Virus record (IMG/VR): IMGVR_UViG_3300020050_009955
Location: 1 to 64,000 of that record
Source: a virus
Lineage: Duplodnaviria > Caudoviricetes
Direction: 5' to 3' (one strand)
DNA length: 64,000 nucleotides
Part shown: one piece after another, positions 1 to 64,000 of the stretch
Layout of the letters: each line of letters starts with the position of its first letter
How positions within the stretch are numbered: position 1 is the first letter of the stretch
The notes under the pieces: model-generated
The model's input: the letters and a program-made list of their open reading frames with translations, nothing else
Told to the model about the DNA's origin: nothing
The model's database searches: none
Program-made: the position numbers and the translations under genes

Positions 1-1
1 G

Positions 2-217
2 AAGAAAGCAGCTCAGATTTATGCTGAGTTATTTGGGGAAACACTGTCAGGGGTTAATCTTAATAACAAGATTTACTGCTTATTAGAGAAAGGGTTTCTG
101 TATAGAGATGAGGATAAAGTTATATATCTTAAGCCGTTTTTGCAATCTGCACTTGATGAGCTTAATACGTCTAAGACTATGGAGTTAACTGTAACACTAG
201 ATGTCCAAGATAGTTAG
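2..217 (+). CDS. 5'-truncated ORF, possible winged-helix DNA-binding protein
   Basis: Open frame from base 2 to TAG at 215-217 (KKAAQIYAELFGETLSGVNLNNKIYCLLEKGFLYRDEDKVIYLKP...). Not in the supplied ORF track. The LLEKGFL helix followed by a beta hairpin looks wHTH-like. Confidence 0.5.
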   Translation, partial: KKAAQIYAELFGETLSGVNLNNKIYCLLEKGFLYRDEDKVIYLKPFLQSALDELNTSKTMELTVTLDVQDS

Positions 218-647
218 TTTACATGAGGTAATAAAGCAAGCATCTACTGATCTTAAATATGATCATGAGTTTCTACAACGAATAGCACTTCACCAGTTTT
301 CGTATATTAAGGAGTTTCAAAAGAATCCCACATCTGCTAGGTTACACTTGTCTAAATTTGGGATGTTTGTTATACCTAGGTGGAAGTTTTATGAAACGCT
401 GATTTCGAAGGTGATACCGGCTTGTAGGTTAGATAGGTCACAGCAGATGTTTGATATATTAAATAAGTTCTTGAAACTTAGGTTTACGATTAATGCGTAT
501 TATAGGTATCAAGAATATAAAAAAAGAACGCAAGATGGATTATATGAAAGAACTACGACCAAAGTTGGAAACATTAACGATGATTGGGATATTTCTGGAG
601 AAGGTTCCGATGACAACGATGTCACCTCAAGTTCAAGAGAAATTTAA
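201..647 (+). CDS. HU/IHF-like DNA-binding protein
   Basis: Two N-terminal helices followed by LHLSKFGMF, matching the HU/IHF beta-arm motif. IHF-like genes are typical of crAss-like structural modules. Confidence 0.55.
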   Translation: MSKIVSLHEVIKQASTDLKYDHEFLQRIALHQFSYIKEFQKNPTSARLHLSKFGMFVIPRWKFYETLISKVIPACRLDRSQQMFDILNKFLKLRFTINAYYRYQEYKKRTQDGLYERTTTKVGNINDDWDISGEGSDDNDVTSSSREI

Positions 648-753
648 TGATCTTATTACGAAATCGATAGATAATATTGATTCTCTAATGGATAAGATGC
701 ATAGGCAAAATAACGTGTCAGACGATTTTTCTGACGAAATAAGATTTGATTAA
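535..753 (+). CDS. Hypothetical protein
   Basis: ORF track gives 493-753. The in-frame ATG at 535 (MDYMKELRPK) is more plausible because it reduces overlap. Stops 2 nt before groES. Confidence 0.5.
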   Translation: MDYMKELRPKLETLTMIGIFLEKVPMTTMSPQVQEKFNDLITKSIDNIDSLMDKMHRQNNVSDDFSDEIRFD

Positions 754-755
754 CT

Positions 756-1112
756 ATGAAATTACTACATAATTATGTACTGATTCAACTTACACCTTTT
801 CAGGGTGAGACTGTTACTGAATCTGGAATTATAATTCCAAAGACAACTCCACAAGAAACTGATGGAGGTAGAGTGGTGTCTGTTATAGATGAGAATGCTA
901 AGTATCAACCTGTTGGTGAAGTGCTAGCTGTGTCTGATAAAACTATGGCTGAGATACCAGAGTTAAAACCAGGGGTAAGAGTTAGGGTATCTAGAGCTGC
1001 TATGAATGTAAATCAGCAGTATTATGCAGATACTACTACGCCTGTACAAGAATGGGAAGGGATGATATTAATTCCATCTGGATTGATAGAGTCTGTATTT
1101 GATCAAGAATAA
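756..1112 (+). CDS. groES: Co-chaperonin GroES (Cpn10) with extended mobile-loop region
   Basis: MKLLHNYVLI...TESGIIIP...GEVLAV...LKPGVRV matches Cpn10 motifs. Confidence 0.85.
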   Translation: MKLLHNYVLIQLTPFQGETVTESGIIIPKTTPQETDGGRVVSVIDENAKYQPVGEVLAVSDKTMAEIPELKPGVRVRVSRAAMNVNQQYYADTTTPVQEWEGMILIPSGLIESVFDQE

Positions 1113-1129
1113 AAATTAAAACACCACTA

Positions 1130-1492
1130 ATGAATAAGAATACGAAACTACGTAAAGAATCTCCTTCTCTAAAAGAGAAAGTAGAGACAATTGCAAATAA
1201 TTCTACTACAATGGATAAAAGCCAGATGAAAGCTACAGCACGTCAACAAGATACTGTATGGCTTGAGAATCAGATTAAGCAGTATGAGTTGTCAGAGTAT
1301 AATACTAAACAACTTCTAGCTAAGACTGCACCATTGTTTAAGATTGATAATCAAGGAAAGTTTATTAAACCATCTTTTGTGTCTACTATGATTAATTGGA
1401 AACTAATTCTAGATATCCTTTTGGAGTTGCTATATAAATATATACAGGCTAATAAGACTGATAAAATGCTATGGGATTCTCACAAAAAGTAA
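1130..1492 (+). CDS. Hypothetical protein
   Basis: 120-aa ORF in operon context with an A-rich leader. Confidence 0.6.
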   Translation: MNKNTKLRKESPSLKEKVETIANNSTTMDKSQMKATARQQDTVWLENQIKQYELSEYNTKQLLAKTAPLFKIDNQGKFIKPSFVSTMINWKLILDILLELLYKYIQANKTDKMLWDSHKK

Positions 1493-1866
1493 AGGATATT
1501 TATTCCGGATACACTAATTATTTAAAAGCTGATGAGTTACCTGAATACATTAAAGAACAAGTTCTGTACAGGATGGAGTTATGCAAAGACTGCGCTTCTA
1601 AGCCCTTTTGCCCTTATTGTGGCTGCGTTTCTCCTGTACTTTTCTTTTCTGCTACTAAGACTGACAAACTAGGAAAATGGGGACCAATGGTTCCTGAAGC
1701 AGAGTGGAATAAATTTAAATCCACTCCAGAATATATAAATTTAATGAATCAAATAGATGAAACTAATAGACAGAGCAATACAGGACCTGGGGACGAAGGA
1801 GATTCCAGGACCGAGCAACAATCCGAAGGTGATGCAATTCCTTCAACATCTGGACCCCAAGATTAA
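1471..1866 (+). CDS. Small Cys-rich putative Zn-binding protein
   Basis: RMELCKDC...CPYCGC...LGKW motif. The C-terminal ~36 codons overlap the next gene. Confidence 0.65.
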   Translation: MGFSQKVKDIYSGYTNYLKADELPEYIKEQVLYRMELCKDCASKPFCPYCGCVSPVLFFSATKTDKLGKWGPMVPEAEWNKFKSTPEYINLMNQIDETNRQSNTGPGDEGDSRTEQQSEGDAIPSTSGPQD

Positions 1867-2173
1867 AGAGGAGTCTGCATCATGGTGTTCAGCAGCACTT
1901 AATTACTGGGCTAAGGAATGTAATCTTCCACTGTCTGGTTCTATAGCTGCTAGATCTTGGTTAAAAGTAGGAACTAAGACTCTCACACCTACAAGAGGTA
2001 ATGATATAGTTATTCTTTGGAGAGAATCTCCCCAATCTTGGAAAGGACATGTAGGAATATACCTTCACCATAATAAGGAGGAAGTATGGATTCTAGGAGG
2101 TAATCAGTCAGATGAGGTGAATATATCCCGATTTCCAATATCGAGAGTATTGGAATTTAGAACTCTTTCCTAA
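1757..2173 (+). CDS. TIGR02594-type NlpC/P60-CHAP peptidoglycan hydrolase (candidate endolysin)
   Basis: GTKEIPG..NNP, WCSA (catalytic Cys), ARSW, GHVG (catalytic His) and LGGNQSD motifs. Confidence 0.85.
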   Translation: MKLIDRAIQDLGTKEIPGPSNNPKVMQFLQHLDPKIKEESASWCSAALNYWAKECNLPLSGSIAARSWLKVGTKTLTPTRGNDIVILWRESPQSWKGHVGIYLHHNKEEVWILGGNQSDEVNISRFPISRVLEFRTLS

Positions 2174-2176
2174 CAC

Positions 2177-2677
2177 ATGTATGATATACTAGATTCTTTC
2201 GATGTACATAGGGATTTCTTTGAAGCTAATCCCACTCTCAAGATTATATTTCCAGATATACCATCTACTACAATGTGGGCTATAGCGCTACTGCATCATC
2301 CACAATCTAAGTTTAGAAATATTAATTATCAAGAGAGGAAGAAAGTTATAGAGATGGATTACTTAACGCCACAAGATGCGTATGTAGATTTGGATTCGGA
2401 AGAGCTTATACCTGTAATTGAGAAATTCTCTAAGTTTGCTCTTACTAAGAAGCAACAGTTTTTAAATAACTGGGAAAGAAAGCTTGAGGAACGAGAGGAG
2501 TTTATAGGCAAAATTGAATATAATGCGAATACGTACGAACTTTTGGATAAGATGATGTCTCAGACACAAAAGCTTTGGCAACAGTATTTTCAATGTTTAA
2601 AAGACGTAAATGAAGAAGCATCTACTTACATCACTGGTGGAGCGATGGAATCTTTATTAGAGTCAGGAGAATTTTAA
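2177..2677 (+). CDS. Conserved crAss-like helical protein upstream of terminase (possible small terminase)
   Basis: Helical 166-aa protein ending in GG..ES..E, located near terL. The TerS role is inference only. Confidence 0.5.
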   Translation: MYDILDSFDVHRDFFEANPTLKIIFPDIPSTTMWAIALLHHPQSKFRNINYQERKKVIEMDYLTPQDAYVDLDSEELIPVIEKFSKFALTKKQQFLNNWERKLEEREEFIGKIEYNANTYELLDKMMSQTQKLWQQYFQCLKDVNEEASTYITGGAMESLLESGEF

Positions 2678-2880
2678 TGAGTTACACAGGAAATAGTTTT
2701 GAGGTAGAGGATGCACCATTGGATCACTGCTTCAATTGTCAAACCACACATGTTAGATCTTATAAATCACTCCCCACTGCGAATGAAATATATCTAGTAT
2801 TGTGTTTGGATGAAAAGAAATGCGGGGCTAAGTACCTCGTTGACAAAGAAAATAAACCGAACATAGTCACAAAATTATAA
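2677..2880 (+). CDS. Small Zn-ribbon protein
   Basis: CFNC...CLDEKKC pattern. TAATG-coupled to the upstream gene. Confidence 0.6.
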   Translation: MSYTGNSFEVEDAPLDHCFNCQTTHVRSYKSLPTANEIYLVLCLDEKKCGAKYLVDKENKPNIVTKL

Positions 2881-2888
2881 ATTTATTT

Positions 2889-4508
2889 ATGGCTAAGAAT
2901 GTTACACTCTACCCACAGTCTACTGAAAAACTTCTTGCAGGAGTAAAGACTCTGGCTGATGCGGTAAGAGTTACACTAGGACCGAAAGGTCGTCATGTTA
3001 TTGTTGAGAATGAATATCAGTACCCAGCTGTCACCAAAGATGGTGTCACTGTATCGAATTCTATTACGCTACCAGATCCTGTAGAGAATCTTGGAGCACA
3101 GATTATAAAGCAAGCAGCATCTACTACTGTATCTAAGGTAGGCGATGGTACTACAACTGCTACCATACTAGCTGCTGAGTTCCTTACAAGAGCTCATGAA
3201 TTGATATCTAAGGGATATAATCCAGTGAATATCAAGAATTATCTTGATTCTAGAACTAAAATATCTTTAGAAGTACTTGAAAAACTATCTATGCCAGTAG
3301 AGGTTGATTCTGATAAGTTAGATCAAATCGCTACTATTTCTGCTAATAATGATGCTTTTCTAGGTGGAATTATTGCTGAAGCTATTAAGAAGACTGCAGA
3401 TTCTGGTATCGTAATGGTAGAAGAATCTAAGTCGACTGATACGTATGTAGATATGATAGAAGGATGTAGAATAGATAAGGGGATGATATCTCCTTATTTT
3501 GTGAATAATCCTACTAAGATGTTAACTGAGTATTCAAACCCAGCTATTTTAATTACTGATAAGAAGATTAGATCTACTAATGATATTTCACATATCATGG
3601 AAGCATGTGGTAAAGCTGGAAGATCCTTGCTAATTATAGCGGATGAAGTAGAAGCACAAGCTATCTCTTTAATTGTTACTAATAGAGTTAGAATTAACTT
3701 CCCTGTTGTAGCTATTAAAGCTCCAGGATTTGGTGAGAGAAGAGCTGCATTACTAGAAGACTTAGCGGTTTTTACTAATGGTAAGTTTATTTCTGAGAAT
3801 AAAGGGGATAAGTTATCTAAGGTCACTATGGATGATCTTGGATCATGTAACAAAATAATTGTTACTTTTAAAGATACCACTCTAATTGGACCACATGGAG
3901 ACCCGCTTAAGATTGCTGAGAGAGCTGAACAGATTAGAGGAGAAGTTGCTACTTCCGATCATGATTTTATGGCTAAGTTAAATAAGCAAAGACTTGCTAA
4001 TCTAGCTGGTGCTGTAGGAATTATATATGTTGGAGGTGAGACTGAAGCTGAAATGAGAGAAAGGAAATTTAGAATTGACGATGCACTCCAAGCTACACAA
4101 GCTGCTGTAAGAGGTGGTATTGTAATTGGAGGTGGTATGACATTCTTGGATATTGCTCTAAGTGATCCAACATCTGAATTAGATGAAATGTACAACTCAT
4201 CTTTATTTTCTATATTCCGCCAGATCTGTGAAAACGCTGGAAAAAACTCTTTAGATATTTATAAAAGGATACAAGAAAGAAAAGAAGATGGTAGAACCGC
4301 TCATACAGGATACAATGCCCTTACAGATACAGTAGAGAACCTATTAGAGGCGGGAGTTATAGATCCAACTTTGGTGATATCATCAGCACTAACTGCAGCC
4401 TCATCAGTGGCGCAATTACTTATTACAACATCGGCGACAATAACGCCAGAAAAAACACAAGACACGCTCTCACCTATGGGTGATGACATGAGCTTGCTAG
4501 ATCAATAA
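2889..4508 (+). CDS. groEL: Chaperonin GroEL (Cpn60)
   Basis: VTLGPKGR, TKDGVTV, GDGTTTAT, KAPGFGERR, DDALQAT, GGG and GVIDP motifs. 539 aa with no GGM tail. Confidence 0.97.
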   Translation: MAKNVTLYPQSTEKLLAGVKTLADAVRVTLGPKGRHVIVENEYQYPAVTKDGVTVSNSITLPDPVENLGAQIIKQAASTTVSKVGDGTTTATILAAEFLTRAHELISKGYNPVNIKNYLDSRTKISLEVLEKLSMPVEVDSDKLDQIATISANNDAFLGGIIAEAIKKTADSGIVMVEESKSTDTYVDMIEGCRIDKGMISPYFVNNPTKMLTEYSNPAILITDKKIRSTNDISHIMEACGKAGRSLLIIADEVEAQAISLIVTNRVRINFPVVAIKAPGFGERRAALLEDLAVFTNGKFISENKGDKLSKVTMDDLGSCNKIIVTFKDTTLIGPHGDPLKIAERAEQIRGEVATSDHDFMAKLNKQRLANLAGAVGIIYVGGETEAEMRERKFRIDDALQATQAAVRGGIVIGGGMTFLDIALSDPTSELDEMYNSSLFSIFRQICENAGKNSLDIYKRIQERKEDGRTAHTGYNALTDTVENLLEAGVIDPTLVISSALTAASSVAQLLITTSATITPEKTQDTLSPMGDDMSLLDQ

Positions 4509-4516
4509 TACAAACA

Positions 4517-6814
4517 ATGATCATATCGCAATCGAATTTTATCGAAGAACATATACCAGAATACCATCCGGCAACAACATTATACAAAGATTATTGGCGA
4601 GAACAGATTCGTAGGAATATAGAAGGGTATTGGCAATCAGGATACTGGATGCCACCTAAGCTCTACTTCTATGCCAATTTTGCCACAATTAAAAAGAAGA
4701 TTAACGATAATTCGAAAGTACAAAGCTTTGGAAGACCTCTGCTACGAGATATAGAATGGATAGTATTCCGTGATATAACTGTAGCCAGAGGTTTTTCTGG
4801 TTTTGAACTAGACGATACTTATTCGTGTAATGAGCTTCTACTAGAGGAATTACCTCTTGAGCAGTTGCCACCTTCGTGTATAAATTCACAAGGTCAGAGG
4901 AAGATTTACGAAGATCCTCTATATTATATATCTAAACAGCATGCATCCAATTTAGGCAAAGCTCTATATGAGAATGAAGCTTCTAACTACATTCTGATGG
5001 GAGCTAGAGGATTTGGTAAGTCGTATATGGTAGGTGGAGTAATAGCCCATGAGTTTCTATTTGACGGTATGATGGAATACATACCGGGGCAGAAACCAGA
5101 TTCAGTAGATATTGTTGTAGGTGCAGGACACTCTAATTTCTCCACAGATCTTTTAACTAAAGCTAAGATTATGATGGATAGAGTACCTGGACAGCAAGAG
5201 ATTCTAGGAACAATATATCCATCTCCACTATCTAAAAAGACAATGGGATCCCTAACCCCGTCATCCATTTTAAAAGCTCTCTATAAGAAGCGTATAGGAT
5301 CTAGATGGCAAGATGCGGGATCATTATCTACTATTAAACACGTATCATATGCAGACAATCCATTTGCTGCACAGGGTGGTCGTAACTCTATAATGATATA
5401 TGAAGAGGTAGGTATGCACTCTAATGTACTAGAATGCTTTGATGCTTCTGTAGAAAATATGCGTCTTAATGGACGTAAGTTTGGAACCGCTATCTTCTTA
5501 GGAACTGGTGGTGATATGGAAGGTGGAGGTACCATAGGTGCTAAAGAAATATTTTACAATCCTGGTAAGTATGACGCTCTAAGGTTTGAGGATACTTACG
5601 AGAAGAAAGGACATATAGGAAGATTTATACCAGCTACTTATAACTTAGGCTCTTTGTATAGAGATGATAATAATATCACAGATTTACAAAAAGCTGTAGA
5701 AGAATTACTTAGAAGAAGAAAAGCTAAGGAAAATAAGAAAGGATCGGAATCTGCTTTAACTAAAGAAATTGTAAACAATCCAATAAATCCATCTGAGATG
5801 TTTCTAGCGGAGAATGCAGCACTGTTACCAGCAGCTGAAGCAGCCAGACGTCTACAAGAATTGGAAGCAGATAGATCTTATAATCTTATAGAAAAAGTTG
5901 TGGAGTTATATTTTGACCCAGATGCTAGAGATACTAATAATGTAAACTACAAAATAGATTCTGCTGGAAAACTTAAACCAATAACACAATTTCCACATAA
6001 GGATAAAGATAGGGAAGGCGCTATTATTATATATGAGTTTCCAGCAATGGTAAATGGTAAAGTTCCTGAAGGAGCGTATGTAATAGGACATGACCCTTAT
6101 AAAGATGATAATGAGAGAGGAGATTCACTAGCTTCTATATATGTAGTGAAATCTGCTAAGTATTTTAATGATATAGGTCATGATGAAATTGTAGCTGAGT
6201 ATGTAGGAAGACCATATGATGGTATGAATAAAGTAAATGAAACCATATTAAAGCTTTCTTTATTTTATGGGGAAGCTAAGATATATTTTGAAAATGCAGT
6301 AGGAAATACTAAAGATTACTTCGAAAGAATTAAGAGATTAGATTTACTTGCCACTAAACCAACTGCATTGTTTACTACTACCGCATCATATGCACGTAGT
6401 CCTACAATAGAGTACGGTTACCCAATGTCAAATCAATTTATTAAACGAAAAGGTATATCATATCTTCGAGATTGGTTATTGCAAGAACGAGGGGACGGAA
6501 AACGTAATATAGATCTAATTAATTCGAGAGCACTTCTGCAGGAGATTGCTTACTTTACTTACGAAGGAAACTTTGACCGAGTAATGGGATTAATGGGTGC
6601 TATATTTGGATTAGCACAAATGACTAGAAACATGGAAGAATCTTTGCATATGCCTAAGAAGGATACTTCCCCAAATCTAGATTTTATATTTAATAATAAA
6701 AAACTATTTAGAAATGTTGCAACAAACTTCTTTTCCTCTACAGAGGATGTCGTTGTCCCAGAAACTCAAAAATGGACGTCAGTGGGGCAAAGACATTATA
6801 GATTATATAACTAA
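4517..6814 (+). CDS. terL: Terminase large subunit
   Basis: Walker A GARGFGKSY, Walker B MIYEEVG, GTGG coupling motif and RNase H-like GHDPY...ENA...NFDRV. Directly upstream of the portal gene. Confidence 0.93.
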   Translation: MIISQSNFIEEHIPEYHPATTLYKDYWREQIRRNIEGYWQSGYWMPPKLYFYANFATIKKKINDNSKVQSFGRPLLRDIEWIVFRDITVARGFSGFELDDTYSCNELLLEELPLEQLPPSCINSQGQRKIYEDPLYYISKQHASNLGKALYENEASNYILMGARGFGKSYMVGGVIAHEFLFDGMMEYIPGQKPDSVDIVVGAGHSNFSTDLLTKAKIMMDRVPGQQEILGTIYPSPLSKKTMGSLTPSSILKALYKKRIGSRWQDAGSLSTIKHVSYADNPFAAQGGRNSIMIYEEVGMHSNVLECFDASVENMRLNGRKFGTAIFLGTGGDMEGGGTIGAKEIFYNPGKYDALRFEDTYEKKGHIGRFIPATYNLGSLYRDDNNITDLQKAVEELLRRRKAKENKKGSESALTKEIVNNPINPSEMFLAENAALLPAAEAARRLQELEADRSYNLIEKVVELYFDPDARDTNNVNYKIDSAGKLKPITQFPHKDKDREGAIIIYEFPAMVNGKVPEGAYVIGHDPYKDDNERGDSLASIYVVKSAKYFNDIGHDEIVAEYVGRPYDGMNKVNETILKLSLFYGEAKIYFENAVGNTKDYFERIKRLDLLATKPTALFTTTASYARSPTIEYGYPMSNQFIKRKGISYLRDWLLQERGDGKRNIDLINSRALLQEIAYFTYEGNFDRVMGLMGAIFGLAQMTRNMEESLHMPKKDTSPNLDFIFNNKKLFRNVATNFFSSTEDVVVPETQKWTSVGQRHYRLYN

Positions 6815-9224
6815 GTTTCACGCATTCGTTCCTTCAATGTCCACCTCATACGTAGAGATGGAAAGAAATTACAAACTGTTTAATAATATCATAAATCAAA
6901 AAGATTTTGAAGCAGAATGTAATCCACTAGGTATTGAAGTAGGACAAATGGAAGATGAGATTAAGCCGTATAATAAAATACCAAATAAAATACAAGTTCT
7001 ACTTGGCGAGGAACTCAGACGCCCATTCGTCTACAAAGCTGTTTTAGTTTCTGAAGATGGTATCAAATCAAAGCTTAGACGTAAGAATGAAATGATAACA
7101 CAATATGTTGAAGGCATTATGCAAATGGCTCAACTAGAAGCACAGCAAACTGTAGCCAAACAACAAGAGCAGAATGGTGAAATATCACCAGAACAAGCTC
7201 AACAAATGCAAGAACAAGCACAACAACAGATTCAACAAATTGTAGATACTATATTACCACCAGAACATATAGATAAATATTTACATACTACTTATCAAGA
7301 GTCCTCCGAGATCCTAGCGAATAAGCTACTCAATTATCTTGGATACGCTTTAGATCTAAAGTCTAAAAGAAATGATACATTTAAACACGGATTAATTTCG
7401 GATGTAGAAGCAGCATGGGTAGGTATTGAGAATGAGTCGCCACAAGTAAATGTGATTAATCCTCTAGCCCTATTCTATCATAAATCTACTGAAACTAAAT
7501 TTATTCAGGATGGTTTGTACGCTGGATATAGAGTAAGGATGTCCACTTTAGATGTTCTAAATCTATTTGGAGATTATTTAACTAAAGAAGAAGTGGATGA
7601 GGTACAAAGAAATCCATCTTCTTTAACTAACTATTCTTCATGGGAATCAGAACCTGAGATGAAATATCACTTCTCTGATACACACTTACACCATCAAAAT
7701 GCATACTTAACTACTCCAATAGATGGTACTTATGGTAGATCCTATACTCTAGATCATTTAATATCGCATGTAGAATGGCAGTCTGAATCTAAGATTGGAT
7801 ATTTTACATCACCTAATGAGTATGGGGATATGGAAACTGTTACTGTTACAGAAGATTTTCCAATCCCTCCATATGCTGAAATATCTAATGTTACAGATGA
7901 ATGGGGTGCTAATAAGATGGTGTATACGTTTGATGACTGTACTCTTACATTTCAATGGGTCCCACAAACCTGGTCTGGTATTAGAATTGGAGGAGATAAA
8001 TATGCTAAGATAGCACCAAAACCTTACCAAGTAAGATCATATGCAAATCCTAAAAGAGTTAAATTAGGATATCACGGTATAGTATATTCTAATATGAATG
8101 CTACTTCATGTTCTCTAGTTTCTAGGATGAAACCATTTCAGTATCTATATTTTATAGTAATGCACAAACTTAAGCATTTGATTGCTAGAGATAAAGGACC
8201 ATTACTATCTATTGATACTACTCAAATACCTGGAAATGTAGACCACGATAAGATTATGTACTACATAGAGCAGATGGATCTTAACTTCTACAATCCTCTA
8301 CAGAATGCTGAACAACCAGGATCTGCTCAAAGAGGTAAACCAGTAGAGGTATCATCCAGATCTAATATGCAGCACATTATGAATTATGTGCAACTACTAG
8401 ATAATCTTGATGTGCAAATAGCGGATGTAGCTGGAGTAAACAAACAGAGAGAAGGACAGATTTCATCTAACGAGGCTGTTACTAACTCACAACAAAACCT
8501 ACAACAATCAGCAACTATTACGGAATCTTATTTTTATCTACACTCAAAACTATGGGAAGATATTTATAACTCTCTATTGGAGACTGCTTCTTATGTATGG
8601 AAAGATAAAGAACAAGTATTTCAATGGGTGCTAGATGACTTATCTGCAGAATCACTAGTTATTAAACCAGGAGATTTATCTTTTGGACAAATGGGAGTAT
8701 TTGTACTTGAGTCTTCTAAGCAACATGAGGCATTTGATTTTGCTAAACAACACATGCTTGAGTTGCTACAGAATGATAAAGCTAAGTTTTCTGACTTACT
8801 TAATTTATTCCAGACTTCATCTCTTGCAGAGTTCAAAAGAACTATCGAGAAATCAGAAAGAGAGATGCAACAAAGAGCAGAACAAGAACAGCAAATGCAG
8901 AAACAAATGCAAGACGAAGAGCTACAAACTCAAATTAAATTGTCTGAAATGGCACATGCACAAGCTATGGAGATTGAACAACTTAAAGCAGACACAGCTA
9001 TCAGGAAAGCTGAAATTGATGTATTTAAATTTCAACAAGAATTGGATTCAAACTCCAATGGTGTACCAGATCCTTTAGAAATTGAGAAACTAAGACATCA
9101 AGTAAGACAAGCTGATGAGAAGCTAAAATTAGAAAAAGACAAGCTAAAACAGACTAAAGAAATAAAAGAAGAAGAATTAAAAATTAAAAAGATTCAGGCT
9201 AATAAAAGACCGTCAAAATCGTAA
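6714..9224 (+). CDS. Portal protein (crAss-type)
   Basis: FPLQR...W N-terminus, KIQVLLGEELRRP, SLVSRMKPFQYLY, GVNKQREGQI, C-terminal coiled coil with DSNSNGVPD. Synteny terL-portal-scaffold-MCP. Confidence 0.9.
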   Translation: MLQQTSFPLQRMSLSQKLKNGRQWGKDIIDYITKFHAFVPSMSTSYVEMERNYKLFNNIINQKDFEAECNPLGIEVGQMEDEIKPYNKIPNKIQVLLGEELRRPFVYKAVLVSEDGIKSKLRRKNEMITQYVEGIMQMAQLEAQQTVAKQQEQNGEISPEQAQQMQEQAQQQIQQIVDTILPPEHIDKYLHTTYQESSEILANKLLNYLGYALDLKSKRNDTFKHGLISDVEAAWVGIENESPQVNVINPLALFYHKSTETKFIQDGLYAGYRVRMSTLDVLNLFGDYLTKEEVDEVQRNPSSLTNYSSWESEPEMKYHFSDTHLHHQNAYLTTPIDGTYGRSYTLDHLISHVEWQSESKIGYFTSPNEYGDMETVTVTEDFPIPPYAEISNVTDEWGANKMVYTFDDCTLTFQWVPQTWSGIRIGGDKYAKIAPKPYQVRSYANPKRVKLGYHGIVYSNMNATSCSLVSRMKPFQYLYFIVMHKLKHLIARDKGPLLSIDTTQIPGNVDHDKIMYYIEQMDLNFYNPLQNAEQPGSAQRGKPVEVSSRSNMQHIMNYVQLLDNLDVQIADVAGVNKQREGQISSNEAVTNSQQNLQQSATITESYFYLHSKLWEDIYNSLLETASYVWKDKEQVFQWVLDDLSAESLVIKPGDLSFGQMGVFVLESSKQHEAFDFAKQHMLELLQNDKAKFSDLLNLFQTSSLAEFKRTIEKSEREMQQRAEQEQQMQKQMQDEELQTQIKLSEMAHAQAMEIEQLKADTAIRKAEIDVFKFQQELDSNSNGVPDPLEIEKLRHQVRQADEKLKLEKDKLKQTKEIKEEELKIKKIQANKRPSKS

Positions 9225-9294
9225 TGTATATATAACCGAACTGGTTTTGTAGCTCACTATAGCCGTTTCATTTTAAGTATTAGTATAAATTAAA

Positions 9295-9302
9295 TAACTT
9301 TG
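9295..9302 (+). promoter_or_regulatory. Bacteroidota-type -7 promoter element (TAnnTTTG)
   Basis: TAACTTTG lies 8 nt upstream of the scaffold ATG in the portal-scaffold intergenic gap. Confidence 0.5.
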
Positions 9303-9310
9303 CACCACTT

Positions 9311-10447
9311 ATGAGTATAGATTCATTAGAAGCGCTAATAGCAAATAGCGATAACAATTATTTCGTTGATGATGATTTTGTTCCACCTGGAATAGAACCA
9401 GATCCAAATCCCAATGAACCCGCAGAAACGGAAGATCCTGATCCAGGGTCAGAACCTGGAACAAACCCAGCTGTTCCACCGACTGATGAACCATTAGACG
9501 ACCCTGACCCGGATCCGGCAAACCCTGATCCAGAGCCAGAGCCTAGCACAGACCCTAAGGAAACCCCAGAAGGTATAAAAGAATATTATGATTTCTTAGT
9601 AGAGAATAATATGCTTCAACCTGATGAAGGTTACACTTTTGATGGAACTGCTAAATCTTTATCTACGGCTTTAGAACAAACTAACGTTAATATGCAAAAG
9701 GCTGTTGCGATGAGTTTGTGGGAACAACTTCCAGAGGATTTTAAACCTTTACTACAATACGGACTTTCAGGAGGAACTAATGTAGATGAGTTTTTAAAGA
9801 CATATAGAAATGGTCCTATAGATATCGCAGATGCTGATTTGGATGATCCTGATACACAAGACTATATCTTGCGGGAATATTACAAGCAGACAACGTCACA
9901 TTCAGACGAAAAAATTGATAAGTTGATTACTCTGTTAAAGAACAAAGGAGATGTGGAATATACTTCCGAAGTATACGATGCTGCTCTAGAACTTAAAGAT
10001 ATACAGAAATCACAAAGAGAAGAATTAACAAGACAAGCCATTCTACAAAAGCAAGAGAATGAAGCTAAAGCTAAACAAGAGAAAGAAGAACTATTTAATA
10101 TAATAGATGATCTTAATTTAGCTCCACAACGTAAAGGAATGATTAAATCATTCATTTATTCTTCACAAAATTCTCCATCTAGAATGGACTCAACAATACA
10201 ATCTATCATAAATAATAAAGAGCACTTTGCACAACTAGCAGATCTCTTATTAGATTACGATCCTAAAACAGGATTTAAAATTGAAGATAGATTTACGAAA
10301 AAAGGAAAAACAACGGCCCTGAATGATTTAGAGAAAAGACTTAGTGATAAGTTTTCTGATTCAAAAACGAAAGTTACAGGTTCGAATTCCACGTCAGAAA
10401 AACCAAACTTTGACTGGAACGTTATCTTTTCACAACAATCCGAATAA
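9311..10447 (+). CDS. Putative capsid scaffolding protein
   Basis: Acidic Pro/Asp/Glu-rich N-terminus (DPDPDPANPDPEPEP) followed by coiled coils. Lies between portal and MCP. Confidence 0.75.
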   Translation: MSIDSLEALIANSDNNYFVDDDFVPPGIEPDPNPNEPAETEDPDPGSEPGTNPAVPPTDEPLDDPDPDPANPDPEPEPSTDPKETPEGIKEYYDFLVENNMLQPDEGYTFDGTAKSLSTALEQTNVNMQKAVAMSLWEQLPEDFKPLLQYGLSGGTNVDEFLKTYRNGPIDIADADLDDPDTQDYILREYYKQTTSHSDEKIDKLITLLKNKGDVEYTSEVYDAALELKDIQKSQREELTRQAILQKQENEAKAKQEKEELFNIIDDLNLAPQRKGMIKSFIYSSQNSPSRMDSTIQSIINNKEHFAQLADLLLDYDPKTGFKIEDRFTKKGKTTALNDLEKRLSDKFSDSKTKVTGSNSTSEKPNFDWNVIFSQQSE

Positions 10448-10474
10448 TTAATTATTTTATAAAAACGAAATTAT

Positions 10475-11980
10475 ATGGCAAATACCGCAGGAAGTTCGAT
10501 GATCATCAAGCATTACGACGGATTTGGAGGTAATTTCATTGACTCTCAATATTTAGGAGCATCTTATGATGGTGTAGGTAAACCTCACGTATTCCAAGAT
10601 ACCCTAATGAGAATCTTCTCATCACAGAATAGATTTATCACTAATGGTGGTAAACTTCTGATTGGTATGACAGGTGCGAAAGGCCCTATCAATACCATGG
10701 AGATAGATACTGAAATCTACAGATGGTACCTACAAGGTGCTGATTATAGAACGGCGAGAGTAATTGAAAACCCTGAATCTTCTAATACAGTGCTTGGTAT
10801 CAACAACACAGTATTCAGACTAAAATTAGATTTAGATTATTACGCAGAACCAGATGTTCTATTAGCAGAAAATAACAACTACGCTCTTGAAGTAATAGGA
10901 GATCCTATTCAAGAAGGAAATGGTTATGTTTATTCATTCCGTCTTCAAGGAGACGATATGTCACAATACCTTCCAAGCTACTTGGTAGATCCAGGAAGAG
11001 AGCTTTCTAAAGGATGGACTTCAGTTCAGTCTGAGTACAATGAGAAATTCGGTACTCAACAATACCCATCTTCAATGCAACTTGAACACCAAATTTCTTA
11101 CTTTGCTGAGAAACAAACTGTTACAGACAAAGCTTGGAGAAATCAAGGTAGACTTGGAGTAAAATTCCTTTACAAAGATCCTATGTCTGGCGCAGACAAA
11201 TCAGTTGAAAAATTCCTTCCATACGCTGAAGCAGTAATGCAAGATCAGTTCCACATGGACATGGAAGTTCAAATGATGTTTGGTAAGAAACAAACTAGAG
11301 CTGGACATAAAGGTTACTGGAAGAAAACTGGTAACGGTGTAAGAGAGCAACTAAAAGATAGCTGGATAGATATCTATTCATCTGCTTTAACTGTTACTCG
11401 TCTTAAAGATTACCTATTAAACATCTTCTTTGCAAGAGTAAATGAAGGAGATCGTAAAATGGTGGCTATGACTGGAACTTATGGTTCACTTCAATTCCAC
11501 AACATGCTTGCTTCTGTAGCTAGCTCATTCTTGACTGTAGACACTATGTTTACTCAGATGCTATCTAAAGATCCTAGACACTTATCATTTGGTGCTCAGT
11601 TCACTCACTACCAAGGTCCTGAAGGAATCGAGGTGACTTTAGTGAAGAACCCAATGTACGATAATCGTCAGTATTGTAAGCAAACACACCCACAATACTC
11701 TAACATCCCTGTAGATTCATTCCGTTATACATTCCTTGATTTTGGAGGAGCTGGTACATCTGAAAAAGGTGGAGCTATCAACAATATCATGATGTTGAAA
11801 GAAAAAGATTCTTACGCATGGGGTTATGTTCATGGTACACACACTCCAACAGGTCCTGTTAAAGGTGGAGTAGCTGGTGGTCTTATCGCTGGTTATGATA
11901 TCTTTATGCAAGGTTCTGCAGGTGTATGGATCAAAGACGTTACACGTTGTGGTGAGCTCGTCCTGGACTTTCAAAGCTAA
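10475..11980 (+). CDS. Major capsid protein. Unspliced form ends ELVLDFQS; spliced form join(10475..11953,12803..12829) ends ELIYDSQS
   Basis: About 500 aa with crAss MCP-like motifs (YRWYL, GNGVREQL, TGTYG, FGAQFTHY, NPMYD, FLDFG, DVTRCGEL) and the expected synteny. Confidence 0.9.
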   Translation: MANTAGSSMIIKHYDGFGGNFIDSQYLGASYDGVGKPHVFQDTLMRIFSSQNRFITNGGKLLIGMTGAKGPINTMEIDTEIYRWYLQGADYRTARVIENPESSNTVLGINNTVFRLKLDLDYYAEPDVLLAENNNYALEVIGDPIQEGNGYVYSFRLQGDDMSQYLPSYLVDPGRELSKGWTSVQSEYNEKFGTQQYPSSMQLEHQISYFAEKQTVTDKAWRNQGRLGVKFLYKDPMSGADKSVEKFLPYAEAVMQDQFHMDMEVQMMFGKKQTRAGHKGYWKKTGNGVREQLKDSWIDIYSSALTVTRLKDYLLNIFFARVNEGDRKMVAMTGTYGSLQFHNMLASVASSFLTVDTMFTQMLSKDPRHLSFGAQFTHYQGPEGIEVTLVKNPMYDNRQYCKQTHPQYSNIPVDSFRYTFLDFGGAGTSEKGGAINNIMMLKEKDSYAWGYVHGTHTPTGPVKGGVAGGLIAGYDIFMQGSAGVWIKDVTRCGELVLDFQS

Positions 11981-12802
11981 ATTAATCAATAATTATGAAA
12001 ATTTCTAAAAACTTTGTATCTTCTAATAAATTTGAAATTCTTGAAAAAGAATGGAAAGATGTACAAATAAATAATTTTACAATTATATCTATACCTGGAT
12101 TTATAAGTCGTGCTGATAACGATTCTTCAGCAACTCCTGCAGTACATATAAAGTGTACTTGTGGAAAAGAGCTTATAACAAGTTTTTATAGAGTAAAAAA
12201 TGGTAAAACAATTTCTTGTGGCTGTCACAATTCAAACTATAAAGAAGGAGATAAAGCAAATGCTTATGATTTAATGAATAGATATAGGTATTCTGCAAAG
12301 AAAAGAAATTTTTCATTTGATTTAGAATTTAATGATTTCTATAATATTATAAAACAAAATTGTCATTACTGTAACGTAGAGCCTAAACAATCTAGAATTG
12401 TTAAAGGTTGCAAAGAGACGGTAATTTACAATGGTATAGATAGAGTAGATTCTAAAGAAGGTTATAAGATATCTAATTGTGTAGCTTGTTGTTTTACATG
12501 CAACAGAGCCAAATCAGATATGTCTTATGATCAATTTATTGAGTATTTAAATAGAGTGTCTATTTATTCGCCTCAACTAAAAAATCGGGATGTAACGGTG
12601 AAGCCTAAAGACTTAATTGGATATGGTAATACCGTGAGTACTACAGACGAAGTAGTATTTGTAGAGCATAGTAACTGCGCGTTAAATCGAAGCAATAACG
12701 TTACCACGAGCTCCCGAAACAGCTATTGCTGTTAAAATATATGCCGAACTTATAAGAAATTATAAGAAGTAGAAGATAAAAAACTTTTACGATAACAAAA
12801 TG
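11954..12802 (+). mobile_element. Group I self-splicing intron with homing endonuclease in the P1 loop
   Basis: 5' exon ends in U (11953) and the intron ends in G (12802). P1: GUUGUGGU/GAG pairs with IGS UUCGCCUCAAC (12567-12577) with U.G at the splice site. P3: UCGGGA 12585-12590 with UCCCGA 12712-12717. P4: ACGGUG with UACCGU. P6: GAGUACUAC with GUAGUAUUU. P7: GAGCAUA 12664-12670 with UAUGCC 12740-12745, bulged A. P8: AACAGC with GCUGUU. P9: CUUAUAA-GAAA-UUAUAAG. The 3' exon is in frame. Confidence 0.88.
11995..12735 (+). CDS. Intron-encoded HNH-type homing endonuclease
   Basis: KCTCG...SCGC Zn motif and CHYC...NGIDRVDS..GY...NCVACCFTCNRAKS nuclease motif. The last ~55 codons run through the ribozyme core. 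Confidence 0.88.
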   Translation: MKISKNFVSSNKFEILEKEWKDVQINNFTIISIPGFISRADNDSSATPAVHIKCTCGKELITSFYRVKNGKTISCGCHNSNYKEGDKANAYDLMNRYRYSAKKRNFSFDLEFNDFYNIIKQNCHYCNVEPKQSRIVKGCKETVIYNGIDRVDSKEGYKISNCVACCFTCNRAKSDMSYDQFIEYLNRVSIYSPQLKNRDVTVKPKDLIGYGNTVSTTDEVVFVEHSNCALNRSNNVTTSSRNSYCC

Positions 12803-12829
12803 GAGTTAATCTACGATTCTCAATCTTAA
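12803..12829 (+). CDS. MCP exon 2 (ELIYDSQS-stop)
   Basis: GAG TTA ATC TAC GAT TCT CAA TCT TAA follows the terminal G, in frame with exon 1. Confidence 0.8.
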   Translation, partial: ELIYDSQS

Positions 12830-12971
12830 GAAATTCGTTAGTGGTGAGTTATTTATAACTCAAAATTCTATAGCTCAAATACCCTTTCCTATCTCGAGCT
12901 TGAAAAAGGACTGTGGGACGTTATACTAAGTAACGTTAAATAAAGGAATACTAGGCGCAAAAAATAATAAT

Positions 12972-13943
12972 ATGTTAGTATATGTAATGTCGATCCCTAG
13001 ACCGACAGCAACAAATGTAAGTGAGCTTGTTAACGGCAGCTCAGGTAAAAAATTGAACAAAACTAAAATGGGATCTTGTACAGATAGAATCTCAGCATTG
13101 TATTCTCCTAAAGTTGGAGGACTTGCTAATGGACTATCTTACAAACCATGGATAGAAGATGGTACTCAAAAAATAGATGAACTCACTAAAAAACCCCTTA
13201 CTCTACAAGATAAGATGGAAAGAAAGTGGGGACTAGAGCCAGGCTTTCTAACCAATAAAGCCTGGATGAATGGCGACTCTTTAGATGAAGAGAAAATGAC
13301 CTACTATCAAAAGAAATATTGGTCTTTGAATGACGGTTCTACAGTGTTTGATACATCTAATATGGATGAAGAATTAGGTTACTATATGTTGCTAGATTCA
13401 AAACTAGTAGCAAATTCTGAGAAAGAATGGAGAGATCATAAATGGCCAGACGCTAAATTCTACATCTCACTGGAGAATGAAGAAGATGAATTAAAAGCAT
13501 CTAAAGCGAGATCTAAAGCAGCAGCTAAGGCTCTAATTGTAAATCCAGATTTCTCACTTAATATGCAACAAAAATTTGTACATATCTTAGGATTAGCACA
13601 AACAACTGTATCTCTAACTCCAGATGCTATATTCAATGTTCTAGATAACTACATAGATTCTACAACATTTACACCTGGATCAAACATTGAGAAATTTAAT
13701 GAGCTTGCTGAGAATCTTAAAACTCCACATGGACGTGAAAGAATTGAAGCTAGACATCTTCTAAAAAGAGCATTAGACTCTAGGATAATATTCGAAAAAC
13801 AAGGTGGTTATTTCTGGCCAAGACCAGAAGGTCAAATCACACTTGGAGAAAATTACTCCGAAGCTATTGAATATCTACTAGATCCTAAAAAAGAGGTAAT
13901 GGTAGAAGACATGCATGCGGAACTAAAATTAAAAGGGTTTTAA
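12972..13943 (+). CDS. Conserved crAss-like capsid-module protein
   Basis: 323 aa directly after MCP, with KLVANS...FYI..E..E and LGEN..EAIEYL..PK features. Confidence 0.65.
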   Translation: MLVYVMSIPRPTATNVSELVNGSSGKKLNKTKMGSCTDRISALYSPKVGGLANGLSYKPWIEDGTQKIDELTKKPLTLQDKMERKWGLEPGFLTNKAWMNGDSLDEEKMTYYQKKYWSLNDGSTVFDTSNMDEELGYYMLLDSKLVANSEKEWRDHKWPDAKFYISLENEEDELKASKARSKAAAKALIVNPDFSLNMQQKFVHILGLAQTTVSLTPDAIFNVLDNYIDSTTFTPGSNIEKFNELAENLKTPHGRERIEARHLLKRALDSRIIFEKQGGYFWPRPEGQITLGENYSEAIEYLLDPKKEVMVEDMHAELKLKGF

Positions 13944-13957
13944 CTTAATACAATAAA

Positions 13958-14683
13958 ATGACAGTAGAAGAATTACATTTTCAATTTATTTTAGCTAAGG
14001 ATAGCGTAGATGCGTTGTCGCATCATACATTCAATCGTGCACAGATTGATTGGCTTCTTAACGATGCCCAGTTGCGAGTCATTAGGGCAAAGACTTCTGG
14101 TGAGAACGAAAAGCTTCTGGGTTACGAAATGACTCAAAAGTTGGCCGACGAATTCTCTACTCTGCATATTAAGTATCCATTACAACCCGCAGTACAACTT
14201 GTTGATCATGGTGGGGTCTATGAACTAGATCTCACCAAGCTCAAGTTTAAGTATTTAAGACTAATGAATGGAGAAGTGGAGGTCACTATTGATCCCGACT
14301 GTAAAAAGTACGTACCTTTAAAGTTCACGCAATCAGATGATATCAAAATTGCATTTAGGGATCCATTTAATTCTCCATCAACAGAGTTTATCCCATATAA
14401 TATTGGGAGAAGTGCTGATGGTTCCGCATCGTCTTCTTTATACATATATCCAGGAACTTATACCGCTACTAACGCAAAAATAGAATACTTAAAGTATCCT
14501 TCCAAAATATCCTTCGGTGACTACAAATATATAGATGGGGTAATATATCCTAAATCTACATCTGAGTTACCAGAAGAGATGCATCATAAGATAGTTGACA
14601 AAGCAGTTGAATTAGCATCCGTGTACATCATGGATCCAAATACCACAGCCTTCCATCAACTAGCTTATTCATTCGATTCTTAA
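13958..14683 (+). CDS. Tail ring / head-tail adaptor protein
   Basis: MT..E.H..F...D, IDWLLNDAQ, YLKYP and ELPEEMHHKIVDKAV motifs typical of crAss ring proteins. Confidence 0.75.
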   Translation: MTVEELHFQFILAKDSVDALSHHTFNRAQIDWLLNDAQLRVIRAKTSGENEKLLGYEMTQKLADEFSTLHIKYPLQPAVQLVDHGGVYELDLTKLKFKYLRLMNGEVEVTIDPDCKKYVPLKFTQSDDIKIAFRDPFNSPSTEFIPYNIGRSADGSASSSLYIYPGTYTATNAKIEYLKYPSKISFGDYKYIDGVIYPKSTSELPEEMHHKIVDKAVELASVYIMDPNTTAFHQLAYSFDS

Positions 14684-14709
14684 TCAAATAAAATTTAAAT
14701 TATAAAATT

Positions 14710-16080
14710 ATGTTTTCAAGACAAGGTAATAAAAGAGCTGTCGAAACATTTCTAGTATCTAAAGCTTCTGTTGCTTTATTCAACACTGGTTCACCAGATA
14801 CTAATATCACAGACCTTACAGGTGGTACTGTTCCTAAAGGAACTACTCTTCTTGCTGATGGACAACTTGGTATTTTCAACGCTTCAGGTTATGGAACTGA
14901 GACAATCAATACTTCAATTGATGCTACTCCATCTAAAGCAGAAAATCCAATAGTTTATATAGCAGCTGGTCTTCCTAAAGACGCTACAACTAATACAGGC
15001 GTAAACATGCCTTATCCTCTATGGAAAAGACCATTTGAGAGAAGTGGAGATATTAATAGCGACAATTGGATTTCAGCTACTTATCAAGCATACACAGCTC
15101 CAGCATATTCTGCATGGACAGTAGGAGCCCCTATCGCGGGTGCTGGCGCAGTTAATATTTTAGACGAACAAGAATACAGCATTCAAATTGCTGAGTTCGG
15201 TTATGCTAACGACATTTTCTATTCATCTTCTGCAACTAACGTTATAGCTGGAAGTTATGTAACTCCTAACTATACTGCACTAGGTACAACTAATCCAGTA
15301 GATCATCTTCTACAAAACCTGGCTTATGAATTCAACAGAAATTCAAGACATCTAGGTATCTACAATAACAACGTATTTCATGGTAACTCTAATGTAGTTG
15401 CATTTGGTATTGGTACTTCAGCAGCAGCTGGTTCACAAATATCTGCTTTAACAGTAGGTAATGTGTACACTATTGTAGCTAATGTGAATGTAGGAGGTCA
15501 AATAGTAATGACTCAAGCTATCAAAGATGCTCTAATTGCAGGTAGAATTGCTGGAGGATTTGCTGGTACAGCTGAATTAATTCCTATTGATTTATCTACT
15601 GCTGGTACAGCTGCTCTTAACGCAGGTGTAGAAGCTATCGTGTTTGTTTCTTTGGATAGAAATCCTGCATACATTGATAGAATTCCTTTCCTAAAATCTA
15701 CTATCAGAGCAGGTTTGACTAGAGGTTTTGACTATGCTACAGTTAACTCTGTAAAAGCTCAAGACGTTCACGAAGGACAAGGAACTGTTAGATTGCTAGA
15801 AGATCAATACAGAAAAACTCATTCACAAAGATTGTACAATCTTAATCATACTGAATTTCCTATCATAGAATTCCCTACACCTTTTGTAGCTGGAACTAAC
15901 TATGATCAGTTTGTTATTCATCATGTTGATACTAATCAAATAGATACTACTAATCTTTCTGAATCACCTCTTAAAACTATCGTTGCAATCCCTAACGGAG
16001 ATGCAGTAGTTGGTACATTCACAACTTTATTTAACGCTTGGTTAACTGCAGTTGGTAAAACTAACATTGAGGTAGTTTAA
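14710..16080 (+). CDS. Structural protein (auxiliary capsid protein-like)
   Basis: 456 aa, Ala/Gly/Thr-rich, GQG...Y motif near the C-terminus. Third gene after MCP and followed by a terminator. Confidence 0.6.
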   Translation: MFSRQGNKRAVETFLVSKASVALFNTGSPDTNITDLTGGTVPKGTTLLADGQLGIFNASGYGTETINTSIDATPSKAENPIVYIAAGLPKDATTNTGVNMPYPLWKRPFERSGDINSDNWISATYQAYTAPAYSAWTVGAPIAGAGAVNILDEQEYSIQIAEFGYANDIFYSSSATNVIAGSYVTPNYTALGTTNPVDHLLQNLAYEFNRNSRHLGIYNNNVFHGNSNVVAFGIGTSAAAGSQISALTVGNVYTIVANVNVGGQIVMTQAIKDALIAGRIAGGFAGTAELIPIDLSTAGTAALNAGVEAIVFVSLDRNPAYIDRIPFLKSTIRAGLTRGFDYATVNSVKAQDVHEGQGTVRLLEDQYRKTHSQRLYNLNHTEFPIIEFPTPFVAGTNYDQFVIHHVDTNQIDTTNLSESPLKTIVAIPNGDAVVGTFTTLFNAWLTAVGKTNIEVV

Positions 16081-16158
16081 AACTCATGCTAAATGGTCGC
16101 CCGTGAATAAGCCTATTGCGCAATTGACTAGTTGTTTATTGGTTTTCTCGAGTGCATT

Positions 16159-16187
16159 CTGGGGTAGGTCCGTCTACCCCAGCTTTT
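16159..16187 (+). terminator. Intrinsic terminator
   Basis: CTGGGGTAGG-TCCG-TCTACCCCAG stem-loop followed by CTTTT. Confidence 0.7.
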
Positions 16188-16235
16188 AGCATACTTAATT
16201 TACAAAAAAAAATATAAAAACATAATACAAAAATA

Positions 16236-18260
16236 ATGAGCTCTTATTACAATCAAGGTGTTCAAGTTATTATCGGCAACGGTCAAAACTTTCCAGGAAC
16301 CCCACGGATCTCACTAATCCCTTTCATCCAGAATGCGTATGATAAGGGACTTTTAAATTTTACGGTATTACCTCCCGGATCCATATCCTTAGCTGAGATA
16401 CAAGACATCTCTACAGCTAAGATATTAGGAAGGTCTACAGCAGGCTCTGGAGTAATAGAGCAAATCAGTATTGGAACAGGTTTATCTTTATCAGGCGGTA
16501 CTTTATCTTCAACTGTAACTGCTACTCCTGGTGGTTCAGATACCCAAATACAATACAATAATGCAGGAGTATTTGGTGGTAGTTCTCAGTTAATATTTAA
16601 CGGGGGAGCAACTAATACCTTAGATATTACTGGTAGTGGAAACAACTCTTCCACAAATTCTTTTAGAATTCGTAATTCTGATCTAACACAAATATTAAGT
16701 TTACAGAATAATGGTGAATTAAATATCAGGGATAAGATTACTATTGGATATGGAGGAAGTCATTTTAACGAACTTAGAGGGGGTCCTGTATTTCAAATAG
16801 TAAATTCAACAAGTGGGGGAGCTTTAACTACAGATGGTATTACAATGGATACTACGCATAATGTAGGTATAAGTAATACTGGGGCAATAAGCGCAAGACT
16901 TGACATTCAAGGCAGTGGCGCAACAAGTGCTACAAATGCTTTGAGGGTTAGGAATAGTGCGGGAACTCAATTACTAGCTGTACGAAATGACGGAAATGTC
17001 GCATATACTAATGCGTCTGTTACAAGTAGTTCTGCAAATGATGGGATATTGGGTATTACGGGTTTCACCCATACTGCCAATTCAGGCTCAACAAATGCAC
17101 TTTGGGGGTTAAACATTGACGGAACACAAGTTTTTAATACTGCAAACCAAACAAGTGGGGGGTTAAGGATAAAATTGTCTAATAATGCTACATCATCACA
17201 ATATAATACACCTTTGTATATAGAGTCAAATGCGGCTGCTGATGCAGTAAATTTTATTAAAAATACATCTTCAACGGGTGGTAGTTCTATAAGGCTAATA
17301 AGTGGTTCAGCAGAAACGTCAATGACATTAATACAGTCTCCAAATACAAATCCATCATCTATTTCGGAGGGTAATGGTATAACAATAAGAACGGCTTCAA
17401 CGTCTTCATCATTAGGGGTTAGGAGTAATGCGTTGACATTAACAAATAGCACAACTTCAGGTAATCCGCAAAGTGTTAACTGCACATTCTTTATAATGGA
17501 TAAACGTATTGGAGTTGGACAATATGCACCTAATACACCTAACGCTACTTTAGATATCAAAGGTGAAGGTGCGACAAGTTCAACTAACGCTTTATACATT
17601 AGAAACAGTGCGAATACTAACTTTTTAACTGTTAGAGATGATGGATTTGTAAATATTCTTACTAACACAGAAGTATCAAAACCAAGTGTTCTACTAAGCG
17701 GTACAGGCTACAGCGGTGGCACATCAACAACGACAAAACCAACGTTTTTAATCGAACCAACTGGGACGACTTCAACGGGATGGAATACGTCAGGCACTAA
17801 GTTTGGTATTAATGCTGAGAGTGGGTTCACTGGGATGTATTTGGATTTACAGTTGAATGGTAGTTCTCAGACATCTTTTGTAGGACAGAGTATATTATTT
17901 AACAATATTACAGGCATTAAAAACGTAATTGGAACAGGGCTTGAAATAGGGCAGGTTGCAAGTACTGGTGGTTCAGGATTTGACATTAAATTTGTTGACG
18001 GCAACGGTGCAAATAGATACGCAAAGTTCACAGCTACCGGTTCGATAATAGGCACTTCTAATAACCCGTCAAAACAAACAAATGCACACTTCCAATTAGA
18101 TAACACCGCTAAAGGTTTTCTTCCACCACGCCTTACAACCGCTCAAAGAGATGCGGTCAGTTGGGTTGCAGGTGATGCAGGGATGATGATATTCAATACA
18201 ACGTTAGTTAAGCTTCAAGTATGGAATGGAGCAGCATGGGAAACAATAACTAGTGTATAA
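16236..18260 (+). CDS. Fibre / receptor-binding protein
   Basis: Gly/Ser/Thr/Asn-rich, PGGSDTQIQYNN.G motif, three LDI.G.G..S.TN...IRNS.....L....DG repeats, C-terminal KGFLPPRLTTAQRD...GMMIFNTT...WNG..W module. Confidence 0.75.
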   Translation: MSSYYNQGVQVIIGNGQNFPGTPRISLIPFIQNAYDKGLLNFTVLPPGSISLAEIQDISTAKILGRSTAGSGVIEQISIGTGLSLSGGTLSSTVTATPGGSDTQIQYNNAGVFGGSSQLIFNGGATNTLDITGSGNNSSTNSFRIRNSDLTQILSLQNNGELNIRDKITIGYGGSHFNELRGGPVFQIVNSTSGGALTTDGITMDTTHNVGISNTGAISARLDIQGSGATSATNALRVRNSAGTQLLAVRNDGNVAYTNASVTSSSANDGILGITGFTHTANSGSTNALWGLNIDGTQVFNTANQTSGGLRIKLSNNATSSQYNTPLYIESNAAADAVNFIKNTSSTGGSSIRLISGSAETSMTLIQSPNTNPSSISEGNGITIRTASTSSSLGVRSNALTLTNSTTSGNPQSVNCTFFIMDKRIGVGQYAPNTPNATLDIKGEGATSSTNALYIRNSANTNFLTVRDDGFVNILTNTEVSKPSVLLSGTGYSGGTSTTTKPTFLIEPTGTTSTGWNTSGTKFGINAESGFTGMYLDLQLNGSSQTSFVGQSILFNNITGIKNVIGTGLEIGQVASTGGSGFDIKFVDGNGANRYAKFTATGSIIGTSNNPSKQTNAHFQLDNTAKGFLPPRLTTAQRDAVSWVAGDAGMMIFNTTLVKLQVWNGAAWETITSV

Positions 18261-18277
18261 TAATAAAAATAAAAATA

Positions 18278-18631
18278 ATGGCTTTAAAATTTAACACAAA
18301 CTTAGACATAATAACTTTTGATGATAGAATTATCAGAAATGTAGGATATGTATTCTTAAAACCTTACTTCTCTTCTAAAGAAGAAGTTGAAGTAGAGTGT
18401 GTAATGTATTCAGATAAAACAGATGTATTTCCAGAATCTACTGTAACTACAGATGAAGAAGGAAATGAGATAATAACTACATCTCAAACTAAATGCCCTA
18501 AAGGATCTTTAAGATTTAGTATTGTAGCAACTATGACTGATGACAATTTAGTTGAAAAAATTCATGTATTAGTGGCTGAAAAATTAAGAGAACTTAATCC
18601 TTCTATACAGCTTTCTACTGATGAAGTATAA
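18278..18631 (+). CDS. Hypothetical protein (possible fibre assembly chaperone)
   Basis: Small acidic protein immediately after the fibre gene. Confidence 0.5.
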   Translation: MALKFNTNLDIITFDDRIIRNVGYVFLKPYFSSKEEVEVECVMYSDKTDVFPESTVTTDEEGNEIITTSQTKCPKGSLRFSIVATMTDDNLVEKIHVLVAEKLRELNPSIQLSTDEV

Positions 18632-19082
18632 AATATTAGTTTTACTTTTTCTACCATTTTTAAGTTTTGCTCAACCTAAATTAGATATAAATAAAATATT
18701 AATAGGTTCTGCAATAGGATTTATGGGAGGAGTAGCATCTGGATATCATGAAGTAACATTGCATCATTATCCAAAATTTAAAGCTATTCATCCATATGCA
18801 AATGATAAATACTTCAATCCTACAGAATCTTGGGTAGCAAAATATAAAAATGGAGACCCAATGCAAGGAGAAGCTTTTTGGTTATCAACTTCAGTACTAG
18901 TTCCATTTACTGACTTCTATCACTTTACTAATATGATGGACAGAACAAGTTTCCTGTGTGCAACAATGTATGTGACAATAGGAGAAAAGAAACCGTGGTG
19001 GCATTATGCAATTAATGTAGGCTCCACATTACTCGCAAGAAGAATAGGCTTCGGATTAGTCTATGATTATATTTATAAATAA
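18621..19082 (+). CDS. Signal-peptide-bearing membrane protein
   Basis: MKYKILVLLFLPFLSFA|Q signal, further hydrophobic segments, W..KY..GD...GE.F...TD.YH motif. Confidence 0.65.
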   Translation: MKYKILVLLFLPFLSFAQPKLDINKILIGSAIGFMGGVASGYHEVTLHHYPKFKAIHPYANDKYFNPTESWVAKYKNGDPMQGEAFWLSTSVLVPFTDFYHFTNMMDRTSFLCATMYVTIGEKKPWWHYAINVGSTLLARRIGFGLVYDYIYK

Positions 19083-19100
19083 CATTTAAAACATTAAACA

Positions 19101-19424
19101 ATGAACAAAATGGTTAAACAAGAAGTGCCTGTTCTTCCTACAGAAACACCAACAGGAGCTGTATTATCTAAAATCTTATTAACTTCTGCAGTAATGGCAG
19201 TACTTAATACCCTATGTGGACTAGGTATATTTTGTGTACCAGAAGATTTTCAAGTTAGATTTGGAGATACTATAACACATCTAGATCTTAAAACAATACT
19301 TAACTTTGTAGCATATTGCGCAATTTTTGTATTCCGTATTAATTTCTTAAACTCAACTAAGACGCCTAAATGGCTTCAAAACATTCTAACACCAGTAATT
19401 AACATATTCACAAAATCTAAATAA
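19101..19424 (+). CDS. Small two-TM membrane protein (holin/antiholin-like)
   Basis: Two hydrophobic helices, adjacent to the holin. Confidence 0.5.
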   Translation: MNKMVKQEVPVLPTETPTGAVLSKILLTSAVMAVLNTLCGLGIFCVPEDFQVRFGDTITHLDLKTILNFVAYCAIFVFRINFLNSTKTPKWLQNILTPVINIFTKSK

Positions 19425-19427
19425 ATA

Positions 19428-19826
19428 ATGAAAAACTTACTTACAATACTTATATTTTTATTCGCAATACCATATTCAGACGTATTTGCACAACACGTAG
19501 ATGGAAAACCAGGTCCAGTTAAAATGGATGGCGGATATTCTATCAAAGGTAATAACGTAACTGCAATAGATAAAACAACTTTATCTACTAAGAATACATC
19601 AATAGCATCTTCTTATGCAGTTAGAGCAGGTATTAAAGATTCTTTAGTATCACCTAAAGCGAGAATTACTGCTTTAGAAGCTTTAGTTCTTACAGGTACT
19701 GGTAACCCTACAGGTGTAGTTTCGGCCCCAATTGGTACATTATACTTACGTCTTAATGGAGTACCAGATTCCACACTATGGGTAAAGCAGAGTGGAACAG
19801 GCAATACAGGTTGGAAGAATAAATAA
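19428..19826 (+). CDS. Secreted protein with fibre/tailspike-type C-terminal motif
   Basis: Signal MKNLLTILIFLFAIPYSDVFA|Q, short coiled coil RITALE, then GTGNPTGVVSAPIGTLYLR...LWVKQSGTGNTGW. Confidence 0.65.
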   Translation: MKNLLTILIFLFAIPYSDVFAQHVDGKPGPVKMDGGYSIKGNNVTAIDKTTLSTKNTSIASSYAVRAGIKDSLVSPKARITALEALVLTGTGNPTGVVSAPIGTLYLRLNGVPDSTLWVKQSGTGNTGWKNK

Positions 19827-19832
19827 CACATA

Positions 19833-20315
19833 ATGAAAATAACACTAGCCCAGTTAATACTACCTCTAATAGGTATTATAATATTACCTAGCGGAATATT
19901 AATATCTTGGATGTGCGTAGCTTTAATTGCTGACCTAATAACTGGAGTATTTCGGGCAATAATCGACAAGAAAGTTAGAACTTCTCAAGGATATAGAGAA
20001 ACTTTAGCTAAGATTATTCAATATGGAGGTGCTCTAATTATTGGAATTATTTTAACATCTTTAGCTAAATCACATGCAGATGGATTAGATCCTAAGATTT
20101 TAAATTACTTTAATAATTTTTTAGTATCTTTTATTATCTTTATTGAAATAACTTCAATTATGGAAAATTTATATGCCATAAGTCCAGAGTCTAAATTTTC
20201 AAAATATTTCGTTAAACCGATGCTTGCTGTATTGACATTCAATTTAGAACATACTAAGGATGTAATAGAAGCAATGAAAACTATAAAACCAAAAGTTATT
20301 AAAGATGACAAGTAA
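19833..20315 (+). CDS. Holin (phage holin family 4-like)
   Basis: DLITGV..A...TSQG...T..KII.Y...IE..SI.ENL motif with three TM segments. Confidence 0.8.
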   Translation: MKITLAQLILPLIGIIILPSGILISWMCVALIADLITGVFRAIIDKKVRTSQGYRETLAKIIQYGGALIIGIILTSLAKSHADGLDPKILNYFNNFLVSFIIFIEITSIMENLYAISPESKFSKYFVKPMLAVLTFNLEHTKDVIEAMKTIKPKVIKDDK

Positions 20316-20568
20316 AGCAGCATTGCTGAATCTCTTACGTGAGAAAGGTGATGAACAATTAGATCATATTATTCAATTTGCAGATCATAAACCAAAGATC
20401 TACAAGAAAATGCTAGTTAAACAAGCTTCTGACAAACTAAAGCTTACGGAGTCTGCAATAGAGAAACCTATTGCGGCTCCTGTCAAGCCTAAAACTGAGG
20501 AGCCTGTTGAAATTAAGAAAGAAAAGAAATCATTCTTTTCAAATAAAAAACATAAAAAGAATAAATAA
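20305..20568 (+). CDS. Small basic hypothetical protein
   Basis: 87 aa, Lys-rich C-terminus, coupled to both neighbours. Confidence 0.55.
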   Translation: MTSKAALLNLLREKGDEQLDHIIQFADHKPKIYKKMLVKQASDKLKLTESAIEKPIAAPVKPKTEEPVEIKKEKKSFFSNKKHKKNK

Positions 20569-21626
20569 TGCCAACATATACTCAACAGCAAATCGAGAAT
20601 GTTTGGTTTGCATTAAATTTAAATAGACTAAAACCTAACAATGACGCTAACTCTGGTGCAGGATTACATAATCCTAATGGATCTATTAATATGTACAAGT
20701 GGTTACAAGACGCACTAATGTTATTAGGAGGTACGGGAAGTGGTATGAATGATAACATCTACAATGCCGATGGCACACTAACAGATAATAGAACGCTATC
20801 TTTTAGTACTGATAAGACATTAACATTTAGCTCTACCTCAACACCATTTACTACTACATTATGGACAAGTAATGCTTTTACTCAAACCATAGGAAAACCA
20901 GTAGGAACAGTAGATTTAGACACAAGATCTCAAATTGTTAATACTGGTGTAGGAGTTTTGAAGTCAGCTGGTTTAAATGCACAAATATATAAAGATGGTG
21001 ATGTAAGTATTGCAAATATAGCAGTGTCTAGTACAGGATCTGGTATAGAAGATGTACGTGCTATTATGGAAATTGAAAATCGTATAGATAATAACAACAT
21101 CTTTTTTGAACTTTATTCACAAGTAAATGGAGCATACCCATGGGCAAAACTTATTATACCAACTAACTATCAATATGGAGAAGGTGTTGATGTTTTAGAC
21201 TATATGGTACCTTCTAAAGTGCCTACGCTTAACGATGAATTACGTTACACATACCCCCTACAAAGAACTGTATTTAACTTTGGAGATGCTAATTATAGAG
21301 CTGTAGTAAATGACTATGCTACAGGAGCTTTAGCTACAGGATCTAATGGAGATAAAATGACTGCAGTGGAAGTTATTGTAAGCGCTCGTCTATATGCAAA
21401 TAGTTCAGGAACATTAGAAATTAGAATAATAGAAGCTAGCTCTGGATCAGATTTATATACTAAATCTATTGACATGTCTACTTTACCTAATACTTATGGG
21501 ACTATGTCACAAGAAGGTATAACTTTATCTTTAAATATTGATGAACAATATTATTGTATGGTAACAGCAACATCAGGAGATGGTACAAATGTTAGAGGAT
21601 TATCAGTAACTTTATTAACAATATAA
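20568..21626 (+). CDS. Putative fibre/structural protein
   Basis: NIYNADGTLTDNRTL motif seen in Bacteroidota fibre-like proteins, beta-rich C-terminal domain. Confidence 0.55.
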   Translation: MPTYTQQQIENVWFALNLNRLKPNNDANSGAGLHNPNGSINMYKWLQDALMLLGGTGSGMNDNIYNADGTLTDNRTLSFSTDKTLTFSSTSTPFTTTLWTSNAFTQTIGKPVGTVDLDTRSQIVNTGVGVLKSAGLNAQIYKDGDVSIANIAVSSTGSGIEDVRAIMEIENRIDNNNIFFELYSQVNGAYPWAKLIIPTNYQYGEGVDVLDYMVPSKVPTLNDELRYTYPLQRTVFNFGDANYRAVVNDYATGALATGSNGDKMTAVEVIVSARLYANSSGTLEIRIIEASSGSDLYTKSIDMSTLPNTYGTMSQEGITLSLNIDEQYYCMVTATSGDGTNVRGLSVTLLTI

Positions 21627-22147
21627 TGATAGCGAGTGTAGTACAAACAGTAGATCAACCCTGCTCAGCAGTACGATTTACGTCGGATTTATTTACCACA
21701 TTTAACAACGCTAACTCTGGAACTTTAACTTTAGAATATACTGTTAATTGTGGTGAAAAAGTTGTAGTTGAATTTGACTATACAACTGTAGGAACTTATT
21801 ATGAAATTACAACAGATGAGGATAAAGTATGCGATGGTATTTATTGCGGAAAGCTAACATACGTACCAGCTAACACTACTACAAATGTAATCGAATATGC
21901 ATCTACTTTTGTATCATGTGATACTGAATGTAGAATATACGATGAGTTTGCTAAAGACAGGTCTACCTCTTCTATGGTACTTTACTATGATGTAATTAAG
22001 TTAGCTGTAACATGCGATACATGTGAATGTGTTAAAGCATGTACTCTATTCAATGAGTTGAATGGAATCATTACAGGTAATGAAACATCAATTGATATGA
22101 GCAAATTTATAAAAATAGAAGATTGTGGCTGTAATAAATCTAAATAA
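21626..22147 (+). CDS. Cys-rich structural protein (tail hub-like)
   Basis: Ig-like DGIY segment, C-terminal helix and DCGC ending. Position matches crAss tail-hub genes. Confidence 0.5.
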   Translation: MIASVVQTVDQPCSAVRFTSDLFTTFNNANSGTLTLEYTVNCGEKVVVEFDYTTVGTYYEITTDEDKVCDGIYCGKLTYVPANTTTNVIEYASTFVSCDTECRIYDEFAKDRSTSSMVLYYDVIKLAVTCDTCECVKACTLFNELNGIITGNETSIDMSKFIKIEDCGCNKSK

Positions 22148-22445
22148 GCTAAGATGTACTCCAGTAGAGTTGTTGTATAACCATGTAATCAATAAGCATT
22201 ATGGTATGGATTGTAATCCTTTGTATACAGAGGCTACAGCATATGCTGCTTATAGAGATTATTGGATGTACCAAAGAAAAGACAATTGTGTATCTAATTG
22301 TAATATAGAAGACATTATCCGTAAATCAAACTATGGCTGTGACTCTATTACAATATGTTCGGATAAAACAATTAATTGTAATCTGACTTTGCAAGTAACT
22401 GATTCTTCCAATAACTGCGACGGAATAAACTTAATAATAACATAA
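22125..22445 (+). CDS. Cys-rich structural protein (tail hub-like)
   Basis: GTG start, YG..C motif, Cys-rich. Confidence 0.5.
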   Translation: MAVINLNKLRCTPVELLYNHVINKHYGMDCNPLYTEATAYAAYRDYWMYQRKDNCVSNCNIEDIIRKSNYGCDSITICSDKTINCNLTLQVTDSSNNCDGINLIIT

Positions 22446-22446
22446 C

Positions 22447-25041
22447 ATGATAAAGATATCATCACATTCATATAAACCAACATCAGGTGTTGGACCCTTT
22501 ACCTACCAATGGTCAAGTCCTAATTCCTGTGTGTATTTTGATAAACCTTCTGGAACAGTAGGATCTGGATCAAGTTTTGTAACAGATATCTTTGTTTCAG
22601 ACTTGACTTGCTTTCAATTCGGAGTAGATTTAATTACTTTATCTCTAATAGACGCCAATGGTTGTCAAACTAACCATACATTTTATCCAACTAATCCATG
22701 CAACAACTTATCAATTACTAACATTGGACAAGGTCCAAATGAATTTGATTTTAGTGTAACAGCATCAGGAGGAGATGGAAATTATAACTTCGACTGGAGT
22801 ATTAAACCAGATGGTTTATTTGCTATATCCACTGTTTCAGCTCAAGGTAAAGATTATCAATCTATACATATTACACCATTAAACTATGGCCCTAAGCCTA
22901 CTTTCTTTGATATTACTTGTGTAGTAACGGATTACAATGGTTGCAAAGATTCAGTAACATCTAGATTTCCTTTATCAGGAGTCTTACTATCTAATATAGT
23001 ATCAGAATCTTCATGTATAGAAGAAGGAAATGAAACACCTTCAGGATTTGCTAAGTACGATATAAAAGGTAACTTACTAAACAAAGCAGTACAAGCAGGA
23101 CCAATCCTACTATCTGCTCAGTCATATGCACCTGGTTGTGAACCAGATTGGAGTACAATCTCATTTGCTTTACCAGATACATCTATACAATATAAATTAT
23201 CTACTAATCCTACAGCAGTAACATTCTATGGTATTAAGAAGACTCTATTTAAAAACGGATTTCTTAACATTCCATTTACTGTTCTAGATTGCAAAGGAGC
23301 TATATCTAATGAAGCTTACATCACAATCTATGAAGCTATCTGTGGAGATAATATTACAGGATGCCCACTAATAGTTAATAACTTATGTATTACTAATTGT
23401 GATACAGTGTTTACTATTAACTTAGAAGATTTAATTAAATCACCTGATTGTTGTTCTGAAAACTCAATCGACTGGACTACATTCGACATATTACCTGGAG
23501 CTCCAAAGCTACCAGCTACAGTCGAGTACAATGCAGGTAATCACACTATAACATATACAGCTAATGGATCTACAGAGATTGCAGATTTGATTAGATGGGG
23601 TATTAAAGATGCTTTAGGAAACTACTCAGGTATTAAGACTATACAGATAGCTAGACTATGCCCTCAAGCACCGGCTTGTACAAATGATTGTTATTACGTA
23701 TCACAAAATGCAATTAATCACCCTTTGAATGTTTTAGTTAATGATCTTGGGCCAAATCTAAAATTAGATACTCTGGTTATATCTCAGATACCTGAACATG
23801 GTGTGGCGTATGTGTTAGATGGTGATATTTATTATACACCATTCAATGATTATGAAGGAGTTGATACTCTAAAGTATAAAATATTTAACTATGATGGACT
23901 TTCTTGTGAAGCTACTGTAACTTTAAACATAGCTGAGAATGGACCAGCTGGTACAGGTAATTCTATTGTTACTTGCGCATTGCCAGAAACTATTACAAAC
24001 GATGTAGAAATCAATGGTGTTTATTCTAACGGAGATTTTGATATAATCTTCACTGCTTATAAAAACGATGAAGAACCGTTAGAAGATGGGGATGAATTAG
24101 ATGTTACAATAGTAGTAGACATGGTAGAAATAGCTTCAGCAACTTTAATTATAGGTGAGGACTATACGACACTAGCAGGTGTTAAAACTGGAACTGATGA
24201 TCAATGGTTAACAGGAACAAACTATTTTTCACAATTCTTAACTGCTGGAGTACTAGATAAAAATACTTTAGTAACAGGTCAAGTAATTAAATTTAACAAA
24301 AAAGATTGGGCATGGGCTACAGGACATATTAATACATATGAAGATCTTGAGAAAGGAGGAACAACTCAATTAAATGCAGAATCTATTTTGGTTACGATGA
24401 AGGCTAGAAATGTTAGCCTACCTTTAGAGTCTGTTATAAAATCAGGAACTGTAGAACTTGTTAAAATATTCGCCTTTGAGGATACTGACCACATCTTAGA
24501 TAATAACTCTAATAATGCAGGAACTTGGGAACCTTATGCAGGTGATTGGGTTATAGCACCAAATGGTGGACCTTGTATACCAAATGTATGCGCATGTGAT
24601 CCAGATGGTTGTCATGGCTGTGATTATCATGGACTAACTCCTAATGGTCAAATACGAAGTTGGTACTCTCAATTTTTCTCCTGCAATCCTTATGACGGAG
24701 CTAAAAAATTACGAAAATATAAAATAGTAGGTGAAACAGAAGTGACTGGATTGACTACTGCATTTACAACTGAAGCTAATTTAAAAACAATATTAGAAGC
24801 ACTTCCACAAACATGGAGCTTTCCTTACGGTGTTGGAGGATATGTAGACTGGGATTATTTAGCAACAGCACCTAATGATTATAATTTGTACGGGCATAAT
24901 GCAAAATATTTAATATCAGGATATATGTTAGCATCTGAAAAGGAACTTGAATACTTTGTTATATCGTATGATGGTGCGGATGGAGCAGGGCACACTGATA
25001 CAGGAGCTAAATGTACAACAGTATCTCATATATTATTCTAA
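22447..25041 (+). CDS. Cys-rich adhesin-like virion protein with SprB-like and Ig/cadherin-like repeats
   Basis: SG.GP(F/Y)TY.WS...DANGC and ASGGDGNYNFDWS...VTDYNGC (SprB-like). LNVLVND...P.HG.A...YTP..DYEGVDTLKY (Big_9/cadherin-like). Confidence 0.7.
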   Translation: MIKISSHSYKPTSGVGPFTYQWSSPNSCVYFDKPSGTVGSGSSFVTDIFVSDLTCFQFGVDLITLSLIDANGCQTNHTFYPTNPCNNLSITNIGQGPNEFDFSVTASGGDGNYNFDWSIKPDGLFAISTVSAQGKDYQSIHITPLNYGPKPTFFDITCVVTDYNGCKDSVTSRFPLSGVLLSNIVSESSCIEEGNETPSGFAKYDIKGNLLNKAVQAGPILLSAQSYAPGCEPDWSTISFALPDTSIQYKLSTNPTAVTFYGIKKTLFKNGFLNIPFTVLDCKGAISNEAYITIYEAICGDNITGCPLIVNNLCITNCDTVFTINLEDLIKSPDCCSENSIDWTTFDILPGAPKLPATVEYNAGNHTITYTANGSTEIADLIRWGIKDALGNYSGIKTIQIARLCPQAPACTNDCYYVSQNAINHPLNVLVNDLGPNLKLDTLVISQIPEHGVAYVLDGDIYYTPFNDYEGVDTLKYKIFNYDGLSCEATVTLNIAENGPAGTGNSIVTCALPETITNDVEINGVYSNGDFDIIFTAYKNDEEPLEDGDELDVTIVVDMVEIASATLIIGEDYTTLAGVKTGTDDQWLTGTNYFSQFLTAGVLDKNTLVTGQVIKFNKKDWAWATGHINTYEDLEKGGTTQLNAESILVTMKARNVSLPLESVIKSGTVELVKIFAFEDTDHILDNNSNNAGTWEPYAGDWVIAPNGGPCIPNVCACDPDGCHGCDYHGLTPNGQIRSWYSQFFSCNPYDGAKKLRKYKIVGETEVTGLTTAFTTEANLKTILEALPQTWSFPYGVGGYVDWDYLATAPNDYNLYGHNAKYLISGYMLASEKELEYFVISYDGADGAGHTDTGAKCTTVSHILF

Positions 25042-25067
25042 CTAATAAAATTTAAAAATTAAATAAA

Positions 25068-25763
25068 ATGTCTTGTGAAAACAATCTATTTACGCTACTA
25101 ACAGGTACTCCTACACCAGGAGGTACTTGGACATTGAAAAGTATAACAGGCTCTGGTGCACCATCTAGTGTGAAACTTAATATGGCAGAAGGTTCCCCAG
25201 CAGGCACTTACTACGATGTTGATGTAGCTTCTTTACCATCACCAGTGTTGAACCCTAATGGAGGGTCAACAGACCATAATTTATGGTGGAAACCAATAGG
25301 AACTGCACCATATTCAAACAATCCTGCAACTTGTAATACATCTTGGGTCTATACTTTTACATATACTCCACCTGCAAGTTTATGCAACAATCCACCAACT
25401 GCTGACATTGTGTGGACATTATATACATCAGAGAATGGAACAACCAATTATGATGTTTGCGATGGAACTGCAGTTTTTAGCATGCAATCAAAACTTACTG
25501 GATGCGGTGCTACTGCACCTAATGGTGGTACTTGGACTATTATTCAAGATAATGGAAATCCAGACGCTTTTAATTTAGGTGCAGGAACTTTTAATCCTTC
25601 AGATGCAGAAGTTACTGGAGGACAAACATATATTGCAAAATACACAGTAGATATTGATGGAGCTGGTACTTGTGCTGATTGTATAGAAGAATACACATTA
25701 GAAATAGATATTATAGCTGGATCATCTGCAGGAGAAGATGGTGAAGTGACAACATGCATATAA
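25068..25763 (+). CDS. Cys-rich adhesin-like repeat protein
   Basis: Two L..LL.G.P..GGTW repeats with GTFNPS and YTFTYT/KYTV strands. Confidence 0.65.
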   Translation: MSCENNLFTLLTGTPTPGGTWTLKSITGSGAPSSVKLNMAEGSPAGTYYDVDVASLPSPVLNPNGGSTDHNLWWKPIGTAPYSNNPATCNTSWVYTFTYTPPASLCNNPPTADIVWTLYTSENGTTNYDVCDGTAVFSMQSKLTGCGATAPNGGTWTIIQDNGNPDAFNLGAGTFNPSDAEVTGGQTYIAKYTVDIDGAGTCADCIEEYTLEIDIIAGSSAGEDGEVTTCI

Positions 25764-25764
25764 T

Positions 25765-27228
25765 ATGGTTAGTTATTGTCTAGCATCATTACTCAATGGA
25801 ACTCCGTCACCAGGAGGTACTTGGACATACACATCAGGACCTGTTAGTGTAAGTGTTGGAGTATGTCCCGTATCTGGAACCAACTGCACAGCTCCTATTA
25901 TGACAAAAGCTGTAGGTACTATTATTGGTACAGGATTAAATATATGTGCTACATTTTCAATGGCTGGTACTTATGTATTTACTTATGATGTGACAGCATT
26001 ATCTCCTACGTGTTGTAATCCATGTACAAGTACTGCAACTGTAACTATATCTAATCTAGACTTAGCCTTATCAGGAACTTCACAATCATGTACGGATACT
26101 ATAGAGCTAACTGGAGGAACAGCTAGTCCTATTTGTTGTTCAGGTAATGCTAATATTAGTGCAATGTTACGTGTAAATAATTCTTGTTGGGGATCTAGCA
26201 CACAAATAACAAGTTCAAATCCAAGTGTTCCTGTAAATGGAAAAACTGGTTGGGATTTAAATCTCGTTTCAGATTTTCAAGAATGTCCAGATATTGATTA
26301 TTTAGAATTAACTGTAGCTAGATGTGAAGGAGGTAATATCACATTACATACAGAACAAGTTAACAATTTTGGTTCTATTGGATCATGCCCAGGATTTAGT
26401 AAATTAGGACCTTGGAGTACAATGGCAGATTTAGTTACTTTTTATACCTGTGCAATTCCACTTAGAATTGCAGCAGCGTTTACTGGATACCTTGGGTTTA
26501 CTCCTGTAAATGGAATACATTATAATTTAACAGTAAGTAGTTTAGGAAATACATTACAAATTAGATTTGGAATTAAAAATACCGAACCTGGAAGTTGTTG
26601 TAGTTCGCCATTATGTAATTCTCCAAATGATGTTTGGATTGGAGCTAAGATTGGAAATATATGCAAATGGAAACCATTAGGAGCCTGTGTATATTCAACA
26701 ATGTCACCAGCACAATTGTTTGCATCATCTGCAGCTACCTTATCGTTTTCATCTATACCTGGTTTTTGTGCAAGTCCTGGAACATATAATTTATCTGTTA
26801 CATTTGGTAATCTATTAAGTGCTGCAGGTTGCGACTTTAATAAATTAAGTTTTCAATCTTTTAATAATTGGACAATTACTAATGTTACAAGTACGCCTGC
26901 TGGACAATTTATATTTAATGGATCTTTCTGGCAAAATACATGTAAATCTATTATTTTAACTGCTACTACTTCTTGTGCGTCTCCAAATACTTTTACGTGG
27001 TCAAACGGTTCGTTTGATACTAACGTATCCTCAAGTACTAGAGTCTTTGCTGCAGATAGTGGAAATACTCAATTGTGTGCAAGTGTAAAATTGCAGTGTG
27101 GTGGTTGTACTGTTTGTAGGCATATATGCTATAGTGAAAATGCAGGAATAATTGGTATATCTAATACTGGAGATTGTAGTTGTGGTGGTGGTTCCCCTTG
27201 TGGCGTGGACTGTAATAATTGTACATAG
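25765..27228 (+). CDS. Very Cys-rich adhesin-like protein
   Basis: LASLLNGTPSPGGTW...AGTYVFTYDV repeat. About 34 Cys in 487 aa by manual count. Confidence 0.65.
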   Translation: MVSYCLASLLNGTPSPGGTWTYTSGPVSVSVGVCPVSGTNCTAPIMTKAVGTIIGTGLNICATFSMAGTYVFTYDVTALSPTCCNPCTSTATVTISNLDLALSGTSQSCTDTIELTGGTASPICCSGNANISAMLRVNNSCWGSSTQITSSNPSVPVNGKTGWDLNLVSDFQECPDIDYLELTVARCEGGNITLHTEQVNNFGSIGSCPGFSKLGPWSTMADLVTFYTCAIPLRIAAAFTGYLGFTPVNGIHYNLTVSSLGNTLQIRFGIKNTEPGSCCSSPLCNSPNDVWIGAKIGNICKWKPLGACVYSTMSPAQLFASSAATLSFSSIPGFCASPGTYNLSVTFGNLLSAAGCDFNKLSFQSFNNWTITNVTSTPAGQFIFNGSFWQNTCKSIILTATTSCASPNTFTWSNGSFDTNVSSSTRVFAADSGNTQLCASVKLQCGGCTVCRHICYSENAGIIGISNTGDCSCGGGSPCGVDCNNCT

Positions 27229-27257
27229 CTATGACTATTCAATAGTTTAAGAAAGGT

Positions 27258-27294
27258 TAGGGTTGTAGTAGAACACTGCAGCCCTATTTATTTA
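27258..27294 (+). terminator. Intrinsic terminator
   Basis: TAGGGTTGTAGT-AGAAC-ACTGCAGCCCTA stem-loop followed by TTTATTT. Confidence 0.65.
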
Positions 27295-27352
27295 CTACAC
27301 TAACGGTTTTAATATTATAGAATTTAAAATAAAATACGTAATTTTACAAATT

Positions 27353-28054
27353 ATGGCAACTTTAAAAGAACATATTTATGCAGTAAAGAATCTCTTAGAA
27401 AGAGGTTTGGCTTCAGATGACTCTAGGTTATCTGAAAGATTTATTGCATTCTTGCTTAAAGGAGCAAGATCCCAACTGCTAAAAGAAAAGATAAACAAGT
27501 ATAGAGAAGTATCACCATTGTCTTACCAGACAATATGTGTACCTCTAGAACTAACAACCTATCATGAATGTGATTGTTTACCAGCATCTGTAGGATGTAA
27601 AATTCTAAAATCTAAATGTCACATACCTAGAGAATTAGTATCCAAATGGGGTAGCTCATTAACTGTTCTTACAGCATCTGGTAGAGTATTAGATATGAGT
27701 TCACTTACTCAAAACGATTTAGCTAAGTTCTCAGACTCTAATAAGAAACCTAAGTTAGCTTATTTTATAGAGAACCAACACATATATGTGATGAATGATA
27801 CAAAACTTAAGATGGTTTTGTTATCTGCTATATGGGATGATCCAGAAATAGTTAAAGAATTTTGTGGATGTAATTCGAATAATCCAGATGAACCTTGTTA
27901 TGATCCTCTAAATGATGACTTCCCAATTGACTCCGAGTTAGCTAGACCTATGAGATTACTTGTAGTACAAGAATTGCAGAATCAATATAGAATGCCTGAA
28001 GACAATTTAAATAATGCTAAGAGTGTAGATGCTGGACAAGACAAAGAAAACTAG
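27353..28054 (+). CDS. Tail ring protein
   Basis: MATL.E.IY, SDDS.LS.R, Q.ICVPLE, C.IL.S...IP and D.FPID motifs. First gene of the ring-IHF-ring-muzzle block. Confidence 0.75.
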   Translation: MATLKEHIYAVKNLLERGLASDDSRLSERFIAFLLKGARSQLLKEKINKYREVSPLSYQTICVPLELTTYHECDCLPASVGCKILKSKCHIPRELVSKWGSSLTVLTASGRVLDMSSLTQNDLAKFSDSNKKPKLAYFIENQHIYVMNDTKLKMVLLSAIWDDPEIVKEFCGCNSNNPDEPCYDPLNDDFPIDSELARPMRLLVVQELQNQYRMPEDNLNNAKSVDAGQDKEN

Positions 28055-28532
28055 ATCTGAAATAGTTGAATGGAATAGAATAGCGCATAAAAAAGTTCAT
28101 CCTCAACTAACTCAAAAAGATGTATACGAAAATTACATCAAAGAATATCCAGAATCTGAAATAACTTATGAAGAATATAAAAAAGTTATAACACAGTTTA
28201 ACTGGTATTTTATGAACTATGTTATATATACCGGTTTTACTATTTTATTACCATTCTTCTTAGGAACATTCTCTGTAATTCGTAAAGCATCTAAAGGTTA
28301 CAAAATTGATTTCCATCATTTTAAAACTACAGGAGAACGTAAGAAGCATTACAACAAACATTCAGAAAGATACTATGCTAGATTTTACTGGAACAAGTCT
28401 TCTAAAAGATACCACAATAGATGGTTTAAACATTTATTTCTATTTAAATCTAATAGATTAATTAGAGCAGATTTAGCTAAAGCTATAAAGAACCATAATA
28501 CAATATATAAATACCAATACTACGAAACATAA
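28029..28532 (+). CDS. IHF/HU-like protein of the crAss tail module
   Basis: Y..Y...I..FN...LPFFLGTFSVIR...IDF...Y..F.W.K pattern, basic. Confidence 0.7.
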   Translation: MLDKTKKTRSEIVEWNRIAHKKVHPQLTQKDVYENYIKEYPESEITYEEYKKVITQFNWYFMNYVIYTGFTILLPFFLGTFSVIRKASKGYKIDFHHFKTTGERKKHYNKHSERYYARFYWNKSSKRYHNRWFKHLFLFKSNRLIRADLAKAIKNHNTIYKYQYYET

Positions 28533-29371
28533 TGGAAGCAACACCTTATATTTCTATTAGATCTGTACTGTATGACATCTCTACAATGATGGATCAAAAA
28601 GAATGGAATGAAGCCAACATGCTTGAATGGGCATACAGAGCTTTAAGAAAAAATAAATCAACTAAGATATACACAACAAAGGTAGCTTTGATTGATGTAT
28701 ACGAACATAAGTTTCCTCTACCTGTAGACTTAAAGTATCTACACCAAATAGCTTATAAAGTTTGTACAACGGAACAATTGTACGAAGAAGTTAAAGAGAT
28801 ATTAGGATTAGACCAACCAGGGTTTGAAGGATCTTCGCTACCATATTCAGCTTTACTAAACTTGTATAATGCAGGTTTTAATAGATGGACTCCGCTAAGA
28901 CTTAGCCCGAGTCCATTTGCATTATCTATACATTGTGGTTACAGACTACCAGAGTGTCCTACATGTGAGCATGAGTATACAGTAGATGAGCAATTGATAT
29001 GTACAACTTCTTTAAAAGAAGGTAAAGTATTAATATCATACATGGCTTATCCTGAAAACGAAGATGGTGATGCACTAATGCCAGACCATCCAGATCTTAG
29101 AGATGCGATAATGCATTATTGTTTACACAGACACTATATGAGTAAATCACTTAAAGCTGCCGGTACTGATCAGTCTGCAAATAGACAAAGAGATTATCAT
29201 TTAGCTATGTATCAAACACTATCTGCTAAGTCTGCAGGGGATATGAATCTCCCATCACTCAATGAATTGGATAACTATAAGAGACAACATAACCGTTTAG
29301 TTCCTAGAGCTCATCAGTACGATAAGTTCTTCTTAGGACTGAATGGTCAAGAAAGAGTAAGAAATGCCTAA
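28532..29371 (+). CDS. Tail tubular/ring protein (P22 gp4-like)
   Basis: YISI..V, EW...AL, LP.DL, G.V.ISY...DG...PD...AI..Y motifs, directly before the muzzle gene. Confidence 0.75.
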   Translation: MEATPYISIRSVLYDISTMMDQKEWNEANMLEWAYRALRKNKSTKIYTTKVALIDVYEHKFPLPVDLKYLHQIAYKVCTTEQLYEEVKEILGLDQPGFEGSSLPYSALLNLYNAGFNRWTPLRLSPSPFALSIHCGYRLPECPTCEHEYTVDEQLICTTSLKEGKVLISYMAYPENEDGDALMPDHPDLRDAIMHYCLHRHYMSKSLKAAGTDQSANRQRDYHLAMYQTLSAKSAGDMNLPSLNELDNYKRQHNRLVPRAHQYDKFFLGLNGQERVRNA

Positions 29372-32300
29372 TCAACAAAATAATACACACATAGCTACGG
29401 CATCCAAGGGAATGTCGATGGATACTAAACATAAGTATCAGCCTGAAGGAAAAGCCTCGTTCATTTTGAATGGGGTTTTGGAGTCTACAGTAGGTGACTA
29501 TCCTACTATTACAAATGAGTTAGGAACTTTGCTGTGTACTACTGTTACTCCAGGTTTTATAATTATAGGTGTACAACAATTAGATGGTGATGATTTTGCA
29601 ATCTTTAGTGTAACAGATAAAAACAATGTTTCTGAAATAGGAATATTTAATCAAGCTAAATGTGAATACAAACCATTAGTTCAAACAGGATGTTTAAACT
29701 TTAACACTAATAATAGAATAAAAACTTTATTTAGAATACTAGGAGGTTGTGAAAGAATAATTTATTTTACTGATGGGGTTAATCCATATAGATCTATAAA
29801 TCTAGATAAACTAGAGGACTATTATGATGATAATAAAAACTTTGATTGTACTAAATTAGAATTATCAAGACCTATACAAATTCCAGGAATGGAATTATTT
29901 AAAATAAATGATGGTGGAGGACAAATACCATTAGGTACTTGGAGATTTAGAATTAGATATTTAGATCAAGATTTAAACCCTACAAATTGGATGTTATTAA
30001 CTGCAGGTATTCCTATAGTTGATGAAAACATATCTGCTGATTTTTATAATGTTGATGGTGGATATAATCTAACAGCTAAAAGTGAACAAGATGGAGGAGT
30101 GCCAATCTCTAATAAATCGATAATATTAAAGTTATCTAATTTAGATTTAAAATTTTATTATTATCAGATAGCTGTTTTGGGTAGAGTTTCTGGAACAGGT
30201 AAATCAACCGTCGCATATATTCTACCACCAAAAACTATAACTTTTTCTGAAGAGGAGTATACGTATACTGGTCCAAATACAAATACAGATATTGCTACAG
30301 ATGTAACAGCTTTAACAGTTGATCCTGGAATTATAGATATTGTAGATGCACATGCTCAAATAGACAATAGATTATTTTTAGCAAATTTGTCTAATCCGAA
30401 TTTTAAATATGGAGATATACAAAGAGCTGCTAATAAGATTACAATAGAATGGGTAAAAGGAGAGAATAAATGGGAAGATCTTAGTGAGGAAAGCGGATCA
30501 GGAAAATCACCTTATGTATATACAAATTATAGAACATTTATGGCAGATGAGGTATACGCATTTGGTATAAGAGGTTTTCATAAAAAAGGATGGTCAACTC
30601 CAGTATTTCATATTCCAGGTAGAGAAGAAATATTAAACACTACCTTAGATGGTCAACAATTAATTAATTTAGGAAACTCTAATCCTCACTATAGAAATAA
30701 AGTAACTATAGCACCAACTGCAGTAGGTTCTTGGGATAAAGAACCTTTGACAATTATAAAAAGAGCTAATACTATAAATACTAAAACACAAGCAAACAAT
30801 AATGCATCGCAAGTAGATGAATGGGATGCTAGACATTTAGGACCTGCAGGATCTACAATTCCAAGATGGAAAATGTACAATACAGCAATACAGAAATCAA
30901 GTAGCAACGTTGGTATTATGGCATATCATGAATCTATAAATGACTATCCTGATATAAAAGATTGTAGTGGTGAACGAGTATTTCCAGAAGGAAAAATAAG
31001 ACATCATAGATTTCCAGATAGAACTTTAGTTAATTTATATAAAACGACTATAGAAACTGATAACACTGTTTATAATGCACCATATGATAGCGCGACAAAA
31101 TTAGATAAAAGAATTGAAGATGAAGAAACATTAGTCTATCCTTTAGGATTTAGACCACAGTTAGACGCATTCTTTGCATCTCTACCTCAGGATATTTTAG
31201 ATAATTTTACTAATTGGGAAATTGTTGTAAGTGTTCGAGATGAACCTAATAAAACTGTTTTAGACAAAGGTTATATATATTCAGCTAATGGGGTATTTGA
31301 TGATACAAATCTAGATGGAGATGCTGTTTTTGCTCCATGGTATACCTATATTAATACCGTTCATGAGTTATATACTTCATTCGTTTCTCCAAAAATAATG
31401 TTTAATACAGAGTTTTTAAATGGGAGTTATTATAAGCATGAATTAGAATTTGATCATAAGATACAGTCAACAATATTAAATGCAAGTAGTTATAGAGTTT
31501 TTGGAGATTCTGTAAATGGTAATCAAGTTAGGTTTTTTGATTATAGTATGTATAATCCAAAGATTCCAGATGCTGCACAACCAATATATCAATTTAAATC
31601 TAGAGCTATAAACCAGTCTACATTTTTAAGTAACTATACACCTATTAAAGGTGAAGACGGTGATAACTTTGATACAAATGATGGGAATGCTTTTACATTT
31701 AATTCTAACACAATCTTAAATACTAAAAAAGTAAAAAACCCATATTTCAATAATTATCAATTTATATCTAATGTTAAAGATCCTTTAATATCAAGAGGAT
31801 CATTTATCAGGTCTTTAACATTCAATAGACTCATATTAGATGACTTGCATACAAAGAATAACTTATCCTACGTTTCAATAAAAAGACAAGTTGACCCGTA
31901 TTCTAATTTATTCGGTATACAATATAGAAGTACAAATTCTTTTTATTCAAAGTATACAACAAAAGTTGTTACTAGTCCTTTAGATCCTATAGGTGTTTTA
32001 CGCAATAGTTTCTCTGGGGATTGCTTTATAGGTAAGATGGCTTATACTTGGAAATTTCCATTTACAGATCCAGATGAAGATAAGCTTAGAAATAATGGTG
32101 TGTGGGTTAATGGATTCTACGAATCTGAAATAAATGTTGACCTTAGACATTCTGGATCAGAAAAGAAAGACCAATACTTTAAAAAAGATTTAAAGAAAGC
32201 TACTGTAGACGATCTTTATAAGCATGTTAAAATTCTGAATGAAGATAATGACATTTATATTACCAAAGAATTTTGGGGATATAATCAGGATTTTTCAGGA

Positions 32301-33758
32301 GTATCTGATGAAGCTTTATTTTTCTCTTTACCTATAAATTATGATTACTGTGCTAAGTGTGATAACAAGTATCCATTCAGAATTAGATACTCAGAAAAAT
32401 CGTTTCAAGATCAAGTACTAGATAAATATAAAATCTTTTTGTCTTATAACTTTACGGATTTGCCAGGAGATACTTTAGCAATAAACAATTTGTTTGTAGA
32501 TAAGAATGAGTTATATGCACATACACCTAAGGCTTTATACTTTGTACCTACTAGACAGCAATCATTACAAACCAATGAGAATACTATTTACATAGGAACT
32601 GGAGAAATCTTTGCAGTACCGCCTAGAAGATTAGTATCACTTAATTACGCTTATGGTGGATCAGTAGATCCTTGGGCAACAGTACCATCTGAATTTGGAA
32701 CTTTATTTATAGATTCTCTATCAGGTAAAATATTTATGCTACAAGAAGGGCTTAAAGAAATATCTACTCATGGAATGAGAAACTTCTTTGAGAATGAATT
32801 AGGTTTAAAGCTTAACGAACAAATTAAATCTATCTATGGAAAAGATTATCCATTTAAATCTCCAACAGTTGCTAATGATTTAGGTATTGGGTACAATGCT
32901 ACATTTGATACTCGACATAGAAGATTTATTCTACATAAGAGAGATTACGAAATGTTAGCACCTACACATAAGGATTGGTCTTTAAGAGATGATGGATTAT
33001 ATTTTAATAATAAGAAAATTCAAAATCTTACAAAGAGTTATGGATTGTTTAGAAATAAATCTTGGACTCTATCATACAGCTTAGCTCATGAGTCTTGGGT
33101 ATCATTTCATTCATACTTTCCAGATTATATCTGGAATTCTGAATCAGATGTATTCTCAACTATAAAGCAAAATGTAGATTCTAATCTTATCTACAAACAC
33201 AACAAAGGTGATTATACTACTTACTACAATAAACCAAAATCAGATTTCATACTAGAGTTAGTATCTAATCCAAGCCCAATGACTACTAAGAAATTTGGAC
33301 CTATCAGATTAATACACGACACACAGGTATATGATTCTGTTACAAGACAATTTAAGGATATCTACGATTTAACATTTGAACGTGGGATCTTCTACGCATC
33401 AGATATATCTACAGGAGAATTAAGCATAAGACAACAGTCTTCATTTGGATCTGTAACCGATCCATTTCCTAATAGGATACTATTTGAACGTAAGGGTAGA
33501 GAGGTGCACATGAACGAAATCTTAGACGTAGTATCTACAGACTTGCCTATATTTACAAGTGAGTGGACAGTAATACAACCTAACTACTTTATAGATAAGT
33601 TAGTTAATACGAATGCTGTTGACTTTAATAAAAGCCTATTTACAAAATCAAGAATGGTAGACCAATACATGGTATCAAGACTATTCTTCAACCCAAACGA
33701 TAATATAAAAATCACTTTTGAAGGACTCATTAGTGAGTTTAAACCATTTATAAGATAA
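29364..33758 (+). CDS. Tail stabilisation / muzzle protein (P22 gp10-like)
   Basis: 1464 aa. KGM..D, NE.G, IYFTDG.NP.R.IN, NRLFLAN, EVYAFGI, IRHHRFP, RIRYS and SWTLSYS...WVSFHSY.P motifs. Confidence 0.85.
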   Translation: MPNQQNNTHIATASKGMSMDTKHKYQPEGKASFILNGVLESTVGDYPTITNELGTLLCTTVTPGFIIIGVQQLDGDDFAIFSVTDKNNVSEIGIFNQAKCEYKPLVQTGCLNFNTNNRIKTLFRILGGCERIIYFTDGVNPYRSINLDKLEDYYDDNKNFDCTKLELSRPIQIPGMELFKINDGGGQIPLGTWRFRIRYLDQDLNPTNWMLLTAGIPIVDENISADFYNVDGGYNLTAKSEQDGGVPISNKSIILKLSNLDLKFYYYQIAVLGRVSGTGKSTVAYILPPKTITFSEEEYTYTGPNTNTDIATDVTALTVDPGIIDIVDAHAQIDNRLFLANLSNPNFKYGDIQRAANKITIEWVKGENKWEDLSEESGSGKSPYVYTNYRTFMADEVYAFGIRGFHKKGWSTPVFHIPGREEILNTTLDGQQLINLGNSNPHYRNKVTIAPTAVGSWDKEPLTIIKRANTINTKTQANNNASQVDEWDARHLGPAGSTIPRWKMYNTAIQKSSSNVGIMAYHESINDYPDIKDCSGERVFPEGKIRHHRFPDRTLVNLYKTTIETDNTVYNAPYDSATKLDKRIEDEETLVYPLGFRPQLDAFFASLPQDILDNFTNWEIVVSVRDEPNKTVLDKGYIYSANGVFDDTNLDGDAVFAPWYTYINTVHELYTSFVSPKIMFNTEFLNGSYYKHELEFDHKIQSTILNASSYRVFGDSVNGNQVRFFDYSMYNPKIPDAAQPIYQFKSRAINQSTFLSNYTPIKGEDGDNFDTNDGNAFTFNSNTILNTKKVKNPYFNNYQFISNVKDPLISRGSFIRSLTFNRLILDDLHTKNNLSYVSIKRQVDPYSNLFGIQYRSTNSFYSKYTTKVVTSPLDPIGVLRNSFSGDCFIGKMAYTWKFPFTDPDEDKLRNNGVWVNGFYESEINVDLRHSGSEKKDQYFKKDLKKATVDDLYKHVKILNEDNDIYITKEFWGYNQDFSGVSDEALFFSLPINYDYCAKCDNKYPFRIRYSEKSFQDQVLDKYKIFLSYNFTDLPGDTLAINNLFVDKNELYAHTPKALYFVPTRQQSLQTNENTIYIGTGEIFAVPPRRLVSLNYAYGGSVDPWATVPSEFGTLFIDSLSGKIFMLQEGLKEISTHGMRNFFENELGLKLNEQIKSIYGKDYPFKSPTVANDLGIGYNATFDTRHRRFILHKRDYEMLAPTHKDWSLRDDGLYFNNKKIQNLTKSYGLFRNKSWTLSYSLAHESWVSFHSYFPDYIWNSESDVFSTIKQNVDSNLIYKHNKGDYTTYYNKPKSDFILELVSNPSPMTTKKFGPIRLIHDTQVYDSVTRQFKDIYDLTFERGIFYASDISTGELSIRQQSSFGSVTDPFPNRILFERKGREVHMNEILDVVSTDLPIFTSEWTVIQPNYFIDKLVNTNAVDFNKSLFTKSRMVDQYMVSRLFFNPNDNIKITFEGLISEFKPFIR

Positions 33759-35842
33759 TGAAAAGATACAATAAAAACAGACAAAAATTTAATGTCCAAC
33801 TGTCTGACGGTACAAATAATATATCGTTTGAACAAATGTGGGCTCTTAATCAAGCATCCAAATCTCCAGGATTTATTTCTAACCCGTTAGCTAAAGCATA
33901 CAGTAATGCATTTGTTTCTGGTGGGCAAATACTTCAAGGAATAGGAGGAATAGCATCTGCAGTTCCAATACCTGGTGTAGCTATAGGTGGTGCGGCTCTA
34001 AGTATGCTAGGAGGTTTAATAGATAAACCTGCAGCACAAAAACCAACATACGGCACTGAAACAACTACCAGATATGGCATGGCTACAGGAGGTTCTATGG
34101 AGCCTATATCCCCTAATGCTATGGAAGTAACTGGTGCACCAAATCAAACAGATGGTAATCAGATAAACTATAAAGGACAACCTATCAATGTAGATCACGG
34201 AGAAGTGATTGACCATTCTAAAGATATAGTCTTTTCAGATAAATTATTTGACCCAAGATCAGGTAAATCATTTGCTGACACAGTTAAGCCTATGGAGAAA
34301 CTAATAGGTAAATTATCTAAGATGCCGTCTAATATTAACAACAATACTATTAAAGCTTTAGAACAACAGAAGCAGAAAGTGTTTCAAACACAAGAACAAG
34401 TAGCTGCAGCATTGGGTCAAAGAAATTCAGATGGTTCTACAGTACAGCCTGGACAGCCAGCTATGGCATCTGGTGGCAGAATAAAATCATACACATCTGG
34501 AGGAGTTCCAGATTTAACACAGTTTTTTCTAGGCAAACCGTATCAATCTTCACAACAATATGCGTCTAATATAGAACCGTATATCGAAGAACCGTTAAAG
34601 CCTAAGAGCACATTTAAGTATGCAAAAGGATATCAGTCTTATGCGGATTTAGATTTAGACAGAGACGATGTTCAGAAACAAGTAGAAGCTTTTTTTGCAA
34701 GTGATGCAGGTCAAAGGTATCAAAGAGCTCAAAGAGGAAAGAATCCTAAATGGAATTTTTATGGATCGAATCAGGATGCTAATAATACCATCGGCCCAAA
34801 ATTTGCACACTTATTAGCTGACCCAGAATTTCAAAAATTATATAGAACTTCTATTAATACTCCACCAACAACAGCTAAAAAAGAAGTATATGGAAATAAT
34901 CCTATTTTACCTATACAAGAAGCCGGAGGTTATAATGCAGTATTAAAACCTACCAACAGGTATTCAAAACCGAGTTATGCAGATGAAGCACAAAGTACTT
35001 ATGATACGGATAGAGAGAATGCACGTTTAGCCGGAACCACTGAAGATAACAAAAGACCAGGTTCAGAACCATTTGATGCTAAAGGAGCAATCAATCAATT
35101 TTTTAAAGATAATCCTAACTCTGCACAACCTCTTAAAAAACCATCTAAATTTGGTTTAGGTGATTACTTACAATTAGGTGCAGCTGGAGCTTCTGTGCTT
35201 GGCGCGTTATTTGATAAACCAGAAAAACAAAGACCTAATTTAGATAAAACACAAATTACTCAAAATAGATATGACCCAGCTAATGCATTAATGCAAAATC
35301 AATACACTACTAATGCGGGTATGATGGCTAACACTAATAACTATTCATCAGCGGGAGTTCAAGCAGGTCTTCAAAATTTAATGGCTAATAAGTATAAAGC
35401 AGATTCCCAAGTTCAAAGTCAGTACGATCAAATGAACAATCAAGCAAGAACTCAGTATGAGCAAAGGTTACAACAACAAAATCAATTCAATGCTCAAACA
35501 CTATCAGCTAACGATGATAAGAATGTTGCAAATAGAGCAGCATATACCAATAATTTATATGGAGCTTTACAGACAGTTTCTAATGTTGGCAAAGGATTCA
35601 ATCAGAAAGCAACATCCGAAAAAGCTGTTAATGCTTTAATTGCAAACGACCCACAAGCTGCACAAGGATTCTTGGATGCTAATGGTCAAGTAGATCAAGC
35701 AGCTTTACAAAAAAATAATGAATTACGAAGACAAGTTTATCAAACAATAGATGACGGTATATTCTATCAAGGTGGTACTAAATATAAAAAGCTAGGAACA
35801 TATCTTACAGGTGGTAAAATAAAATTAAGAAAGAGAAGATAA
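33758..35842 (+). CDS. Ejected cargo protein 1
   Basis: Gly/Ala-rich hydrophobic hairpins, VDHGEV...VFSDKL domain, Gln/Asn-rich coils, repeated xAxGG motifs. Follows the muzzle gene. Confidence 0.7.
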   Translation: MKRYNKNRQKFNVQLSDGTNNISFEQMWALNQASKSPGFISNPLAKAYSNAFVSGGQILQGIGGIASAVPIPGVAIGGAALSMLGGLIDKPAAQKPTYGTETTTRYGMATGGSMEPISPNAMEVTGAPNQTDGNQINYKGQPINVDHGEVIDHSKDIVFSDKLFDPRSGKSFADTVKPMEKLIGKLSKMPSNINNNTIKALEQQKQKVFQTQEQVAAALGQRNSDGSTVQPGQPAMASGGRIKSYTSGGVPDLTQFFLGKPYQSSQQYASNIEPYIEEPLKPKSTFKYAKGYQSYADLDLDRDDVQKQVEAFFASDAGQRYQRAQRGKNPKWNFYGSNQDANNTIGPKFAHLLADPEFQKLYRTSINTPPTTAKKEVYGNNPILPIQEAGGYNAVLKPTNRYSKPSYADEAQSTYDTDRENARLAGTTEDNKRPGSEPFDAKGAINQFFKDNPNSAQPLKKPSKFGLGDYLQLGAAGASVLGALFDKPEKQRPNLDKTQITQNRYDPANALMQNQYTTNAGMMANTNNYSSAGVQAGLQNLMANKYKADSQVQSQYDQMNNQARTQYEQRLQQQNQFNAQTLSANDDKNVANRAAYTNNLYGALQTVSNVGKGFNQKATSEKAVNALIANDPQAAQGFLDANGQVDQAALQKNNELRRQVYQTIDDGIFYQGGTKYKKLGTYLTGGKIKLRKRR

Positions 35843-35843
35843 T

Positions 35844-38039
35844 ATGTCAAATAGATTTGTACAATATAGACCATTAGACTATACTCCAGTTACGGAGCCT
35901 TTAGAGATACTAAAGGAAAGTCTAGTTAATAGGCGTAAGCTTATTGATATGATGGAAGATGAGCAAGATAAGTTAGCTACAATACAGGCTCAAGGTATTG
36001 ATGGAACTGACTGGCAGAATAAAGCTGTAAATGTTAATAAAGTACTTCAAAGTAAGAAAGATGAAGTTTCTAATTATCTAATGGAGAATTCTGGAGATCT
36101 TTACGGAGCTAAAAGAAAAATTAGAGAGCTAAAAAATTATATAACTAGAGAATCTATATCCGGCGAATTAGGAGCTATTAATAATGCAAGTGCTGCATAT
36201 GCTAAGAGAATGGAAGAACTGCAAAAAGAAGCTGGTAAGAAGGATAGCTTTTCATTATCTAGATTAGAGAAGCAGAATCAATTATTCAAAATGCAAAGTC
36301 AAAATTTAGGGAAGTTTAATTCTATTAGAGGTACTTATGAGAATGCAACTTCTTTAACTGCACCGCCTGCAGAATTTGATGTATATGAAAGGCTTACTGA
36401 TGTGATAAAAAATACACCAGCATTGACTGAATATAGATTACAATCTGGAAGAGATGGATGGCAATTAGTTGACAGAGTCACTGGTGTAGAACATAAAGAT
36501 AGTAATACACTTGTTGCTAATATGTTAGATTCTTTAAAAACTAGTGCAGCTTATAAGGATGATTTAGAGTGGCAAACAAGATATACTGCTGTTGCAAGTG
36601 GATTAGATATGTCTAAACCAGAAAACCAAGAATTGATGGCTAGTTGGGCAGCACAAAAAATGGCTAATGATGCTAAAGGTATTTCAGGTTACGCTTATAC
36701 TAAAGAAATGGCTCCAACAATTCATAGAACAAACGATCCTGAAATGCAGTTTGAATTACAAAGAAGAAGATTCAAGCATGATGATGACAAGCTTGCAGGT
36801 TTAATGCGTGATAATTCTTTGCCAGGTGTAACAGTTCCTGTCGACTTTATACCAGCAAACGCGTCTATACTAGGAAATATAGATTTAAATAATGAAGCCG
36901 TTACCAATATAATAAATAAATATACTAAGAATGGTAGAGGTTCTAACTTCTTTGATGCGGGTACATACTTTGACGAATTCGGTATCTCTTATAGAGATGC
37001 TAGCGCTACAGAACCTAATTATGTAAAAAATCCTTTCCCAGGTTTAACTAATTTACCTGCTAAAGATTTACAAAACCTTGCTAATGAACTACAAAGTAAA
37101 CAACCGAATTTCAACAAAGATAAGTTTATAGCATATATGGAAAAACAATCTAAAAATTTATCGAAGTCTGCTTCAGATAAAATTAAGGACTACTTTAAAA
37201 ACTTCGAAAAAGAAACAGGAACAAGACCTCAGGAAGTTAGGATGATTCCGTTTAGTTTAGATAACCAGCAATATGTTACTGCAAATGTTTTAATGAATGA
37301 TATACTACCAGTGACAGTTGTTAAGAATGGGAAGATTATTCATAATGGGGAGAATTTTACAATGGGGGATTTAAAGAAAAAATATGGAGTACATATTTAT
37401 GATAAAACAACCAAAAAGACAGTGAATGTTTTAAATCCTGATAGCTCTAGAATTATAGGTAGAGCTTTGCCTTCATCTATTAATAATAATATGACTCTAG
37501 TAATGACTCTTCCTGATGGTATGAAAGCATACATCCAAGATGGATTAAATTCTTCTAGTAATAGATATAATCCATCATTGCAAACAGCGAATGAATTGCG
37601 AATGTCTAAACAAAATCCAGCTAATTATGCAAACGGTATTAACGTAGGATTAACTACAGATAATAGTACACCAGTACAAGAATTAAAAGATGCTTTACAG
37701 ATGAAAGGAATACAATTACCTAGTAATATCCAATCTATGAAGTTAGTACCGGGCACACCTTTTGAAGTTAAGAATATTGATGGTACTTACTCATTACAGC
37801 CTTCATATAAGAGAGTTGTTGTAAACTATGTAGATAATGGTAGAATGTTGAGTAAAGAAGTTTATAATGCTGAATACTTTGGAGGAAGTGAACTTCCACT
37901 TAATGAACCAGATAATCATATTGCACAACAGATATGGAATCAGCATTTAGCAGCATATGGACAGACAAAAGAAAAATTAACTAAAGAGGGTCAAATTATA
38001 CAAGCTATGTACCTTCAAAATTCACAATCAGATAATTAA
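35844..38039 (+). CDS. Ejected cargo protein 2
   Basis: MSNRF...Y.P N-terminus and helical coiled-coil region. Lies between cargo 1 and the vRNAP. Confidence 0.65.
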   Translation: MSNRFVQYRPLDYTPVTEPLEILKESLVNRRKLIDMMEDEQDKLATIQAQGIDGTDWQNKAVNVNKVLQSKKDEVSNYLMENSGDLYGAKRKIRELKNYITRESISGELGAINNASAAYAKRMEELQKEAGKKDSFSLSRLEKQNQLFKMQSQNLGKFNSIRGTYENATSLTAPPAEFDVYERLTDVIKNTPALTEYRLQSGRDGWQLVDRVTGVEHKDSNTLVANMLDSLKTSAAYKDDLEWQTRYTAVASGLDMSKPENQELMASWAAQKMANDAKGISGYAYTKEMAPTIHRTNDPEMQFELQRRRFKHDDDKLAGLMRDNSLPGVTVPVDFIPANASILGNIDLNNEAVTNIINKYTKNGRGSNFFDAGTYFDEFGISYRDASATEPNYVKNPFPGLTNLPAKDLQNLANELQSKQPNFNKDKFIAYMEKQSKNLSKSASDKIKDYFKNFEKETGTRPQEVRMIPFSLDNQQYVTANVLMNDILPVTVVKNGKIIHNGENFTMGDLKKKYGVHIYDKTTKKTVNVLNPDSSRIIGRALPSSINNNMTLVMTLPDGMKAYIQDGLNSSSNRYNPSLQTANELRMSKQNPANYANGINVGLTTDNSTPVQELKDALQMKGIQLPSNIQSMKLVPGTPFEVKNIDGTYSLQPSYKRVVVNYVDNGRMLSKEVYNAEYFGGSELPLNEPDNHIAQQIWNQHLAAYGQTKEKLTKEGQIIQAMYLQNSQSDN

Positions 38040-38044
38040 TAATT

Positions 38045-41000
38045 ATGATAGATACTACACCTTTAATTCCAAATACTCCTATACCTTATTCAGGGGAGCC
38101 TAGAAAACAGTACACACCAGGACCAGAAGTTCAGAGAAATAATGAACAACTAGCAAGGCAGATACAACATCCTACCTTTGGAGATATCTATACTAGAGAT
38201 GTATCAGGTACTCCCTATAAGGATTTTAAATCCTATGATACCAATATTTCACCATATTCCAATCAAGCTTTTTTAAGAGGTGAGAATCAGAAGTGGTATG
38301 AACAAGCAGTTAATGGTACATTAAATATGATACCGTCTACAATTCTTAAAGTGGTTGGAACAGGAGCATCATTAGCAGGAGGTTTTGGTGGTCTTTTAAG
38401 TGGTAAAGGATTTATAAAAGGGGCATCTGAAAATGCGGCATCACAAAGTCTAAGAGAGATTGAAGATTATTTTAAAAATGAAATATTACCAGTACATGGT
38501 ACTAGAGCATACTTCGAAGGTAACGCAGTATCTAGATTAGGAACAACATCATGGTTGTTTAATGATTTTGCAGATGGTGTATCTTTTATGGCATCGGCAT
38601 ACCTTACAGGTTTAGGTATTCAAGGAATCTTAGGAAAGATGGGAAGTATCACAAAAGGATTACAACAATTTGGTTTAACGGCTGCTAGTGAAAAAAATAT
38701 AGCAAGTTTTGCAGCAAAACAATTAATAAAGTTTAAAGATGCATCAGGATTAGCTACTAAACATCTAGCTACAGGTTTTGTCAATACAGTATTTGAAGCT
38801 TCAGCTGAGGCACATGATTCAAGAGAACAGATTGAAACCTACTACAACGCTAAAATACAAGCTGCAGAATCTTCTGGGGATACACAATTAGTAAAGCAGT
38901 TAGAGCATGAAAAAGAAATAAATGCAGATTCGGCTATGGCGTCTACATTTCTTTTCAACGCAGCATTACTAGGTTTTACTAATACGCTATTAGAAGCCAA
39001 ATGGTTTTTAAATAAAGCTGAAAGTAGTAACACTGCTTTAAAGAATGAGTTACTAGCTAAGGGTGTACGTGATCAATCTGATGAAGCTTTGGAAGGATTA
39101 ATTAATTCTGCTAAAGAAGGAATTAAAAAACCAAATTATTTAAGAGAGTTTGGTAAGGGTGTTTTCAATGAAGCTTATATAGAGGAGAATTATCAGGCGG
39201 CCGTTCAAAATAGATTTTTTAATAAATATTCCCAGACTCAAGATGAGAAAGATAATAGCATCTTTAGTAATATGGGTTATGACTTAGGATCTATTATATT
39301 ACAATCAGCTAAGAATGCTAAAGGTTTTACTAAAGATGTACTAGCTTTACCATTTCACGCACTAGGTTTAGATACTTCTGGCTTTGAAACTAAAACAGGA
39401 AGTGCAGAAGATGAAGCTGCTCAGGCAATGTTTGCGGCGGTTGGTATATCAGGACCCATGGCAATGAAAGCTGCACATAGTGAGTATATTCAAGATTTAG
39501 AAGCAGTAGGAGAAGTTAGTCAAGAAGTTAAAAATTTAGTAAATATTGTTAAACTATCAGGCGAACATTTAATAGAGAATGTTAGACAACCTCTAAGAAA
39601 ATTTACTAATACGTCAGTAGATGCGGATGGAAAAGCTAACACTGAGGAAACTATTGTTAATCCTGTAACTGGAAAACATGAATTTGATCCTGTCGAATTT
39701 GCTAAGGGGAATAAGAGAGGTGCAAATGTTTTAGATAAACATAAGAAAGCAGTACAAGCTGTAATGGCTGAAGATGAAGAAGCCTTGTCTATTATATCAG
39801 ATCAAGTAACTAATGAATGGGGATATGATTTATTTAGTTTAAGTCAAGGTAGAATAACTGATGATGAGTTACAGATTATACTGGATAATCATCCAGCTTT
39901 TCAGAATAAAGATTTGCAACAGTTAGGTTTAGATAATATAATAGCTGATAGAAAAGATACTTTAAAAAAATCTGTAGAAACTTTAAAAAAATTAAGTTCT
40001 AAGTATGAAATCATGTCAGATTTTATTCCTCAAGCAGATTTGAGTAAGTTAACTGATGAAGAAAGAGAAATTGAAATTAATAAAAGATTCGATAAAAGCT
40101 TAGACAGATCTATACGAAATGATGTAATGCGTACAGAGTTCTTTGTTAACTATAATAAAGATGCTGTATTAAAAGCTGATGATACTTTACAAGCTTACAA
40201 GGATGATACAGCAATAGATGAAGAGGTATTAAAAAATATGACACCTGAACAAGGTGGCAGATATTTAGATTTAATTGATTATAATCAAGCTTTAGCGGAT
40301 TTAGCTAAAGGGGATAAATCAATAACTAAACAAATAATAACTAAACAACTTACTAGGTCTTCTAAATTTCAACGAGATTATTTAGATATATTAAAAAGAC
40401 ATAATAAAGTCTCAGAAGATTTAAAAGAAGCTAAAACTGAAAAAGAAAAAGCTGAATTATCACAAAAAAGTAAAGAGCTCCAAGAAGAATTTGACCAAAA
40501 GAAATATCTAAAAGAAGAAGAGGAGAAAATTGAAGGTTGGGAAGCTATTACAAGTTCATTACAAGTAGGAGATTCTAAAATATCTGTGCCACACTATAGT
40601 GTATCAGATAGTATAGAAAGAAAAGTAGGTGCTAGAAGATTATATAATGGAAATCTTAAAACTTCTATTAGAGCTAATACTGCTGGTAAACTTGTAGCTA
40701 AAGATGTTTTAGATGCAAGATTAACTCCAATATTAAATGAAATAAAAACAGGTCCTATTACAGGTCAAAGACTAGCAGAGATTGTACAAGAGTTATCAGA
40801 TTTAGTAACTAATGTAAGTTCTGTAAGTTTAGGTAGTCCAGTGTTACTACAAATTCTAGAAAAGTTACGTAAAGATTATTTACTTTCTGAGGAGGCTATT
40901 ATTTCTGCTAATAAAGACTTAAAAAATATTATTGTAGGAGATAACGGACCAGTAGATACCAGTATAGTAGGAGAGTTGGAAACCTTGATAGAACTTATAG

Positions 41001-44000
41001 ATGGCGGGCAGGGTGAAGAAGTTGCAGGGTTTTTAGATGATGAAGATTCCCCACTACATAATTTATTTAATTTAGTAGATAAACAAAGGAATAATAGTAA
41101 TGCTTCTCCAGAATTGAAGAAGGCTATAGTAGATACATATCAGCAATTTATTATAGATACGGCTAATAAGTTTTTAGAAGGTCCTGAATTAGCAGCCATC
41201 TTAGCAACTGATTTAAATTCTAATGAGGATGTCTTTAAACGTATTGTTTCTTTTGTAGTAGACATAGATAATTCAGAATCACTTGTAAAGTTAAGAGAAT
41301 TTGTATCTGAATATTTTGACAAAAATGGATCTAATAATTCGCAAGCTATTGAACAATTAAAGCAATTAATAAATACTAAAGCACCTAAGTCTAGGATTCA
41401 AGATGATTTAAATGCAGTAAAAGAAATAAAAAGAAATCCAGATGAATTCAATATATCTGAAGCATATAAGAGCTTAACTAGTATTGCGCAGGAACTTATA
41501 CCAATCTTTGCAGAATTAACAGATATCGCATTATTATATACTGGAGACGATCGTATAAAGGTTGCTCAAAATCACACTGTTAAAGATACTAACATAAATA
41601 ACTACACGGATCTAGAAAAAGTATTTCAAGCTATATATGATTTAAAGAACGCTAAAAAAGTTTTTGAAAATCGTAAAGATATATCAGATGAGTTTAGAAC
41701 TAAGATGTTAGATAAGATAAATACTCAATTAACTCTATTAAATATTATAGAAGAAAGAGTACAAGCTAATGTTTATAAATCCGATTTACAAAATCAATTA
41801 TATTTAGATCATAAAACATTTGGGTTATTATCAGCATTTGGAATAATGACTAAAAATTCTGACGTTGATCCAGAAAATGCTGTAGTTAAGCTATTTCAAG
41901 AGATATTAAAAGATACTGATATAAATGTTGTAGATGAATTAACGAGACATAGGGATTCAAAATCTCTATCTGCATTAATGGGTTTCATATCTCTAGCACA
42001 AACTAAAGCTAATCCTGAGCAGATAAAAGAAATTAATACCTTGTTGGATAATTTTGCTGAGGGGTTACAATTAGAGATTTTAAGTAAACATGCAAACTTG
42101 TTTAGAGGTAAGGAATCTGTACCTGGAACCTTTGCAGAATTTGCTAAAAATCCTTCAAAGAAAGCAAGATCATTTTTCTTACATACTTTCTTTATGTTTG
42201 ATGGTAGGAAGATTAAAGATAATAAAGTTCAAGAAGATAAGCTTAATGCATATAAACAAGATCCTAAATCTGGATTTTTTCAAATTACAGAACACAATAA
42301 TTTTTTAGAGGCGTTAAAGATAGCTAATGAAGATGTTAAGAGAGGATTAATATCTGAAGTAGAATATGATAATTTAAAAATATTTGTAAATCAAATTTTA
42401 AGACCACTTCAAGGTATTGAAGCTCTAAAAAATAATTTAAATTCTAAATATTCTTACGCAACACTTCAAGAAGAAGTATTTAAAATTTCTGGACAAAAGA
42501 ACTTAAACTTATCACAGCAACAGTTTGCAGCTATGATGGATAGTTTATTATTTTTATTGTCAGATAATAACTCTAATGTAGATCAATTAGGATACGCTGC
42601 AGTATTATCTGGAGTTTTAGGATCTGGAAAATCTACATTAGTTGGATTACTTACTAATATCCATGCAAAACTTACAGGAAAAGATAGTGTTAAACATGTA
42701 TTAGGTACTGCACACGTTGATGTAGCATCAGAAAATATAAACAAACATATTGATTCAACTTCTACACAGAATAAAACAGTTGGGCAATTAACATCTGACG
42801 ACTTAAAGGATACTGAAATCCTAGTTGTTGATGAAGCTTTTGCAATGTCAAATGATCAAATAGACTCATTACATTTATTGATAAAAGAGATTAATGCTCT
42901 TAGAACTTCAAATAAAATAAAGGTATTATTTGTAGGAGATATGTCCCAAAATCGCTTAGACCAGGATCATATTTTAGCAAGTGATACATTTACAAGAGAT
43001 AATGGAGTTATAAAATCTGCACAAGCACTTACTATAATATCACCCCTAGCTACTATTTATAGAACATCTATTGATGCGATAGCGTCTACTCTATTTAAAT
43101 TTAAGGATTCTATTGAAGATATTGCAGCAGTAGATACAAAATCTACAATAACTTCTTTACAGGAGTATACGAATCAAGCATTGGGTATTGTTCAAGTAAA
43201 TTCTGAAGCTTTACCTCAATTTTTAGCAGCTAGAGATACTACAAGATCTGCATTAGTTATTGTAAATTCTTCTGAAGAAGTTGGAAAATTTATAGCTAGC
43301 CTTACTCAGTTTACACAAAAGTCTTTGAAAGAATTAAATATAGAAGTAAAATCATATTATGATGTTCAAAGTTTAACTAGAGATGAGGCATATATCCTAT
43401 TAGATAAAACAAAACCAGGGCATCACGGCCAAATGTTTACTAATAAAACATTTAATAGCGCTATGTATACTTCTATTGGTAGAGCTAAACAATTTGTAGG
43501 AATATCTGGAAATAGCGTTATAGTTAATTCAGAGAAACAAGAATTAGATGATGCAATATCTATAGGAGAAATTATTAAGCAGAAACTAAAAGATGCTACA
43601 ACTAATTTCGAAAATGGATTCATCTACGCAATGGGTAAATATTTTGATAAAGCAGTAACTAAAAACACCACTAAAGAAAAAGAAGCTGAAAAAACTGAAG
43701 AGACTGATGTTGTACCTATTGATATAGATAAAGATGATAAAGAAGATTTAGATGAAGATAATAACCCTATTCCGGATCAACCTGAGGATGAAGATTATAC
43801 AAATCCTGATGGAACATCTAATGATATTATAACAGAGATAGGGTCTAAGACAGATTCTTCATTGTCTGCAAGATTGAACAATACTAATAATGCAGCTATA
43901 AAACGTGTATTAAAAGGGCGGACATCAACAGATGGTGTCGATGCTATAGTTGTTAAAAGAGAAAAAGTTTTACCCACAGGTGGAACACAAATAATGTATT

Positions 44001-47000
44001 CTATAATGGTTCCAGATATATCTGGTAACTATCATGAAGTTGCTGTATTAGATACAGAAGAACTTAATGGAACGTTTGTGTCATTAATTAATGATAATAT
44101 ACCAGTATTAGATGTCTTTAGAGAAGGTTTGAGGGAATCAGATTTAGCTCCACATCAAGTAGGGAGATTTAAGCTCTCTTATTTATCCAATGGAAAATAT
44201 GATAATACTGGAGAGGAGAAAAATACAAATTTATCAGATCTAGTAATTCAATGGGCTAAAGGTTTTTATGGAGATAATTGGAAAGACTCTCCTCTATTTA
44301 ATAAAGACGGATCAATCGACTGGTCGAAGTTCCAAACATCTGTAATAACTAGAAAATTGTATGATCAACTAAAACTATCTGAAAGAGGATTCTCTGCAGG
44401 AATTTTAGGGGCTACTATATTGAGAATAAAAGAGTATAATCCTAAAGCTCCAAAATCCTTAGATCAATTTATTATATTAAACACACAACAAGCACATTTA
44501 TCAAAAGGGTGGTACAATAAGACAGTTGCACCAATTCAAAAATTCTATGCAGCTACAAAAGCTGTAGAAGATATCCTAGTGGCAGAACCTTTTGTTACAG
44601 CAAATGTTAATGATTATAATTTATATTTAGGGGATTCTAAATTAAGATTTAATACAGATCTATTAGACGCCTTTGCTAGAGAAGCCTACACTTATGGTGA
44701 TGTCGCATTACGAAAAAATTCATTAGAAATTCTTAGAAATATATTAAGTGGAGATGCTTTGAAATTTAATATGAAAAACATTTCGGATGAACAACTTTTA
44801 AAATTGCAGGATGCTTTGCATGAATTAGTAGGCTTAGCTTATATTAAAAAATCTAAGCAGCTAGTAATTCCAAACACACCAGAAGCTATCAAAGAATTAG
44901 AAGATACTTATGGAAAAGGGTATACATTTGATTTAACTACCCACCCTACTCACAATAAAAAGCCAAATACTAAATTCATTATAGTAAAGGTTTTGAATGA
45001 AAATAATGAACCTATTAAATTTTTAGTACAGAGCCATAGCTTAGGGAATTCTGAAGTACAAAAAGCTTTTAAAAATTTCTCAAGAAATGCAGGGGATAGA
45101 AAATTTAAGGGTCATACATTAAATGTAACACATACATATACAAAAGAAGGGCGTAACGGGTTAGAAGTTGAAAAAGTATCTTCACCTAAAACTTTAGTAT
45201 CTCTACGAAGAGGTTCTAAAAATGGTAAGACAGGTCAAAGTTCTATAGGTTGGTATGGATTAATGAAAGCTAGATTTAGATGGATGATATCAGAACATCC
45301 AAATGGTACTAGATATGCTGAAAATGTACAAGATAAACAAGCTCTTTCTACATTAAGAAAAGAATTTAATAGGATTATTGATACTGAATTTAATGGGAAG
45401 GGTAAATATATAGGAGGTAATGACGAACTAATAGAAAGATTGTCTAGAGATTTTCCAGAAGAAATGAATCACGTTTTGGATTCATTATATGATGAATCTA
45501 CAGTTCCTGTAACTTCTACTCTACTTCAAGCGATATCTGAAATTGCTGAAAATACTCCAATATATTTAGATCCTCAACAAAAAGTTAATCCAGATGGTTC
45601 AGTAAGTGAAGGAGAACCTACGCCTCTTAGAATTAATATGGATGCAGGTATAGGTAGTAGGGTGATGACTGATAGTAAAACTAGAGATTTCGTAGAATCA
45701 GCCACTACGAATCGCTTCATTAACTACACTCCAGGGGGTGTTGAACTAGAACTAAAAGAAAAGCCTAATGATGGTGAAACTTTAAAATCAGCTTCATTAA
45801 AAAGAGTAAATGCTAACATAAATAATGAAGAAGCTGTATATAAAAAAGTTTCATATAATCCAAATGTAGACACTATTGTGGAACAGCATATAAAAGTTAT
45901 TGCTGATATGGTTAAAGATCACTTAGGATCTATTAACTTTTTTGTCGACGAGAAACAAGGTGATGTTCTTGGAGGTGTTACTTACTTTAGAGATATAGAT
46001 AATAATCCAGTTGTTTTATTTGGTAAAGAAACTATAGGCCTATCTTTATTCTATCATGAAGTAATCCATGCTCTTACTCAACAAGTAATATTAAAAGATG
46101 ATAAGGACTGTACAGAAAAAGAATTATTATTCAAGAAAAGAATATCCAATATCTTTAATTTATTTAAAGATAATTTAAAGGATTATTCTGATTTAAGTAT
46201 AGAAGATATTTTAGGAAGTACTTGGTCAGATTTAGATGAACACGAATTTATTGCAAACTTAACTAATACGAAATTAGTTGAGATTTTACAACAGATGAAG
46301 GTTCAAGATATTAAATCTAAGAATCTATTTCAAGCAATACTAGATGCTATTTTAAATTTATTTGGTTTAACAGAAAAAGATAATCCAGATTTATATGAAT
46401 TAACTCTTAAATCTCTTTCAGACTTAATTACTAAGGATGCTGCAAATAGTGGTCCAGATGTAATAATAGCACCTGTACCAATTGATGTGATACCATTACC
46501 TTCTGAAAAGAAGCCATGGAAAGCGCGAACTAAACAAGAAACAGAAATTTCAAATTTAGAATATAAAATTAGAGCTTTAGATATTGCTGATGATTCAGCA
46601 ACTAAAGAAATAGAAAGATTAGAAGAAGCTAATAAACAACTTGAAGGAATAATTCCTGAAATACAAGAAGCTTTAGACAATGTTAAAAAGAAATTAAAAG
46701 AGAAAAAAGAATCTAAAACCCCTGTAGTTGGCGAGCAAAATCAATCACCAATAACAGTACAACCTGATGAACAATTTCTATCAAATGTTGTAGAAAGTCA
46801 AGTAAGTATAGATGATATTGAAAATATAGCTGACGAGGAAGATATTGATGAAAGTGAAGTAGTAGATAGAATTAAACAAGAAGTACGTAACAGTATTGAT
46901 AATCTTATACCTGCAAAACCTTTAGGTAAAACATTACAGAGAATCATAACTAAGATACTGAACTCGTTATTCTCCTTTGCATTAGTAGTAACTACAATGT

Positions 47001-50000
47001 TCGGTAATTTACCCGGACTCAACGCGTATGATTATAGAGATAAAGTAATAACTACTGAATCTATAAGTTCTCAATTTATAGAAAGTAAAATTAAAAATTC
47101 TGAAGTATATCAACAATTAACGGAAGATGGTAAAATTATATTAATTAACCAAGCTAAATTAAAAAGTGATAAACCATTTATTCTTGTAGATAAACCAACA
47201 GCTACTGCATATATCTTTAATAAAGATGGTGTATTACAGAAATCATTTCCTGTAGTATTAGGAGCAGCCATAGGCGATTCTGCAAATCAAGCAGACGTTA
47301 ATTCTACTAGACCTGGAAAATACGCAACAACTCCCGCAGGTAGATATAATTTAAAATATGGCGGAGGTAGTGAAGAAGACTATATTAATTATCACAACAA
47401 AGCGTATTACCTAACGGATAGTAAGACTGGTAAACTTGCAAAAAATGGAGTATCACTACATATTGTTTATCAAGGAGAATTAGAGAAAAGAACAAAGGCT
47501 CTTAATACGCCAACTCCAAACGATAATAGATTATCTTGGGGTTGTGTAAATGTTGATGAAAAAATTTGGGATGAATCTATAGCACCTATAGTGGATAGTG
47601 GTTTAGATGTCATAATTACTAGAGATTTTCAAACAACTCCTTTCTTATCATTTTCTAATGATACTTCTACAACAAATCGGATAGACGGAAGAGTAGCAAA
47701 TATTATATCTGACTTGGAATTGAATAAAGCAAGTCTAGATTATGAATACTCAGAAAGAGCTCTTGAAACCTTATTAGACAGAGCTCGAAAAGTTATGACT
47801 GATAACAGAGATATTATTAAAAAATATCAAGATAAAATTAATAGTAATGCGAAAGAAAGAACATCATTACTAAAAGAATTAAAAAAATTAAAGAAAAATT
47901 TAGAACCGCAAGTAGAGGAGCCAAAACAGACCCCTAAACAAAGAGTTGATTCTTTTTCTCTAAAGGCTAGGAAATATATTAGTGAACATGGATGGTCCAT
48001 GGAACCTTCCGAATTAATTAGATTTAATGAATTTTTAGAGAAAGTTGAAAAGTTTAAAGTTCCAGGAATGGCTGTTAAATACATTGAAAAAGTATTACCT
48101 ACTTTTAATACTACAAACAAGTTATTCCATTTAAACTTCTCAACAACTTTAGGAGCTGATTCCCAAAGCACCTCTCCAGATAGTACTTTCTTAAAAGTTG
48201 CTAATCAAGGACTTATGTCTCTAACTAAAGAATTTGGTGGATCTGTAGCTCTTTTAAATGAAGCATTATTCCAAACTAGAAAGTCTGTTTATGAGGCTAT
48301 GAATGGTAATACCTTAACAGGATTAGCAGATCCTATTAGTTTTCAAAAAGCTAAAGGTATAGCTTATAAGAATTTGTCTGAAGATGCAGGAAATATGGTT
48401 CAACAGTTTCTAATTACATTAGAAAACTCTGGACCTCTTATTAATTCATTAAATATAGATTCTATACAAAAAGCTGTAAGAGTATTTGAAGAGAAAAGAC
48501 AAGCACTATCTTTACTAGATGAGGGTACAGATTTATATAATGACACTGAAACTATTGTTGAAACTTTAAATAATATTATTCTTCAATATAGAACACCTAT
48601 TTTAGCTTTAGAGAAGATGGCTAATGATAAGAGTATATTTTTTAAATTATTAAATCAAGTATTTAATAATTGGACAGTCTTTGAATTGACTCCTGAAGAT
48701 GAGCAAACTGAAAAAGATCAAGCAAACTTAGCCAATGAAATTCAAAATAACGAAGAAGTTAACATAATAGAATCATTCTCTACAGAAGTTAAAAATTTCT
48801 TATCTCTAATACCTATAAGAGATGAAAATGATAGGATAGTTAGTTTTGTTATGCCTAAAACTGCAATAACATTCTTGGCAGAATTATTACACGATGATAT
48901 AGATTTATATAGTGTAGAATCTACAAGACAACTAAGAGTATCTTTAGTTACCATGCAAAGAAATGGAATTATAGATAAATCTAAAAAAGCAATTTTAGAT
49001 AAACTTATACAGACTATTGAGAGATTTAACCTATCTCAAAATGAAGTTGTAACAAGAGATAAACAAGGCAGGGAAACAGGTAGAAAGATAGAAAATATTT
49101 TACCTAAAACTACTACAATATTTATAGACTACTTTGGTGATCATTTAGATGCAATTAATATTCCAGTATATCTTATTCAAGCTGTAGATCCAGCAGATTC
49201 TTTAGATCTTACAGGAATGAGTCATAAAGAAGCTGTATATGAGTATGGTGATAGAGTTACTGTAACTAAGTATGCAGATATGGAAACTTTATTAAAAGCA
49301 AATCCTGAGGCTAATCAAGATTTACTAAAAAAGATGTATTATATTCATCAAGCATATAATGATTTAACAAATATTAAAGTATACTTAGGTAGCTTAATGA
49401 ATGTAAATTATATTCAAGGTTCTGAAGATTCTTACTCCACGGGTTATGGTGAGGAAAGAATTCTAGATAGAAAAAGTTCATTAACTAGAGTTAGTGGTTC
49501 TAATATTTTAAATAAAAGTAAAAATCAATTAGCTAATCTATTAATAGATATCTTCTCAGGTTCTGCTTTTAGAATGAATGGTAAGGTAGTAACTGTAAAT
49601 AAGAGTAATGTTAGGGACGTATTTTCAGGATTAATAAATAAATTATCAACTGATCCACAAAGTGGTGTTTTAGAATTACTGAAAATATTAAATAGTGCTA
49701 ATCTTTTAAATTTTGATGATAGTGTAAAATCAACAATAGCTTACAATGAGTTAATTAAAAATATTGCTACATCATTTGTAGAATTATATAATAAAGTTTT
49801 AGATGATAAAGAAGTTTTAAATAGAATCTTCGAGTTAAATAATTCAGAAGATAAACTAAATGAAACACAAATAGATCAACGTAGAGAACTTAATGCTTTA
49901 TTTTATAGAGATGTAAAGTTTGATGCACTTGCTGTAAGTTTTAGACAATTAGCTAAAGCTCATGTGGAAGTTAGAGGTTTTAATTCTATTAAAACTGTAG

Positions 50001-53000
50001 ATGGAAAACGTTTAGCATCGTTTATTCCTACTTCTACCTTTAGAGAAGTATTGAAAGATTATAGAAGATATAAAGAAGGAAAAACTTCTAGATTTTTGAA
50101 TTCAGAATTTTTTGGAGAAAACATATTTTTAAATGGCGTAAACTCTATTAAAGATACTACAACACGTTTCTATGCTTTAGAAAGTGGGAGATATATTTAT
50201 AATGCTACTGGGCTATCAGCAGCTAAAAAAGTTAGTATAGCTTTTAATGACGCTTTTATTTCATCTATAGCAAATACTGATGTTTATTTCCAAATGATAT
50301 ACCAACAAGGAGAAGCTACTAAACCAGAAATGCCACAAGTATCATTCCTTAAATATGAAGGAATAGAAAAAGCTTTAGACTCTATGTTAAAACAACTTTT
50401 GGTTTTGGATACAGATCAAGTTGCTCAGAAAAAATATCAGAAAGAACATAGGCTGAATTTCTCGTTATATGAAAATGCTAAAAAGGATTTAGGTAAAGAA
50501 GATTCTTCTTTAAGTGATGCTAATTATAGAAAACAATTAGTAGATCATATGATTAAGCAATTATTTTCTAGAGCTCAAGAAATGAGAAAAGGTCTAAAGT
50601 CATCTCAGATTCCATTAACAGGAAATCTAAGAAAAGCATACACTAAGGTAAAAGCTTCTTATGTTGATAGTAGAAGTAATACAGCATTAGCTTCAGTATT
50701 AGATTTTACACAATTGGCGGAAAATTTGGATGACTACTATCCGCATAGTACTAGCTTTAAAGATAGAATCTACCCCGATGATAATGAATTAGACTTAATT
50801 TTATTTAGTTTTGTAGCTAATAATTATGTTAACTCTTTTGGTTTAAGTCAATTAGCTTATGGGGATTTTAATATGTATGGAGATATTGAAACTCTAGTTA
50901 AGAGAGCTCAGATGAGTGCATCTCCTGGATATCTTCCATTAATACATTCAAAATATGGTGTAGAGAGGTATGCTAATATCTTAATGGGTACGGATGTCGA
51001 AACACCTGGTTCTGAGTATATGAAATTATTAGGAAATTTTAATTTATCTGCAAGGGAAATAGAAGAAATTAGAGATCAATTACGTGATGGAGATAAATTC
51101 GATTCTATAGAGAGAACAGATGGTGTAGTATTTGTGACTCCAAGATACTTTGCAAAATTACAAAAATCTTTTGGATCTGGATTGAACTTAAGGAATGTAA
51201 TGAAAGACCAAGCTTTTGGCTGGTCTGAAGAAATTATCGCAGATAAAGAACATTACTTTGCAACTAAAGAGGAATTATATAAATATCTTAAAGAGACAAA
51301 GGGTTTAGAGAAACCTATTCAAAATACACACTATATAGAAGAACTTGCTGAAGGATATAAAGATGTTATATCTGGCTATTATCCAACAAAAGTTAAGATG
51401 CAACCAGTTGGATTAAAGAATGCTATGGTTGTTCTAGATGAGGCATTTATTCAGCAGAATAGTGCAAGTAGAGAACAATTAACTAAGCTTAAAAAATTAT
51501 TAGATACTGCAGAAGTCAATGGTAAAAACATAGATATGCTAGTATTTAAATCATCTAATAAAGTAGGAGCAGAATCTACTCATAATATATTTGATAATGA
51601 TGGAAAATTAATAGAAAATTCTGAGCAAAATATCGAAGATTCTATCATTAAGTTGGATATGTCTTTGTTTAAAATCCAATACAATCCGCATTCAGAAGAT
51701 ACTACAACAGCAGTACCTAGACAATTATTACATTTTGCTAATACTATTGTAGATTCACCTAATAGTCCCGAAGCGCAAGAGTTGTATTCAACTTTAGCAT
51801 CTATACAAAATCTTTCTTATTTAAATAAATTTGGTTCTTATGATTTAGATATGTCTACTATACGTGGAATGTTTGAATCTACAGTGCAAAAAGGAGATGA
51901 GAATTTTGTTATCCTTTCTGGTATAAGTGCTGGGTTACCATTAGATCACCCATCTTTAGCAGTTAAGGCTATATCATCTTTAGGATCTACTTTAAACTCT
52001 ATAGCTTCTAGAATTAGAGTGCCTGGAGGGAAATTGATACTAAGATCAGATATAGGTTATGAATTAAAGGATGGAAAAACAAAAAGAAAATTAACTATAG
52101 GGACTAGTGAACTAGGAACTCCTTATGCAGAAGCTGTTATTCCTGCACATTTCTTAACATCTGCGCAAAAAGACGCTATAGCTTCAGGTAAACCTTTATT
52201 TATAATACCAGAGATGTTTGGATTTAGAATACCTTCTGGAGATATGAATGCAGGATTAATGATAAAGGTTGTTGATTTCTATGAAACTGAAGGTAGATCT
52301 AATATTGCAATACTTCCAGATTTAGAAATCTTTAAACAAGGTTGGGATTTTGATGTGGATGCTCTATTTTTACTAAACTTTGCAGAGCTAGATAAAGATT
52401 ATTCTATAGGAAAATTAAATCTCACCAAAGGTTCTCTACCTGGATTTGAATTATCTAAAGATGGTAAATCTGTTTATAATATTCTAAATGGTGACAGCTT
52501 CGAAGAATTTGAAAAAGACTTAATAGCTGAAGTTAAAAGTGCTAATAATAGAATAGATAGTATAGAAAATAAATTACAAAGCTTTAAAACAGCAGAATCT
52601 AAAGAATCTTTAGAATATAAAGAATTAAGTAGTAATCTTAGACGTGAAAAGAAAGCAATAAAAGATTTAAATAAAATTAGAATTACTGCTCTAAAAAACA
52701 GATTTGTAAGAGGATTCTTTATGCTATATAATAATCCTAAAAATGCTGGTAGGATATTAGATGTTACTACAACAAAAGTTATTGACAATGCTATAGCTAT
52801 GTTACGTAAAGACGGTCTATACGACGAAACTCCAAGTATGGATCTATCATTCCTAGAAGACAATATAGCTCAGTATTTAAATGTAAATGAAGCATCTAAA
52901 GCCATAGGTATCTATGCTAAGGGTTCTAGTGTAAATGCATACATAGGACACGCAGGTCAATTGGGCACTAACAATAGACCACAAATTGGTGAGGAGATGC

Positions 53001-56000
53001 AGTTCACTATGAATGGTGTTTTAGTAGATAGGATTGATCCTGTAACATATGCATTTGGTAAGAAGACTTCTGCTTATACTTTAAATAATAAACTTCTAAA
53101 TGCATTCTTAGATGCATTAAAAAATCCAAAGATTTTTACAATAGGTTTTAATGGAGCTAATGCTAATTTAGTAGATTCGGCTCTATCTGTAGGTGGATTG
53201 AATTTTGAAGATGTAGTATTGATGTTTAATCACCCTTTAATAAAAGAAGCCTTTAAGAAAAGATCTTTCAATGATTTAATGAAAGAGGTTGAAAAATCAG
53301 TTGTAGACGCTGAAGGTAAGTATAAAGAAAGTTTCTTAAAATTAGCAGTTACAACTAATGATTTAAAAGAAGCATATAAAATACATAAAGCAAATTTACT
53401 TTCAGAAGTAGCTATAGCTAAAGATGATACTGCAGATGCTACTTTTAAACAGAGTGATGATGATGCTTTACAAACTTCAGAACAAATACCATCATCTGAA
53501 GAAACTACATCAGAAGGATTCAAGCAAGAAGATAATTTAGGACTTGATACAGATGATGCACTAACAAAGATGTTACAAGTATTGCTAAAAATACATAAGA
53601 TATCAGGTCAAAAATTCAAATACATAGCATTAATTAATAATGCACAAGACAAACCTTCTTCACTTTCTGATATATTTAAATGGGAAACAGACATTAAGAA
53701 ATTATTTAATGAAGAATTTTTAGAAGATTTAGTAAGCAAAGCAGCAATCTTAGATTCTAAGAAAACTGTAGATGATTTATATAAAAATTTAAAAAGTTTA
53801 ATAGGTGACCTTAGAGAAAAGAATTCTAAGAAAACTATTTTGGCTCCAGATGTACAATTTGATACTGAAAAGATCTTAGAAAAAACCCCTCATTTAATTG
53901 TATCTCTAATGCAAACGTTGATTCATATAGAAAATTTAAAAAAGAATTTTGCTATTCTTTCTCCAAATGCATTAGCTGTTGCAGGTTCATTCTTACCTAC
54001 TTTAGATGCCCAGAGAGCTGATTCTAATTCCGCAAAAATGTTATCTGTATATACATTATCAGACATGCTAATATCTAGTTTTGTTTCTGATTTAATTAAT
54101 ACAAGAGGAGCTACTATTAGTAAATATAATTCTAAAGAATCTGAATTAAGCAGAAGATCTTATGAGGGTATTGCAGCATTTAACCATAAATTTGCGCAGA
54201 AAATAAAAGCTGTTGAAGAATTAGAATCTAAATTACAGTTAAAGAATAAATACTTTAGAAAAAATATATTCCTAGAACATATTCTCGTAAATATTGGTAA
54301 TCTAATTCAAGTAAAAGCTTCTGAAGCATATTCTATAGCAAATTTTGAAAGTGTTGATTATTTCACAGCATTTAATAATCTATCTAGATATGCATTTGAA
54401 GAAGTGTTAGATGAGAATGGAAACTTTGTTGGATATTCAGCTTATGAAGATTTTGCACAAACTGAATCTTCTTTACAGCAAGATTTTGTAACATATGCCA
54501 CATTTAAATATGGACTTAGAGCTGCAGGAAATAATTACATAGGGGCTATAGCTCCTGAATACTTAGCTAAATATACTAAGTTTATAAATAGGATGTATAA
54601 AATTTGGTTAACACGTAATCCAGATGTATCTAATCTTAAAGATCTATTTAAAATATATGCAGGATTAAAATATTTCAAATCAGTTCCTACTGTAGCTAAG
54701 TACACAAAAGATGATACTGGTAATTACGAAACAACTCTTAGAGATAATAAAGATGGAGTATTCACTACAGCTTTAAAGAACGAGCTAAGAAAAGAATTTG
54801 GTAGAGATTTTTATTTTGACCATGCAATTATGTATGATTCTAAAAATGCTACACCTGATCTCTTTCTAAGACTCAATGATGAGAAGAATATTCAGAAGCA
54901 AAAATTTTTAGTGCGAGTAGCTGTACTAAAAGAAGGTGGACAAAAGGCTGTTGCATTATATCAAAAGATATCTCATGGTGAAACTTTACTAACACAAAGA
55001 CCTTATAAAATAGCAGATCACTTTTTAACAGATAAGCCAACTATGAAATTTATACCTAGTGTTGGGTATTTCATACATGATGAAACTGTTTTGGATTCTG
55101 AAGGAAATCAAGTAGCAAATGAGTTCTCTGTACCTTATAATAAAGAAACACATAAAGATCATAACTTAGCCCCACAGATTTATGGTACTTATTATGATGA
55201 TGTTTTAAGACATAATTTATCTCTATTGGAATTAGTTAATTACGAGACTTATAAGGAAGATAATGTATTAAAATTTAGGGTTGTTCAATCAGATATAGGG
55301 TATAGGAATTTTGATGAGAGTACAAATAGGTACACTGATTCTAAGCAAACACAAGATGAAATAAATCAAAAGGATGTTAAACTTAGAAGACAATATTTTG
55401 CTATGCAAAAAGCTCCTATTGATTATTTTGATATATCAAAAGGATCTAGATATTTTGGACCTAATAATGTATTAGTACATATGACTAATGAGGTAAATAT
55501 ACCTCTTAACAAACAAGCTAAATTAGCACATTTCTCTAACAGAGATGGTAAACTTTCTGGAAAGAGGAAGAAATTGTCACAAATGGATTATTCTGAAATA
55601 GGAACAACTAATAAGTTAGTAACAGGCAAGAAAGGATTTGGTTTCCCTCTTGTTGTTAATCAAACAAACGATTCTAAGAATCCTACCAAAGAGTTTAATG
55701 CTTCAAAATCTACAATAGTTAAAAGTTTAAGACTACTATTTACTGAAGCAAAAAATAATCCTGATAAGATTTTCCAAATGGTATTTAATGATGTAGCAGA
55801 TGGATCTAAATTGACTCTAGCTGAGTTTGCTTCTTATATTGTAAATGCAAAAGTTCCAATACCTTCTAACATATTCATGAATCCTAAGCTATATAATGAA
55901 GTAAAAAGATTATCTGATATACAAAGAGAAGATAAATTAGTAACCCCTAAAGAGAAAGTAGTAGATTTGGCACAACCTATTGATGTAATAATATTAGACA

Positions 56001-57007
56001 GCACTGTAGCTGAAGAAGCTGAAGAAATTAAAAAGAATTGTGAAGGGTCTGGAGGACTTACAGCAGAGTCTGGATTAACAATTGGATTCACTCCAGGATC
56101 TAAATGGTCTTTAGTTAAAGATCTTAAAGGTCCTTCACATGCACAAGGTGGTATAGATTTATCTATTGATAATGGAAAAGTTATGTACTCAGATGGAAAT
56201 ACTAAGTTTCATGCAGCTAATGGATTAGTATTACCAGCAAATACTCCTGATCCTCTTTTGGGGAATATAGCAAACACAATAAATTTACCAGAAATTGAAA
56301 TTACGGCTAAAAGAACTTTGTTAGATAATTTAAAAGGAGGTGTTAGAAAGATTAAAAATAATGTAACTAATACAATAAATAAAATTCCAAATTATTTGAT
56401 GGATGCTGTAGAACAAACAAAGAACTTTGTAACTCATCCAAAAGTTCCTCAAAGCAATGTGGGATATTATATGAAGGAATATTCATCTTTAGCAGCCGCA
56501 CCATTAAATGCTAGACTTTTAATTGCGGATATTCTAGGAAATCGTGAACCCATTACTGAAAGAGATTTAACTGATCAAGAGTTAGAAGCATTAAGAAATG
56601 TAGCTAATACAGCTATGAAAAAAGGACATTCATACATAAAATACCCTGATTACAGTTCTGGAAATAGTAATATAAAACAAGCAAATAATCCAGAAAGTAG
56701 ATTACAGTTTTTAAAAAATCAATTTGATCCAGAATATAGAATAAAAACTGCTATAGGTCAAGCAAACATAGAAATTAATGATAAAGACACTTTCGTAGTA
56801 GATAAATATAATTTTAATGATGCTGGAAAAAAATCTTTAAAAGAGATTTTAGCTATACAAAATGGTAGTCCTTATAGTGCTGTAAGAGGTCTTGCATCTT
56901 TGATGGGATCACCTAAGGGAGAAGGAGCACCAATTAAAATTAAATTAAATAAGAAAAAACAGAAATCTATACCATTGCAAAATAGATGGGATTTAATAAC
57001 TGATTAA
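38045..57007 (+). CDS. Giant virion-packaged RNA polymerase polyprotein (6320 aa)
   Basis: Catalytic GWDFDVD (52340-52360) preceded by FRIPS, plus RTDG, KSSNKVG, IGIYA and FLDALKNP as in crAss-like two-barrel vRNAPs. Also SF1 helicase, HExxH zincin and YkuD motifs. Confidence 0.9.
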   Translation: MIDTTPLIPNTPIPYSGEPRKQYTPGPEVQRNNEQLARQIQHPTFGDIYTRDVSGTPYKDFKSYDTNISPYSNQAFLRGENQKWYEQAVNGTLNMIPSTILKVVGTGASLAGGFGGLLSGKGFIKGASENAASQSLREIEDYFKNEILPVHGTRAYFEGNAVSRLGTTSWLFNDFADGVSFMASAYLTGLGIQGILGKMGSITKGLQQFGLTAASEKNIASFAAKQLIKFKDASGLATKHLATGFVNTVFEASAEAHDSREQIETYYNAKIQAAESSGDTQLVKQLEHEKEINADSAMASTFLFNAALLGFTNTLLEAKWFLNKAESSNTALKNELLAKGVRDQSDEALEGLINSAKEGIKKPNYLREFGKGVFNEAYIEENYQAAVQNRFFNKYSQTQDEKDNSIFSNMGYDLGSIILQSAKNAKGFTKDVLALPFHALGLDTSGFETKTGSAEDEAAQAMFAAVGISGPMAMKAAHSEYIQDLEAVGEVSQEVKNLVNIVKLSGEHLIENVRQPLRKFTNTSVDADGKANTEETIVNPVTGKHEFDPVEFAKGNKRGANVLDKHKKAVQAVMAEDEEALSIISDQVTNEWGYDLFSLSQGRITDDELQIILDNHPAFQNKDLQQLGLDNIIADRKDTLKKSVETLKKLSSKYEIMSDFIPQADLSKLTDEEREIEINKRFDKSLDRSIRNDVMRTEFFVNYNKDAVLKADDTLQAYKDDTAIDEEVLKNMTPEQGGRYLDLIDYNQALADLAKGDKSITKQIITKQLTRSSKFQRDYLDILKRHNKVSEDLKEAKTEKEKAELSQKSKELQEEFDQKKYLKEEEEKIEGWEAITSSLQVGDSKISVPHYSVSDSIERKVGARRLYNGNLKTSIRANTAGKLVAKDVLDARLTPILNEIKTGPITGQRLAEIVQELSDLVTNVSSVSLGSPVLLQILEKLRKDYLLSEEAIISANKDLKNIIVGDNGPVDTSIVGELETLIELIDGGQGEEVAGFLDDEDSPLHNLFNLVDKQRNNSNASPELKKAIVDTYQQFIIDTANKFLEGPELAAILATDLNSNEDVFKRIVSFVVDIDNSESLVKLREFVSEYFDKNGSNNSQAIEQLKQLINTKAPKSRIQDDLNAVKEIKRNPDEFNISEAYKSLTSIAQELIPIFAELTDIALLYTGDDRIKVAQNHTVKDTNINNYTDLEKVFQAIYDLKNAKKVFENRKDISDEFRTKMLDKINTQLTLLNIIEERVQANVYKSDLQNQLYLDHKTFGLLSAFGIMTKNSDVDPENAVVKLFQEILKDTDINVVDELTRHRDSKSLSALMGFISLAQTKANPEQIKEINTLLDNFAEGLQLEILSKHANLFRGKESVPGTFAEFAKNPSKKARSFFLHTFFMFDGRKIKDNKVQEDKLNAYKQDPKSGFFQITEHNNFLEALKIANEDVKRGLISEVEYDNLKIFVNQILRPLQGIEALKNNLNSKYSYATLQEEVFKISGQKNLNLSQQQFAAMMDSLLFLLSDNNSNVDQLGYAAVLSGVLGSGKSTLVGLLTNIHAKLTGKDSVKHVLGTAHVDVASENINKHIDSTSTQNKTVGQLTSDDLKDTEILVVDEAFAMSNDQIDSLHLLIKEINALRTSNKIKVLFVGDMSQNRLDQDHILASDTFTRDNGVIKSAQALTIISPLATIYRTSIDAIASTLFKFKDSIEDIAAVDTKSTITSLQEYTNQALGIVQVNSEALPQFLAARDTTRSALVIVNSSEEVGKFIASLTQFTQKSLKELNIEVKSYYDVQSLTRDEAYILLDKTKPGHHGQMFTNKTFNSAMYTSIGRAKQFVGISGNSVIVNSEKQELDDAISIGEIIKQKLKDATTNFENGFIYAMGKYFDKAVTKNTTKEKEAEKTEETDVVPIDIDKDDKEDLDEDNNPIPDQPEDEDYTNPDGTSNDIITEIGSKTDSSLSARLNNTNNAAIKRVLKGRTSTDGVDAIVVKREKVLPTGGTQIMYSIMVPDISGNYHEVAVLDTEELNGTFVSLINDNIPVLDVFREGLRESDLAPHQVGRFKLSYLSNGKYDNTGEEKNTNLSDLVIQWAKGFYGDNWKDSPLFNKDGSIDWSKFQTSVITRKLYDQLKLSERGFSAGILGATILRIKEYNPKAPKSLDQFIILNTQQAHLSKGWYNKTVAPIQKFYAATKAVEDILVAEPFVTANVNDYNLYLGDSKLRFNTDLLDAFAREAYTYGDVALRKNSLEILRNILSGDALKFNMKNISDEQLLKLQDALHELVGLAYIKKSKQLVIPNTPEAIKELEDTYGKGYTFDLTTHPTHNKKPNTKFIIVKVLNENNEPIKFLVQSHSLGNSEVQKAFKNFSRNAGDRKFKGHTLNVTHTYTKEGRNGLEVEKVSSPKTLVSLRRGSKNGKTGQSSIGWYGLMKARFRWMISEHPNGTRYAENVQDKQALSTLRKEFNRIIDTEFNGKGKYIGGNDELIERLSRDFPEEMNHVLDSLYDESTVPVTSTLLQAISEIAENTPIYLDPQQKVNPDGSVSEGEPTPLRINMDAGIGSRVMTDSKTRDFVESATTNRFINYTPGGVELELKEKPNDGETLKSASLKRVNANINNEEAVYKKVSYNPNVDTIVEQHIKVIADMVKDHLGSINFFVDEKQGDVLGGVTYFRDIDNNPVVLFGKETIGLSLFYHEVIHALTQQVILKDDKDCTEKELLFKKRISNIFNLFKDNLKDYSDLSIEDILGSTWSDLDEHEFIANLTNTKLVEILQQMKVQDIKSKNLFQAILDAILNLFGLTEKDNPDLYELTLKSLSDLITKDAANSGPDVIIAPVPIDVIPLPSEKKPWKARTKQETEISNLEYKIRALDIADDSATKEIERLEEANKQLEGIIPEIQEALDNVKKKLKEKKESKTPVVGEQNQSPITVQPDEQFLSNVVESQVSIDDIENIADEEDIDESEVVDRIKQEVRNSIDNLIPAKPLGKTLQRIITKILNSLFSFALVVTTMFGNLPGLNAYDYRDKVITTESISSQFIESKIKNSEVYQQLTEDGKIILINQAKLKSDKPFILVDKPTATAYIFNKDGVLQKSFPVVLGAAIGDSANQADVNSTRPGKYATTPAGRYNLKYGGGSEEDYINYHNKAYYLTDSKTGKLAKNGVSLHIVYQGELEKRTKALNTPTPNDNRLSWGCVNVDEKIWDESIAPIVDSGLDVIITRDFQTTPFLSFSNDTSTTNRIDGRVANIISDLELNKASLDYEYSERALETLLDRARKVMTDNRDIIKKYQDKINSNAKERTSLLKELKKLKKNLEPQVEEPKQTPKQRVDSFSLKARKYISEHGWSMEPSELIRFNEFLEKVEKFKVPGMAVKYIEKVLPTFNTTNKLFHLNFSTTLGADSQSTSPDSTFLKVANQGLMSLTKEFGGSVALLNEALFQTRKSVYEAMNGNTLTGLADPISFQKAKGIAYKNLSEDAGNMVQQFLITLENSGPLINSLNIDSIQKAVRVFEEKRQALSLLDEGTDLYNDTETIVETLNNIILQYRTPILALEKMANDKSIFFKLLNQVFNNWTVFELTPEDEQTEKDQANLANEIQNNEEVNIIESFSTEVKNFLSLIPIRDENDRIVSFVMPKTAITFLAELLHDDIDLYSVESTRQLRVSLVTMQRNGIIDKSKKAILDKLIQTIERFNLSQNEVVTRDKQGRETGRKIENILPKTTTIFIDYFGDHLDAINIPVYLIQAVDPADSLDLTGMSHKEAVYEYGDRVTVTKYADMETLLKANPEANQDLLKKMYYIHQAYNDLTNIKVYLGSLMNVNYIQGSEDSYSTGYGEERILDRKSSLTRVSGSNILNKSKNQLANLLIDIFSGSAFRMNGKVVTVNKSNVRDVFSGLINKLSTDPQSGVLELLKILNSANLLNFDDSVKSTIAYNELIKNIATSFVELYNKVLDDKEVLNRIFELNNSEDKLNETQIDQRRELNALFYRDVKFDALAVSFRQLAKAHVEVRGFNSIKTVDGKRLASFIPTSTFREVLKDYRRYKEGKTSRFLNSEFFGENIFLNGVNSIKDTTTRFYALESGRYIYNATGLSAAKKVSIAFNDAFISSIANTDVYFQMIYQQGEATKPEMPQVSFLKYEGIEKALDSMLKQLLVLDTDQVAQKKYQKEHRLNFSLYENAKKDLGKEDSSLSDANYRKQLVDHMIKQLFSRAQEMRKGLKSSQIPLTGNLRKAYTKVKASYVDSRSNTALASVLDFTQLAENLDDYYPHSTSFKDRIYPDDNELDLILFSFVANNYVNSFGLSQLAYGDFNMYGDIETLVKRAQMSASPGYLPLIHSKYGVERYANILMGTDVETPGSEYMKLLGNFNLSAREIEEIRDQLRDGDKFDSIERTDGVVFVTPRYFAKLQKSFGSGLNLRNVMKDQAFGWSEEIIADKEHYFATKEELYKYLKETKGLEKPIQNTHYIEELAEGYKDVISGYYPTKVKMQPVGLKNAMVVLDEAFIQQNSASREQLTKLKKLLDTAEVNGKNIDMLVFKSSNKVGAESTHNIFDNDGKLIENSEQNIEDSIIKLDMSLFKIQYNPHSEDTTTAVPRQLLHFANTIVDSPNSPEAQELYSTLASIQNLSYLNKFGSYDLDMSTIRGMFESTVQKGDENFVILSGISAGLPLDHPSLAVKAISSLGSTLNSIASRIRVPGGKLILRSDIGYELKDGKTKRKLTIGTSELGTPYAEAVIPAHFLTSAQKDAIASGKPLFIIPEMFGFRIPSGDMNAGLMIKVVDFYETEGRSNIAILPDLEIFKQGWDFDVDALFLLNFAELDKDYSIGKLNLTKGSLPGFELSKDGKSVYNILNGDSFEEFEKDLIAEVKSANNRIDSIENKLQSFKTAESKESLEYKELSSNLRREKKAIKDLNKIRITALKNRFVRGFFMLYNNPKNAGRILDVTTTKVIDNAIAMLRKDGLYDETPSMDLSFLEDNIAQYLNVNEASKAIGIYAKGSSVNAYIGHAGQLGTNNRPQIGEEMQFTMNGVLVDRIDPVTYAFGKKTSAYTLNNKLLNAFLDALKNPKIFTIGFNGANANLVDSALSVGGLNFEDVVLMFNHPLIKEAFKKRSFNDLMKEVEKSVVDAEGKYKESFLKLAVTTNDLKEAYKIHKANLLSEVAIAKDDTADATFKQSDDDALQTSEQIPSSEETTSEGFKQEDNLGLDTDDALTKMLQVLLKIHKISGQKFKYIALINNAQDKPSSLSDIFKWETDIKKLFNEEFLEDLVSKAAILDSKKTVDDLYKNLKSLIGDLREKNSKKTILAPDVQFDTEKILEKTPHLIVSLMQTLIHIENLKKNFAILSPNALAVAGSFLPTLDAQRADSNSAKMLSVYTLSDMLISSFVSDLINTRGATISKYNSKESELSRRSYEGIAAFNHKFAQKIKAVEELESKLQLKNKYFRKNIFLEHILVNIGNLIQVKASEAYSIANFESVDYFTAFNNLSRYAFEEVLDENGNFVGYSAYEDFAQTESSLQQDFVTYATFKYGLRAAGNNYIGAIAPEYLAKYTKFINRMYKIWLTRNPDVSNLKDLFKIYAGLKYFKSVPTVAKYTKDDTGNYETTLRDNKDGVFTTALKNELRKEFGRDFYFDHAIMYDSKNATPDLFLRLNDEKNIQKQKFLVRVAVLKEGGQKAVALYQKISHGETLLTQRPYKIADHFLTDKPTMKFIPSVGYFIHDETVLDSEGNQVANEFSVPYNKETHKDHNLAPQIYGTYYDDVLRHNLSLLELVNYETYKEDNVLKFRVVQSDIGYRNFDESTNRYTDSKQTQDEINQKDVKLRRQYFAMQKAPIDYFDISKGSRYFGPNNVLVHMTNEVNIPLNKQAKLAHFSNRDGKLSGKRKKLSQMDYSEIGTTNKLVTGKKGFGFPLVVNQTNDSKNPTKEFNASKSTIVKSLRLLFTEAKNNPDKIFQMVFNDVADGSKLTLAEFASYIVNAKVPIPSNIFMNPKLYNEVKRLSDIQREDKLVTPKEKVVDLAQPIDVIILDSTVAEEAEEIKKNCEGSGGLTAESGLTIGFTPGSKWSLVKDLKGPSHAQGGIDLSIDNGKVMYSDGNTKFHAANGLVLPANTPDPLLGNIANTINLPEIEITAKRTLLDNLKGGVRKIKNNVTNTINKIPNYLMDAVEQTKNFVTHPKVPQSNVGYYMKEYSSLAAAPLNARLLIADILGNREPITERDLTDQELEALRNVANTAMKKGHSYIKYPDYSSGNSNIKQANNPESRLQFLKNQFDPEYRIKTAIGQANIEINDKDTFVVDKYNFNDAGKKSLKEILAIQNGSPYSAVRGLASLMGSPKGEGAPIKIKLNKKKQKSIPLQNRWDLITD
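42480..43520 (+). other. SF1 (RecD/Dda-like) helicase domain within the vRNAP polyprotein
   Basis: GVLGSGKST (42611-42637), LVVDEA, FVGDMSQ, IYRT and YTSIGRAK motifs in order. Confidence 0.8.
45930..46400 (+). other. Zincin-like metallopeptidase domain within the polyprotein
   Basis: HEVIH (46055-46069) and downstream HEFIA. Confidence 0.75.
47170..47630 (+). other. L,D-transpeptidase (YkuD-like) domain within the polyprotein
   Basis: ILVDK....Y....G....FPV..G, TPAG.Y, SLH (His 47459-47461) and SWGCVN (Cys 47543-47545). Confidence 0.8.
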
Positions 57008-57011
57008 AAAT

Positions 57012-57348
57012 ATGAAAACTAAAGTAGAAGCACAAGGTGGTGTTTATAGTATAAAAAATAATATTAATAATAAAATTTATATAGGATCAACCTCAAATTT
57101 TAAAAGAAACTGAAGAAAAACTATCACTACATATGATTGAAACAAGAAAAAGCAAAGATTGGCCTATTTTTGTTGGAGAAAATAATCCAAATAGTAAATT
57201 TACAGATATACAAGTTTCCAATATTAAAGAAATGCTGCATGAAGGTATTAAGCAAAGTGACATTGCTAAAATGTTTAATGTTTCAAAAAGTTGTATTAAT
57301 AAAATTTTTAAGAATAAAAGTTATAAAAATATAAGACATGCGTATTAA
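57012..57348 (+). pseudogene. Internally deleted/frameshifted GIY-YIG homing endonuclease
   Basis: 57012-57113 reads MKTKVEAQGGVYSIKNNINNKIYIGSTSNFKRN-stop (GVY...YIG...R). The +1 frame continues KETEEKLS...GENNPNSK...QSDIAKMFNVSKSCI (NUMOD3-like plus HTH; ORF 57133-57348). The middle of the nuclease domain is missing. Confidence 0.75.
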
Positions 57349-58309
57349 TGCACAGGGAGGCGAGTTAGTATTACGAAACGAACATGGTGATACTATCATT
57401 GTACCACGAGAAAGAAGGAAAGAAGCTATGAAAGCTTTATTAAAAGATGATCATAGGGCTATAGATTCATTAGCTTTGCAGTTACCAAAAGCTGAATCTT
57501 ATGCTGCTGAAGGCACAGTCATGAAAGGTGGGGATCCAGGAAAAGATTTATTTAGACCTGATGGGACAAGAAAAGGAAAAGGATTTTATGGAAACTTGCC
57601 AAACAAAAATGGCAATATTTCTTCTGAATTGTCTATATCTTCTGGAGATATAGAAGACGGAAAAGATGTACTTATTCCTACTTTAATTCCTGGATTAAAT
57701 AAAAGTGAAATAGATTATCTATTATCTAATAAATATAATCCACAATCAAGAAAAGGTATGGATGATATTATATCTAGGAAAGCTATAGATTTTGCGAGAA
57801 GTAGAAAACAACAAGGTTTTCCATATTTTGCACATGATATAGAAGAAGGAGCTTTTAAAATGCCTAATTATGCTACTGGAGGTACTGTATTAAATGGAGA
57901 AGATCCATTTAATACCACACTATTAAAACCACAACCATATAAACCCTCTAATAGAGTTTTAGATGCTAAAGGAGCTCTAGCAGGATTATCTCTAGCTGGT
58001 AATGCATTTGCACCTACTATTGGCTATGGTGCTCAGTTACTAAATGTAGGAGGAGATTTGTATACAGGTACTAGGTATGCTATGGATGGGCAATATAAAA
58101 ATGCTGCAATAGATTATGGCGAAGCTTTAGTTGGATTGATTCCTTCATCAAGAATAATTGGTGGTAAAGGACCATTTGATAAAATTAGAGTAGTGGATAA
58201 TACATACGCTAATAATTTTAATATAGCTCTAGATCTTTTAGACTTATCAAATACTCCAAATAATTATGATATGAAAAAACAAAATAATAAAAACAAAACT
58301 AAAAAGTAA
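57338..58309 (+). CDS. Modular cargo-like protein
   Basis: Three segments separated by YAAEGTV and YATGGTV. The middle segment is an RPDGT.KG.GF.G...IPTLIP domain and the last is Gly/Ala-rich and hydrophobic. Confidence 0.65.
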   Translation: MRINAQGGELVLRNEHGDTIIVPRERRKEAMKALLKDDHRAIDSLALQLPKAESYAAEGTVMKGGDPGKDLFRPDGTRKGKGFYGNLPNKNGNISSELSISSGDIEDGKDVLIPTLIPGLNKSEIDYLLSNKYNPQSRKGMDDIISRKAIDFARSRKQQGFPYFAHDIEEGAFKMPNYATGGTVLNGEDPFNTTLLKPQPYKPSNRVLDAKGALAGLSLAGNAFAPTIGYGAQLLNVGGDLYTGTRYAMDGQYKNAAIDYGEALVGLIPSSRIIGGKGPFDKIRVVDNTYANNFNIALDLLDLSNTPNNYDMKKQNNKNKTKK

Positions 58310-58722
58310 TGGCATATAATTTAGCAAATGAGGAAGAATTCGAATCTTCTCAAGAAAAGAAATCAGAAAACACAATAGCATATGTTCTATCTTGTATGAT
58401 GGAGCTTAGAGATAATGCACATATAGCACATCTTCAATCTCGATCTTACGCAGAACATATAGCTTTAAGCGAATTATACGATGCTATACCTGGCTTATTA
58501 GACAGCTTAGCAGAATCTTGGCAAGGTAAATATGGAATCATATCTGGTTACCATGCACCTATGATTCAAGAGGGTATGAATTTTATCGACTACCTTAAAT
58601 CTAAGGTAGAAGAAGTAAATGAGTTTAGAAAAACTGTAAAAGATACTTACATTCAAAATCAACTAGATACTATAGTAGAAACATTCTCTGGTATCCTATA
58701 TAAATTACAATACTTAAAATAA
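58309..58722 (+). CDS. Ferritin/Dps-like four-helix protein (DUF5856-like)
   Basis: AH.AHLQ..SYAEH.AL.ELYD.....D..AE..QG.YG...N..D.I......YKL..L pattern. Confidence 0.75.
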   Translation: MAYNLANEEEFESSQEKKSENTIAYVLSCMMELRDNAHIAHLQSRSYAEHIALSELYDAIPGLLDSLAESWQGKYGIISGYHAPMIQEGMNFIDYLKSKVEEVNEFRKTVKDTYIQNQLDTIVETFSGILYKLQYLK

Positions 58723-58727
58723 ATTAA

Positions 58728-61700
58728 ATGAGTTGTCCCAATATTAATAGTCCAGAATGGAAAGATTTAGTCGAACTGGTTGGAGAACCTATGGCTTATA
58801 GAGTCTTTGCTGTAGATCCTGAATTAACTAGAGTTAATGAATTGCGCCAGAATTTTCTAGATGAAAAAAGAAAATTCTCATTTGCTATACGTAGGCCTAG
58901 AAATACATCTTCAAGGGCAAAATCAGAAATAAGTGAAACTTATGAGAAGGTTTTAAAAAGTATTGATAGAGCTAATAGTGTTGAAAGTAGAAGTAGTTCC
59001 TTCACTAAAGTTTTAAATTTAGGAGCTACTCTTGATTCTACAATAGATTATAAAGGATTAACCACACCTGATGGGGTTATTAATAAATTTAGACAAAAAG
59101 CACATATAGATTCAGTAGAGTACATAAGGAAGCAGGCAGAAGAATTATATAAAGATACAGTACCAGGAACTAAAATCTTACATGTTTTCTCTAAAGATCC
59201 TTTAACAAAAGAAGAGTATATAGAAAATAGAAAGAGATACAGTGAGTATGCTGCACATAGGGGGAAGGTTATGGAATTGATATTAACTATTCCTTTGATG
59301 ACACAAGGTGTGGAACAAGATAAAGCATTTGAAGAGTTAGATGATTTATATGATAAGATAAATGAGTATAAAGAGTTTTTAGAATCTATATTAGAAGAAA
59401 AAAAAGCTAAGATTAATGATACTTGGCATGGTTGGGCGTTAGAAGATAAGAGATTCCCTAAAAGAATATTCGATATTTTAGGTATAGATATTTTTTCAGA
59501 GGATTCTACAGTGCATTATACTTTCCAACCTACGATGAAATCAGATATCTTAGAGACTAAAGCGGTATTAGATATGCTTATAGAGCATGAGCCTCATAGG
59601 TATTCTATAATAGATTTTAAGGCTGGTTTTAAATTTGGACAAATGTCTAGTTCTATACCTTTAAAATATTATAGGCAGGCCACTGGAGATATTAGTGATA
59701 ACCCACAAGATATAGCGAAACTTCAAATAATGTGGGAAGCTATGTTAGTTAGGATAAATGATCCTAAAGCAACTTTTCAAAATCTAACAGCTATATGGAT
59801 AACAGAAGAAAACTCTTTATATAAATCTGGAATAAAGTTTCATGTTAATCCTAGAGATTACATAGGAATTATAGTGGAATATTTAAAAGCTGAACATCCT
59901 GAAAAATATGAAAAGCTTTTATTAATTGATCCAGAGTTATTTGATTTTAGGACATATACTGCTGAGAGTACTGAATCAAAAGAATTTAAAAAACGATTTC
60001 CTGATTCTGCAGAAGATAAGTTATTGAATGATGTTACTCAGGAGATAATATATCGGCAAAATTATATGGACTATAATACTGATGGAGAACGTAGAGGTGT
60101 AGATAATAAAATTAGAGATCTATATGACTTAATGTTAGATCACAATGCTGATAATGTGGCTAAGACTGGAATGGGTCTTAATAAGAATATGGATTTTAAG
60201 ACTATTCGAGATTTATCTTTAGGTGAATATTGGGTAGGTTCTTTCTATAATATTAAACATGCTGTGATATCAGCAACTTTAGAGGTTGTTCATAAACAAA
60301 TGCTTAAAGCTACTACTGATTACAATAAAGATAGTTTAATATTTAGGTCTATTATGAAAAACATTATAATAGACTATGCAAAGGATAGAGACGCGGGTTC
60401 GGTAGATCGTTTACAAAACTTATTAGCGGATCCATTTACCGAGTGGAGTCCTGCCTTAAGAAAAATTTTAGGTACATTCGATCAAAATATTTTAAATGGT
60501 TGGATATATGTTACAAAATTTGACAAAGAATCTAATGCAAATGAAATGTTATACGCAACTACTGAAGAAGAGTTATTAGAAAATGCAAAAGATCCTAAGT
60601 ATAAGTGGATTTTAGATTCTTCTGGTAAGGTAAAAAAACCATATATTCAAATGATGCAATTCTTAAATGAGAAATATGGTTCTGTTTTAGATGCTAAGAG
60701 AAAAGATTCTATGTGGAATACTAAATTATCATATAAGTTAGTACATGGAAAACCTGTAGACATTTCATTTGGAGATGAAATCAATTCTTCAGAATATAGA
60801 AAAAGATCTCCATTTAAATATAAAAAAGGGTTCTTTCCAAAAGTTGCCAAATTGAGAGAAGAGTTTCCTGTATTATCTTTTAGAAACTTTTTTAAAAAAT
60901 ATTTCACAAACTTCTATGAATTAGCTTTTATGGAGTATGGAAATAATGATGAATTAATTCCAATACAAGGATTAACATCTAAGTATAATAGTATTGAAGG
61001 AGAATTTTCTATGTCTTTAGAAAATCAATTTGAGACTTTTATGAAGAGTGCGTATGCGAAACAACATCTAACAAAAGCTTATGCTCTAATAGAGGCTATA
61101 AAAATTAAAAATTCAGATGTAAAAACTGGTAAGGTTTTATTACCTAGATTACAATCTTGGTTAACTGCTCAACAAGAAATGGCTTTACGTGGAAGACGTC
61201 CACAATTAACGAATACCTTTTCTAGATCCCTACCATTTTCATTCTCATTTGCCAGTAAAGATGATGATCAAATGATTAAAACTATGCAAACATTTGACTT
61301 AGGAAAGTTTCTACAATCCTTTGGACAGCTTACAGGTTATATGCGATTAGGGTTTAATTTACCAGGTGGTTTTAAAAATACAATGGGTATAATGATGTCT
61401 TCTTTCACAGAAGCTTCTAAGCAATCTTTAATGCAAAGATTCTATAATGATCCAAAAGCAACTAGATTTATTAATGACTTTACTACTATGGGTGCTGCAG
61501 AATTTGCTTTAGCTTTAAAACCTGCAATAGGTATCCAAATAGATGGAATGAAGGGAAATCTTAATAAAAATAAAGCATGGGTTTTAATGAATAAATTTGG
61601 ATATATTCCTTCAATCTCCCCATTAAGATCTGAAACTAAATATTTTACCTCTAAGCAGACTTCTTTATTAAGTACAGATACAGCTTTATTACCATATAGT

Positions 61701-62765
61701 ACTTCAGAAGAAGTCATGGTGGCTATGTATTTTATTGCACAAATGAATCATATAAAGATCAAACAAGGTCCTATGAAGGGTAAATCTATGTGGGATATGT
61801 ATGATGCTGTAGTTGAAAGAGATCCTATTACAGGAGTAGAATATACAGATTTTAAATATAAAACAGATCCTACAACTGGTAAGCCTTATGTTAGAGGGGT
61901 AATTACAGACTCTCACGGTAATATTCAAGAGATGACTGAATTAACAAATAAAGAAATAATGGCAATGCATGCTATCTATGAAGAAAAACAAGGAGGTTTT
62001 GCACAATTAGATAGGACTTTTATAGAGTCTTCTATTTTAGGGCAAATGTTTGTACAATTTAGAAGACACTTACAATCTATAATACGGCATGGTCTTCAAA
62101 GTTATGGAACTTCTTATATAAAAGGTAGATATCAAGATACTAAAAAATTAGATGCTAATGGTAATGTAATATATGAATTTACTCCAAAACAAATCGAAGG
62201 TAAGTGGATGACTATATTGGGAACTCTTCTATATTATATTCCTTTAATTAGTCAAGTATTTGGAAAGAATACCAAAATTGCTAAATGGACAGAAGGTACT
62301 TTTCCTAAAGGATTAGATTCATATGCATTAAATAAACTAGATCAAGGACAATTAGAAAACTTAATAGATGCAAGTATGAATATAATGCTATGGGCAGCTA
62401 TGAAAGCTTGTACGTTTTTAGCATTTGGAGGTACAGATAAAGATGACAGAGCTACTAGATTAGCTCAAAAAATTATTGATGAAACATTACAGCATTGGAA
62501 AGTTTGGAAAATTGTTCAAGATATTCAACAAACTCCAGCCACACTTAAAGTAATATCTTCTATGATAGAAGGTACGGCAACTTTAAGTGCTTCTGTATTA
62601 TTATATGGATTTAATGATATGGTGTTTGATATTGAAGAAAAGGAATATATGACTAGAGATAACGAACTAAGAGGTCTCACAGAATTTGAAAAAAATGTTC
62701 CAGTGTTCTCCTCCTTACGTACTACATACCTCACGGCATTAGATTTTATGGGAGATGAAGAATAA
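58728..62765 (+). CDS. Large ejected protein with PD-(D/E)xK-like nuclease domain
   Basis: MSCPN...EWK.LV start, RG..M, LDML...IIDFKAG (59607-59627)...LQI, helical C-terminus with QFRR and hydrophobic segments. Last large cargo gene. Confidence 0.7.
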   Translation: MSCPNINSPEWKDLVELVGEPMAYRVFAVDPELTRVNELRQNFLDEKRKFSFAIRRPRNTSSRAKSEISETYEKVLKSIDRANSVESRSSSFTKVLNLGATLDSTIDYKGLTTPDGVINKFRQKAHIDSVEYIRKQAEELYKDTVPGTKILHVFSKDPLTKEEYIENRKRYSEYAAHRGKVMELILTIPLMTQGVEQDKAFEELDDLYDKINEYKEFLESILEEKKAKINDTWHGWALEDKRFPKRIFDILGIDIFSEDSTVHYTFQPTMKSDILETKAVLDMLIEHEPHRYSIIDFKAGFKFGQMSSSIPLKYYRQATGDISDNPQDIAKLQIMWEAMLVRINDPKATFQNLTAIWITEENSLYKSGIKFHVNPRDYIGIIVEYLKAEHPEKYEKLLLIDPELFDFRTYTAESTESKEFKKRFPDSAEDKLLNDVTQEIIYRQNYMDYNTDGERRGVDNKIRDLYDLMLDHNADNVAKTGMGLNKNMDFKTIRDLSLGEYWVGSFYNIKHAVISATLEVVHKQMLKATTDYNKDSLIFRSIMKNIIIDYAKDRDAGSVDRLQNLLADPFTEWSPALRKILGTFDQNILNGWIYVTKFDKESNANEMLYATTEEELLENAKDPKYKWILDSSGKVKKPYIQMMQFLNEKYGSVLDAKRKDSMWNTKLSYKLVHGKPVDISFGDEINSSEYRKRSPFKYKKGFFPKVAKLREEFPVLSFRNFFKKYFTNFYELAFMEYGNNDELIPIQGLTSKYNSIEGEFSMSLENQFETFMKSAYAKQHLTKAYALIEAIKIKNSDVKTGKVLLPRLQSWLTAQQEMALRGRRPQLTNTFSRSLPFSFSFASKDDDQMIKTMQTFDLGKFLQSFGQLTGYMRLGFNLPGGFKNTMGIMMSSFTEASKQSLMQRFYNDPKATRFINDFTTMGAAEFALALKPAIGIQIDGMKGNLNKNKAWVLMNKFGYIPSISPLRSETKYFTSKQTSLLSTDTALLPYSTSEEVMVAMYFIAQMNHIKIKQGPMKGKSMWDMYDAVVERDPITGVEYTDFKYKTDPTTGKPYVRGVITDSHGNIQEMTELTNKEIMAMHAIYEEKQGGFAQLDRTFIESSILGQMFVQFRRHLQSIIRHGLQSYGTSYIKGRYQDTKKLDANGNVIYEFTPKQIEGKWMTILGTLLYYIPLISQVFGKNTKIAKWTEGTFPKGLDSYALNKLDQGQLENLIDASMNIMLWAAMKACTFLAFGGTDKDDRATRLAQKIIDETLQHWKVWKIVQDIQQTPATLKVISSMIEGTATLSASVLLYGFNDMVFDIEEKEYMTRDNELRGLTEFEKNVPVFSSLRTTYLTALDFMGDEE

Positions 62766-63039
62766 AGACTACTCCCTTAATCCAGATGAGTATAGTATGT
62801 ATATCTATAAAAAACCTAATTCAGAAGGATTAATGGTTTTATATACAGTATATACTCAAGAACAATGTATTATAGAACATGTGTCTAAAAAGCACGCATT
62901 GAAAATGTATAAATCTTTATTTGAAATAGAAAATCCTTGTATAATATTACCTGTTAAAGATATAATCTTAAAATTATTTCTGGATGCTCAAACTGTAGAA
63001 ACAATAAAGGATATAATAGAACGCTACTACAATCTGTAG
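62755..63039 (+). CDS. Hypothetical protein
   Basis: 94-aa ORF coupled to the upstream gene and ending just before the terminator. Confidence 0.5.
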   Translation: MKNKDYSLNPDEYSMYIYKKPNSEGLMVLYTVYTQEQCIIEHVSKKHALKMYKSLFEIENPCIILPVKDIILKLFLDAQTVETIKDIIERYYNL

Positions 63040-63040
63040 T

Positions 63041-63087
63041 AAAAAAAAGGCCCTACCAAGATTTCTCTCAGTAGGGCCTAATTATTT
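63041..63087. terminator. Bidirectional intrinsic terminator at the convergence of modules
   Basis: A8 tract, stem AGGCCCTAC (63048-63056) with GTAGGGCCT (63071-63079), then an AT-rich tract. Lies between convergent genes. Confidence 0.8.
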
Positions 63088-63098
63088 AATCACCAAAC

Positions 63099-63557
63099 TT
63101 ATTTCACAACAGCTTCCTGGCGTTTCTTAACGCCATATTTTTTTACATACCAAGAATAAAATAAGTTAACTGCCAAATCAGCTTCGGGATCTTCACTAAC
63201 TTTTGTTTTAACGATCTCTAAATGCTTTTCAGACGGTTTGAATTTAAACTCATTATTATTAACGAGTTTTTTACTCTTATATGTTTTACGTACTTCGTAC
63301 AAAAAGTCTTCAAGAGGGCCTTCCAATTTAGCAGGAGCTACAATCTTCTTCTCTTCGACAGTCTTGTTTAATCTCCTTTTTACTAAATCTTGATACTCCT
63401 CTATAGTTATCTTTAGAATATCTAAAGCTTCACGCCTGCTTACTGCAGGCTTTTGTATTTCTTGTATTTTTGTTTCAACAGGTGTTGGTTTAACATCCTG
63501 AACTAGAAATTGAGCCAGCTTCTGGCGCAAGTTCAGTGTCTGATTTAGGATACCCAT
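63099..63557 (-). CDS. Hypothetical basic protein
   Basis: 152-aa ORF, last gene of the - strand module. Confidence 0.65.
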   Translation of the reverse strand: MGILNQTLNLRQKLAQFLVQDVKPTPVETKIQEIQKPAVSRREALDILKITIEEYQDLVKRRLNKTVEEKKIVAPAKLEGPLEDFLYEVRKTYKSKKLVNNNEFKFKPSEKHLEIVKTKVSEDPEADLAVNLFYSWYVKKYGVKKRQEAVVK

Positions 63558-63999
63558 AAATTTCGTTCTCTTTTTCGGGTCTGCTCCAGACCTCCATATC
63601 TTCGGTAAATTCTACTCCAATTCTTTCCTCCCAATACTTACGTAAATCAGGATGTTTGACTAGAACTTTGTAGTTATTGGAAAAATCAGGTTTTCCATTA
63701 GCCCCTATAGCAACTTCATTAAAGTTTTTTCGTGTATAATCCCTACATATTTTGGAATATTTACCTTCTAAAAAAGGCGCAACTATTTTTCTATAATTAT
63801 CTTCTGTAATATGAAATTCTAATAATAAATCAGAATCAAGTAATTCCGCTGAAATATATTCTGGGCGTTTTATTAACTCTGTTCTAAATGCAGGGCTTAT
63901 TTGATTTAAATTAAATAAAAGATAAATAGACTCTCCCCACTTATCTTTAGTTTTATGATAAGCCCCTAAATAAGAATCTTTAAATCCTTCTTTTAGAAG
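63490..63999 (-). CDS. 5'-truncated conserved crAss-like protein
   Basis: Manually translated open frame: IYLLFN...FLEGKYSKI...KHPDLRKYWEERIG...EVWSRP, with TAA at 63490-63492. Not in the ORF track. Confidence 0.7.
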   Translation of the reverse strand, partial: LLKEGFKDSYLGAYHKTKDKWGESIYLLFNLNQISPAFRTELIKRPEYISAELLDSDLLLEFHITEDNYRKIVAPFLEGKYSKICRDYTRKNFNEVAIGANGKPDFSNNYKVLVKHPDLRKYWEERIGVEFTEDMEVWSRPEKENEIYGYPKSDTELAPEAGSISSSGC

Positions 64000-64000
64000 A

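Follow-up and report, generated by a model that had tools for sequence, protein, structure and literature searches.

The locus described here raises the question of why the major capsid protein (MCP) gene of a crAss-like phage should possess two alternative in-frame ends, the first of them lying inside an insertion. In the window (the whole 64,000-nucleotide stretch of viral DNA that was analysed), the MCP reading frame, read directly from 10475 to 11980, encodes 501 aa and is open under translation table 11. Its exon 1 matches Pfam Crass_capsid (2.5e-76) and the PHROG major head protein (3e-68) and is 99.6% identical (6 differences) to that of the intron-less locus L001. The insertion follows the codon of Gly493, 8 codons ahead of the stop, and its limits (GGT/GAG) are set by two pairs of loci with and without it (the window and L001, L113 and L004). 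The original prediction had placed a group I intron at this point, with the recoded end ELVLDFQS* (tail 1) as its first 27 nt, ELIYDSQS* (tail 2) as the true 3' exon, and spliced and unspliced frames of the same length; direct reading confirmed the position and the two ends, which are equally long and share 5 of 8 residues and 13 of 24 coding nucleotides (11/24 differ), and joining 11953 to 12803 again gave 501 aa (Table 1). The ligated-exon junction expected for the window allele is GTGGT followed by GAGTTAATC. Two candidate readings of the locus were rejected: a reassignment of stop codons, as every tail ends with TAA and the MCP frame is open in table 11, and use of a different 5' splice site, downstream of tail 1, which shows no complementarity to the guide sequence.

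Table 1. Coordinates of the MCP gene parts, the endonuclease gene and the ribozyme elements in the window
Feature	Position	Strand	Remarks
MCP exon 1, crAss-type major capsid protein	10475..11953	+	493 codons; ends TGT GGT
P1 5' strand GUUGUGGU	11946..11953	+	last base is the splice-site U; pairs with guide 12570-12577
Whole group I intron	11954..12802	+	849 nt, flanked by U 11953 / G 12802
Tail 1, spare in-frame MCP C-terminus (putative)	11954..11980	+	GAG CTC GTC CTG GAC TTT CAA AGC TAA = ELVLDFQS*; in P1 loop
HNH-type homing-endonuclease ORF, 246 aa	11995..12735	+	in P1 loop; ATG 14 nt past tail-1 stop
Internal guide	12562..12577	+	P10 part 12562-12569; P1 3' strand GCCUCAAC 12570-12577
Ribozyme core	12585..12802	+	helices P3-P9.1, terminal G 12802
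P3	12585-90/12712-17	+	
P4	12596-600/12630-34	+	
P5	12603-05/12625-27	+	
P6	12638-44/12652-58	+	
P7	12666-70/12740-44	+	
P7.1	12671-75/12700-04	+	
P8	12718-23/12728-33	+	
P9	12749-55/12760-66	+	GAAA loop
P9.1	12769-75/12784-90	+	
Tail 2, native 3' exon	12803..12829	+	GAG TTA ATC TAC GAT TCT CAA TCT TAA = ELIYDSQS*

Comparison with the intron-less loci L001, L003 and L004, which had been proposed as the way to tell which end is ancestral, supports the downstream, ELIYDSQS-type tail as the native C-terminus. The DNA 3' of tail 2 in the window is the same as that downstream of the L001 tail, and tail 2 of L113, together with its downstream DNA, is identical to the intron-less L004. Tail 2 is written in the preferred codons of the MCP gene and has kept its frame and its stop. 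Tail 1 (48% GC) includes CTC and GTC, which are never used in exon 1, and CTG, used there once.

Tail 1 nevertheless has the properties of an MCP C-terminus. A profile made from the tails of 92 other crAss MCPs was run over the 72,840 8-mers in the six frames of the window; tail 2 and tail 1 ranked first and second (15.9 and 15.1 bits) and the next-best stop-terminated 8-mer reached 5.6, a resemblance of tail 1 to an MCP tail that is far beyond chance. This end of the protein appears to matter, since the motif E-L-[IV]-[YFL]-D is conserved there in 119 relatives and a structure model of moderate quality (mean pLDDT 71) places residues 493-497 in a beta-strand (pLDDT about 81). Five intron-bearing loci, the window, L112, L113, L114 and L119, carry a tail 1 with HNH proteins 53-90% identical, and its peptides are ELVLDFQS (window), ELCLDFQS, ECILDFQ, ELVLEYEG and ELLLDYEG, with a length of 8 codons except for the 7 of L113. 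Among these five tails pS is 0.6-1.3 and pN 0.1-0.4, synonymous change being saturated, with the reservation that such values come from 8 codons per tail, small numbers and loci partly related by descent. Only frame 0 is open, and the identities summed over the tails amount to 41 in this frame against 25 and 18 in the two others. In two further loci, L117 and L118, a tail and an HNH gene directly follow the MCP gene without any ribozyme; this tail would be the working MCP C-terminus, since it is the only one available there. The L118 tails 1 and 2 differ at 6 nucleotides yet both read EIIYDSQS (18/24 nt and 8/8 aa identical), and tail 1 of L114 shares 15/24 nt and 5/8 aa with its native tail. 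Taken together with the profile rank and the large excess of pS over pN, these patterns support the claim of the original prediction that the upstream tail is a recoded spare MCP C-terminus, apparently maintained by selection.

Some of the peptide similarity could have another source, as the tail 1 of L112 is a mosaic whose ends, GAA... and ...CAA AGT TAA, are shared with the native L001 tail, and such patterns point to a degree of gene conversion involving native tails. The same shared ends, the plausibility of an origin by recombination under the collaborative-homing model (PMC2988022) and a related intron (L128) that does without a spare tail all speak for a passive explanation, according to which tail 1 would be a functionless exon leftover, produced by imprecise homing or by capture of a free-standing HNH gene with the 3' end of its neighbour, and would look conserved only through copies that are recent or refreshed by conversion from native tails. 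We consider this unlikely, given that the HNH proteins of the carriers have diverged down to 53% identity with tail-1 synonymous sites saturated, that frame, length, stop and residue types persist in all five intron loci and in both ribozyme-less loci, and that tail 1 and the native tails share 54-75% of their nucleotides, too little for recent conversion.

The insertion itself is, as judged from its sequence and the pairings it allows, a real group I intron of the IA type with an intact-looking ribozyme. P1 forms 7 of 8 pairs, with a U.G at the splice site (11953/12570), and its position 7 covaries among the five loci (U-A in the window and L113, G-C in L112, L114 and L119); P10 forms 7 of 8 pairs with the 3' exon GAGUUAAU and shows a compensatory change in L113. 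The P1 with its U.G, the P3-P9 helices and the terminal G announced by the original prediction were thus recovered, with the correction that the guide sequence is found only past the ORF, 615 nt 3' of the 5' splice site. The P3/P7 pseudoknot core from P3 to P9 is supported by covariation: 93.1% of the cells of the core alignment are paired, against 74.6% in shuffled alignments (0/500) and 30-43% when the alignment is slid, and 35 of the 51 core pairs display double-sided changes (5/6 in P3, 4/5 in P7.1). P7 occurs as GCAUA/UAUGC, GCGUA/UACGC and GACUA/UAGUC, and the 3' end ...AACAAA(A/U)UG, with the terminal G, is invariant across all aligned members. An extra helix P7.1 is the criterion of subgroup IA in the Michel and Westhof scheme, and such a helix, 100% paired, is present here between P7 and P3'.

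The search with covariance models that had been suggested as a check gave a divided outcome. The generic Rfam model RF00028 had no match in the window at the gathering threshold, and over 11700-13100 at E<=10 it returned only noise and no group I intron. A family-specific model (R1), built from non-crAss relatives only and from the 3' half of the alignment, matched 12661-12802 with 118.1 bits (E 3.6e-24); it found nothing in L001, L117 and L118, and it also matched an Rfam-supported intron in L003. One family member, L007, reached 33.7 bits (E 1.4e-6) with Rfam Intron_gpI, for which gathering is 50, and the same helices were assigned. We read the Rfam miss as a low sensitivity of RF00028 for a subgroup with a 0.6-kb insert.

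This missing Rfam match, the working of the cassette without ribozyme in L117 and L118 and the RNA contigs could be taken as signs of a dead or irrelevant ribozyme, in which case the element would behave as a free-standing HNH cassette, tail 1 would be the constant end of the MCP, and tail 2 would decay as a passenger together with the ribozyme. The RNA data comprise assembled contigs from six runs in which 7-15% of the sampled words are present, and junction sequences assignable to the window allele are absent from them. X15 and X20, from two studies, hold a joined form, exon 1 followed by GAATTAATCTACGATTCTCAGAAC and TAA, which ends in ELIYDSQN and is not the window allele; it may be the spliced RNA of a relative or derive from an intron-less strain. 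X15 has a further, separate contig over 12593-12822, and an X16 contig that leaves out 11986-12552 extends only 26 nt to one side of the gap; in contigs of this kind, missing cover over the ORF carries no weight. We give little credence to a dead ribozyme, as compensatory changes have occurred inside the crAss clade at P1 position 7 and in P6, P7.1, P8, P9 and P9.1 (P8, for example, is AACAGC/GCUGUU in the window and AACAAC/GUUGUU in L112), the remaining core differences between the window and L112 all fall in loops or joining regions, and tail 2 retains its frame, stop and preferred codons.

The ORF of the intron matches the PHROG families endonuclease VII (4e-17) and HNH (7.6e-13), with nothing in Pfam at E<=0.1, and the closest solved relative of its product is PacI, an HNH restriction enzyme (3ldy, 6.5e-5). 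The motif CHYC...NGIDR.DS..GY...CC..CNRAKS, with the HNH motif and the Cys-rich zinc sites, is kept in all relatives. Relatives with a length of 194-198 aa terminate at the guide sequence; the conserved part of the window ORF likewise stops near 12573, and the remainder runs through the guide and the ribozyme core. The insertion is polymorphic for presence and absence between 99%-identical genomes, with a local tract of divergence around its site. With the HNH protein as query, no related loci were found in viral contigs, and metagenome contigs yielded L120, an identical copy, and otherwise distant HNH genes. The distance from the tail-1 stop to the HNH start is short in all loci, from an overlap to 19 nt, and CTGGA(C) recurs in 3 of the 5 tails, as could be expected if the first 27 nt were kept only at the RNA or DNA level, as a P1 extension, an endonuclease site or a stop coupling HNH translation, but this is very improbable, since tail-1 variation is greatest at synonymous positions, the alternative frames are unconserved and contain stops, the peptide fits the MCP tail profile, and a bare stop needs no 8 MCP-like codons, as L128 illustrates.

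The sister loci help to place the element. L128 and L129 have a related HNH gene and a related ribozyme at the same site, and their read-through is unrelated to an MCP tail (profile score -17), so that the L128-type intron serves as a natural control without spare tail. In the HNH tree the two free-standing genes branch next to the intron clade as its sister (support 87/75 and 83/80), with P0142 on a long branch, a topology compatible with gain as well as loss of the ribozyme. The element probably arose by the merger of a cassette made of an HNH gene and a spare tail with an intron of the same site, or such cassettes descend from it and have lost the ribozyme. The existence of ribozyme-less loci that would rely on such a tail makes it plausible that splicing is optional for the element.

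The explanation that we favour, and hold to be probable, is that of a mobile IA group I intron with an HNH gene which carries an in-frame recoded MCP tail, so that the capsid protein would be usable whether the message is spliced or not. Ribosomes on the unspliced RNA would read tail 1 and release a full-length 501-aa MCP, and their termination 14 nt before the HNH start (0-19 nt in relatives) would allow a coupled, low-level translation of the endonuclease. Such translation should hinder splicing, because the ORF crosses the guide sequence and the core; in T4, it is documented that translating the ORF conflicts with splicing and that homing endonuclease genes are translationally coupled (PMC2988022). 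The spare tail would cancel the cost of this conflict, since the unspliced message still yields a usable capsid protein, and the spliced message would give the native tail. The difference in DNA between the two tails would plausibly block loss of the element by recombination between repeats, and would also avoid re-creating the HNH target at the junction of exon 1 and intron. More tentatively, and with the balance somewhat against it as a whole, the locus may belong to a natural "recoded-rescue" homing element found in transitional states, in which both messages would be translated and virions would mix two MCP C-termini in a ratio given by the competition between translation and splicing. The spare tail would then make splicing dispensable, and one HNH lineage would exist as intron, HNH and tail (window, L112, L113, L114, L119), as HNH and tail (L117, L118), as intron and HNH without tail (L128) and perhaps, in the X16 contig, as intron and tail without HNH.

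Several known systems share part of this organization. Phage group I introns with HNH homing endonucleases include I-HmuI of SPO1, I-BasI, I-TwoI and I-PfoP3I (PMC3428280, PMC2988022), and group I introns have already been reported in crAss-like MCP genes (Yutin et al. 2021, PMC7886860). Like the former, the window intron is of IA type, carries an HNH ORF whose 3' end overlaps the ribozyme core, resides in an essential and highly conserved phage gene and is flanked by an exon with a conversion tract. Unlike them, it has its ORF in the P1 loop, with the guide far from the splice site, and starts with a recoded, apparently selected duplicate of the exon end that it displaces; for phage introns, neither PMC3428280, PMC2988022 or PMC7886860 nor the limited literature searched mentions a spare exon end. 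In fungal mitochondria, endonuclease ORFs are known to bring a foreign C-terminus, in atp6 of Allomyces macrogynus and in atp6, atp9, cox2 and nad3 of Glomus sp. (PMC3630166). The likeness extends to an endonuclease ORF close to an essential gene's 3' end, an in-frame substitute C-terminus, a native end left downstream, and carried and native C-termini that are much alike in protein but little alike in DNA; a hybrid gene made of the host 5' part and the carried C-terminus must be the expressed form in L117 and L118, which have no ribozyme. The fungal elements mostly lack a ribozyme and their native end is an unused remnant, whereas here predicted splicing keeps the native tail within reach. 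The duplicate in the window amounts to just 8 codons and sits in a capsid gene of a phage, and its sister lineages comprise both ribozyme-bearing and ribozyme-less forms. In collaborative or trans homing, a free-standing endonuclease gene targets an intron site, as for F-CphI and the cyanophage psbA intron (PMC6083498) or T4 mobE and I-TevIII (PMC2790892; reviewed in PMC2988022). The free-standing (L117, L118) and intron-borne HNH genes of one lineage at one site provide the raw material of this model, of which a spare tail is no part.

In engineered homing drives of the recoded-rescue type, the target is an essential gene, and the nuclease-bearing insert supplies a recoded version of the 3' coding part that it disrupts; the nuclease is Cas9, the carrier allele stays functional and presumably it is not cut again. 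The window element differs from these in being natural and phage-borne and in having HNH in place of Cas9, its immunity to cutting being inferred only, and would represent their natural counterpart. Substitute C-termini and crAss MCP introns are each known, and the novelty is the combination of a spare C-terminus with an intact-looking phage intron.

Mobile introns are thought to persist through precise splicing, which hides them from selection, and expression of their endonuclease conflicts with splicing. The present element appears harmless in a second, independent way, by a built-in replacement for the 8 displaced codons of the most abundant structural protein. Sister lineages in which this cassette either has a ribozyme or lacks one offer a concrete case for testing how endonuclease genes and introns unite or separate, the question raised by collaborative homing. 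For annotation, it calls for caution: an MCP ORF that looks intact can conceal an intron as well as a second C-terminus. The ribozyme, passed over in the window by the Rfam group I model, belongs to a widespread intron family common to phages of Firmicutes and crAss-like phages.

On direct reading of the window, all sequence statements of the original prediction, which had placed a splicing-optional group I intron encoding a spare C-terminus in the major capsid protein (MCP) gene, were confirmed. The virus record, of a crAss-like phage, is 99,355 bp long and judged 97% complete, the window being its first 64 kb. Exon 1 ends in ...TGT GGT at 11953, the 849-nt insert between the two tails is flanked by U (11953) and G (12802), and either reading gives an MCP of 501 aa. 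Both the sequence itself and its comparison with relatives give the spare-tail intron good support; its consequences for expression are predicted. In several studies, metagenomic DNA runs from activated sludge, wastewater and fresh water contain 71-89% of the sampled words of 11800-12900.

Features of the MCP locus and its insert
Feature	Positions	Description
MCP ORF	10475-11980	Pfam Crass_capsid over full length, 2.5e-76; PHROG major head protein match
Tail 1	11954-11980	ELVLDFQS*
HNH ORF	11995-12735	246 aa; PHROG endonuclease VII/HNH matches; nearest solved relative, HNH restriction enzyme PacI
Guide GCCUCAAC	12570-77	Behind ORF, 615 nt from splice site
Tail 2	12803-12829	ELIYDSQS*

Comparison with intron-less relatives, proposed at the outset as a check, indicates that the tail 2 type is native. 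L001, a locus 99% identical to the window, lacks the insert, and its MCP ends in ELIFDSQS* followed by the same DNA as the window from 12830 onward; the MCPs of L003 and L004 (82% identical) end in EMIYDSQN*. L113, which has the insert, is identical to L004 in tail 2, at the end of exon 1 and in the DNA that follows, and this clean presence/absence pair places the insert between GGT and GAG. It follows that the native 3' exon is tail 2, tail 1 being part of the insert. Between the window and L001, exon 1 has 6 differences in 1,479 positions, of which two fall in the Arg codon that pairs within P1, and the next 600 positions downstream have 4, while the L001 tail differs from either window tail at 9-10 of 27 positions. 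The differences mark a local tract of foreign sequence, as expected after homing.

The suggested covariance-model search returned no group I intron in the window with Rfam (RF00028), and an end-to-end match of 12661-12802 (118.1 bits, E 3.6e-24) with R1, a model of the intron 3' half built from seven non-crAss members only. R1 likewise matches the related loci L112, L113, L114 and L119, weakly matches the Rfam-supported intron of L003, and gave no match in L001, L117 and L118. With L007, another member of the intron family, Rfam Intron_gpI scores 33.7 bits (E 1.4e-6), short of its gathering score of 50; the helices are assigned as in the window, and the canonical AAGAUAUAGUC element is present. 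The structure was written from the window sequence (P3, P4, P5, P6, P7 as a pseudoknot, P7.1, P8, P9 with a GAAA loop, and P9.1), and the window was aligned with three crAss and six non-crAss copies. Pairing was found in 93.1% of aligned cells, against 74.6% in shuffles (0/500) and 30-43% with partners slid, and changes on both sides in 35 of the 51 pairs. The crAss copies themselves show compensation in P6, P7.1, P8 (window AACAGC/GCUGUU, L112 AACAAC/GUUGUU), P9 and P9.1. This covariation and the R1 match support the P3-P9 ribozyme, which had been thought to look intact. A second, weak R1 match in the window (51902-52023, minus strand, 14.1 bits, E 0.46) is most likely noise.

Window 12621-12804 matches, at 75-90% identity, DNA in tape-measure and portal gene gaps of unrelated Firmicute phages, and its 3' terminal module, GAUAAAAARCYUUUACGAUAACAAAAUG, recurs exactly in more than 100 IMG/VR viral contigs (L010-L111), most of Firmicute-phage type as judged from named phage records. 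Since the same family occurs in crAss-like (Bacteroidota-type) phages, this implies its transfer across very distant phage groups.

The predicted P1 was found between GUUGUGGU (11946-53) and the guide, as was the terminal G at 12802. P1 has the U.G pair at the splice site and a single mismatch, a conserved U/U. In L112, L114 and L119, where the exon Arg codon is AGG or CGG, not CGU, the guide has C, not A, which puts G-C in place of U-A in P1. Bases 5' of the guide pair 7/8 with the start of tail 2 as P10, with a compensatory change in L113, and with only 3 bases of tail 1. Given the guide's location, tail 1 and the HNH ORF sit in the P1 loop. The last ~50 codons of this ORF are read-through over guide and core, its relatives of 194-198 aa ending at the guide.

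Each of the nearest HNH relatives (53-90% identity) sits immediately 3' of a crAss MCP, and an in-frame MCP-like tail opens the intron at five loci: the window, L112 (tail 1 ELCLDFQS, tail 2 ELIYDSQS), L113 (ECILDFQ, EMIYDSQN), L114 (ELVLEYEG, ELIFDYEG) and L119 (ELLLDYEG, the contig stopping short of tail 2). Tail 1 falls within family variation, given the consensus R[CG]GEL[IV][YFL]D.. among 119 MCP relatives, and of the window's 72,840 8-mers, tail 2 scores best and tail 1 next best against a profile built from 92 other tails. Between carriers, synonymous differences in tail 1 are saturated (pS 0.6-1.3; pN 0.1-0.4), and frame 0 alone is open and conserved. In the window, tail 1 uses CTC and GTC, absent from the 493 exon 1 codons, and CTG, used there once; tail 2 has preferred codons. 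In the MCP structure model (moderate overall, 71), residues 493-497 (GELVL) form a beta-strand with pLDDT about 81, which would fit a structural need for the tail.

Translation of the unspliced message through tail 1 would yield full-length MCP, and the spliced message MCP with its native tail. Ribosomes would stop 14 nt before the HNH AUG (in relatives, the spacing ranges from overlap to 19 nt), suggesting coupled, low-level HNH translation of the kind proposed for T4 mobE (PMC2988022). In T4, td splicing is lowered by translating an intron ORF that overlaps the core (PMC2988022); the HNH ORF spans the guide and P3-P8, and its expression and splicing should therefore compete. The spare tail would make this competition harmless to the capsid. 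The DNA-level difference between tails should also guard against loss of the insert through recombination between repeats, and against the HNH target re-forming where exon 1 meets the intron.

In L118, exon 1 is followed by tail 1 (EIIYDSQS), a 19-nt spacer and an HNH ORF that reads directly into another EIIYDSQS*, placed precisely at the insertion site, and there is no ribozyme; the two copies differ by 6 nt and no amino acid. In L117, also without ribozyme, HNH starts 2 nt past the MCP stop and there is no second tail. The upstream tail must be the working MCP C-terminus in both. In L128 and L129, the same RCG| site, here in a more distant MCP, is occupied by a related HNH with a ribozyme of the same family, and the read-through (CKIEIVVCVKIKFYL*) is unrelated to an MCP tail (profile score -17). 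The intron therefore does not generate an MCP-like tail as a by-product. The exact HNH-tail 2 abutment in L118 leans slightly towards a primary cassette, and the tail-less L128 towards the opposite order. The two free-standing HNHs form the sister group of the intron-borne clade in the HNH tree, so that one gain of the ribozyme fits as well as one loss. In one RNA-library contig (X16), almost identical to the window, 11985 is followed directly by 12553; with only 26 nt on the far side, this is a weak hint of an HNH-less intron form of ~282 nt keeping tail 1.

Like the window element, endonuclease ORFs in fungal mitochondrial genes supply a replacement C-terminus, the native one remaining downstream (PMC3630166). 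For phages, free-standing endonucleases aimed at intron insertion sites and the collaborative-homing model have been described (PMC6083498, PMC2790892, PMC2988022), and group I introns are documented in crAss MCP genes (PMC7886860). In our literature search, no paper described an intact phage intron with a spare exon end inside it.

Canonical Rfam-scoring group I introns (73.6 and 38.3 bits) occur at L003:5004-5260 and 6238-6376 and L004:4753-5009, at two other sites of an 82% identical MCP (equivalent to window ~11485 and ~11618); the second contains an ORF. In this clade the MCP gene is a hotspot for introns. L114 has a second strong copy of the window's family (L114:4800-4956, 102 bits with R1) in a gene downstream of MCP, and a further insertion (L114:1631-2336) splitting its MCP, with a 202-aa ORF and a weak R1 match (27.8 bits). 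In the tape-measure region of Clostridium phage phiCD211 (L009), a family member at 2328-2594 lies immediately upstream of a separately annotated Intron_gpI (2618-2883), which looks like two introns in tandem; an Rfam search at E<=0.1 reported neither. Downstream of the window's MCP, the intergenic stretch 12868-12965, before the next gene (12972), is conserved among relatives only 50-80% identical in protein. It contains a hairpin (ACGUUA-UACUAAG-UAACGU, 12918-12936) with an apparent compensatory change in L117 (ACGCU.../...AGCGU), followed by a near-invariant UAAAUAAAGGAAUACUAGGCGCAAAA, and may be a regulatory RNA or promoter element.

Follow-up and report, generated by a model that had tools for sequence, protein, structure and literature searches.

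Genes at the Locus

The window analysed here is a stretch of 64,000 nucleotides from the 99-kb genome of an uncultured crAss-like phage from wastewater, which was contained in 20 sequencing runs from 17 studies. Pfam searches of the phage returned Crass_capsid, ring proteins 1, 2 and 3/4 and the muzzle protein. Three consecutive genes, designated g1, g2 and g3, precede this tail region (Table 1), the ring protein 2 gene starting 124 bases after the end of g3 and the ring protein 1 and muzzle protein genes lying beyond it. g2 and g3 are two separate predicted virion proteins whose genes immediately precede those of the tail rings, and their position would place them in the tail fibre or hub.

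Neither g2 nor g3 showed any match in Pfam or PHROGs, and profiles of the crassvirus families were matched by none of the three proteins. A blastn search with positions 22447-27228 and a tblastn search with g2 gave no match in the phage collection, IMG/VR returned this phage alone and no relatives, and nothing was found in the genome contigs searched for relatives of g2 and g3. The matches obtained from the JGI metagenomes were bacterial adhesins only.

Table 1. Features of the g1-g3 locus, with positions in the window.
Feature	Positions	Strand	Description
g1	22447..25041	+	864 aa; upstream neighbour of g2
Internal strand of g1	23941..23976	+	aa 499-510 of g1; first strand of g1's next domain; "orphan first strand" of the initial annotation
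g2	25068..25763	+	231 aa
g2 domain 1	25068..25427	+	aa 1-120; Ig-like adhesin repeat from position 15, without first (A) strand
g2 domain 2	25428..25721	+	aa 121-218; complete repeat; profile match
g2 C-terminal tail	25722..25760	+	aa 219-231; predicted donor strand
Junction TAATATG	25761..25767	+	g2 stop, one base, g3 start in +1 frame
g3	25765..27228	+	487 aa
g3 domain 1	25765..26064	+	aa 1-100; repeat from position 16, without A strand; predicted acceptor of the g2 tail
Rest of g3	26065..27228	+	aa 101-487; very Cys-rich

An Adhesin Repeat Continues in Register from g2 into g3

A profile was built from 41 copies of a repeat of about 80 aa occurring in giant adhesins of Bacteroidota (loci L003 and L006), a repeat for which Pfam holds no model. 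Searched against the six-frame translation of the window, the profile matched g2 with an E value of 3e-9 and g3 with an E value of 6e-7, and no match outside these two genes was detected in the whole 99-kb genome. The invariant columns of the adhesin repeat were common to g2, g3 and 34-40 adhesin segments. A profile search of PDB sequences yielded chance matches only (E about 1).

The initial annotation had described a repeat running across the gene boundary, and its reading of the bases was borne out. Gene g2 ends in AG-x7-C-I followed by TAA, and g3 starts one base later, in the +1 frame, with the motif L..LL.G.P..GGTW, which continues the same repeat from position 25765; the same motif is carried by the start of g2. 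When the residues were placed on the profile, A221-C230 of g2 corresponded to repeat positions 4-13, I231 to position 14, the stop codon to position 15 and M1 of g3 to position 16, so that a single residue is lost and the register is intact. The first methionine of g2 likewise falls at position 15. A stop codon plus a +1 shift thus separates the third adhesin-type copy of the repeat into a part in g2 and a part in g3.

The strand at the end of g2 did not reach significance by itself, giving an iE of 35 with the repeat profile and of 6.3 (rank 4 of 1083 segments) with a strand-only profile, whose 22 positions had no discriminating power. The tail was identified as the first strand from its register, the invariant columns, its conservation and the structural models. 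The canonical cysteine of the repeat is C230, within the g2 tail, while C3 of g2 and C5 of g3 occupy repeat positions 17 and 20, at which the adhesin repeats have no cysteine; C3 of g2 is replaced by Tyr in one variant of 98% identity.

The Junction in Independent Assemblies and the Gene Ends of Relatives

Contigs from three independent runs belonging to three studies (X13, X16 and X20) spanned the junction with the same bases and no indel. A further run, X19, was not counted as bridging, as its contig ends 7 bases past the junction. Relatives, among them P0003, P0005, P0006, P0009, P0010 and P0011, were compared as proteins. All seven g2 relatives (48-98% identity, 231-238 aa) share the start and end of g2, and the three g3 relatives (41-80% identity, 484-487 aa) keep the ends of g3, so the same split points do recur. 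A fused single ORF among the relatives would have spoken against a genuine split; none was found between 267 and 853 aa in the g3 search or between 406 and 2000 aa in the g2 search.

The gene ends are the best-conserved parts of both proteins. Conservation was 0.82 in the g2 tail vs 0.48 in the g2 body, and 0.93 in residues 1-20 of g3 vs 0.61 in residues 101-487, with no variation in the first 10 residues of g3 even among relatives of 41% identity. Across 40 aligned sequences G222 and C230 of g2 were invariant and A221 nearly so, while L10, G12, P14, G18, W20, Y74 and C84 of g3 were invariant in comparison with 40 adhesin repeats.

The g2/g3 boundary thus cuts an Ig-like repeat at the end of the first strand, in an arrangement conserved across the known relatives. 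The perfect register, the one-base offset and the reading TAA-T-ATG indicate that g2 and g3 probably originated from one ancestral gene broken by a one-base frameshift. Such an origin had been offered in the initial annotation as the alternative to linked subunits, and we retain it as the probable ancestry; the contigs and relatives show that the break is ancient and maintained, and that it is neither recent nor due to faulty reads. The TAATATG arrangement suggests that g2 and g3 are probably translationally coupled, and the same TAA-N-ATG spacing occurs at two other junctions of the operon.

Domain Organization of g2 and g3

An AF2 model of g2 was calculated from an alignment of 40 rows, made from adhesin segments cut in register, and reached a pLDDT of 79; it replaced a model from 8 sequences that was unusable (pLDDT 56). 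Domain 1, in which profile positions 19-59 match residues 5-49, was modelled with strands at 20-27, 35-41, 49-53, 72-76, 92-100 and 111-117 and with no A strand. Domain 2 was modelled with its own A strand at residues 124-131, ending at C131 (pLDDT 87-94). The domains retrieved by Foldseek and VIA-align were all generic (Ig, cadherin, PKD and Rib, with Z values of at most 7.4), and no specific relative was among them. Single solved Ig, cadherin and PKD domains aligned to residues 121 to 217/218 of the model, and since these alignments stop there the tail falls outside domain 2. In the monomer model the tail, a homologue of the opening strand (positions 3-14) of one more repeat, was a coil.

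In g3, domain 1 matched the profile at positions 20-42 and 50-79. The remainder of the protein begins with another segment resembling an A strand, ending at C109, and the whole of g3 contains 34 cysteines; a search of the ESM Atlas with g3 gave weak PKD-like leads, all below 0.9. The first domains of both proteins are Ig-like and lack one strand, as judged from the profile register and, for g2, from the AF2 model. The initial proposal of strand complementation would have failed had these domains been complete alone. Both were found to be without the A strand, yet AF2 folded domain 1 of g2 alone, with a pLDDT of about 70-80.

Candidate Donor Strands in g1

The initial annotation had also placed an orphan first strand in g1. 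The N-terminus of this protein carries SprB-like motifs, and residues from about 340 to 535 form a Big_9/cadherin-like region that giant adhesins also contain (Pfam Big_9 at residues 407-494). A search with g1 gave 4386 matches, of which most were giant adhesins, along with four relatives of phage type (P0013, P0014, P0015 and P0017).

The letters of the supposed orphan strand are present at 23941-23976, where the 80-aa repeat profile gave no match, but C510 is invariant in the g1 relatives and followed by conserved sequence, and adhesin-repeat matches pass through the strand on to residues 509-537. Since conserved, adhesin-aligned g1 sequence follows it, the strand is not an orphan; it begins the next domain of g1 and was rejected as an orphan donor. 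The last 10 residues of g1 are conserved and an AG-x7-C motif is present at its C-terminus. However, the AG of this motif varies among relatives and the motif escaped the profile, and as a donor for domain 1 of g2 this candidate was dropped as unsupported.

A Predicted Complex between the g2 Tail and g3 Domain 1

Following the suggestion that the pair be examined by multimer modelling, full-length g2 was modelled together with residues 1-100 of g3 in three runs, alongside three controls. The ipSAE values were 0.71, 0.53 and 0.70, with a median of 0.70, and the best control gave 0.00. In the calibration, 58 of 80 solved complexes scored that high, as did 2 of 110 mismatched pairs. These counts are to be read as rough here since the alignments came from contiguous adhesin repeats, and the two parts of a split domain often score well in this kind of test through their likeness to contiguous domains. 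At least 86% of the contacts agreed between runs and the pLDDT of the partner was at least 86.

In the model the g2 tail fills the position of the strand that g3 domain 1 lacks and is set against the last strand of that domain, with residues 221-228 of g2 paired in parallel with residues 86-94 of g3. The interface comprises residues 216-231 on the g2 side and residues 1-2, 4, 9-15, 18, 64-67, 74-76, 79-80 and 82-98 on the g3 side. The earlier idea of subunits linked by beta-strand complementation thus finds a counterpart in the modelled pairing of g2 with g3, while the links from g1, as described above, did not stand.

The following mechanism can be proposed. A shift of one base would have severed an array of Ig-like repeats of the host-adhesin type without loss of register, giving rise to g2 and g3. 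The cut lies directly behind the first beta-strand of one repeat, so that g2 keeps a free C-terminal strand beyond its last complete domain and g3 domain 1 is left without it. Most probably, the tail of g2 (residues 219-231) would then insert beside the final strand of that g3 domain, and since this insertion would rebuild a canonical domain, the two proteins would be linked end to end within a fibre. A disulfide involving C230 may lock the joint. Domain 1 of g2 is also without the strand, with no donor emerging from the searches, so that N-terminal domains of this kind may be stable in an open state. We assign a probability of about 0.55, slightly better than even, to this reading of a conserved in-register fission in which the g2 tail completes g3 domain 1, as the models predict.

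Alternative Explanations

It is unlikely, in our estimate, that the fission is a relic without complementation, in which the N-terminal domains of g2 and g3 would fold strand-less and the conserved gene ends would serve other contacts, such as those with ring or hub proteins, or answer to constraints from overlapping translation signals. That explanation accommodates the lack of the strand in domain 1 of g2 as well, for which the genome offered no clear donor, the folding of this domain by AF2 with no partner and the lack of significance of the strand motif alone. However, the tail of g2 is far more conserved than its body and lies outside domain 2, it is confidently modelled in the vacancy of g3 domain 1 where the controls gave 0.00, and the exact register would have to be a coincidence.

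A head-to-tail polymer, the pilus-like fibre first envisaged for this locus, appears rather improbable. Here the g2 tail would also, or instead, fill domain 1 of another g2 molecule, and a chain of g2 subunits would be capped by g3. The branching and exchangeable tips of the initial proposal would be further, hypothetical features. The distribution of parts is suited to such a chain, as g2 combines an acceptor (domain 1 from position 15) with a donor tail, g3 has an acceptor only, and no other donor was found in the genome. On the other side, the tail went to g3 in three of three runs, in a model with a single copy of g2, and the fibres of crAss001 are trimeric assemblies rather than donor-strand polymers (PMC10172136). 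A fuller version of the polymer is more doubtful still. In it each g2 subunit would insert its C-terminal strand into the strand-less first domain of the next, the Cys-rich tip formed by g3 would accept the last strand, and the conserved cysteines at the break points (C230 of g2 and an acceptor cysteine) would lock the joints once the virion entered an oxidising environment, producing in the manner of Bacteroidota pili, from a stolen host adhesin a hard-wired, chaperone-free, donor-strand receptor-binding fibre.

A programmed +1 frameshift at the g2 stop, yielding a g2-g3 fusion with a continuous repeat, has one point in its favour, as a +1 shift at ATA-TAA-T would read one residue and then the g3 methionine, restoring the register exactly. 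Nevertheless we regard it as very unlikely. The P-site codon ATA is unable to re-pair with TAT. Relatives have either Ile or Val at the final position of g2, so that no conserved slippery site is evident, and the start methionine of g3 is kept in four of four sequences; the spacing recurs at two other junctions of the operon, and a fused homologue was absent from the size ranges searched (267-853 aa for g3 and 406-2000 aa for g2). Finally, an artefact of sequencing or assembly, or a pseudogene of recent origin, can practically be dismissed, for although a single-base offset is a classic signature of error, contigs from three studies carry the junction unaltered and relatives at 41-57% identity keep the gene ends and lengths.

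Comparison with Known Systems

By profile and alignment, g2 and g3 share the repeat with the T9SS giant adhesins of Bacteroidota (L003, L004 and L006, and the Flavobacterium 'beta strand repeat-containing protein' P0012). In phage and adhesins alike it consists of a first strand with AG-x7-C, a helix-loop with G.P..GG.W, a Y.Y.V strand, a second cysteine and a final alternating strand. The giant adhesins contain at least 25 contiguous copies within one secreted polypeptide that ends in a T9SS C-terminal domain, whereas the phage has three copies with insertions, one of them divided between two genes. Pfam detected no T9SS sorting domain in g1, g2 or g3, and both g2 and g3 begin directly with the repeat.

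In donor-strand fibres, such as chaperone-usher pili, the type V pili of Bacteroidota (FimA, Mfa1) and TasA, a terminal extension of a neighbouring subunit completes an Ig-like subunit that is missing an edge strand (PMC9674648, PMC13655056). The joint proposed for g2 and g3 would work in the same way, although the two are not related in sequence and the comparison concerns a modelled heterodimer rather than a polymer. The donor-strand fibres use a chaperone, an usher or a priming protease and have the strand removed or chaperoned; g2 and g3 are without such helpers, no pilin, chaperone or usher family being detected in g1-g3 or in the eight neighbours scanned, and their missing strand is absent genetically, through fission. 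Assembly would also differ from that of pili in being cytoplasmic, during phage morphogenesis.

Within the crassviruses, the tail hub proteins THA (gp38) and THB (gp39) of crAss001 occupy the same neighbourhood as g1-g3, directly upstream of ring protein 2. The C-terminal arm of THB reaches a neighbouring hub, and disulfides stabilise the hub and the rings (PMC10172136). These contacts provide a precedent in the order for linking by terminal arms and cysteines, but they do not complete a split Ig domain as the g2/g3 model does.

A man-made parallel also exists. In SpyTag/SpyCatcher the CnaB2 domain has been split, and a strand supplied in trans completes the Ig-like domain and is locked by an isopeptide bond. 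The strand in trans is common to both cases, but the g2/g3 split is natural and its putative lock would be a disulfide.

Implications

If the proposed reading is correct, g2 and g3 would represent a natural split Ig-like domain joining phage fibre proteins, and a pilus-like strand complementation fixed by gene fission and independent of chaperones. The strand of 13 residues and the domain of 100 residues would amount to a small natural tag-and-catcher pair for protein engineering. The g2/g3 pair offers a concrete and cheap test for the unannotated proteins of a widespread wastewater crassvirus and, were the model to hold, phages of Bacteroidota would be seen to turn adhesin repeats taken from their hosts into receptor-binding modules that can be recombined.

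Genomic context of g1, g2 and g3

The contig, from a crAss-like phage, is 99,355 bases long; the window covers its first 64 kb, in which the large ORFs are closely packed and lie without exception on the + strand. The consecutive genes g1, g2 and g3 encode proteins with 27, 8 and 34 Cys residues respectively, the g1 number being odd. The ring protein 2 gene follows directly downstream, and the equivalent neighbourhood of crAss001 encodes tail hub proteins (PMC10172136). Candidates for its tail-hub equivalents are encoded just 5' of g1 (21626-22445) in the window: two small proteins, 173 and 106 aa long, that contain 7-7.5% Cys and returned no family match. Near-identical DNA was found in 20 runs from 17 studies (2016 to 2025), chiefly of activated sludge and wastewater, with wetland, soil and bioreactor metagenomes as other sources.

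Table. Genes of the virion region and location of g2 and g3 segments in the adhesin repeat profile.
Feature	Location	Strand	Basis
Crassvirus major capsid protein	10475-11980	+	Pfam
Ring protein 3/4	13958-14683	+	Pfam
g1	22447-25041	+	864 aa
g2	25068-25763	+	231 aa
g3	25765-27228	+	487 aa
Ring protein 2	27353-28054	+	Pfam
Ring protein 1	28532-29371	+	Pfam
Muzzle protein	29364-33758	+	Pfam
g2 M1	repeat position 15		profile coordinates
g2 aa 124-131	first strand of complete second repeat copy		profile coordinates
g2 A221-C230	repeat positions 4-13		profile coordinates
g2 I231	repeat position 14		profile coordinates
g2 stop	repeat position 15		profile coordinates
g3 M1	repeat position 16		profile coordinates

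A repeat divided between g2 and g3

Giant adhesins at three metagenome loci (L003, L004 and L006), each adjoined by a PorP/SprF-type gene, carry at least 25 contiguous copies of an approximately 80-aa repeat that has no Pfam model; the copies are very regular and fill nearly 3000 aa. When the window was searched in six frames, a profile of 41 copies cut in register matched g2 (E 3e-9) and g3 (E 6e-7) and nothing else, and the whole-genome search returned no further match.

The initial annotation had described a repeat split at the g2/g3 boundary, and all its elements were found: the last codons of g2 give an AG-x7-C-I tail before TAA, and the g3 ATG lies one base beyond, in the +1 frame, opening with the L..LL.G.P..GGTW motif that equally opens g2. 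As the g2 tail, its stop and g3 M1 occupy consecutive profile positions, the repeat crosses the boundary without an indel and with the loss of one residue. Both N-termini fall at the same repeat point, immediately past the first strand. The same register emerged when g2 was aligned by MAFFT with 33 two-repeat adhesin segments and g3 with 40 one-repeat ones, with invariant columns including C106, C131, C202, G222 and C230 in g2 and L10, G12, P14, G18, W20, Y74, C84 and C109 in g3; the tail strand by itself is too short for a significant profile match. C230 is the canonical repeat Cys, and the N-terminal Cys residues of g2 and g3 are non-canonical. The one at g2 residue 3 (codon 25074-25076) is Tyr in P0001, a relative with 98% identity, and appears dispensable or polymorphic.

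The g2/g3 layout of a stop, a single base and an ATG in the +1 frame also occurs between the 106-aa gene and g1 (end 22445, start 22447) and at 35842/35844. Around the former junction (22125-22470), the 106-aa protein ends with C-D-G plus a hydrophobic strand and g1 begins within an SprB-like motif, but at a spacing incompatible with a single SprB repeat.

Conservation of the split

Three independent runs, each from a different study, gave contigs that span 25755-25770 with zero indels. Seven g2 relatives (48-98% identity, 231-238 aa) share identical first and last residues, and three g3 relatives (41-80% identity, 484-487 aa) an invariant first ten; one g2 relative and one g3 relative lie on contigs of equal length (11,315 bases), so the two are probably neighbours there too. 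The single fused ORF considered by the initial annotation appeared neither in the contigs nor among g3 homologues of 267-853 aa, a range that would cover a fusion of about 719 aa, nor among longer g2 homologues. Measured as the fraction of homologues identical to the query, conservation was 0.82 in the g2 tail against 0.48 in its body, and 0.93 in g3 aa 1-20 against 0.61 in aa 101-487; the gene ends are the best-conserved parts of both proteins. These comparisons indicate that the split is neither an error nor recent.

The role of g1

The internal g1 strand at 23941-23976, previously taken as an orphan first strand, is conserved, with C510 invariant, and conserved sequence directly follows it. 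Big_9-type repeat matches of giant adhesins extend through it to aa 509-537. The strand is thus where the next g1 domain begins; it is no orphan and is ruled out as a free donor. At the C-terminus, AG-x7-C is followed by eight residues, but the AG is not conserved across relatives and the repeat profile does not detect this segment, leaving the proposed g1-to-g2 strand link unsupported. The conserved C-terminal stretch comprises the last ten residues only: aa 855-864 (25012-25041), a putative C-terminal peg, hardly vary among relatives at 39-57% identity, after a linker of variable length.

Residues ~340-535 of g1 (23450-24050) matched the Big_9/cadherin-like repeats of giant bacterial adhesins in their thousands; the search gave 4386 hits at E<=1e-3, and in many of them 20-45 stretches were matched. 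g1 thus carries host-adhesin repeats of a second and distinct class.

Structural models

The AF2 model of g2 (40-row alignment, mean pLDDT 79) showed strands of domain 1 at 20-27, 35-41, 49-53, 72-76, 92-100 and 111-117, lacking the first strand; domain 2 (pLDDT 87-94) begins with its own at 124-131, and coil extends over residues 217-231. The solved domains that align to residues 121..217/218 (Z up to 7.4) are of Ig, cadherin, PKD and Rib type and point to a generic fold. Their span places the first strand with the domain after it and the g2 tail outside domain 2, which argues in the model against the simple explanation that the gene boundaries are mere domain boundaries.

Full-length g2 with g3 aa 1-100, each with its own alignment, gave ipSAE values of 0.71, 0.53 and 0.70, against 0.00 for the best control. 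Of 80 solved complexes 58 attained the mark set by the g2-g3 score, as did 2 of 110 mismatched pairs; split-domain halves tend to pass it through likeness to contiguous domains, and the alignments here were built from contiguous repeats. The runs shared at least 86% of contacts, with partner pLDDT of at least 86. The interface comprised g2 residues 216-231, 129, 131-132 and 134, and g3 residues 1-2, 4, 9-15, 18, 64-67, 74-76, 79-80 and 82-98. Since g2 221-228 runs parallel to g3 86-94, the tail is predicted to stand in for the absent first strand, next to the last one. The complementation between subunits first proposed is retained as a prediction for the g2 tail in g3 domain 1 and is unsupported for g1 as donor. 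The model shows the two halves to be still compatible and is not proof of binding.

Discussion

We consider it somewhat better than an even chance (about 0.55), on the sequence and the models, that g2 and g3 would be made as separate, translationally coupled proteins, with the g2 C-terminal tail completing g3 domain 1 and so joining them. A relic fission without complementation is an appreciably weaker explanation. Slightly less probable again is a head-to-tail g2 polymer with g3 as its cap, a model that would fit the tail-completion reading. A programmed +1 frameshift at g2/g3 is improbable, because ATA is unable to re-pair with TAT, relatives differ in the last g2 codon (Ile or Val) and the g3 start Met is retained. 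Sequencing error or a recent pseudogene is scarcely credible given the indel-free contigs and the shared gene ends.

By sequence, g2 and g3 are members of the repeat family of Bacteroidota giant adhesins, although they lack the contiguity and secretion features of these proteins. A narrow literature search returned no description of a phage fibre joined by such strand complementation. On conservation and in-silico structure, the g2-g3 joint would resemble the donor-strand complementation of chaperone-usher pili, type V pili and TasA, whereas the proteins are non-homologous to these systems and come with no chaperone or priming protease. Disulfides would be plausible in view of the Cys numbers of g1, g2 and g3 and of the crAss001 tail, which is held by disulfides (PMC10172136). 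The profile and homologue searches fit a description of the three as Cys-rich virion genes composed of host adhesin-like repeats.
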